Origin: Schmidtea nova
Lineage: Eukaryota
DNA: 37,061 nt
Assembly (NCBI GenBank): GCA_044892505.1
Contig: CM097883.1
Span: forward strand, 132,680,001 to 132,717,061
Reading direction: 5' to 3'
In this document: in pieces, positions 1 through 37,061 of the stretch
Layout: each line of letters starts with the position of its first letter
Position numbering within the stretch: the first letter of the stretch is position 1
Position numbers and translations under genes: made by a program
Notes under the pieces: generated by a model
What the model was told of the DNA's origin: nothing
Database searches by the model: none
The model's input: only the letters and a program-made list of their open reading frames with translations

Positions 1-35
1 TTTAAATTAAGATTAGGCAATTATTGACCCATTGT

Positions 36-305
36 TTATGACCTTTTTCCTAATAAACCAGCACCTCCTAATAATGGCAATGCTAATGGTAACAATGCTG
101 CAATAAATCCTTCTTGCTGTTTATATATTATTTTACGCATTAGTTTTTTATTATTTGTTTTTACAAGTGATAACAAAGGTTTCTTGTGTTTTTTTAAAAC
201 TCTTCTATTGGATTCACTTATATTGATTTTACCTCTAACAACTTTAATTAAAATCGTTAGTAAATCATCAATAACGTAATTAGGAAACGATTGTAAAATA
301 CTCAT
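36..305 (-). CDS. Small basic virion core protein, adenovirus pX/pVII-like (Polinton/adintovirus)
   Basis: 89 aa; Lys/Arg-rich middle followed by hydrophobic tail KQQEGFIAALLPLALPLLGGAG, resembling the GGF-xxLLP motif; adenain-type cleavage consensus (LxGG|x, LxGx|G); lies downstream of the packaging ATPase. Confidence 0.6.
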   Translation of the reverse strand: MSILQSFPNYVIDDLLTILIKVVRGKINISESNRRVLKKHKKPLLSLVKTNNKKLMRKIIYKQQEGFIAALLPLALPLLGGAGLLGKRS

Positions 306-325
306 TCTTCTAATACTAGGTGCTT

Positions 326-562
326 TTAGTAATGCATTGAAAAATGGGAAACTACGATGATGTATTTGTTTCGGATTTGGTTTGTAAGTATTTTGAATAC
401 GATTATTCTTTGGAATATTATCAATAAGTAATCTTTAGATGGTGTAAAACTGGTTTTCGAAACTGATTTCTTTGGTTTCTTTGAAACTAGTTTTTTCCCC
501 GGTTTCTTCATTTTTCTAGCCTTTATCAAGCGTTCAAACTTTACTCGAGATTTCAATAACAT
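326..562 (-). CDS. Lys-rich small Polinton ORF, unknown function (possibly frameshifted)
   Basis: ATG 22 nt after the ATPase stop; KMKKPGKKLVSKKPKK; co-oriented between the ATPase and the pX-like ORF. Confidence 0.4.
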   Translation of the reverse strand: MLLKSRVKFERLIKARKMKKPGKKLVSKKPKKSVSKTSFTPSKDYLLIIFQRIIVFKILTNQIRNKYIIVVSHFSMHY

Positions 563-583
563 TATTGGAAAATATATAATTAA

Positions 584-990
584 TCAACTTTGTTTATAAA
601 CCATGGCTCCTTCCTTGTTGAAAATATCAGTTCTAACTCTTAAATCATCACTACATTGTTGTGTGAAATTAAGGAAAAGATATCCATGAGGAGCTTTTGT
701 AGCATCTTGAAACTCCTCAATCAAGAAATTTCGTTTAGAAGGGTATGCTTTCCTTGCAAGAAAATCAATAACTGTTGCATCCTAGGATTTTAAAAACAAC
801 CAGATATTGAACATTCAAATTACGAGTTCGATGACTGCCGCCCTGATGAAATAAATTCTGAGTAATACAAATAACTGTAACACCCTTGTGTCTAGCGATT
901 TTTGTAAAAAAATTGTTAAAATCCTTTTCTTTATTTGCTTCTTGATACAAATCATCAATAATAATCACATTCCTTTCTCTTAATCTAGAT
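584..990 (-). pseudogene. FtsK/HerA-family packaging ATPase, C-terminal part
   Basis: Walker B VIIIDD, ARH and ITQNLF...RT..LNVQYLVVFK motifs. Adding one base to each of two homopolymers near 780-790 restores FKNPRDATVIDFLARKAYP...HGYLFLNFTQ...LRVRTDIF to the TGA at 584-586. Confidence 0.9.
985..990 (+). repeat. Left 6-bp target-site duplication CTAGAT
   Basis: Identical to 9249-9254; immediately abuts the AGTAGGGG terminus. Confidence 0.95.
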
Positions 991-2487
991 AGTAGGGGAT
1001 AGTGAGGTTACGAGCACAGTTTTTTCCCATAGCAGCGGTTGCTAAGGTTAGTACACACACATCAATATATAATCCCCGAAGAACACGTTGCCAGGGTAAA
1101 TACACACATGTAAATTTATAGTCCTAGTGAAATATGTTGCTAGGGTAAACACACACCAATGTATTTTCTTCGAGGAAACTGTTTCCAGGGTAAATACACA
1201 CATTAGGGTGACTTCCCTGAGGAACTTGTTGCCTGGGTAAACATACATACATACACATCAATATATAATTCTTAATGATAGATGTAGTTAAGGTAACTAC
1301 ACACAGCAATATATAGTCCCCGAGGAAGATGATGTCAAGGAAAATACACACAACAATATATAATCCCCGAGGAACCTGTTGCCAGGGTAAACACATATCA
1401 ATATATAATAATCGAGGAATCTTTTGCTAGAGTAGACACACACATTAAAGTATTGTCTCCTTGGAACCTGTTGCTAAGGTAAATACGCCATTGTGTAACG
1501 GCAGTGACTACTGTTGGTAACATCAAAACAAACAACACATTAATTATTACCCGTAACACACACGATAACATGTTTTTACTTAATCGAACGACGTTTTTGT
1601 TTTAATGTACTGACTAACATTTCGAGTAGTTGTTTATTAATTGATAATTTTTGATATATTATATAATTTTTGTAAAATGATCTTCAGAAAATCGAATATG
1701 AGAACTTTGAAAACGGATGAAATGAATGCGAGAATTGTGACAATAGTCGAAATTTTAAAGACGATTCTACAGAGTGCAACTACAAGAGCAGATGAAATTT
1801 AATAATATTTGTAAACAGAAACAATTATTTTTACATTAAATAAAAAGATTGACACAAAAAAAATGAAAACCCTGAACAATAAAACCGTTTGAAATCTTGT
1901 CAATACATAAAAACTTTAAAAATAATTAAACATAATAAACTAAAGAAATATAAAACTAAATATAATGAAGCCAATTATTTTTTAACAAAGTTTTATTCAA
2001 TACAAATCTGAATTGGATATTTAATTTGAATTGAGAGCTGGATCTGAAACTGGAACACCAACCTGATCTTTTGTTTGGTCTATAAACGAGCCACATCCCT
2101 TATAATGTCCGTATGCAAGACTTTCATTTTTATCAACCCAAAGTCTTTTATCATCAAGATTAGTCAAGGCAATTTTCGAATATTTATTAGTAAAGAGTTG
2201 ATGATTCTTACTAACTATTCTCGACTGATCAACAGAAACTATTGAATTATTATTATAACAATCCAGATACGACTGATGATTCAGTTTAGTATCCTTCAAT
2301 GTTATACCCTTAGCCTTAATGCACTCTTCATCACCTAAAAGACTGTAACACTTTGGCCTAAGGAATACCCACTCATCATACTTGAATCCTTTATTCTCGT
2401 CTTTGAATATTCCAATGACTGAATCTAGGTTCCTACTGTATAATGGGTGATTCGGATCATAATTAGAAGTGTCAAGTAAGTTATCTC
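991..2487 (+). repeat. Left inverted arm (1,497 bp)
   Basis: Reverse complement of 7752-9248 with about a dozen substitutions seen by eye; includes the 3' end of pPolB. Confidence 0.93.
1039..1490 (+). repeat. Subterminal array of ~10 degenerate ~47-bp units (core GTTGCYAGGGTAAAYACACAC...CGAGGAA)
   Basis: Core AGGGTAA-like motif at 1044, 1093, 1142, 1187, 1234, 1290, 1337, 1384, 1429, 1476 (spacing 45-56 bp). Confidence 0.85.
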
Positions 2488-5400
2488 TTATCATGGCCGG
2501 TAAAAGAATATCAAGCTTACAATTTCTAATCTCAAGAAAAAACGAATCGGTGTCACCAGCAACGATGTTAATTTCGCAGTTGAATTCGTTACGATATTTT
2601 TGTAACTCTTCATACTGCAGCTGGTACATCCTAAGTTTAGATAAATCCAGTACAGTTTGGCCAATGTAGCTGGGTCTATCTAAACACACAGAGTCCTTAT
2701 TAAGCAACACAGAAACTAGGTCATCGTCAATCCTATAAGTTTTTCTAAAAGTAGGTTTTGATGTATATGTAATCAGTTTTGATGCTGAATTACATAGTCG
2801 TAAATTGAGTCGTTTCTTAAGATTTTCAACCGTTTTCCCATAAAGACTATTATTCAAGAGTTTGTAATAGTTTTTATCTAAAGCCGTAGAAGAAGCTGCC
2901 ATAAGTTCAGTGTTCGTATCTATGTATATTTTAAAAATAGGTTTCTGATTGTACTGAACAGCCCGATGAACTCGTGTTATTTTAACACCCAAAGAAACAA
3001 AAAGCTTGAGAAGTCTCCAATGAACAACATAGTTGAATTTTGGATAATGCGTAAGCATTAACTTCTCAACTTTTGAACCCGGAGCACACATTTTCTCTGC
3101 TGCAACCGGAAAATCATTTAATTTATCGTGAATTTCTGAAGGGATTTCAAGATCCACTTCAAAAGTCACGCCATAAGTCAAAATAGCCAAATCAGCATCC
3201 ATTAATTTAATTAATTAATTTAATTTATTTTTATCTGTGATCCAACTAAATTCACCATAAGGAGATTTTTGACTTAAAGCTCACCCGTATAAATTATTTA
3301 TGTCAATATATAAAAGTTCAGTCGTTTCGGAGGATACTACATGATGCTTGTTGACAAATGTCAAACCACCACGGATTCCCCCTTCAAAAAAATTATAAAT
3401 CTCCATATCTTGGAGCAACTCAATAGGTTCATCCAAGGTAATAAGCGCAGAAGCCCACGACATACCTGGAATCCCCAAAAAATTCAAAGGCTCAAGTCTA
3501 TTTTGATCTATAGATTTAACCCTAAACTGTTGAAAGAAATCAGCAAGAAGAAAAACATCCAGTTTAAGGTAGACCATCATATAGTCACAAAGAGTTTGAC
3601 ACTGAGATTCCCTCCAAATCACCAATGCCTTGTCATATTCATTTTGTTTAACACCTTTCCAGATTGGTGGCAACTCATAAGTGTTGTTAAGAATTTCTAA
3701 AGATGTTGCAAAATCATAAGGAAAAATACCCTTACAATCAACAATAGTCCCGGCGAATTCAGATCTAGTCAAAGGCAAACAAGTAAGAGTCTTAACAGCG
3801 TCATTTAAACTAGAATTTACAAACTGACAAGAATCGATGAATTTAATGGTTAAATCACCAACCCTTGCAGACAATGTCAAGAATTTTTCACTAGTTGTAG
3901 GAATACAAGAAATTTTCCAAGTTTTAAAATTAGTCAAACCATATTTAAGAATATGGTGCAAGTCATAACCTTTTAAATTATGAAAAATAACGGGTAAAAA
4001 CTTGTATAAACGACGGGATTGATTACAAGAATTACAAGCAGCTCCCAAAAATTCACCAGTGTAATGATCATGGTCTCTGACTGGTTTTACTAAAGTTTTC
4101 TTACAAAGATAACAAATAGTAGCAGAATCAAAAGATTGTTGATTTGCCGATGTCATAAAAAGAGATTTCTTGTAATTAGTTCTATAAAAGGGATAAACAA
4201 TAGTTTCAGAAATATCACTAATTTCAGTAAGAAAATTAGTAACGCAATCAAGACCTAAGAAACTCTTGTAAGTTTTTTCACCAGTAAAGTTATTTACAAG
4301 TAAAAGACCGTCAGATATCGGGACATGTCGTTGAAAATAATTATCATCAGTAGGTAAAATTGCCTCAAAATCGGCATAAACAACAAAAGGTGGGGTAATT
4401 GTTTTACCCTAATTACTAAATTGTAAATCTTTATTTCTAGGCAGAGTATAAAGAGTTGTGCCTAATTGATTTTTAGCACACAACTGTTGATGACAATCGA
4501 ATGCTTCCTGTTTTCGAAATCCATTCAAGCATCGATGACACCATATACTTTGTACGCGAGCTACAGAAAGAGATCTATTGTCGTAATTTAAAAGCTTATC
4601 AAGATCGGTGACTGCAATATAATGATATGCATCACAACTTTCAAACAAAATCAAGTTAATAGGAGTACCGTCAACAACTTTCGACCTATGAATTATATCG
4701 ACACAAGGATGTTTAAAAACTTCAGGGTCTTCCAAGGTATCAAGAAGAGCATCTTCATCATAAGATAAAACATTAATAGCAAGTCCGGGATTTTTAGCCT
4801 CAAATTTTGGAATATTACAGAGTCTCATGGGCATTTCTGAAGGGTCAAAGACAAGATCCGAAAGATTATAATTATGTGCTCTATTTCTATTATTATCTAC
4901 CTCATCATATTTCAAAATAGCCAAGATGCTATAAATGAAACATAAATCATCGAAATTTCTTACGTTTACCGTACAATATTTTAATTGTAAAGATTGAGGG
5001 GTTTCAATATGACCTCTGCCACTCAATCGACTAATTTGAGAAAAATTTTGTTAATACAAAATGGATTTCATTAACTTTGTTAATAACCCAATTACTCCCT
5101 TTATCGTTAATTAATGCTATTTTTTCATTTAAAAGAGTGATACCTTCATCAAAAAAGTTATCACTCATGGGTCTCGCAGAATTTGAAATGATGAAGGATT
5201 GAAATTCTCCATCTTTTTCAAACTCTACATCAATACAAAATTGTATTTTCACTGAACCCATCTCATTAATAACATTATTTAATTTATTAATTAAAATATC
5301 AGGTAAAATTAAAGTTTTCAAAACCAAGTGTGAAACATCCATTTTTACAATAGAGTGAGATTTTCTCAAATCAAATTTAACGTTAGGAAGAAGGGACCCA

Positions 5401-5747
5401 CCATATTGAACATCTATGGTGGTAATGTCATTATTAAAACTTGTGTCAGAGTCGGAAAGAATTTTCATATCGGACATTACCTCGTAAACTATATTACTTA
5501 ATTTTTTAACTTTTGTAGGTAGTGGATTATCGATAAGGATTTTTCTTTTATTATTAATAATATTGTTATCACTATCACTACTATTTATTGTTAAATTAAA
5601 AAGAGATTTTTTCGAAGATCTAAATTTCCTTAAATGATCCTTATGGTCATCATAAAAGTTCAAAAAAGTCGAATTTTGGGTGGTCTTACATACGGGACAT
5701 ATAAAAAACGTGACTCCTTTATACGAATATCGGTAATATTTTCCCAT
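2021..5747 (-). pseudogene. Protein-primed family B DNA polymerase (pPolB), ~1,240 codons, disrupted
   Basis: The four ORFs join into one frame. Motifs: N-terminal CxxC..HxxH; GSNWVINKV...GRGHIETP; YADFE (exoI); endonuclease-VII-like CYLC..VRDHDHYTGEFLGAACNSCN; HNLKGYD; YIDINNLYG; KLLNNSLYGK; GDTDS; RPKCY; KAKGI. Lesions: +1 T near 5041-5047 and in-frame stops TAG 4409-4411, TGA 3281-3283, TAA 3215-3217. Confidence 0.95.
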
Positions 5748-6567
5748 TAATTCAATGCATTTATTGTTATGAATTGATGATCGGCAAAAATTCGGAAAAA
5801 GTTTACCTTAAATATAAAAAATAATTAAAATATGAACAATAAATGTCAAGTATTTTAATATAAAAATTAATGTCATTATACAATAATTAATATAAATTAA
5901 TTAATAATTACAATAATAAAAATTTAATTAAATAATTTAAATATTATGAAAACTAATATTAATTAATTTCAATTATTATATTCTTAACTAGAATTGTTTT
6001 AATAATAAGTTTTACTCAAAGATGTAAAATATACAATTAATATAAAAGTATTAATTTAATATAATAACTTTCATATAGAACACATTATTTACTATGATAG
6101 AAAATAAATTATTTATTAATAATTAATTTACAAAAACTTTAATTACTAGAAAATTATTAAAAATAAAACAATAAGTAATATTAATCAATATTCAAATTAA
6201 TTTTATATTAAAATTAATTAATTAATTATTATAAAATATTAGAATAATTATAATTAAAACTAGAATTGTTTTAATAATTAATTATAAAATAAAAATTCAA
6301 ATTTATGTAAATAATTTTCAAAAATTAATTTAAAATAATTTAAAATTTAGATAATTCAGCTAATTATTTTAAGTTGTCATTAGTATTTATTAACTTATCA
6401 ATAAATATTACAAATCTTATTGAATAATAAATAAAGATTAATTATTACATTACAAAATCGATAAAGAAAAATAATTCCTAAATAATTAAACTTAATATTT
6501 ATGAACAAAGGTAATTAATTATAAATTGAATTTAATAAATCAATTATTAAAATAAATCAATACTTAC

Positions 6568-6840
6568 AGTTATTTTCTTTTATTTTTTCCTTTTTCAGTT
6601 TATTTTTTATTAAACTATCCATTGTTTCAGATGCTTCAACATTGTAACCAATAAAGTTGTTCATATTGTTGTTGACATCGTTGTTGTAATCATTGATCAT
6701 GGTAATATCCATATTGTTGTTGGTGTTGTTCATTTTATCTAAAATAAGTTGATTGTTTAAAAATTTTAAAACAAAAATTAACTTACCAAATTTAGGTTGC
6801 AGTAAAAAGTGATTCTTAAATGAAAAACTATTGTTTATAT
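6568..6840 (-). other. Small spliced gene inside the inner element (TATA, 5' exon, 48-bp intron, Asn-rich 55-codon exon, second donor)
   Basis: TATATAAA at 6833-6840; intron GTAAG..TTTTAG 6786-6739; ATG 6733 reading MNNTNNNMDIT...KNKLKKEKIKENN; next GTAAG donor at 6567; downstream exon not found. Confidence 0.5.
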
Positions 6841-7751
6841 ACTAAATTCAAAAATTTTTAACCGATCAAATTCAAGGAAACATACACACACACGTTTGTA
6901 AATACCACAGTGTAATTTATTTTTACAATTAAATTTTTTAAAAATTATTAAACACATAATTTATTGTTATAAATATATGTCATCATTTAATGATAAATAT
7001 CAATTATTATTAAAATACAATGTAATAAATTAAGATTAATTTTAAAGTTAAATTACACTAATAAATTATAAAAATTATTACAAGTAATTAAAATTAAATA
7101 AAAAAAAAGTTTAATTATTCGATAAATTGTAAATTAATTGAAATAAAAATTAATTAATTAAAATAAAAATTAACTAAATAAAAGTTAACTAATTATTCAC
7201 AAAGTTATTAGTTTTTACATAATGTATTATTGTAGAGAATTAGAATATAAATTGTTACAGTGAAAACACAATTAAAGAATCAATCAGCAAATGAAATCAA
7301 TTATTTACAACAAAACCCATCTGTAACACGATAATTTTTAAATTTCTAATTAAACAATTTAGTGGAAAATTTATACATATAATGAAAACTCTAAAAAATT
7401 ATTTTAAAATTACAAAAATAACAAGAAAAAATGTGTGCAACAAGAAAAATGACTAATTTTATATTTTAATTTAAGCCATTTTATAGGAAATTAAATTCTA
7501 CATATACACTGTTAATGTGAAAACTCATTATCTTTATTTCAACATCAAAGAAAACCAATTAATAACAACAAAACATGTGTGCAGCGCGCAAAACACAACA
7601 TTTTAAATTTCCATTTTGGCCATCTTGTAGAGAATAAATTTCTGTCTATACATTGTTACAGAGAGAAAAACGAATAATTTCAATTTGAGGCACAAATAAA
7701 GAAAAAAGAAAAACGGGAGAAAAATTAAAAATGTTGATAGTAGAGTAGGGG

Positions 7752-8218
7752 GAGATAACTTACTTGACACTTCTAATTATGATCCAAATCACCCATTTTA
7801 CAGTAGGAACCTAGATTCAGTCATTGGAATATTCAAAGACGAGAATAAAGGATTCAAGTATGATGAGTGGGTATTCCTTAGGCCAAAGTGTTACAGTCTT
7901 TTAGGTGATGAAGAGTGCATTAAGGCTAAGGGTATAACATTGAAGGATACTAAACTGAATCATCAGTCGTATCTGGATTGTTATAATAATAATTCAATAG
8001 TTTCTGTTGATCAGTCGAGAATAGTTAGTAAGAATCATCAACTCTTTACTAATAAATATTCGAAAATTGCCTTGACTAATCTTGATGATAAAAGACTTTG
8101 GGTTGATAAAAATGAAAGTCTTGCATACGGACATTATAAGGGATGTGGCTCGTTTATAGACCAAACTAAAGATCAGGTTGGTGTTCCAGTTTCAGATCCA
8201 GCTCTCAATTCAAGTTAA
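7752..8218 (+). pseudogene. Duplicated C-terminal ~155 codons of pPolB within the right arm
   Basis: Near-identical to the end of the 2021-3202 ORF (RPKCYS, KAKGI, DDKRLW); no start or N-terminal domains. Confidence 0.92.
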
Positions 8219-8748
8219 ATATCCAATTCAGATTTGTATTGAATAAAACTTTGTTAAAAAATAATTGGTTTCATTATATTTAGTTTTATATTTCTTTAGT
8301 TTATTATGTTTAATTATTTTTAAAGTTTTTATGTATTGACAAGATTTCAAACGGTTTTATTGTTCAGGGTTTTCATTTTTTTTGCGTCAATCTTTTTATT
8401 TAATGTAAAAATAATTGTTTCTGTTTACAAATATTATTAAATTTCATCTGCTCTTGTAGTTGCACTCTGTAGAATCGTCTTTAAAATTTCGACTATTGTC
8501 ACAATTCTCGCATTCATTTCATCCGTTTTCAAAGTTCTCATATTCGATTTTCTGAAGATCATTTTACAAAAATTATATAATATATCAAAAATTATCAATT
8601 AATAAACAACTACTCGAAATGTTAGTCAGTACATTAAAACAAAAACGTCGTTCAATTAAGTAAAAACATGTTATCGTGTGTGTTATGGGTAATAATTAAT
8701 GTGTTGTATGTTTTGATGTTACCAACAGTAGTCACTGCCGTTACACAA

Positions 8749-9200
8749 TGACGTATTTACCTTAGCAACAGGTTCCAAGGAGACAATACTTTAATGTGTG
8801 TGTCTACTCTAGCAAAAGATTCCTCGATGATTATATATTGATATGTGTTTACCCTGGCAACAGGTTCCTCGGGGATTATATATTGTTGTGTGTATTTTCC
8901 TTGACATCATCTTCCTCGGGGACTATATATTGCTGTGTGTAGTTACCTTAACTACTTCTATCATTAAGAATTATATATTGATGTGTATGTATGTATGTTT
9001 ACCCAGGCAACAAGTTCCTCAGGGAAGTCACCCTAATGTGTGTATTTACCCTGGAAACAGTTTCCTCGAAGAAAATACATTGGTGTGTGTTTACCCTAGC
9101 AACATATTTCACTAGGACTATAAATTTACATGTGTGTATTTACCCTGGCAACGTGTTCTTCGGGGATTATATATTGATGTGTGTGTACTAACCTTAGCAA
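8749..9200 (-). repeat. Mirror copy of the ~47-bp subterminal array
   Basis: Reverse complement of 1039-1490. Confidence 0.85.
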
Positions 9201-9248
9201 CCGCTGCTATGTGAAAAAACTGTGCTCGTAACCTCACTATCCCCTACT

Positions 9249-9254
9249 CTAGAT
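9249..9254 (+). repeat. Right 6-bp target-site duplication CTAGAT
   Basis: Directly follows ...CCCCTACT; identical to 985-990. Confidence 0.95.
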
Positions 9255-9469
9255 GACCAATTTTTATCGAAACCTTTTATGATTATCATTTTTATTTTAC
9301 AAAATTGATCTTGAGTCATTCCATGTTCTTCATCTGCACCCCTATGCCAATTAATTTTATTAAACTTTGATTTGAATAATTTTGACTGTAATAATTTACA
9401 AACAAATAAAGTTTTTCCACTCCCGCTCGGTCCAACAATTTGAGACACTGCATCATTTCTTAATTCCAT
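9249..9469 (-). pseudogene. FtsK/HerA-family packaging ATPase, N-terminal part
   Basis: Walker A GPSGSGKT. Removing 991-9248 and one TSD copy joins it in frame to the 584-984 part (NWSSR|LRERNVIIIDD). Confidence 0.92.
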
Positions 9470-9560
9470 ATTTCTAATTTTATTATATTATTATTGTTTA
9501 TATTTGTTTTAAATAATAATTGTTTTTATTATTGTCATATTTAAAATATTTTTATTAATT

Positions 9561-10020
9561 ATTAGCAACATAAATTATAAGGGTAGGACTGATGTATCGT
9601 ACATGAATTTTCCTAAGTGGAAACCACAACAAATTGTAGATAGAAGTGGTAAATATCCGATAATATATTTTAAGACCGGGAGATTTAGAATTATGGGATG
9701 CAAGGAATTTATTAGTGATGAAAGGGTAAAGTTTTACGACTTAACAATCGATTACTGTAACCGCAGACTTGGGATTTAATTGTAATTTAACTGATTTGGC
9801 TAAATTAATAGAATGTGTTTACGAGTCAGAATTATTTCCAGCTTCGAGATATACAAAATATAACCCCATGTGTGTTAATATATTTGCAAGTGGTAAAGTA
9901 ATTATATTAGGTTTAAAACCTAGGGACTATTTAAATATAGTTGATAATATAATTATGGATATAAAATCAATTATTGAAGATAAAGCCTTTGTTGATATCA
10001 TATTATCGTGTAACTCATGA
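9561..10020 (+). pseudogene. Divergent TATA-binding-protein (TBP)-like gene, one frameshift
   Basis: Second TBP repeat: ITVTADLGFNCNL...YESELFPASRYTKYNPMCVNIFASGKVIILGLK (cf. YEPELFPGLIYRM..P..VLLIFVSGKVVLTGAK). First repeat in another frame: ISNINYKG...PQQIVDRSGKYPIIYFKTGRFRIMGCK. Frameshift near 9745-9755; start codon uncertain. Confidence 0.75.
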
Positions 10021-10193
10021 TTGCAATAAAGATGCAAAATAAATGCACGATTCTGATGGGTTCAGTGTGTATTTCAATAATAAAGACATGTTATGCATAC
10101 TCGAATCTGATTGATTGATTGCGTGTTTGATTTTCTTGTGTGTTACTTTGGTATATATACAATGAACATTTTACATTCATTTATAATTTTACA

Positions 10194-10593
10194 ATGTGTC
10201 TCAAAACAACTTTGGTGAAATATGGTAAAGTTTTAAATTTATCATTTTTCTTTTTTATAATATTTATTTACAGATAAATTGATGGCCGTACTGTTCGGCA
10301 AAATGGAGGTAATGTTTCCAAGTCTGATGTCCAAACTAGTCTACACGGCTCCGGAGAATCTCCCAATCAAAATCCTTTCAATCACCGGGATTGATATAAA
10401 TAAAATAGTGTTTGACCATCTGGCCAACTTGGAAATGGAGTTGCCGTTCATGGCAGAACATATTCTTTGTGCCTACCAATACGGGCACTGCACGGAAAGA
10501 ATAGAGAAATACCGAATTTGGCTATTGAGAAAAGCTCTCAAAAATTTCGAGATGGAGTCTCGTAAAGAAAAAGAAGAAAACGAAGAAAAATAA
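10194..10593 (+). CDS. Two-exon orphan gene (10194-10224, 10274-10593), ~116 aa
   Basis: TATA-like TATATATA ~10152; ATG 10194; 49-bp phase-1 intron GTAAAG..TTACAG (10225-10273) splices in frame into ORF 10279-10593. The frame stays open ~30 codons past the TAA. Confidence 0.6.
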
Positions 10594-10809
10594 GAATGGC
10601 CCAACTGCACTCCCGATGAATCGATGGATTGCATCAGGCCGAATACTACAAATTCTCAGGCTAATTCTCCTTTAAATAGTGAACTCATTTTTTATTCGGT
10701 TTATTTTTGAATTTTCTAGATGTTATGATTCACAAATTCCCAAAATACTTAAAATTATCATGCAAAAATTATCTAAATAAAATTACGAAAATAAAATTTT
10801 TTTTTCTCC

Positions 10810-10985
10810 CATATCTTCTGACGATCCGTCCAGCCTTGCGTTGTGCAGATCTGTTAGTAGCCTGGGTGGATCGTTGTCTGATTGGTAATCGGCCAGCCCA
10901 TATTTCCACTTTAAGGTGAGGCTCATACATCCATAATCACGTCATCCCAACTGGGGAATCGTGGTATGGCCAAGAGCAAGGATTT
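10810..10985. repeat. Dispersed repeat family A, copy 1
   Basis: Shares GTAGCCT..GTGGATCG, CAGCCCATATT, CTCA.ACATCCAT.ATCAC and TGGGGAA...TGGCCAAG..CAAGG blocks with 26505-26690. Confidence 0.75.
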
Positions 10986-12779
10986 GTTATACTAATGATC
11001 TTTATTATAATAGAGTAGCATATTCTTATTATTTTACATAAGAAATTTCGTAATATAACACAACATTTTCTAACTCATGTCTTGAAATCTAAAATAGGAA
11101 ATATAACTGATTAAAAATCGACTCGTACTCACCTTCACCTTCACACTCTCAACAACGATCATCTTATGCGAAAAACACAAGAAAAATTGAAGCTAATGTC
11201 GAAAAGAAAATTGTTCGAAGTAATGCTCAAGCTAGTATAACGATCACGAAATGAAACGAATTGCGAAACAAGTATTGATTTGATTTTACTCGAGGTCGAA
11301 AATCTTCTTGAGGAATTTATAACTTATTTCATTTTATTTTTATTCAGTATATAAAACCTTTTAGATCAAATTCTTATTTGGATCGAAAAATTTGTAGATA
11401 AAAATTTGTTATGTGGATTTCATTTGGATAAAAATAAAATTTACTTTTTATTATAATGCAAAAATTTTAAAATGAAAAGCTGTAAACCAAAGATCTTCCT
11501 AATATTGTTATTCTATAAAAGATTTTGTCATTTTATAAAATTCAAAAGAATTTATAAATCAAGAATTGTATCCAAACCCAGAAAAATTATAAATCGAAAT
11601 TTTATTATCACATTAATAATTTTTATCATTTTATAAAAATCCAAATTCGAAATTTTATAGAAAAATTTTATGATTAATATATATATTCTAAAATATAAAA
11701 ATTTAAATTCAAAAACCTATATTATAAAAATTATAAATATTATCATTATTTAATTTTCATAAAATTAGAAATTAGAAATCCGTAAAAAGTATTATAAAAA
11801 TTAGTATTATTATTTTAATTTTAAAATTATTATTATTATTTTAATTTTAAAAATATTTTATATAATTTATATATAGTATATTATAACTACCCCCACGATA
11901 TCTCAAAATCATAAGGCATCTCTAATTGCAAATAATTACACCCTTTTCATTCAATAGCATCATCCATACTAATACACAAGCAACCTCTAATTAAAACACA
12001 ATATACACACATACACCGTATCATTCAATAACATTCAACAGTTATACACACACAAGCAAACCATACCAAAAATTCCACACAGACATGTTAGTTAGCATCG
12101 TACGTCTAACCACACTCAATTGTTCCCGTCACCTATCCACAAATCACACGCAAACACAACAGTAACAATAGAACACACAGTCATTATGTCTCGTCTCATT
12201 CAACTATGACGACATACAACTCATACATTCACAAACAATAGGAAAACACCCAAACCAGTTTTTTTTAATTGTATTCTAGTTAACTCATTTCACCAACACT
12301 AGTTTTCCCCAGCTCCCAATACCCCGGGTAAAAACAATTTCACCTATAGGCAATATAGTTCCTTATCCACATCAAAAAGATAATACGCAGCGAAATATAT
12401 CGAGCTAAAATCATGTATAACCAATTGAAAGGTCCTCTAACAAACTATATCCTCTTAATAGGATAAAATCGATTTCGCATAAAACTGAGTCCACATTACA
12501 ACTTTCAGTGTTGTATAAAGAGAAACCCAGACATAAAAAGTGTAACGATAATATAATAAAAAAATTATCATAACAAAATTAGAAAACTTTTATTTATTTA
12601 ACTACTCACAAATGAAACAAATATCCCAAGCGAAAAATATGGAAAACTTCATTCGCAATGTTAAATTTTAAAATTCCAGCAGGAAGACTTCTGGATAAGA
12701 ATGAAAATTGTCAGCGGTGAGATATCTTCAACTCTAAAATTAAAATTGATAATTGTGAGCTAACAAAATATTTGTTATG

Positions 12780-12975
12780 TTTACCTTCATGTCTATCAAA
12801 TGCCTTGGTCGAGAATTCTTTCCACATAGCCTTGCTGGTATTAACATCTAGAGCATAAATGAAAGGCATAAAAAGAAAAAGTTATTAAGTTGCCTTACCA
12901 GTCGATTTTTGTTTTTCAAAGTAATAAAGAATCTTTGTTCATGAATTGTTCCCACGTACGCCTGGGGTGTCGACC
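12780..12975 (-). pseudogene. Degenerate exon-intron remnant of unknown gene
   Basis: Two short exons bounded by TAG acceptors and GTAA donors with a ~57-bp intron; the second reads DVNTSKAMWKEFSTKAFDRHE; the first contains stops. Confidence 0.3.
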
Positions 12976-13399
12976 GTCAATTCCTAAAATAACGGCTAAA
13001 ATAAAAAAGTTTTTATAATATTTATATTACCTTTGAGGAGTTATTTGAATTGGTGTCGTTTTTGAGATGTGCCTTGATTATTCCAACAACGCTTTAAATT
13101 GTTTTTTGATAAGAATGAACATATTGGATTTAGATAAAAATTAAAGTTTTGGATTTTTAAATACAGGAAGAAAATTTATTTAAAAAAAAAGAAATTTTTT
13201 TTATTTATCCTGAATCGTAATATTATTTGTTATTTACCGTAAATTGTAATATTAGTGAAATTTCATGAATAATTAGTGTTTTTGATGCTCGGAATAATAT
13301 ATTTGGATGTAATAATAAATTTAAAATTATGTAGAATATTTATGTTGAATTTCCGATAATATTTTGATGAATACTTAAAGCTAAAACATGTAAGGAGGG

Positions 13400-13632
13400 A
13401 CAAAATGGGCATTAAACATTCTATCGGTAGCCCTTGGACCCAGGAGATATTCGGTCAATCATAGTTTCGTATTGACGACGCTCACTGATTGCGAATACCC
13501 ACCCACTTGTTACAGTACCAACGTTAAATAGTGACGGGTAACAAGATGGTAGTTTAAATGTTTTATGTGTTGAGTTGTTGATGAGAGCCATAGTAACGTC
13601 AAGGTCATATTGACGATCAACAACCCACCAAT
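13400..13632 (+). repeat. Dispersed repeat family B, copy 1
   Basis: TTCGGTCAATCATAGTTTCG and TTTTATGTGTTGAGTTGTTGATG...GACGATCAACAACCCACC blocks recur at ~21975-22215 (inverted) and ~32860-33028. Confidence 0.85.
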
Positions 13633-13997
13633 ATATATAATTGTCATTTTTATATATGTTGTCATTTTGTTATGATTTAATAAATGTATATTTATATATG
13701 TCTTCCTTTTTTTTATTTTAGTTTAGTTTATTTTAAAGTGAAAAAAGTCTTTAATGTAAAATAAATTATTAAAGTAAAAAAAAATCTTTAAAGTAAATTA
13801 ACTTTTTTAAAGTAAATAATTTTCTGTGATATGTTTTTAATTCTGAAAAAATAATTTTTAATATGATAAAAAACACGATAATTAAAGATGATCAACACTT
13901 TAATTAAACACGCATGCATACATACAACAAAGACACACACATATATGCATACTAACAAAGACATGCATATCATGTGCAGTTTGAATGCATCATTTTG

Positions 13998-14030
13998 ATT
14001 GGACAAAGGCATTACTCACCACTATAAATA
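13998..14030 (+). promoter_or_regulatory. Pol II promoter (inverted CCAAT + TATA) of ORF 14067
   Basis: ATTGG 13998-14002; TATAAATA 14023-14030, ~37 nt before the ATG. Confidence 0.5.
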
Positions 14031-14066
14031 CAAAGACAATTTTAAGATATTGTCACAATTTCAAAA

Positions 14067-14483
14067 ATGCCAGCTCGTAAATCAACTTATGACATTAGTG
14101 AAGAAAGAAAATTCAATAATGAAGTGAAACCGGTTCAAATGTATTTCGATTACAAAATTTTTTTCTTGGTACAAGAAATACCATTTCGTTTGTCGTATCC
14201 AGTGAAATTAACAAAGTTTTTGTATGACAATTTAGCTGCAAATCTAAGTAAAGAAGATGTTGTTGCACTAAATAAAGTTTTATTCAAAATCAATAACAAT
14301 TTATGTTGCAAGGAAACTATATGGATCAACAATCGAAAACCCCGTTTCCATGATGCTTTCCAATCTATCGAATACAAGGATCAAGAAAATTGGTTTATTA
14401 CCATAATAATTCAGGGATATAAAATCGATACAAAAGATGTTATAACTCCAATTTGGAGAATTGACAGTGCGCGATATGCATAA
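14067..14483 (+). CDS. Intact intronless orphan protein, 138 aa (probable Polinton accessory gene)
   Basis: AAAATGC start context; TATA upstream; AATAAA at 14509-14514; natural composition; beta-rich C-terminus WFITIIIQGYKIDTKDVITPIWRI. Confidence 0.7.
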   Translation: MPARKSTYDISEERKFNNEVKPVQMYFDYKIFFLVQEIPFRLSYPVKLTKFLYDNLAANLSKEDVVALNKVLFKINNNLCCKETIWINNRKPRFHDAFQSIEYKDQENWFITIIIQGYKIDTKDVITPIWRIDSARYA

Positions 14484-14623
14484 ATGTTATTTTATAAATG
14501 TTATATTCAATAAATTTTAGTAATTTCAAATTTAGTTTTTGATTTTTCGAATTTTTATAAGTCTTTGAAGAATTTTTTATATGTTTTATTATTGTTATTA
14601 TTATTTATAAGTTTTTAATTTTT

Positions 14624-14811
14624 NNNNNNNNNNNNNNNNNNNNNNNNNNNNNNNNNNNNNNNNNNNNNNNNNNNNNNNNNNNNNNNNNNNNNNNNNNNNN
14701 NNNNNNNNNNNNNNNNNNNNNNNNNNNNNNNNNNNNNNNNNNNNNNNNNNNNNNNNNNNNNNNNNNNNNNNNNNNNNNNNNNNNNNNNNNNNNNNNNNNN
14801 NNNNNNNNNNN
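14624..14811. other. N-gap or hard-masked stretch
   Basis: 188 N flanked by TTA-rich low-complexity sequence. Confidence 0.95.
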
Positions 14812-15029
14812 ATAAGTATTATTAGTATTTCCATAATAATACATGTGTGTTTATTACAAATTAAAAATTTAAGTTTTAATATAAGTATTCGAAAAATTAC
14901 AACAAATTTCATTAGTCTTTGTTTCGTTGCACATGGATTGCAATGTCTTTGTTTGAATTGGGGTAGGAAATAGTCGTTGAAAATAATTACATAACACACA
15001 AACACACATACACCATACTCGTCTGACAA

Positions 15030-15360
15030 TTACCTTTTGTTTGATATACATATTATAAAGTTTTAAAAATTTGAACCTCGGACCCTTCAAGGGTATGACC
15101 TTTGTGTGCACATCTCAATTAGCTTTTGTTTGATACCCATATTATATATATTTTAGACCCTTTAAAGGTTGAGCACCCACCATACACCTTCGACGGTATG
15201 ATCACCATACTCACTTCTCAATAACCTTTTGTTTGATACCCATATTATATGGTTTGAAAAAAGTTGAAGGTTTTTGACCCTTTAAGGGTCAATGACCCTC
15301 CATAGACCTTCAAGGGTATGACAATTGGATAGACCTCTTCAAGACCTTTCGAATGATACC
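15030..15360 (+). repeat. Three degenerate ~90-110-bp tandem units
   Basis: TTTTGTTTGATAYMCATATTATA near 15035, 15124 and 15226, each followed by GACCCTTYAAGGGT-type palindromic motifs. Confidence 0.7.
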
Positions 15361-15407
15361 CTTGTTTGAAGGTTTGATCTTTGGAAATTCAAATTTGAAA
15401 TTTGAAA

Positions 15408-15605
15408 TAACTCATCGATGACGTCATAAAATTCAAATTTGAAATGAGTCATCGTGATGAGTCATCCTCGATGAGTAATACCTATGCGTCATCCGGATGA
15501 GTCATAAAACATTTTCCCCCGTGGGGAGGCGGTAGAGAAAAAATGAGTCATTGATGAGTCATATGTCTTTGTTCTCGATGACTATCTACTTCATAACTAT
15601 CTACT
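15408..15605. promoter_or_regulatory. Dense AP-1/CRE-site cluster ending in a duplicated AGTAGATAGT terminus-like motif (candidate Polinton TIR end)
   Basis: TGAGTCA at 15445, 15458, 15498, 15544, 15555; TGACGTCA at 15419; variants TGAGTAA and TGCGTCA; ACTATCTACT at 15581 and 15596. Confidence 0.6.
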
Positions 15606-17012
15606 TATGAATCAATGTGTATTATTATGTAATAACTATATGAAGCAATATGTTCTTCTGTAATAAACTTCAATATTATGTCATAGGTCTAAAGAATTTG
15701 AGAAATCTCATGCAATTTTTGTATTTTTACGTAAAACTTATTCAATAAAAATGGATAATTATGCAATTATTGAAATAAAAATATAAAATCACGTATTTTT
15801 TACGTTGAAATTACGTTAATTTCCAAAATAAATTAATGGTGTGGCCTATTCAAAAACATATTGGGGGTCTCTGGGATATTTGGTTTAATCTAGATAGCTA
15901 AAATTCCTCTACTGGAGAGTTGTTAAGAGTGTTATAAATGAGCTATCAAAAGATAGTTAGCATTAACATAGGAATAATCTGATCATCCCGAGGAGAGAAG
16001 GTCGAATTGGACTGATCATCGCAAATCATGGGATGAGTCGACGATTTTTTCTGCATTTTTGAATTAGGGGAAAAATTTTATCTATTTTAGAAAGCAAATC
16101 TATGCTAAAAGCATAGTTAGAGTAATGGTGCATATAAATTAAAATAAAATAGGAATTTAGCAATATTAGAAAAATTGTGAATTATTTATAAAGAAAATTA
16201 GGTCTGATGAATGAATTTCATAGTAGTGCTATAAGAGAAATAAGTTATAGGTATAAGAAAAATTAAAATAAAAAAGATAATGTTTAATTAGAAAAAACGT
16301 GAGAAATAATAATTTAAGGTATGCCGGGAAGTTTTATATCTTTTCATTGGTCAAGGATTTTATAAATTAAGATAGATAGAGAATTTAAGAGTAATAGAAG
16401 ATATAGAGATGTGAAAATTAAAGAGAAATAAGATCGCAAACTTCTAAAGTTATCCGCCAACAACTCTATCATTGGTTATTTACTTTTAGTATATCATCGC
16501 AAACTCTGACCATAGTTGGAACAACTTTACTTGCTATTTATATCATATTTCTATCAATGATAACAAAGACATTCAATATGAAATAGTAATATCAAAATGA
16601 AAACAAATGAAAATACTGCGGGAATCTATGTTTAAAGATCAAATCAAAATGCTTATCGGAATAGTTGCGATTCCCATAGTAGATCTATCGAAATCTATAA
16701 ATAAAAAATATTTACGAAATATCCAATTCCATTCATCGTAACGATAGCGAATCGCAATCAAATAAATCAATTATTTCTAAAAACAATTCAAATACTCTCC
16801 TCTCATTAGTCCGCCTAAATTTAGTAACACTCTTCATTTTATTTTTATATAAAATTCAATGCGATTCTGATGTGAATAAAATCAAAATTCTATCAATGCA
16901 TTTCAACAGTTTCATCAAGATTTTGTTTATATCGATTTATCAGTTCAATTTCCAATTGGAATTGGCATCAAGTCTCTGTGCTCCAATGCATTCACAATCG
17001 TCCATTAGAGGA

Positions 17013-17348
17013 ATGCTCCTACTACTCAATATAACAATTCCATTGGCATTGAATGACAGTTGCAGAAATGACAATATTCAATATTATAATAATAGCAATG
17101 ATAATAACATTATCAACGGCACAGGTCCCGCTCAACATTTCCGATGCAATTATAACATGTCAGTGAATATCAATCAATGTCGAGAACCTCCAGTAATTGT
17201 AGAAGCGATTTGTGACGAGATTAATCAATGCAAACAGGCGTTTGTTCCGACATTGATTGAGCTGCAACAATGCCCGACATCGGATGGAGGATATTCAATA
17301 TTGCACACAACCGTTGTATATCAAAGGCGGACCGGATGTGAATTGTAG
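17013..17348 (+). CDS. Small Cys-rich, probably secreted protein (weak SUEL/galactose-lectin-like Cys spacing)
   Basis: Hydrophobic MLLLLNITIPLALN start; N-x-S/T sites; 7 Cys; AATAAA downstream (~17403). The ORF could start at 16872. Confidence 0.45.
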   Translation: MLLLLNITIPLALNDSCRNDNIQYYNNSNDNNIINGTGPAQHFRCNYNMSVNINQCREPPVIVEAICDEINQCKQAFVPTLIELQQCPTSDGGYSILHTTVVYQRRTGCEL

Positions 17349-17471
17349 ACGTCATTGAGATACTTTTATGTATTTATTCGAGATTATTTTATTATTTGTA
17401 TTTAATAAATGTTTTGAAAAGATAATCGTTTTGCCCTAATTTTTATAAATTATTAAAATAAAAAATGAAAG

Positions 17472-17520
17472 CCGTTGTATATCAAAGGCCGGCTGCATGT
17501 AAATTTTAGACATCATTAGA
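17472..17520 (+). repeat. Partial duplicate of the 3' end of the 17013-17348 ORF
   Basis: CCGTTGTATATCAAAGGC...TGT.AATT.TAGAC.TCATT matches 17311-17360. Confidence 0.75.
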
Positions 17521-18253
17521 AGATTTCTTATTTTAAAAATATATTAAAACTTGAAAAATCAAATCAAAAATTTTTCACATCTATCTAGTCTTGTTTTTTT
17601 CAACGTAAAAGTGATTCTCAATGTAGAACACTGTTTAGTAAGTAAAAATTATCATATCAAAAAATTATCATATTACTCTACACATATTAATTATAGTGTT
17701 TCATTAATAATTATAGTTAACAAAAATTATTAATAGTTACAAATATTATTTATAGTTTGCAAATTTTATTTAGTCTACATTTTGCATTCGAGAACATTAA
17801 AATAATGTAAATTTAAATTGAGACGTAAAGAACTTTCACAATGAATAAACAGTAGAAACAAGCATTAAAAATATAATTAAAACACAAAAATAAAAATATA
17901 TTATCAAAAAATATACTCCACTATCTACTTACTTTTGTGATATAAATATATATATATATAAAATACACAATTTAACAAAATGTTAACATTATAAATTAGT
18001 AGAGTAATAAATTGTCAAAATATATCCCAATAAAAACATGCACAACAAAAATTCATATTCTGGCTATCAAATTGAAATAAAATGGAAACTAAGTTGCAAA
18101 ATTAATGTAATAATTGTTCAAAATAAAATCCATAATAATGCCAGATTAATTATTATTAATTATCCAATTAATTTTTTTGTCTAATTTTGACATCTGCATT
18201 GTATGATTACACTGAATATTTTATGACTCTGGGTGTGCCTTATTTCATTACTA

Positions 18254-19334
18254 CACCAGTTTTCGTTCGATAAAAGTATATCTATAATATAAAAAATAAA
18301 TAACCAATAGAAAATGATAACTTACGTTGATGTTATCAGCTGATTTTACGTCGTTTAAAAGTTTTAGTATGTGGTAGACAATCTATGAGAAAAAATAAAT
18401 TATGCACACAAACACAACACACAATGAAAATTGCATGCAAATTTTTAAGGGTACATTTTTTTACGCGTTTAAAAGTCCTATAATTTATTTATTTATTTTT
18501 AAAATATGATTTTTAGGTAAATTTTTGGAATATTTTCTAAGGGAGTTGTCTAGAAAATGGATAAATAACATCGTAAGTTTTATTTTAATATAAAATTTCA
18601 TATATTTACAAAATTTATATGACAAAATTTTCCTTTTTTTCAGTAGCCAAAAAATAATTTCGTCTAATTATTTTCAAATTATAGACAATTAAACATATTT
18701 ACTCTGCAATTTGGATCATTTTGAAGTCTCATATAATACAGGACGATAAAATTTGGCAATTCTCGAAATAAAAAATTAAGCTTAATTAAATTATTTCTTG
18801 GAATATCCAAAAAATATTTCAAAATTAGAAATAATTATTAATTAAAAATGATTTTTTAACTTACGTTAAATGAAAATAATTCCCAAAAAAATGTTTAAAA
18901 AAATCATGATTTCCTAGAAAGTATTTAATAATAAATAAAAATAAGTGAAGAACAATTATAATGGAATTTCATTAATAAACTATTGTTAAAAAATATTTTT
19001 ACTTACGTTTAATGAATAATACTTCCAAAAAAATTCATAAAAAATCATATTTTCCTAAAAGCTAATAAATATAAAATAAAATAATATTGAAGAATATAGA
19101 TAAACTTTCAAAGCTTCTATAGTGATCTAATATCATTGTAAAATCAAAACAGAAACCTTAAAAGATATCTAAATAAATAAAATTACCTGATAGCCATTTT
19201 AAAAAATGGCTAAATGAAAAATAAATAGCTAAATAAAAATGTAACACAAAAAATTAAACAAAGTAACTATGAGTAACAAGTAGATGTACACATCTACTTG
19301 TATCATAGTTACTTTTAATCAACGAAAACTGGTG
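18254..19334. mobile_element. Non-autonomous TA-flanked DNA transposon (Tc1/mariner-like), 1,081 bp
   Basis: TA|CACCAGTTTTCGTT(C)GATAAAAGTA ... TACTTTTAATCAACGAAAACTGGTG|TA; ~25-bp imperfect TIR; no transposase ORF. Confidence 0.7.
19260..19315. repeat. Near-perfect 56-bp palindrome
   Basis: AAAGTAACTATGA/TCATAGTTACTTT and ACAAGTAGATGT/ACATCTACTTGT stems with a 2-nt loop. Confidence 0.85.
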
Positions 19335-19843
19335 TATCACGTATCATGTGACTTTCCCTCTGCACACTCACGTTCATTTTACAGCTATTTAAGTCCGCTC
19401 CATAATTATCACTTATGATAATCAAATATTGACCATATAGAACCAATATAAACGAATCTAAAATTTAATCTATGACATTAGATTTTCTAGTAATGTTTTA
19501 TAAATATGAGTATCGTAATTATTCAATATAAAATACACGGATGAAATTGTTGAACGAAAGCTGAACTAATAAATCATGTTTGGTTGAAGCGCTAACAGCA
19601 TGCACACAAAAAGAAACGAATTAAAAGATCAAGATAATGCATAAGAGCACTAAGCAGGAAAATAGTAGGAAAAGAACATAGAATATTTAAGCACAAATAG
19701 TAGGTATATGAACCACATTTTATAAGTCGGTGGAGATAGGAATAAAATTGATAGGATAGAAACATTTGAAAAGAGTGTGCGAAATTTGAGTACAAGTCGA
19801 TTTTACATACGAAAGACCACATGAAAATTTAATGGGGAAGTTC

Positions 19844-19940
19844 ATTGTTCGCATATTAAATGCGAACAAGAATGATCAAAAATAAAATTGGTATTTAAAT
19901 AAAGAATGCAATTTATTAAAAATTATAGAAGAAATCACCA
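19844..19940 (+). repeat. 97-bp direct repeat, copy 1
   Basis: Nearly identical to 21770-21866; on the minus strand each copy is followed closely by an ATG. Confidence 0.85.
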
Positions 19941-20177
19941 ATTGTTTTAAAGTAAGGCGACCTACCTTGATAAGAAGCCTCAAACTTTATTTAAAAAAAA
20001 ATTTGTTGTTCCATTTCCTTTCGGACCAGCCCGGCCGCAGATTGATTTCTATTTTTCTTCCTTGTTTTAATAGATTCTCTCCTCATAGCCATGATCCGGG
20101 GACCAATGCCTTAATTATCAGAACATCATTCAAAGTCAGCATACCGGATTGACATTCATTGAGAATAGGGATACCAG

Positions 20178-20250
20178 CATCAGGCATTCGGTATCATCCA
20201 TTCTATCAGGCATTCACTATCAGGCATTCGGTATCAGACATTCGGTGTCG
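20178..20250 (+). repeat. Short tandem repeat (ATCAGGCATTCGGT-like, ~4-5 units)
   Basis: Recurrent ATCAG(G/A)CATTC motif. Confidence 0.7.
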
Positions 20251-21765
20251 GGCAATCAAGGTATTAGGCAGTTCAATGTCATATTTCTCTAATGTATATC
20301 TGATCAGTTCTGGATCAGGTGATATAATGCACAGACCACCTTGATAAAATAAGTGTCCTTTTAGGGCGATATTAATAATTTCACGACTCGTAATGTGATA
20401 AAAATTAAACGTCTCTTGGATTATTTCATCTTTTATACATAAGTATGGGAACCATTCTTCGGTGTTAAGGTAATAGATATCAATGTTGTTGTTATTTTTC
20501 AAGCTAATTTCGATCTTGATCTTATGCAAGTTATATAGAAAATCCGGTTGGTCTATACAAGGCCTAGGTGGTATATGTGATTCTGACATTCGATATTCTA
20601 TATTGTTTTCTTCACCAAACGGGCTACAGTTTTCATCATAAATTACTTCAATTTCATCAGCGGATAGGGTTAATGCACTAGAGCCTCGAGTTGCGTCGTT
20701 TATGCGTTACAATAAATCGCGACGCATCTCGAAACAACGCAATTCGAATTTTAATTTTGTATACATTTGTACCTGTTTTTATATAATAGGTTCCGATAAA
20801 ATCTGAAATCCATGTTTTTAAAAAAAAAATTAGTTATATTGCTACATATTTAAATAAAAAATAGGTATGAATAGATTAACTATTATTTAATAAGTTTTAT
20901 TAAACCAAAACTTTTTTTTAAACTTTTTTTCGACGCATTTCGAAATTTAGCAACGCAACTCAAAATTAGGGTATCAAAAATTTTTGTGGCGCAACTCGAA
21001 AGGACGCAAGTTGGAACAACGCAACTCGAGGCTCTAGTGTATATTTTTAAAATCTAGTATGTCATTCCTCTAGAGGGCTTCAGACCAAACTACATGAAAA
21101 TCATAGCCAATATGATAAAGAAGTTTAATGTTTTCTTCATTTGTTGTTCTTAAGGATGTGGCTCATAAATACACAGTATTGTTCAATCGCTGCTGAGACA
21201 TGTTCATCATTCATTTTAAGTAATTGTTCTATAGAGATATTATTTTCGGAGTTGTAGATTGCCCAGTGAACCGGGAAGTATTTAAGCAAGTATTTTATTA
21301 ATTTGAGTGGTCTTATGTTATATTTCCAAATAATGATTTCATGCCTTCCAACAACATAGTCACAATCTTCGCAGTTGTAATCAGAGCAGTCTTTATCATA
21401 ACTATAATCATCGAAGCTGCTATCATCAGCATTGGCATCGGCGGATTTGTTATTTTCAAGACTGCCATAGTCTGTGTTGTCGTCACTATGGATGTGATCA
21501 GTTTCATTTCTAGTATGAAAGCCACTATCTTCAAATTCAAGACTGATGTTTTTTCAGTATCATCATTAGTGCTGCTATTATTTTGGCTGTTATTTTTAAT
21601 GTTGTTATTTTCGAGGCTGTTATGCTCTAAACTGTCATAATCTGGGCATTCATCATAAAAGATGTTATCATTTCTGTTTTCAGTATCAAAGCCGCTATCT
21701 TCAAACTCGAAGCTACTGCTTTTTCCTGTAGAAGAGCAATTTGATTAGACATTTTGAGTGTCCAT
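20206..21765 (-). pseudogene. Degraded gene of unknown function with duplicated acidic N-terminus, interrupted by a MITE
   Basis: ATG 21765; SS(F/L)EFEDSGF occurs twice; D/N/S-rich region; several stops and frameshifts. Removing the MITE plus one TA restores RNDILDFKNILTLSADEIEV... in frame with ORF 20206-20589. Confidence 0.55.
20676..21039. mobile_element. MITE, 364 bp, TA target (left TA appears mutated to TG)
   Basis: TIR CACTAGAGCCTCGAGTTGCGT..GTT / AAC..ACGCAACTCGAGGCTCTAGTG; internal ACGCA(A/T)(C/T)TCGA motifs repeated ~7 times. Confidence 0.85.
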
Positions 21766-21769
21766 GTTT

Positions 21770-21866
21770 ATTGTTCGCATATTAAATGCGAAAAAGCATG
21801 ATCAAAAATAAAATTGGTATTTAAATAAAGAATGCAATTTACTAAAAATTATAGAAGAAATCACCA
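21770..21866 (+). repeat. 97-bp direct repeat, copy 2
   Basis: See 19844-19940. Confidence 0.85.
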
Positions 21867-21974
21867 TTTAAACATGGGCAAATAACAGAGATGAGTACAA
21901 AAATAGAAAAAGTTGATTATTTAAGTAATTAACGTGCGTCAAATGACACCATATTGGAATTTTTTAGAATTAAT

Positions 21975-22215
21975 GATAATGGTGGGTTGCTGCCCGTCAA
22001 TATGACCTTGACGTTACCATGGCTTATCATCAACAACTGAACACATAAAAATATTATTTCACCCTCTTGTTGTCCGCTCCAAAAGTAACGTTGGTTATGC
22101 AACAAATGGGTACACATCCGCAAACAGTGATCGTTAAAAAATTCGAAACTATGATTGACCGAATGTCACAATGAGTTTAAGGACGATTGATAGAAGATTC
22201 TTTGCCCATTTTTCC
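21975..22215 (-). repeat. Dispersed repeat family B, copy 2 (inverted)
   Basis: Reverse complement aligns with 13400-13632. Confidence 0.85.
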
Positions 22216-22554
22216 TCATGCACTAAATCTCTAACTTTCCTAAATTGTAGCATAGTCTGAAGCAAAGTTCGGATTCGAATGTCTTTCTTGGGATCTATGT
22301 CAGAGATCTTATGTCATTTTAATATAAATAGGAGTATCTATTGTTAACAAAAAAATAAATTTCATATAAAACTATAATTTTCACTACAAATCATACAACA
22401 ACAAAATTAATACTAAGTCACATCACGTAGCTAGTTATAAAATGGTGATGTTAATCGTTTCCACACTTTCTTTTCGAAGCTGACCCAAAACACGCACTTC
22501 CTGGGGCCTCTTCCGCTGCGCACACACTCCATTTCTGGGCCTCCATCTCTTTGG

Positions 22555-23002
22555 TCAATCCCATGCTACCACTGGCTGGGCTGCAATGAATGGCACAGTT
22601 TCTCCTGCCCGCAACGGAAGCAGCTCCAGTGTGGGGAGGGCCAATTTCGGCTGTACCGCAGAAACAATGCCGGCTTCAATTCGCAAACGCTCGAGTTCGG
22701 TGTCACTGTCTTTAATGTTCATTTTGAGTGCTCGTTGTTGTAAGGCATCATTGGCAGGCTGCTTCTGGAGAACTTTTACCGTTTTTTTCAAATTCTCGGT
22801 GCTTTCCCCATTTTTCCACGTGAACTCGATCTTTCGGCATCGAGATCGAAATTTCTCTATCCTCTCCGTCATCGTTGTGAGCTCGGAACAGACCAGTTTG
22901 CGTTCTTCTTCCATGTTGGCCAGCCAGACGTTCATTCACCGGATGCTCTGGGCCGACTCCTTAGAATGCTTTAGTATTTCGTCCAATTTCAATTCTGTCA
23001 TT
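22555..23002 (-). pseudogene. Coiled-coil gag-like ORF, copy B
   Basis: MTELKLDEILKHSKESAQSIR*MNVW...EEERKLVCSEL...QQRALKM; paralogous to 23199-23555; downstream of an LTR/PBS. Confidence 0.5.
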
Positions 23003-23198
23003 AAGAATTCAAAACAATATGTATGTGAGATTCGGTTTTTATTTCACGGTTTCATCCCTCACAATCACAAACAATTTTAGGTACACCAATTTGAAATAAC
23101 ACAATTCATTCACTCATACATTAGCAAATGACACAAACAGCTTTATGGGCATTCATTTTACTCGTAAATTTACTTTCAAGCATTTTATTCGAATCAAC

Positions 23199-23555
23199 TC
23201 ATTTTTGGAAGCACCGCCATGTCAAGCTAGTATCTGCACAAATCCTAGTGAGCTCGACGTCTCTTTCCTTAGAGGCCATCTTCAGGGCTCGCTGTTGAAT
23301 TTCATCTTCGGCCGATTGCTTTAATAACATTTGAATTTGACGTTTTAGCTTCTCGGTGCCTTCCACATTTGTCCACGTGGCCTCCATCGACCGGCACCAA
23401 GATCTAAACTTATTTTCGTCATCTTCTACAATTCAGACCAGAGGAGCTTTTTCTCCTCTTCTGTGACCGATAATCTGATACTGGTACGCTCGTTGCTTTG
23501 TTGAGACTCTTTAACGTATTTCACGATCTCTTATAATTTTGTCTCTGTTATCTAA
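23199..23555 (-). pseudogene. Coiled-coil gag-like ORF, copy A
   Basis: ITETKL*EIVKYVKESQQS...EEEKKLLWSEL...QQRALKM; first ORF after the PBS and leader. Confidence 0.5.
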
Positions 23556-23756
23556 AATGATTTTATATTTAATTATACTCACTAATCCATTTCCTTAAAC
23601 TGTGGTCATCAAGCACTCAAGTCTCGAACAAACAATTCAATTCAACATATCAATCATTTCAATTTACCACGAGGCGTTACTGAGCTAAAACATTATGGTT
23701 TTCATACATTTATCTCAATTATAAGATCGCTTTTCAATTATTTTGCTACGACCGGA

Positions 23757-23772
23757 CCTGGCACGCTTATCA
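23757..23772 (-). other. Degenerate primer-binding site (tRNA-Arg-like)
   Basis: TGATAAGCGTGCCAGG 1 nt after the LTR end ...AACA; resembles TGGCGAGC..GCCAGG Arg-type PBS sequences (recalled, not searched). Confidence 0.4.
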
Positions 23773-23773
23773 G

Positions 23774-23990
23774 TGTTGGGAACATTCGCTATTTAGTGAT
23801 ATTCAACCCCTAAATCACCAGCCATAAATGGAACTTATTTTCACTTTCATTAAGACCTGGCTTTAGTGTGCATTAAAATTAAAAGAAACTCTATTTGAGT
23901 TTCGGTAGCGTCAACTAAGATAATCAATTGGCGTTATTGCAGTTTCGTCTATAGGGTTGGTGTCACCCAGTGCGGGAACTTATGGTTTCA
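23774..23990 (-). repeat. LTR (217 bp, TG...CA)
   Basis: Begins TGAAAC immediately after a polypurine tract and ends CCCAACA before a PBS-like motif. Confidence 0.6.
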
Positions 23991-24006
23991 CCCCCCCTTC
24001 CCCCTC
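23991..24006 (-). other. Polypurine tract GAGGGGAAGGGGGGG
   Basis: Pure purine run directly 5' of TG, downstream of the integrase. Confidence 0.75.
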
Positions 24007-24249
24007 AAGACACCCTATAGACATCTGCCAAGTCTGCCAGTGACAAATAACAGAAACATACAGAATCCTTAGTAACGTTTATAAATATTGGTAATATATT
24101 TACAGTTATAATTTCTTCATAAGTTATAATAATAATCAAAATATATTTTTATAAAAAGTGCCGAATTTTGTAATATTAAAACAAAGTTCTAATATACATT
24201 AATTATTGAACATCAATCTCTTCCTCTTCATTTTCTTTGCATCTATTCA

Positions 24250-25060
24250 GCCATTCTTCTTGATTTTATTGAGTTTTGAAATTGTAATTCAACTTGTCTT
24301 GGTGATAAGAATTAAAAAAATTTGTAAGGTCCTTCATATTAGATTCCCTCCTTCTTTCATCTATGTGGTTTCAAGCGAACTAATACTTTCTCTCCCACCG
24401 TGAATACTCGAGTACACCAGTGTTCTAAATCTCTATTTCGCATTGTTGTAGCTGCTTTCTATAGATCAGTTTTTGTTTTATCCACAATTTCTTCTTTGCT
24501 TTTTTGTATATGTCCTAATCCAGAATATAAATTAGTCTTCCGACCATATACAATTTCAAAAGGTGAGAAATTTGTTGGGTTTCTATTGTAGCATACAAAC
24601 TAAATTCAATCTTTGATAACAATCTGCACCAATTATTCTCTATTCTAATCTCTGTCAATGATGTTGCCAACATGTCTCAAACTGTTCTTTTGATTCGTTC
24701 TGCTAAACCATTTGATTGGTGTTGATATATTGAATTAAATTCTTGTTTTATACCAAATTTCTCCATCCAATCACGAAACATTGATCCTTCAAAAATTCTT
24801 CCTCTATCTGTAAGAATGCTTTCTGGTCTACCAAAACTATATATCCAATTATTTAAAATGACATTCAAAATTATTGATTCACCCTGTGTGCTTGTTGCTG
24901 ATAAACTGACCAATTTACTAAAACGATCTATTATCACTAACATATATTTCTTACTTGCTTTTGTCTCCATACTATCTGTTCTAAAAACCGTTCTCCTGTT
25001 GTTGGCAATAAAATTTCTTTTGTTCTTCCTTGATCAATCACAATCATCTTCTAAATCCAA
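24250..25060 (-). pseudogene. Ty3/gypsy integrase remnant
   Basis: LVIIDRFSK, ILTDRGRIF, HQSNGLAER (D,D,E core); SPFEIVYGR; FTVGEKVLVR and GPY motif (24324-24332); multiple stops and frameshifts. Confidence 0.9.
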
Positions 25061-25079
25061 ACCGTAGAACATATCCAAA

Positions 25080-26065
25080 TATGCCTGTCTTTTCGACTGA
25101 ACTTGAAGAAAAAATCAGCTTTTTAGAAACTAAAATTAAAACTTTAATCAAAGAACAAATTATCATGCTTGAAAAAAATTTCTCAACACAAAATTCTTTC
25201 ATTCTTTAATTCCAAAATAAAGAATTCCAAAGACTTCACAATTCTTCCATCAGATAAAACCAATCGACTAATTGCCCTTGACACAGAACAATACAACACT
25301 CTATTTGAAGAACATCTCTCGAACTATGAACTAATAAACAAAATAATCTTACCTACACCGACTCAGATTCTATACAATAAGAAATTGTCAACACTTGCAA
25401 ATAAACAAATCAACCTTCAAATCAAAGATTTACTTTTAAAATGCAACTGTAGTGAGCCCTTACCTAGTAATATGACTATGTTACCTAAAGACCACAAAAG
25501 TCCTTTAAAAGGCAGACCTCTTGTATCCACAGTTGACACTCCTTCCACAACACTTTCTAAAGTTCTTTCAGAAATCCTAAAAACACTTTTGCCTTTGGTT
25601 CCTTGTCATCTCTAAAACACAACTGAATTCGTCTCTGAAATTACAAATAGGTTTCTTCCGTTAAACGCAGGACAACAGTACTTCTGGGGATCTCTTGATG
25701 TTTCCAATCTTTACGGATCTATTCCTCTTCACGGAGAGAATAAAATTTTCGACATCGCAGCTTCTTTCTTTGAAATTCATAAAGCCAACACTGACCTCGC
25801 AGACTTAACTAAACAAGACTTTATAGAACTTCTAAAATTAGCAATAAATTCAGATATTGTCATAATTAAAGAAAAACCATTCAAACAAATTCATGGATTA
25901 GCCTTTCTCCCATCTTAGCCATCTTCTACATTAACTTTATAGAATCTAAAATCAGATCTTTTTTTGGGGACAGAATAATTTTCTGGAAACGATACATCGA
26001 CGACATCTTCATAGTCTCCACAATTCCTCTCAATCAAATCCTATCACACGCAAATTTTCTACAAT
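25080..26065 (+). pseudogene. Penelope-like element reverse transcriptase remnant
   Basis: SDKTNRLIAL; LPKDHK..LKGRPLVS; SLDVSNLYGSIP (25691-25726); KQIHGLA/SPILA with the MG motif deleted; WKRYIDDIF (YIDD 25993-26004); stop at 25613-25615; 3'-truncated. Confidence 0.88.
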
Positions 26066-26504
26066 TATTAAATTACAATTATGCGACAACTCCATTTCAT
26101 CGAAACGAAAGAACATTTACATTATAGTTCGTCAGAGGGATCCAAGGTTCTAATCGACACATTATAACTACTCATATTGCGAATTCGACAATCGGATCGC
26201 TGCATGAGAGCCGACAGAAAAACAACAATAAAATTGATATTCTATAATCAGAAACCACCACCGGAGAATCTTGCCGTTCGATGTAAGAATTATACTTCTT
26301 TGAGCATGGGCTAGCGAGTCATGCCCTTGTTACCCGATGCTGGGTATTTTATTTTTATTTCTATTTGATATAATATTCTTTACGTTTTTCACAATTTATG
26401 TTTATGTGAATTTAAATTTACTAATATTGTTTATTTTGCCTTTATGATTTTTTTAATGTTTTTCATTTAAATACATATTATAAAAAGTAATTTTTGTTTT
26501 CTAT

Positions 26505-26690
26505 ACCATCCTACGTCGGTCCAGTGCCACACACTGTACCAATCAAGTAGCCTACGTGGATCGCTGTTCGGTTGAGGCCCATTAACCAGTCAGCCCATAT
26601 TCCTATCTAAGGTTATGCTCACACATCCATGATCACTCCATCCCTTACATTGATGTTGGGGAACAGTGGCTTGGCCAAGGACAAGGTCTT
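26505..26690. repeat. Dispersed repeat family A, copy 2
   Basis: See 10810-10985. Confidence 0.75.
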
Positions 26691-27328
26691 TTAAAATTAA
26701 AAAACGTCTTCAATGCTATTACATTTTTATTGAAATGCGATATGGTATTCAAAGACGTAAACTAATATTTTACTATAGTACAGTATTTATATGTATTTAT
26801 ACTAACATGTAAGACTTTCACATTTACACAAATCAAAAATTTATTAACATCTGTTCGAAAACAAAGTGCTCGCACCATAAATTGCCATTACTACCTAAAT
26901 CTCATCTTCATCTTAGTACAAAAAGAATCACGAAATTACTTCATCGTTGTAAGTAACTCTTGTAGTTACTATATTTTACATGTTTTCGTTTTGTTTTAAT
27001 GTAAAAAGAAATGCTTGTAAATAGGGAAAGCGAAAACTAATTACAAATTAAATAAATCGATTATTATAAATTCTTAATTCTTAATTCTTTATTAACCTTT
27101 TAATGTACACGCTCGTGATAATACGGGCAACCAAATTTTTCACGCTTGTTTGATGTGGGCGATTTCTAATATTTGTTCTGTACATAAATATTTTTTTTCA
27201 ATTTAATTAGGTATAAACACTAAATTTTCACTTTAAAAAAATCCGATCATTTTTTGACCGAAAATTCAAAATTAATGTGTTAGGGGATAGATATTATTCT
27301 TCAATTATCCTATGGACAATATTATTAA

Positions 27329-28250
27329 AATGGTGTCAGAAGAGACAGCAGAATCTTCACGTCAATCATCATCAAATAAATTAATTCTAAAAGATGACGA
27401 TACCTATTTATTTATATCGATATATTTAATGAAATGATGCAAAGTAAAATTCTGACTGTAAAGCCAAATAGTGAATGGTGTAGAAATGTTTCACAGTTTA
27501 TTTTCAATGCTCTACGTACGAAAACTGTACAGGATAATGTAGAACTTTTAAATAAAATAATGTAGATAAGATAATGTAGAACTTTTAAATAAATTTTTAC
27601 TGTCAAGTAATTAATTTTTAACAGTTTTTTACACAGATTGGATTCCTTCTTCAATCATTGAATGCGTGTACAATGATGAATTGTTTCTTATAAACTTTTA
27701 TCTTTTGTTTTCGAGTTTTGCAACGTACATTAAAATTTATTTATATATGGAAAATAATGATAAAAATTTGTTTTTCAAGTTTGTCGAGTCAAATAGAAAT
27801 TCTTTTGAAATATCTCAAATTTATCAACGAAGAGGAAGTTCAATCGTTTAACAATGAAACAGAAATCTTGCTCAAAGGAATCTTGAATAGAGCCAATGAA
27901 AATTATGATGTGATTTATAAAGCTGTTGAAACGACTAATAAAAACGTATTAGAGCCTGATGAAATAGACAATGTTACTTTCGTTTATATTCGGAAGTTGT
28001 GGATTGGAAATTTTTATTGGGTAAAGAAATTTCAGATTTTCTCAAACGCAGTGATAAAGTTCTTAACAAAAGTTTAGAACAAACAATGGAAATCGTAGAT
28101 TTTGACAATTTTTGCAATTCAAATCTTGTGTTGCTCATTGATAGATTAATTTATTTGCCACAGCTCGTTTTGAAATTGATTTTAAATCGCGCACCATAAA
28201 GTTTTATTGCTCCTTTTATTCAAACTTCTATGCCCAATAAAATTTTCATA
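27329..28250 (+). pseudogene. Fragmented coding-like region, unknown product
   Basis: AAAATGG start at 27329; successive ORF pieces (27718-28077, 27999-28199) with protein-like composition; 24-bp local duplication at ~27532/27569; no motif recognised. Confidence 0.3.
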
Positions 28251-28309
28251 TTTAACATTGTAAGTGGTGAAATTATTTTGCATCTAACGATTAAGATGCT
28301 AAAATCCAG

Positions 28310-29346
28310 TTGCTGTTTCCAGATATTAAAATGTATTCCTTTTTTGCTTCCACTAGTGGAGAACAACTTTTAAAATGCAATACTGATACTTCAGACATAA
28401 CATTATACAACTCCAGTGATCTAATAAGTGATTCGATTTTAATTAACGGAATTACATTTTCTAACTTGCATTTAGTTGTATGGTTTTCAAACGATGACAA
28501 TTCTAAAAACATTATTTATCTGTATAATATAAAAGTAGGTGATACCGGATCGAGAATGACTTCAAAATTACTTGAATACCCACTTGAGTATTTTAAGATA
28601 TCCAAAGTCAAAATTGCCGTCCACCCTTTTCCTCATTTATCATGTACAATCATTGAACAGTATAATTGTATTTTGAGTGAACATTTTTGCATGGATGATG
28701 TAGATATATTGTTGGTTATAATGAATCTCTTTATGATATTATGCTAGAACAAATAAATGTAAAAGAGCTGGTATTGCATCATAGTAATAGATTGGTAGCC
28801 CAAGTTTGTAGTTCGTCAACAGCCTCTAGTAGATTTGAAAATGAAATATACAGTAATTTTTCAGTATTATCAAATCTTGTTCGTTATCCAAGAATAAATT
28901 TTCCAGTAGCTAGTTACATACCATTCGGTTCAGTGACAAACATAGAAACGTATAAGACATTCGAAATTTTGAAATACAATCTACATTCATTTGAAGAAGA
29001 AAATACTTGTTGGTATCGAGATTCTATTAGCAAATTATTGACGAACATCAATCAATGCTCTACAATGGCGAACCCGAGTTCCAACCATATGTTTAATAGT
29101 AAGAGTTCTTACATTGTTCTATGGCTAAATGCTGGGTTTATGGGGACCATTTCCAAACGAACACTAAAATATCAATTAAACATTAAAGATAAATTTTCTA
29201 TATTATTCAACTCGTTAAACAAGGAATATAATGTCAAAACACACGAGTATGCACTCATTTATAACAACCCAACAATTTTAACAACAGACAACCCAGAAAC
29301 ATTAGGAATGTGCAACAATTCATTCATTGACATTTACTACCTTTAA
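28310..29346 (+). pseudogene. Highly divergent alpha-tubulin-like gene, frameshifted with internal deletions
   Basis: VGDTGSRMTSKLLE (GGGTGSGFTSLLME); IIEQYNCILSEH (VVEPYNSILTTH); after a frameshift near 28730, NESLYDI (NEAIYDI); SNRLVAQVCSSSTASSRFE (LNRLIGQIVSSITASLRFD); NLVRYPRINFPVASYIP (NLVPYPRIHFPLATYAP); WLNAGF (WCPTGF). Confidence 0.85.
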
Positions 29347-29354
29347 GTGGTGGT

Positions 29355-30105
29355 GCCGACAATAATGATAAGCTCGAGTTGATTGCACAGTTTGATCCTT
29401 TTATGGCCGAACACATAAAAAATTATGGTGACAGCGGTTCTGGAAAAACAAACTACCTCTCAAAGACTACATGTGAGGAGTTGATCGTATTGATGGCAAG
29501 AAAAGTTTTGCAATCAATCAGCGATGATGTTCTAAATACGAATTATTATGGATTATCAGTAGACTCGACACCTGATGTGAGCCACAAAGATCAACTATGT
29601 GTGATCTCGAGGTACATTGATCAGACTTCTAATGAGCCAATCGAAAGATTTGTCAACTACATCCACATCGATAATCACACAGGGGAAAATTTAGCAAATG
29701 AAACTGTGGGCTTTTTAGACGAAAGATTGAACTTGGAAATCAGCAACTGCAGAAGCCAGTCTTATGATAACGCGAGCAATATGACTGGACAATATATAGA
29801 CATGAAAACTAAAATTTTGGAACTCAATAAGCTGGAAAATTCTTGCCATGTTCAGGTCATTCTCTTAACTTAGTGGACTGTTGCATCGAAAGGAATAAAT
29901 TTTTTCAGTATTGTTCATGAACTCTACAATTTTTTCTCTGTTTCTACAAAGCGATGGAGTATTTTGGGACAATTGGCAAGTAGTTCATTGAAATCACTAT
30001 CGAATAATCGATGGAGCGCTCATGCTGACACGGTCAAATCCATTCAGCAAAGATACGACAAATTGATGGAAGCATTGCTCACAATCAATGAGAGTGAAAG
30101 TTTTT
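29355..30105 (+). pseudogene. hAT transposase fragment (ZMYM1/DUF4371-like)
   Basis: LIAQFDPFMAEHI; NYLSKTTCEELI; YYGLSVDSTPDVSHKDQL; ERFV; QSYDNASNM; then frameshifted HSLNL, YNFFSVSTKRW and LKSLSNNRWSAH; truncated at both ends. Confidence 0.92.
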
Positions 30106-30507
30106 AATTACTTTGGTCGCGCCAACTTTGTAAAATATTAAAAAAGTAATTAAATAAAAATAAAATAGTAAAAGGCGGGGCTTAAAGCTGTGAGAGATTG
30201 TGGGGCGAGCATGGAAGTCTGAAGCCGGTAAACGGTATTATCGAAATCTATATAAATCGTATATGATATGGTCTGTGCACAACAACATGGGCAGTGCAAT
30301 TGACATTCACTCTGCTATTAAATCTGTGATACCTTCACTAGTCGGATTAGTTGTAGTTAATGTTGTTGAAGGATCGGCTCTCGGCGCATTATACAGTATG
30401 AATAATTATCTTCACAACAGACCATGTGTTTTCCAATCACTATTTCATCAGCATCCCAACTCTCGGACTATAGACTTAATCGATTCATCGATTCCTCTAA
30501 GTGCTCA

Positions 30508-31923
30508 TCAATTGTCTCCTGAATTATATTCCTCAAAATTACAATTTTCTTCGACATCGTTTATATTTCCCACAATTTTCTCATCGACAATGCAGTTTTC
30601 TTCAAAATTATATTCATTTACTGCCCGCTCATCTTTTACTACCATTGTCGATTCAATTTCCGTCATTACTTCTTGCACTAATTCGTTTGAAGTAGTATTT
30701 ATTCCATCCTCGCTTGCAATATCAACCGACCCAAATTTGTCAATCATTTCACCAGACACACCACCATTCATCGCGCTATTCTCACTTCGACCTGAATTCA
30801 AATCGCCATCACCAGTTCGAACCTCACCAAGAACTGCTTCCTGAGCTTTAGGTGCAAAACTCTCGATACATTCCTCTTTACACTGTTCTTCTCGATAAGT
30901 CACGATTGACCTGTTTTGATTCTCGGTTTTCTTTTTACTGTCATCCATTTTTATCACAGGAAAATGTCGCAGTCCACATTGTGGACGTGGGTACCTTCTA
31001 TTGTCAATCTTTTCAGAAGCCTTGCAGTGTTTCTGCCCGTACTACCAATTGAAATCCTTTTTCTGACCCAATCCATATAATATCTCATTTGTCGCTCGTA
31101 TTAGTTCGGCTTCCTTTTGCAACCACTCCTTTAACCGTTTTACTGATTCCTCACTTTCATCTTTTGCATGCTCTCTTTTCCATTGAATAAGTAGAGAAGC
31201 AGGTAATTTCTTCAACAGTTGTTGTAAGATACAGCCTCTCTGTATGTTCTCTTCTCTTCCAATTGCCTTAAACCGTACTTCCATGGATTCCAGCAATCCA
31301 ACAAAACTATCCAAATCTTTTATTTCTCCTTCGCAAACCGGCATAAACTTGTCTACAGTTTCTAACATAATCAGGTAACTACGTTCTTCACCTCCGTATC
31401 GCCTTTCCAATTTATCTTTCGCCATTTTGTAGCCTTCGGCGGTATAACCCAGTGGCTCTGTCATTCGCAGAGGTTCACCTAAGAAGTACTGCTTAAGATG
31501 CAGCATTTTTTCTTCGGCTGTTTCATCTGCCTTATCTATTACCGTGTTGAAGGCCGCCTTCCAATTTTCAAACTTGATCACTTTCCCATCGAAAATCGGA
31601 ATCTTAATTTTCTGCAACCGATTTAAACTCTTCTTTTCTCTTGGCTCTTCACCATCTGACGTTTTCGACCCTTCAATTATTACACTTCCTTTCTTAATTT
31701 GCAATATTTTATTTATCTCTTCCTTCTTTAATTCGATTTCACCAATATCTTTCTCAACTAACTCCATTTCCTCGTTTTTGTCTAATCTTTCACATAGTTC
31801 CAACAGTCTTTGCTATTCGTTCAAGGCCTGTTAAAATTCTTTCTCATATGCTTCTAGTGAATCCTTGAGCTCCCCATTTATGTCTGCGAGCAATAAATTA
31901 CGCATTTGACTCACTCTCCATTT
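30508..31923 (-). pseudogene. Bel/Pao LTR-retrotransposon Gag (DUF1759-like)
   Basis: IKIPIFDGKVIKFENWKAAFNTVID; EKMLHLKQYF; GYKMAKDKLERRYG; LLKKLPASLLIQW; degenerate Zn-knuckle (HCK...PQCGLRH); in-frame acidic tail; stops at 31831, 31813, 31042. Confidence 0.85.
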
Positions 31924-31971
31924 TTAAGATCGCTGACGGGTCCATAAACTTTTGAACTCTTCCTCATCATT

Positions 31972-32235
31972 ACCACCTCTTAAACGAAGAACAAGATGAA
32001 GAGTAGATTCTTTTTGAATGTTGTAAACTGACAGGATTCTTCCGTCTTCCAATTGTTTACCCGCAAATATCAATCTCTGTTGATCAGTAGGGATTCCATC
32101 TTTGTCTTGAATCTTTGCTTTTACTTTCTCAATAGTGTCCCTCGATTCAACTTCCAGTGTTATTGTTTTACCTGTTAAAGTTTTAACAAAAATCTGTATT
32201 CCACCTCTCAATCGCAAAACAAAATGCAAAGCTGA
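31972..32235 (-). pseudogene. Polyubiquitin fragment: C-terminal remnant (..[12 protein letters not shown]) plus one full 76-aa ubiquitin
   Basis: [17 protein letters not shown]...[12 protein letters not shown] at 32199-31972; 68/76 identical to canonical ubiquitin by manual comparison; all seven Lys and the terminal GG retained. Confidence 0.97.
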
Positions 32236-32622
32236 CTACGTTTGATTTTCTGTCACTCGCGAACTATAATCTTTTAAACTTTTCCTTTCATCACCACTTG
32301 ATATTGAATAAAAACGCACTAATTCCCCTATTTTATTCATATTTACCCTGTCTTCATGAATACCTAATTTAATATTTTTAGCAACTTGATCATAGAAATT
32401 TTTATAATTACTTTTATCTCCCATTACTCCTACAAAAAGTTCTAAGCCTTTTCCCACTAACTCTTTTCTGATTACTTTCAAAATTTTATTTTGTTGCAAC
32501 ATTTCCCGGCTGATATTCAATAGAAGATCTTCACTGTCATAACCAGTCCACCTACTAACCTCTACACCTTTAAATATCAAGTTATCTTTTTCTATACATG
32601 TTGCCTCGTAAGCAGGTGACAC
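32236..32622 (-). pseudogene. HSP90: Cytosolic Hsp90 middle-domain fragment
   Basis: [25 protein letters not shown]; [20 protein letters not shown]; [20 protein letters not shown], matching Hsp90 [25 protein letters not shown]...[10 protein letters not shown]...SGDEMVSLKDY..RMKENQ. Confidence 0.95.
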
Positions 32623-32657
32623 AATTTTATCTCTTTGTCTATTTAATTCAATAAATG

Positions 32658-32718
32658 ATCTTTGTTTATTTTCAACTTTATTAAAATCTTTATGAAAAGT
32701 TTGAAAATAAACAAAGAT
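32658..32718. repeat. 18-bp perfect inverted repeat with 25-nt spacer
   Basis: ATCTTTGTTTATTTTCAA (32658-32675) / TTGAAAATAAACAAAGAT (32701-32718). Confidence 0.8.
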
Positions 32719-32859
32719 AATTTTGGAATGATGTTCATATTTTTTTGTTCGTGATGATTGAGGTAATACTAATAAAATTTTATTGATGTAATTATTTATT
32801 TTGGTCTGCCGATTGAAAACCTTATCAATAATTTATAGATTGATTATTGAATAAGTGAC

Positions 32860-33028
32860 AAAATGGACAATAAACCTTCTATCGGTCGCGTTTGAACCCA
32901 CTGTGATGTTCGGTCATTCATAGTTTCGACATCCACAAGATGGTTTTGACTAATGATTTATGTGTTGAGTTGTTGATGGGATCCATAACAACGCCGAGAT
33001 AATGTTGACGATCAACAACCCACCATAT
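32860..33028 (+). repeat. Dispersed repeat family B, copy 3 (internally deleted)
   Basis: Aligns with 13400-13632 but lacks ~65 bp of the middle. Confidence 0.8.
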
Positions 33029-33719
33029 TTATAGCAGAAAGTTGTACATTCAGTACAAATTCTACTTACAGATTTTGTCTGTTATTACTGGAATCTTCAA
33101 TATAAGCTATAATTCTCATGTCTCCGTCACATTTTCACATTGATGGCGATAATTTCATGATTTTCCTAATTAAATATTTTTAAAAATATTTATTTATGTA
33201 TTGATTTAAATATATAATTTAAATTGATTTAAAATTTAAATTACATTGTTTTTTATGTCATGTCTAATTTTTTTAAACAATTTTATAATTCACTCAAGCC
33301 ATTTAACATTTTGAAATATTTGTGTTTTGTTTTTGTTTAAGTCACTTGAAAAAGGCAGATTTTAAAACATTTACATTTTAGATTATTTTCTTAACTTTAC
33401 TAAGTAAAAATTTTTTAAAGCTTAATTTCTTAAAATTTTACAAATTTCATTATTTCAAATTTTAAGTTTTTTAAAAAAACTCAATTTCTTTCAGAAAATT
33501 TGTTTTGTTTTCCATTTGTACATTTTTATATATCGACATTTATATAAATTTCGTTTAAAATGTCGAATTGTACTCACTATGGTATGCTCACAGGAAGGAA
33601 AATATATTTCCATGTCATGACAAAAAGTGATTTGGTAGATAAAGTGAAAAGAATCTTAACACGATTAGATGCAAAAGTAAGAAGAGTATATTGTTTCTTT
33701 CTTGTATCTTTCTTGTCTG

Positions 33720-34610
33720 TAGATTATGGAATTTTATGATGAAGATAACATTAATTTGATTATTTATAAACAATTGGACTTGAAAACGTCTGATACAGAG
33801 CAGAAAAGTAGCAACATAGCTAAATTTCAACCGAAACGACGATGCTTAGAATCATGCATTCAGAATATTGTAGATATTGAATGGAGATTTTTATTTTCAA
33901 CATTAATTATAGTTATTAAACAGTAAAATCAACGATTCCAATGAAACATTGCGTGGATCCGATTTATCTCTATCTCGTATTCTAGCCCAAGCCAAAGAAA
34001 AAGGATGCAAAACAATGCTTCTAAACGGTAAACAGGGCTTTTCGTGTTATATTTGATAAAATTGATTTTCTCTTTAGACTTGTGGCAATGGTTAAGAAAC
34101 TATTATAAGTGGTTGATAGAGGTTGATTTTTTGTATGAAGCAATTCATAGATATATAGATAAACCGTATCAATTCAGATCGATGAACCGGAATATTCAAT
34201 TGTTAATAATCCACTTTTAGATGAACACAATCACAGTTGGTTTTTTTTGCGGTGGAATATTGATTGTAATGATTATGATGTTTATTCAGTTAAATTTCTT
34301 CAATGTCCGTCAATGAAAATCTACAATCCGTTTGGAAATATGGCATCAATTGCCAAACAAATCGTAAAAATTAATAAGCAAATGTGGAAGGAATTCACTA
34401 ATGAACAACTGGAGTTGTCAGCGGTAACGGAGTTTAAACGGTATTATTCTTTGCAGATTTACTAAATGTCTATTGATATTGACAATTTTTAAATTTAGGA
34501 ACAGCACAGGGACATCTAGAAATAGAGCAACTAAGAATAGTGGTGTCAATAGCTCGTCGGAATATTGCCATATGTGTGGACAGTTCTGTAAAGATCTTTA
34601 TCAGGTTGGT
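33720..34610 (+). other. Possible multi-exon gene remnant, unidentified
   Basis: Several ~50-bp GT..TTAG/CAG intron-like segments separating protein-like pieces (GSDLSLSRILAQAKEKGCKTMLLN; KQMWKEFTNEQLEL; GTAQGHLEIEQLRIVVSIARR); no family recognised. Confidence 0.3.
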
Positions 34611-34811
34611 TGGGGATTATATGCCAGTTATTTATTTCAAACGCTTTGCAATTTTTTATTTATTAATTTTGCCTTTACCTATGTTTCAGAAATATATCTG
34701 TTTATTAATAATATCATTTTGTATCAATCTATTGCAAATAATTATTCACTGTAAATTAATTAATTAAAGTAATTATTATTATTAATTATTATTATTCTTA
34801 ATAATTTAATT

Positions 34812-35345
34812 NNNNNNNNNNNNNNNNNNNNNNNNNNNNNNNNNNNNNNNNNNNNNNNNNNNNNNNNNNNNNNNNNNNNNNNNNNNNNNNNNNNNNNNNN
34901 NNNNNNNNNNNNNNNNNNNNNNNNNNNNNNNNNNNNNNNNNNNNNNNNNNNNNNNNNNNNNNNNNNNNNNNNNNNNNNNNNNNNNNNNNNNNNNNNNNNN
35001 NNNNNNNNNNNNNNNNNNNNNNNNNNNNNNNNNNNNNNNNNNNNNNNNNNNNNNNNNNNNNNNNNNNNNNNNNNNNNNNNNNNNNNNNNNNNNNNNNNNN
35101 NNNNNNNNNNNNNNNNNNNNNNNNNNNNNNCTTTGTTTTTCAAGACATCATTTATGAAGAACTGCAACATCTTTCTTTGCACTTTTCGGGTGTTCTTCAA
35201 CGATCTTGATGATCTTATATTTTTTATCGTACGTTTTAGTCCGCTAATTGCGTTTTTCAGCCAAAGCCTACTCCCGTAAGACTTCTAAAGCAATCGCAGA
35301 TTTAAAAAATTAAGATAAATATTTTCCTAGAAAGTAAATAACTCG

Positions 35346-35409
<64 letters not shown>

Positions 35410-35966
35410 TATTATATTATTATTCTTATTCTTATTATTATTTATTATATTATTNNNNNNNNNNNNNNNNNNNNNNNNNNNNNNNNNNNNNNNNNNNNNN
35501 NNNNNNNNNNNNNNNNNNNNNNNNNNNNNNNNNNNNNNNNNNNNNNNNNNNNNNNNNNNNNNNNNNNNNNNNNNNNNNNNNNNNNNNNNNNNNNNNNNNN
35601 NNNNNNNNNNNNNNNNNNNNNNNNNNNNNNNNNNNNNNNNNNNNNNNNNNNNTGATTATTAATATTAATTATTAATATNNNNNNNNNNNNNNNNNNNNNN
35701 NNNNNNNNNNNNNNNNNNNNNNNNNNNNNNNNNNNNNNNNNNNNNNNNNNNNNNNNNNNNNNNNNNNNNNNNNNNNNNNNNNNNNNNNNNNNNNNNNNNN
35801 NNNNNNNNNNNNNNNNNNNNNNNNNNNNNNNNNNNNNNNNNNNNNNNNNNNNNNNNNNNNNNNNNNNNNNNNNNNNNNNNNNNNNNNNNNNNNNNNNNNN
35901 NNNNNNNNNNNNNNNNNNNNNNNNNNNNNNNNNNNNNNNNNNNNNNNNNNNNNNNNNNNNNNNNNN
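34812..35966. repeat. (TTA)n microsatellite region with three N-gaps
   Basis: N at 34812-35130, 35455-35652 and 35679-35966; (TTA)n visible at ~35349-35454. Confidence 0.9.
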
Positions 35967-36002
35967 CATTATTAATATCATTAATATTTTTTTATTAATA
36001 TT

Positions 36003-36790
36003 ATTTTATCACCTTTAAACTAATCTCCACGCAATTCAATTTACTCGTGACAACATTTAATCCAGTCCTTTGGTACAGCCATGAATCTCTCCCTCGGTTT
36101 TTTTGCCTAAATGCTATCAAAACGCGTTCCTAGAAATGGAGCTTTATCTGGTAAGTTTTGTGAATGCTCAGTTTCACTAAAAATTGTTGAATAATCAATG
36201 AATTATGTGATGGTGCGTTATCATAATGCAAAATTCGATAATCTTTTCTCGTGTAAGGTGTTTTGAAACACATAAGTTCACACAAACGTTTCATAACGCC
36301 AATGTAATACTCTTTATTGACCGTTTGTCTTTCGGAAGAAATTCATAATGAACAACAGCATTGGAATCGAACACGGCCTTTTTGGACATAAATCTACGGA
36401 TTTATTTTTGATTTGTGGCTCATCCGAAGACTACCATTGACTGAATTGATATTTTATCTGTGTGTCATTCATAAACCCATGTCCCGTCACCACTAGTTAT
36501 CCTTTGAATAAGTTTTGAATCTGAATCTTAGCTGCAAAGTATCTCCTTAGCAAATTCAAGACGTTGTAACACATTCAGTTTAGTTGGGACAAGTAAAGCA
36601 GCAACACATTCTAAACACAAATCATCACGTAAATGTTCTTCTACTGTTTTCATTTTCTTGTTTTCGGTGATCATTACATTAATTCTTTCGATGGCTTTGG
36701 ATCATCTTTTACTATTTCACTACAACTTCCAACCACATTCTTTTTGATTGCGCTAGATTATAACTACTAAAAAATGCGATTGTCATTTTA
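36003..36790 (-). pseudogene. Mariner (D,D34D) transposase remnant
   Basis: IQRITSGDGTWVY; VFDSNAVVHYEFLP; RQTVNKEYYIGVMKRL; ILHYDNAPSHNSL; GTRFDSI; terminal GD*FKGDKI; the YSPDL segment is deleted; frameshifts. Confidence 0.88.
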
Positions 36791-37061
36791 TGGGTTTTAT
36801 ATGTAGTTAATTATAATTTATATAATAATTGAATGTTTGTGATTACAAACTCCTAAAAAACGATCGAAAAATTCACATAATTGATTGACAATGTTCTCTC
36901 CTTCCAGCACATCAATAACAATCAACACAAGCTATTTGCCGACAATCCATCTAATTTCTCTGATATCGACTCCTTCATTGCTCAAGTTCCGAAAATTGAA
37001 GATTTTTTTGTTTTCCGGCAATCGTTATGGGAAAAGCAGAGACAATTGAAAATATCTATTG

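Follow-up and report, generated by a model that had tools for sequence, protein, structure and literature searches.

Inverted arms extended into the polymerase gene of a Polinton derivative in Schmidtea nova: a seam suggestive of template-switch repair in the chromosome

We describe an element of 8,258 bp (positions 991-9248) in a stretch of 37,061 nucleotides of Schmidtea nova DNA, hereafter the window. The element is a non-autonomous, polymerase-only deletion derivative of a Polinton and not an autonomous member of the group, and its right end was probably rebuilt from its left 1.5 kb by template-switch repair at or after integration (we put the probability of this reading at about 0.55). 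A short internal seam matches both borders of the insertion, which suggests, at the level of sequence, that the rebuilding took place in the chromosome rather than on free viral DNA; we favour this reading over that of a free defective-interfering genome.

The whole element lies inside a single perfect 6-bp target-site duplication (TSD), CTAGAT, found at 985-990, where it is part of an 8-bp palindrome (983-990), and at 9249-9254 (features are given on the forward strand unless otherwise indicated). The left arm (991-2487) starts with AGTAGGGG, and the right arm (7752-9248), its inverted copy, ends with CCCCTACT. As reported in the first-pass annotation, both arms are 1,497 bp long and about 99% identical: 13 of the 1,497 positions differ, all by substitution (99.1% identity), and there are no indels. 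The differences are evenly distributed (KS p 0.92; outer versus inner parts, p 0.4-1.0), the inner 888 bp holding six of the 13, and no older inner boundary of the terminal inverted repeat (TIR) is visible in their pattern. The termini, 5'-AGTAG...CTACT-3', are near, but not identical to, the (AGT)2 or (AG)3 motifs of PMC8097293. A subterminal array of about nine degenerate 45-49-bp repeats (1043-1486, with a mirror copy at 8753-9196) is probably part of the native TIR. Each arm also carries a 41-codon ORF (1678-1802 in the left arm), pointing toward the polymerase, for which no homolog was found among the 42 loci compared; an Rfam search of 900-2500 matched no family. Upstream of the polymerase, a single-copy region rich in AT (5748-7735) contains a 58-codon ORF (6733-6557, reverse strand) with no usable Atlas match, and a promoter-like motif (6825-6897) that is common to the region upstream of the polymerase in locus L027. 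When a remnant of the native TIR was sought in this upstream region by local alignment to the arm, five of six alignments fell within the shuffle range, and the sixth (6412-6532 versus 1892-2014; score 52, maximum 49 in 100 shuffles) has an AT-rich sequence and is located behind stop codons. Four runs of N interrupt the scaffold of the window, all of them outside the element. A 215-nt "palindrome" at 35455-35872 was rejected as an artefact of the N runs.

The only core gene is that of a protein-primed DNA polymerase (pPolB) with an HNH/EndoVII insert, located at 2021-5747 on the reverse strand and delimited by Pfam (PF03175, above the cut-off, and PF02945) and by tblastn with full-length homologs. 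It is full length but broken: one frameshift lies near 5040, and the codons at positions 4411, 3283 and 3217 are in-frame stops, defects beyond what the first-pass annotation had recorded. The final 467 bp of the gene (2021-2487, ~155 codons) lie in the left arm, as had been claimed; the right arm starts inside the gene, and its duplicated 3' end (7752-8218) aligns to residues 1097-1240 of the closest full-length homolog. The single-copy part of the gene holds three stops versus 0.58 expected from the divergence of the arms (P 0.021; 0.078 at the upper bound). Because of these excess stops and the frameshift, and since the arms have no indel, the polymerase looks older than the arms. No rve integrase was matched by Pfam, and the integrase of locus L013 gave no tblastn match in the window at E 1. 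ATPase, protease, and major and minor capsid genes were not found inside 991-9248, and the scanned element ORFs of at least 80 aa gave no Pfam match to a P-type transposase. The element is now without a function of its own and could be mobile only with an integrase and a polymerase from another element.

The insertion interrupts the packaging-ATPase gene of an older Polinton, on the reverse strand. The 3' part of this gene lies at 587-984, has a further frameshift near 785 and shows 62-79% identity to the ATPases of loci L013 and L015, both of which match Pfam Pox_A32; the 5' part, with the Walker A motif, lies at 9255-9505. The two outer ends of the element thus abut consecutive halves of one gene. 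The single TSD around the whole had been taken earlier to mean that the element integrated as one unit. The TSD was confirmed, but it proves only the joint integration of the outer ends, because a later internal rearrangement would leave it intact.

Relatives of the element, at no more than 64% identity, were found on contigs with rve integrase, A32-type ATPase and double jelly-roll capsid. At least 600 nt downstream of the polymerase were available in 20 of the 37 loci found, and in 13 of these 20 other element genes follow the polymerase 3' end (a protease/capsid block in 5 of the 13); the 13 are not independent, since the reference proteins came from two of them and several seem to represent a single element. 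A terminal inverted pair was absent from all 37 metagenome loci, none of which is complete. IMG/VR scans with the polymerase piece, the polymerase alignment, a relative's ATPase and the capsid alignment yielded no relative, and the nearest full-length polymerase had no match in the phage collection. Five exact terminal 17-mer matches were attributed to chance, as they came with no polymerase or core-gene match. Nothing on habitat can be concluded from the small word shares observed, namely 0.05, 0.06 and, for a soil metagenome, 0.21.

The seam occupies positions 7736-7751. The first-pass annotation had correctly pointed out that a terminus-like 13-mer, AGTAG-AGTAGGGG (7739-7751), abuts the right arm, and that its last 8 nt equal the element's first 8 nt. 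On the forward strand of the window this 8-mer occurs at positions 991 and 7744 only, and its chance occurrence is 2.4e-6 per site, or 4.8e-5 within 20 sites. We additionally observed that the TSD bases are matched on both sides. The left part of the seam (7736-7743) is identical to window positions 988-995, namely three TSD bases and the first five bases of the element, and the right part (7741-7751) is the reverse complement of 9241-9251, namely the last eight bases of the element and three TSD bases, so that the seam is tiled completely by the insertion's own two host/element junctions. Both 3-base TSD matches would be available from eight of 27,768 control hexamers outside the element (0.03%), and at a relaxed 2-base level 278 of them fit the seam (1.0%); this statistic was picked post hoc and is based on two 3-base matches. 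One of the two, TAG, also equals bases 3-5 of the terminus.

The matches of the seam, like the anatomy, the TSD and the interrupted ATPase gene, can be read directly from the DNA; how the events followed one another, in which direction synthesis ran, which enzymes acted and what the lost interior contained are our inference, set out in the following scheme. An rve integrase would have inserted a Polinton, or an already shortened derivative, into the older Polinton's ATPase gene, generating the 6-bp TSD. At a break, at or after integration, the right-hand interior would have been lost, and the surviving right TIR end would have invaded the identical left TIR. Synthesis would then have passed the native TIR and continued through the small ORF into the pPolB 3' end, stopping at 2487. 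The free end may have switched briefly, by 3-base microhomology, onto the right host/element junction (8 element and 3 TSD bases), and then, again by 3-base microhomology, onto the left one (5 and 3), before it and the second broken end were joined near 7736; at the first switch, from 2487 to the terminus, the microhomology is at most 1-2 bases and one extra G is required. The product would be polymerase-only, with arms of 1.5 kb and a patch of 16 bp drawn from its own two borders. This repair is favoured by the complete tiling of the seam by the two borders, the location of the arm edge within coding sequence, the internal position of the polymerase 3' end in relatives and the younger look of the arms; the same product and repair scheme are given for the transposon Galileo in the accessible part of PMC3573991. 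The even spread of the mismatches, with no older native TIR visible, implies either that the event occurred at or soon after integration or that nearly the whole arm was overwritten. If it occurred at or soon after integration, the excess of polymerase stops is not explained by the event.

A more specific version of the repair reading, which we regard as rather doubtful, is that the seam is a fossil of a Polinton integration intermediate. The integrase would hold both ends at a stage when the two 6-base gaps in the target had not yet become double-stranded, and the broken strand would prime on the three gap bases adjoining each end in turn. If true, the seam would be direct sequence evidence that Polintons use concerted strand transfer of the retroviral kind, by way of gapped intermediates, and TSD-bearing seams would be a countable cross-genome signature of TIR regeneration and lengthening.

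The first-pass annotation had proposed copy-back by template switching before integration. We retain as the best reading that the left arm was copied to the right end, but not that this preceded integration, since the three TSD bases that the seam has per border could not have been copied by a genome still free. Slide/jump-back, cited there as the way in which protein-primed polymerases initiate on short terminal repeats, leaves the interior AGTAG-AGTAG unexplained, because it duplicates no bases and because, to our knowledge, DNA cannot be joined 5' of a protein-primed start. As the source of the doubled AGTAG it was rejected on the basis of the accessible part of PMC5175343, where terminal bases are recovered and not duplicated. 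This also counts against a pre-integration origin in general, in which a displaced single strand would break, fold back and extend on its own 5' arm (panhandle repair), gain terminal bases by end-jumping, and be replicated and integrated as a defective genome with helper proteins. We consider such an origin unlikely, albeit worth serious attention: the evenly spread mismatches fit arms already identical at integration, a helper-dependent genome could have had a dead polymerase beforehand, and truncated mavirus-like elements with regenerated TIRs are known (PMC8547959, accessible part). Moreover, the 5-base sequence TGATA is present both at 7735-7739 and next to the edge of the arm; this match competes with the proposed switches, and a simple fold-back at this point fits equally. 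Both TSD matches of the seam would, however, be left to chance (0.03-1%).

The same matches bear on the remaining explanations. An assembly or amplification chimera, in which the true right TIR is shorter and the inner right arm comes from another haplotype or a sister copy via a chimeric molecule, is quite improbable. The gapped scaffold favours it, and amplification chimeras templated on integrated DNA would presumably also give TSD bases at the seam; but the element is free of N, the arms differ at 13 sites, including those in the inner 888 bp, and a mosaic of 8-11 bp is probably too short for repeat collapse by an assembler. The anchoring of the outer ends in consecutive halves of the ATPase gene also argues against a plain fold-back into the left flank. 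Slimmer still is the prospect that this is one of many copies of a fixed non-autonomous subfamily, or of a family natively endowed with 1.5-kb TIRs including the polymerase 3' end. Mobile Pieris/Euchloe polintons do have ~2-kb TIRs with hexon and adenain genes (bioRxiv 2025.02.07.637071, accessible part), and 58-68% of the sampled words of 2488-9260 were found in four runs of one organism, a figure that says nothing on copy number. Against this, the polymerase 3' end is internal in 13/20 informative relatives (29-63% protein identity, not the same family), and the seam matches the TSD of this very site. Least probable is the compound of two inverted copies suggested earlier, one reduced to 8-13 bp of its left end, for example an inverted dimer stabilised by central deletions. 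The seam does resemble a left terminus directed into the right arm. The compound nevertheless requires two deletions sparing 8-13 bp, leaves the TSD matches of the seam unexplained and gained no positive support; a unit at 7739-9248 or 7744-9248 has no TSD, the preceding hexamers being GTTGAT and TAGTAG, respectively, versus CTAGAT.

In the literature examined, the regain of TIRs after truncation and the variation of TIR length in Polintons and virophage-like elements are noted without being resolved. The bases of the present locus hint that such regain is possible within the chromosome, when the element integrates or later. The finding is modest, since it concerns one dead copy known from the assembly, and the idea can be tested by asking, for each long-TIR copy, whether its internal seam matches the TSD of that copy.

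In copy-back defective viral genomes, adenovirus panhandle repair and poxvirus terminal transposition, an inverted copy of one end takes the place of the other, and all of these arise on free replicating genomes. The structure of the element would fit the longer-than-native complementary ends, copied from one end, of a copy-back defective viral genome; unlike in those systems, the seam here points to the integrated state. The element resembles Polintons/Mavericks (polintoviruses, adintoviruses) with an HNH-bearing pPolB in its 6-bp TSD, its 1,497-bp TIRs, its AG...CT termini and its protein-primed, although broken, PolB gene with the EndoVII/HNH insert. Published TSDs of this group are 5-8 bp, usually 6 bp, with TIRs of 100-1,500 bp (bioRxiv 2023.08.22.554363) or 46-1,447 bp (PMC8097293). 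The earlier description of the arms as beyond a normal TIR therefore does not hold for length, 1.5 kb being the top of the published range, and holds for the TIR edge that cuts the polymerase gene, which is abnormal. Autonomous members have an rve integrase, ATPase, protease and capsid genes and 13-25 kb; the element differs from them in its 8.3 kb, the lack of these genes, the broken polymerase and the terminus-like interior patch. Since long, gene-containing or regenerated TIRs have been published for Galileo, mavirus-like EMALEs and Pieris polintons, the 1.5-kb arms are not new in themselves. The Pieris/Euchloe polintons likewise have long TIRs that duplicate core genes, but they are full-length, mobile and present in many copies, and the duplicated genes are capsid and protease instead of a polymerase fragment (bioRxiv 2025.02.07.637071, accessible part). 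The truncated Cafeteria EMALEs with regenerated TIRs, one with a TSD containing 1 mismatch and one with a 7-bp TSD, are protist virophages, and the accessible part of PMC8547959 describes neither a seam nor a mechanism. In Galileo "2RT" copies of Drosophila mojavensis, as in our element, the sequence adjoining TIR1 is repeated in inverted orientation before TIR2. Galileo itself is a cut-and-paste transposon of the P-element family. The accessible part of PMC3573991 describes no border-derived patch at its seams; it places the longest TIRs in copies that are non-autonomous, proposes that one TIR is repaired on the other, and notes that TIR expansion has also been reported for Polintons.

The inverted arms reported in the first-pass annotation are present at 991-2487 and 7752-9248, each 1,497 bp long, and they differ by 13 substitutions and no indels. 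CTAGAT is found on either side of the whole unit (985-990 and 9249-9254), and, as also described there, the terminus-like sequence AGTAG-AGTAGGGG lies directly before the right arm. The 5' end of the 8,258-bp element (991-9248) is AGTAGGGG and its 3' end is CCCCTACT; on the plus strand, the 8-mer AGTAGGGG occurs only at 991 and 7744 (chance probability 4.8e-5 within 20 sites). Each arm holds a repeat array of 45-49-bp units, an ORF of 41 codons and the 3'-most 467 bp of the polymerase gene, and the two copies of this gene piece show four differences, two silent and two residue-changing. Positions 983-990, the target site, form an 8-bp palindrome, and the target site duplication (TSD) lies one base off its centre. 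The insertion splits an older Polinton's ATPase gene, and because the flanks 587-985 and 9257-9502 match adjacent stretches (10287-10687 and 10695-10949) of one ATPase in L015, a metagenome locus with a related polymerase, both outer ends are anchored and the TSD is confirmed.

The longest matches to the seam, the patch at 7736-7751 directly before the right arm, were sought in 900-9300 on both strands. Two matches tile it: 7736-7743 equals 988-995, and 7741-7751 is 9241-9251 reverse-complemented. Both combine bases of an element terminus with the three TSD bases next to it, and they overlap each other by 3 bases. Among 27,768 control hexamers outside the element, 1,012 gave the first match, 664 the second and 8 both; with the requirement relaxed to two bases, both were obtained in 278. 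As the test was picked after inspection, we value the seam match at roughly 1 in 100. Two further observations weigh against an origin of the seam by copying of the borders: an 8-base match of the seam to 1428-1435, inside the arm, equals the left-border match in length, and there is little microhomology for a switch at 2487.

Our preferred explanation (probability about 0.55) is that the right end was rebuilt by repair at or after integration, with template switches onto the element's own borders. In this scenario the right interior would have been broken at that stage, and the right TIR end would have invaded the left TIR; synthesis would then have overrun into the polymerase gene, two short switches onto the borders would have left the patch, and the end would have been joined at about 7736. 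The first-pass annotation had instead proposed a copy-back genome or a compound of two inverted copies, and took the single TSD as evidence of integration as one unit; that argument fails, as the TSD would also survive a rearrangement of the interior at a later time. Pre-integration copy-back on a free genome is possible but doubtful: a match of 5 bases (TGATA) next to the arm edge suits a simple fold-back, but the seam carries bases of this site's TSD, which is out of reach for a genome that is still free, and the match thus favours synthesis on an integrated copy. Slide-back and jump-back are described as recovering terminal information rather than duplicating it (PMC5175343). The compound of two copies seems to us extremely improbable. 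A chimera is improbable; the assembly is scaffolded, with four N gaps of uneven size (14624-14811, 34812-35130, 35455-35652 and 35679-35966), but none lies inside the element. Parts of 2488-9260 are present in seven sequencing runs from three studies; four of these runs, from one organism and one study, contain 58-68% of its words, and the source of the assembly may be among them. The structure is real at the assembly level, and is an extended-TIR, polymerase-only Polinton remnant.

That the long arm is fixed in a family or subfamily is very improbable. No complete family member was found in IMG/VR scans, nor a terminal inverted pair in any of the 37 loci from the metagenome scan. Sequence 3' of the polymerase was compared in those 20 loci where the polymerase match is followed by at least 600 nt (17 shorter ones were dropped): 13 carry other element genes there, including a protease/capsid block in five, and seven gave no match. 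Two of these 13 were the source of the reference proteins, a number of them probably represent a single element, and identities range from 29 to 63%; the count is therefore limited to the clade-level statement that the polymerase 3' end is usually internal. If the parent had the clade gene order, the capsid block beside the polymerase was lost as well as the other end; if its polymerase faced the terminus, a single event suffices. Gene order after the polymerase varies (L006-L042), with the protease/capsid block convergent in five loci, a small core gene convergent in four and the ATPase co-directional in three. A ubiquitin-conjugating-enzyme ORF occurs in L015 and a dual-specificity phosphatase in L016.

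The sole recognisable gene in 991-9248 encodes a protein-primed PolB that carries an EndoVII/HNH insert (2021-5747, minus strand), full length against homologs, with its start near 5747 and its end at 2021, and disrupted by three in-frame stops and one frameshift. For its C-terminal piece, 446 longer homologs were found, with identities of up to 64%. The two longest metagenome loci also encode an rve integrase, an A32-type ATPase and a capsid of the double jelly-roll type (Atlas feature score 0.98; 65% of the top Atlas cluster has a DJR-like domain). As none of these integrase, ATPase and capsid genes was found inside 991-9248, the element is a non-autonomous Polinton derivative and not an autonomous member. 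Positions 6825-6897, upstream of a small ORF, match positions 66-150 of locus L027, upstream of its polymerase (72% over 85 nt), a candidate early-promoter motif.

From the divergence of the arms (0.43% per copy), 0.58 stops would be expected across the 3,260 polymerase bases that are single-copy, and three are seen (P 0.021; 0.078 with the upper bound), in addition to a frameshift. Given this excess of stops, either the polymerase had begun to decay by the time the arms last became identical, or it was already non-functional when the element inserted. Along the arms, the 13 mismatches show an even distribution (KS p 0.92), with no trace of an older native TIR, which fits arms identical at integration or copying of nearly the whole arm. 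The stop count and the mismatch pattern point different ways.

Around the element lies an older, decayed Polinton (36-990 and 9255-14483), whose small core gene (102-359, minus strand), split ATPase on either side of the element, TBP-like gene (9552-9978, plus strand) and ORF at 14139-14474 have homologs in L013 and L015. The TATA-binding-protein-like gene (Pfam TBP above cut-off) is also found at L013:10321-10779 and L015:11333-11806, and in a figure legend TBP appears as one of the genes of adinto-like viruses (PMC8502044). At 15011-15610 lie arrays of ~100-bp and 13-bp repeats, and after them two TATCTACT motifs, with ends at 15590 and 15605; the outer Polinton may have its right terminus here. 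A ~270-bp repeat has three dispersed copies in both orientations, 72-83% alike (13310-13667, 21941-22212 and 32767-33033). Degraded tubulin, DUF4371, DUF1759, ubiquitin and HSP90 fragments cluster at 28295-32832, possibly gene pieces captured by another transposon. The HSP90 fragment scores best on animal proteins (125 bits for human, 117 for an Hsp83 entry that we take to be from an insect, 91 for yeast), a weak sign of an animal host that is not needed for the argument on the element; the ubiquitin fragment presumably carries animal-type residues.

The border-derived seam is the one unusual feature of the element; that seams of this kind record the integration intermediate is a tentative idea, and an unlikely one. 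Prior work reportedly includes Kapitonov and Jurka in 2006, Pritham in 2007 and adenovirus panhandle-repair studies. Among the titles and abstract openings searched, none concerned a TSD-bearing internal seam or a Polinton copy-back genome; the subscription literature lay mostly outside the search, so absence is unproven. HNH inserts are given as the mark of a pPolB group, and the general range quoted for TIR length is 100-1,500 bp (bioRxiv 2023.08.22.554363). Intact vertebrate Mavericks are listed with TIRs of 46-1,447 bp (PMC8097293), butterfly polintons with ~2-kb TIRs containing core genes (bioRxiv 2025.02.07.637071), and truncated EMALEs with regenerated TIRs (PMC8547959). In Galileo, internal sequence is recruited to extend the TIRs; the same paper offers a repair model for this and cites Polintons as extending their TIRs likewise (PMC3573991).

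Follow-up and report, generated by a model that had tools for sequence, protein, structure and literature searches.

A short TBP-like protein of Polinton elements and a TATAAACA box on their virion genes: a putative early-to-late transcription switch

Results

Organization of the locus

The window, by which we mean the whole stretch of 37,061 nucleotides of Schmidtea nova DNA that was analysed, contains a decayed Polinton-type element (the outer element) that is interrupted by a second, inserted element. The outer element carries a broken gene for a short protein related to the TATA-binding protein (TBP), here called mini-TBP. Features are listed below by position in the window.

36..583, minus strand: basic core-protein-like gene, homologue of ORF178, broken
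585..990, minus strand: packaging ATPase, 3' part, broken (end estimated from alignment to an intact natural copy)
591..598, minus strand: TATAAACA box within the final ATPase codons (YKQ), upstream of the basic core-protein gene
991..9248: inserted element of Polinton type, distinct from the outer one, with inverted repeats of 1497 bp and a target duplication of 6 bp
9249..9469, minus strand: packaging ATPase, 5' part, with Walker A
9470..9557: divergent, AT-rich spacer of 88 nt between the ATPase and mini-TBP genes
9495..9502, minus strand: TATAAACA box, putative late promoter, 33 nt upstream of the ATPase ATG
9558..10020, plus strand: broken copy of the mini-TBP gene (frame altered within 9745-9779, start codon absent)
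10282..10676, plus strand: ORF212 homologue, interrupted downstream
14067..14483, plus strand: predicted T7 gp2.5-like single-stranded DNA-binding protein (SSB) with an OB fold, from structure comparison
15380..15606: outer-element terminus (most matches found elsewhere in the genome end at about 15606)

The ATG of the ATPase gene lies at 9469-9467 on the minus strand and the spacer is therefore 88 nt long, in line with an earlier note on this DNA, which had described a TBP-like gene divergent from the ATPase across an AT-rich spacer of about 100 bp. From approximately 15606, the outer element comprises the genes for SSB, ORF212, mini-TBP, the split ATPase and the core protein, followed by the 5' part of an integrase gene that lies immediately outside the window on its upstream side; similarity to the complete copy described below ends there. 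The COOH-terminus of the ORF178-type core protein appears pX-like by resemblance. The SSB at 14067-14483 gave middling Z scores of 7.2-7.9 in fold comparison with gp2.5, Enc34-type and ASFV CP312R proteins. ORF138, which had been a candidate for a TBP partner, folds as an SSB and was rejected in that role. TGAGTCA words, which we take to be AP-1-like, are repeated at 15400-15570, close to the outer-element terminus.

The inserted element (8.26 kb, with inverted repeats at 991-2487 and 7752-9248 that are 99% identical) splits the ATPase gene of the outer element, and a broken pPolB is its only recognized gene; the window pPolB matches DNA_pol_B_2 (Pfam). The 1.5-kb inverted repeats hold 47-bp tandem units and the 3' end of pPolB. 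The mini-TBP gene is part of the outer, decayed element and not of the inserted pPolB element. Farther along the window, at 28295-33025, host-derived tubulin-like, Hsp90 and ubiquitin fragments lie amid hAT-like and retroelement pieces.

In the list of open reading frames, the mini-TBP gene appears as two overlapping frames, 9513-9779 and 9745-10020. The 3' frame matched the Pfam TBP family (PF00352) with an E value of 1e-10 and a score of 41.6 bits (cut-off, 22.9), over the COOH-terminal lobe (C-lobe) only, and the 5' frame by itself had no Pfam match; an intact copy from elsewhere in the genome scored 52.7 bits against the same cut-off of 22.9, again over the C-lobe only. When an X was inserted at the frame break so that the window copy could be read as one protein, 35 PDB sequences were matched, all of them TBPs or TBP fusions (best E value, 3e-14). 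Intact copies are 155 amino acids long, with a family range of 145-160 in this Polinton lineage. The earlier note had ascribed the damage to a single frameshift, but the window copy also lacks an ATG where intact copies start (about 9558). The window copy is thus a pseudogene.

Predicted structure and conserved residues of mini-TBP

The structure model predicted for an intact natural copy (36 sequences) had a pLDDT of 92.8. Comparison by VIA with archaeal TBP gave a Z score of 12.0 and an rmsd of 2.6 Å for 139 residues over both lobes, and that with yeast TBP gave a Z score of 11.4; the VIA comparisons as a whole ranged from Z 11 to 12 with 139-142 residues over both lobes. All Foldseek PDB rows with E < 0.001 among the matches listed were TBPs, and the best named matches in BFVD were nucleocytovirus TBPs (TM about 0.6-0.74, 12-19% identity). 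The proposal of a TBP-like gene was therefore borne out by the PF00352 match, by the PDB matches and by the predicted TBP fold, the model aligning to TBPs over both lobes at Z 11-12 in the fold check that had been suggested. Structural alignments of mini-TBP with cellular TBPs showed 21-30% identity, and the approximately 85 residues alignable at this level would be too few to place the origin of mini-TBP by a tree. The higher scores obtained with archaeal TBP do not speak for an archaeal origin.

The model predicts a complete ten-strand saddle that lacks helices H1 and H2 of the NH2-terminal lobe (N-lobe), with no helix before residue 78. Spacings at the positions of H1 and H2 were 45 and 19 residues in mini-TBP versus 56 and 33 in host TBP, and 115 aligned homologues showed this shortening by 11 and 14 residues. 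The 115 sequences, which are biased toward top matches, remained after 16 of 131 examined were left out as lying outside 125-200 amino acids, and the N-lobe was placed in register manually, on the basis of lobe symmetry. Both TBP saddle repeats had been described as recognizable; the two motifs quoted for them were found, but the NH2-terminal repeat is incomplete and consists of strands only.

Residues are given below in yeast TBP numbering. The equivalents of E186 and E188 in the C-lobe stirrup were glutamate in 111 and 114 of the 115 homologues, respectively, and those of F116, F190 and F207 were phenylalanine in 114, 115 and 115. The F99 equivalent was aromatic in 0/115, and DNA bending may therefore be weak. 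A check of the intercalating phenylalanines and of the TFIIB contacts had also been suggested: three of the four phenylalanines and the stirrup glutamates are kept, whereas F99 is lost. Several hydrophobic residues of the DNA face are swapped for conserved polar ones in the family, the equivalents of I194, V203 and L205 being R, C and N in 113/115, 115/115 and 115/115.

The positions of I194, V203 and L205 alter TATA specificity in the yeast mutant TBPm3, the 3' half of the box is where the N-lobe of TBP sits, and Pro191 is tied to the 5' T (PMC1636458). Proline was present at both symmetric positions of mini-TBP (105/115 and 113/115), which by inference would fit a box that starts with T and ends with A. 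A TBPm3-like N-lobe pocket, considered as a reason for the C at position 7 of the box described below, was found in its full combination in 29 of the 115 homologues. In cellular TBP, TFIIA, TAF1, Brf and Mot1 engage a surface located on helix H2 of the N-lobe, and the stirrup glutamates of the C-lobe contact TFIIB (PMC7221094).

Copies in the host genome and relatives in metagenomes

Among 16,757 candidates, at least 150 copies of mini-TBP with 86-100% identity were found in this genome. The frame was intact in at least 20 of 30 copies inspected, with a divergent ATPase in 26 of the 30 and ORF212 following mini-TBP in 29. At five sites inspected with their flanks, the whole gene set was present in four, and one site is deleted. 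The dN/dS ratio for mini-TBP was 0.10-0.35 in 10 pairs drawn from natural copies and relatives (14 pairs were chosen, of which four were left out because the frame was not recovered by pattern), and by this measure the gene is under purifying selection.

One natural copy is complete, spanning 18,088 bp with inverted repeats that start with AG and a 6-bp target duplication. One strand encodes SSB, ORF212 and mini-TBP, and the other encodes the ATPase, core protein, integrase, minor capsid protein, ORF126, major capsid protein (MCP), protease, ORF148 and pPolB. The integrase matched rve (4e-9) and the packaging ATPase matched Pox_A32 (4e-6) in Pfam, the pPolB frame of 1311 amino acids matched the window pPolB, and His, Asp, Gln and Cys motifs of an adenoviral-type protease were apparent by eye. 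The capsid-type genes ORF406 and ORF347 had no useful Pfam match, and we assign the capsid names tentatively, from gene order, size and resemblance. ORF212 had no match in Pfam or the Atlas and no homologue among the frames of the relatives.

The host genome also contains a canonical, intron-containing TBP gene and three TBP paralogues, one of them intronless, together with several TFIIB/Brf-like genes, the host TFIIB gene being split by introns. We additionally noted a 7.9-kb inverted-repeat element at approximately 356,087,843-356,095,812, with related loci L152/L153 and L148. It carries the ATPase, core gene, integrase, both capsid-type genes and an inverted protease; its family has neither mini-TBP nor pPolB, yet ATAAACA boxes are kept. 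From this gene content, the element looks like a satellite Polinton.

Homologues of mini-TBP were present in 42 of 59 candidate clusters, at 41-72% identity. A profile search matched 543 of 3565 sequences, of which the best 120 were mostly 130-180 amino acids long and those beyond the best 120 may include cellular TBPs; over 100 family members share this short design, and the metagenomic relatives, in Polinton context, likewise number over 100. At 60 metagenomic loci, another element gene accompanied mini-TBP in 39, a hallmark gene in 23, the ATPase in 17 and SSB nearby in 19. The 21 loci without another element gene were mostly short contigs, and one was an archaeal TBP. The homologues thus lie inside Polintons and are not stray host pseudogenes, as the counts of 39/60 and 23/60 indicate.

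Gene order varies among the relatives, with mini-TBP preceding the ATPase, following the capsid block or adjacent to SSB. In the 17 relatives with an ATPase, the two genes were co-oriented in 15, divergent with SSB between them in one and directly head-to-head in one. The head-to-head arrangement noted previously therefore holds for 26/30 copies in this genome but is not a defining trait, and as a conserved feature it was rejected; judged from these loci, it is lineage-specific. Scans of viral contigs, made with the TBP profile and with MCP, ATPase and outer ATPases, yielded no usable full-length TBP-negative Polinton, and three distant ATPase loci, too distant for comparison, had no mini-TBP match. 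At locus L172, a 12.4-kb Polinton segment with mini-TBP lies inside a bacterial metagenome-assembled genome, most likely as a binning contaminant.

A variant TATA box upstream of virion genes

A (T)ATAAACA box was found upstream of virion-module genes. In the interval from -60 to -21, ATAAACA was present for 24 of 27 late genes (packaging ATPase, core protein and major capsid), at about 30-45 nt upstream, versus 0 of 37 TBP genes. Wider counts were made in de-duplicated relatives within 100 nt upstream and compared with shuffles. The box preceded the ATPase gene in 13/13 cases (shuffle mean 0.7, maximum 3), ORF178 in 8/8, MCP in 6/6, ORF126 in 5/6, the minor capsid gene (mCP) in 4/6, the integrase gene in 5/9 and ORF148 in 2/3; antisense boxes numbered 0 for ATPase, ORF178, MCP, ORF126, mCP and integrase. 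Corresponding values were 3/9 for SSB (0.3 by chance) and 2/36 for mini-TBP (1.6 by chance). The region upstream of the mini-TBP gene instead contained a canonical TATA in 20/36 cases (4.7 by chance), an Inr-like TCA[TC]T in 27/36 (14.0 by chance) and CCAAT in 10/36 (0.5 by chance). The distance from box to ATG, mostly 31-36 nt for the ATPase, matches that from TATA to ATG at the TBP gene, mostly 35-49 nt. Neighbouring genes had been credited with clear TATA boxes, but what the virion genes carry is the TATAAACA variant and not an ordinary TATA.

A total of 10 kb of the complete copy contained six exact sites, all sense, with 1.4 expected. Virion modules (36.6 kb) contained 70 sense versus 2 antisense sites, a bias for which A-richness of the coding strand accounts in part (ATAAAAA, 44:7), and pPolB (10 kb) contained 3 versus 0. 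ATA AAC codons were present in 6/6 ORF126 genes (background, 0.41 x 0.26), and TAT AAA C in 12 of 13 ATPase gene ends. In a second TBP-linked clade, with ATPases that are 39% identical, a YK[QRH] tail was present in 83 of 106 scorable sequences among 120 ATPases examined, and it is missing from outer relatives of this clade. As far as codon usage can tell, the box is held inside coding sequence and shapes the codons of neighbouring genes. Exceptions were the L172 ATPase, which is without a box, and the L100 minor capsid gene, which has a canonical TATA. By eye, a canonical-type TATA precedes the protease gene of the complete copy, and the mini-TBP spacer in the family of this genome has no clear canonical TATA.

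Discussion

A proposed late transcription factor

Mini-TBP is likely a late factor because a conserved TATAAACA box is present on the genes for packaging and capsid proteins. We propose, with a probability of roughly 65%, that it is made early, reads TATAAACA and recruits host TFIIB and RNA polymerase II. The previously voiced idea of a switch for late (structural) genes thereby gains support from the sequence of virion-gene promoters. Host machinery would transcribe the mini-TBP gene early from its host-type promoter, and the protein would then bind TATAAACA at the TATA position of virion genes. Its polar, rewired DNA face may read the nonconsensus C at position 7 of the box. TBP and TFIIB are a textbook pair whose association is DNA dependent. 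The kept stirrup glutamates would bind host TFIIB and so bring RNA polymerase II; these residues are near-invariant and no TFIIB-like gene was detected (no TFIIB- or Brf1-like frame in the complete element or in seven relatives), and host TFIIB is therefore indicated. Loss of N-lobe H2 would remove the surface for TFIIA, TAF1, Brf1 and Mot1, with the result that mini-TBP may be TFIID independent and hard to evict.

The link between protein and box rests on their co-occurrence. The 7.9-kb family that keeps the box without mini-TBP fits supply of the protein in trans and fits a host reader equally well. Intact mini-TBP copies elsewhere in the genome could supply the protein in trans. The fuller picture is of a widespread Polinton clade with its own early-to-late switch, in which the smallest known TBP, stripped of helices, uses a private TATAAACA box written into its neighbours' codons, recruits host TFIIB, escapes TFIID, TFIIA and Mot1, and serves TBP-less satellites in trans; we regard the chances for and against this whole as about even.

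A host factor, be it TBP, one of its paralogues or a Forkhead protein, might instead read the box while mini-TBP does something else. ATAAACA fits the Forkhead core, RYAAACA, the host has three TBP paralogues, and the TBP-less satellite family retains the box. Some nonconsensus TATA boxes also function with host TBP (PMC2396422). Such a reader appears unlikely in view of the fixed, TATA-like distance from box to ATG and of the way the box accompanies mini-TBP across clades whose ATPases are only 39% identical. The orientation of the sites is, moreover, unlike that of Forkhead sites, with ATAAACA at 61 sense to 1 antisense versus 6:3 for GTAAACA, 15:20 for ATAAATA and 8:13 for GTAAATA. Resemblance to AATAAA, frequent placement among the final codons of the gene before it and one copy that abuts an ATG could point to a 3'-end or initiator signal, and the frequent adjacency of the mini-TBP and SSB genes to a protein that bends DNA for replication or packaging. 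We consider these readings quite improbable: the box precedes the ATPase gene where no same-strand gene ends, was found at 0/8 ORF148 ends, 0/3 pPolB ends and after 1/15 SSB genes, and is not located at the termini of the complete element, and the TFIIB-contact residues are kept. Both the Forkhead and the poly(A) interpretations of the box fit worse than does a late factor.

A near-invariant TFIIB stirrup combined with a deleted co-activator surface is how a dominant-negative TBP would be expected to look (surfaces as in PMC7221094), and the F99 equivalent is lost; mini-TBP could thus be a decoy that titrates host TFIIB or occupies host TATA boxes and so dampens host transcription. We hold this to be improbable, given that it leaves the box unexplained and that the DNA-face residues have not drifted but have become a new invariant R, C and N (equivalents of 194, 203 and 205; 113, 115 and 115 of 115). 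That a stray, decaying host TBP pseudogene was captured by one element is scarcely credible. The broken window copy is what such an origin would leave, but the at least 150 copies, many of them intact, the dN/dS of 0.10-0.35, the more than 100 family members that share its short design, and a host TBP that is a separate, intron-containing gene refute it for the family, and it holds only in the sense that the window copy is dead.

If the late-factor proposal is correct, mini-TBP and its box would constitute a natural orthogonal TBP-promoter pair and the first described late-transcription programme of a Polinton. A dedicated factor and promoter make the timing of capsid-gene expression and the virus-like behaviour of Polintons testable; such a pair also argues for a staged viral programme. 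Mini-TBP would in addition be a natural deletion experiment on TBP, retaining the DNA face and TFIIB stirrup minus the regulatory helices, and with its box could be turned into a small orthogonal pair of promoter and factor. The peptide tails YKQ and INK may serve as a protein-level marker for finding box-using elements.

Comparison with known systems

Mini-TBP resembles cellular TBP, TRF and archaeal TBP in its two-lobed beta saddle, complete C-lobe, YEPELFP stirrup and three of four intercalating phenylalanines. It differs in length (about 150 versus about 180 amino acids) and in the absence of predicted N-lobe helices H1 and H2; cellular TBP has four intercalating phenylalanines and H1 and H2 in both lobes, neither of which applies to mini-TBP. 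With nucleocytovirus TBPs it shares a viral TBP fold and loss of the N-lobe regulatory signature, whereas those proteins have diverged at the TFIIB contacts and often are accompanied by a virus-encoded TFIIB (PMC7221094); in mini-TBP the glutamates are near-invariant, and no TFIIB-like gene was detected.

The closest functional parallel may be KSHV ORF24 and EBV BcRF1, viral TBP-like proteins with a polar DNA face that act on variant TATA boxes of virion genes alongside host-type early promoters (PMC12529657), the mini-TBP side of this likeness being drawn from sequence evidence. ORF24 uses a polar interface to read late promoters of the TATTWAA type (PMC12529657). It is a large protein that binds RNA polymerase II directly and depends on five further viral activators, whereas mini-TBP is a bare saddle for which no viral partner was identified, and the ORF24 model is described as TFIIB-incompatible, whereas mini-TBP keeps the TFIIB stirrup (PMC12529657). 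The structural match with BcRF1 was weak (E value, 0.035), and mini-TBP lacks the polymerase-binding NH2-terminal domain of herpesvirus-type vTBPs; the likeness is one of function and not of membership. Viral TBP-like late factors are thus already known, and what appears to be new here is the TATAAACA box on packaging and capsid genes and its pairing with mini-TBP in Polintons.

The elements share with adintoviruses, Polintons and Mavericks the core gene set, with the capsid genes assigned tentatively, inverted repeats and 6-bp target duplication (PMC8502044, PMC8097293). A "TBP" label is present in figure legends for MELD viruses in Starrett et al. 2021 (PMC8502044; bioRxiv 697771). In the portions of that paper available (PMC8502044), there is no text on mini-TBP structure, spread or function, "promoter" is absent from the main text, and the text labels of Fig. 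S2 include SSDBP in Hydra and Stylophora elements and do not include TBP. TBP is not among the eight genes that make up the vertebrate Maverick core (PMC8097293), and TBP and TATA terms are absent from the accessible text of papers on vertebrate, nematode and coral Polintons, a giant-transposon review and a 2026 preprint. The literature covered, with subscription papers and Repbase reports largely outside its scope, held no account of the mini-TBP family or box beyond the Starrett legend, and its available parts described no mechanism of late transcription in Polintons. The locus had been put forward as a candidate for an undescribed system; within the literature covered, this stands for the protein family and box, whereas the name "TBP" had already been attached to adintoviruses in a legend, which on its own does not establish the family identity of the label.

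Planarian Polintons are described as piRNA-repressed and de-silenced on differentiation (PMC8532177). In the complete copy, the integrase gene (about 5770-5860) and the protease gene (9095-9150) seem by eye to hold short GT..AG introns; vertebrate Mavericks are described as intron-free. In several relatives, the start of the integrase gene is overlapped, in a different reading frame, by a small conserved MG...SCC frame, which lies from about 5319 onward in the complete copy and on the minus strand at window position 32 and upstream, and possibly encodes a myristoylated virion peptide.
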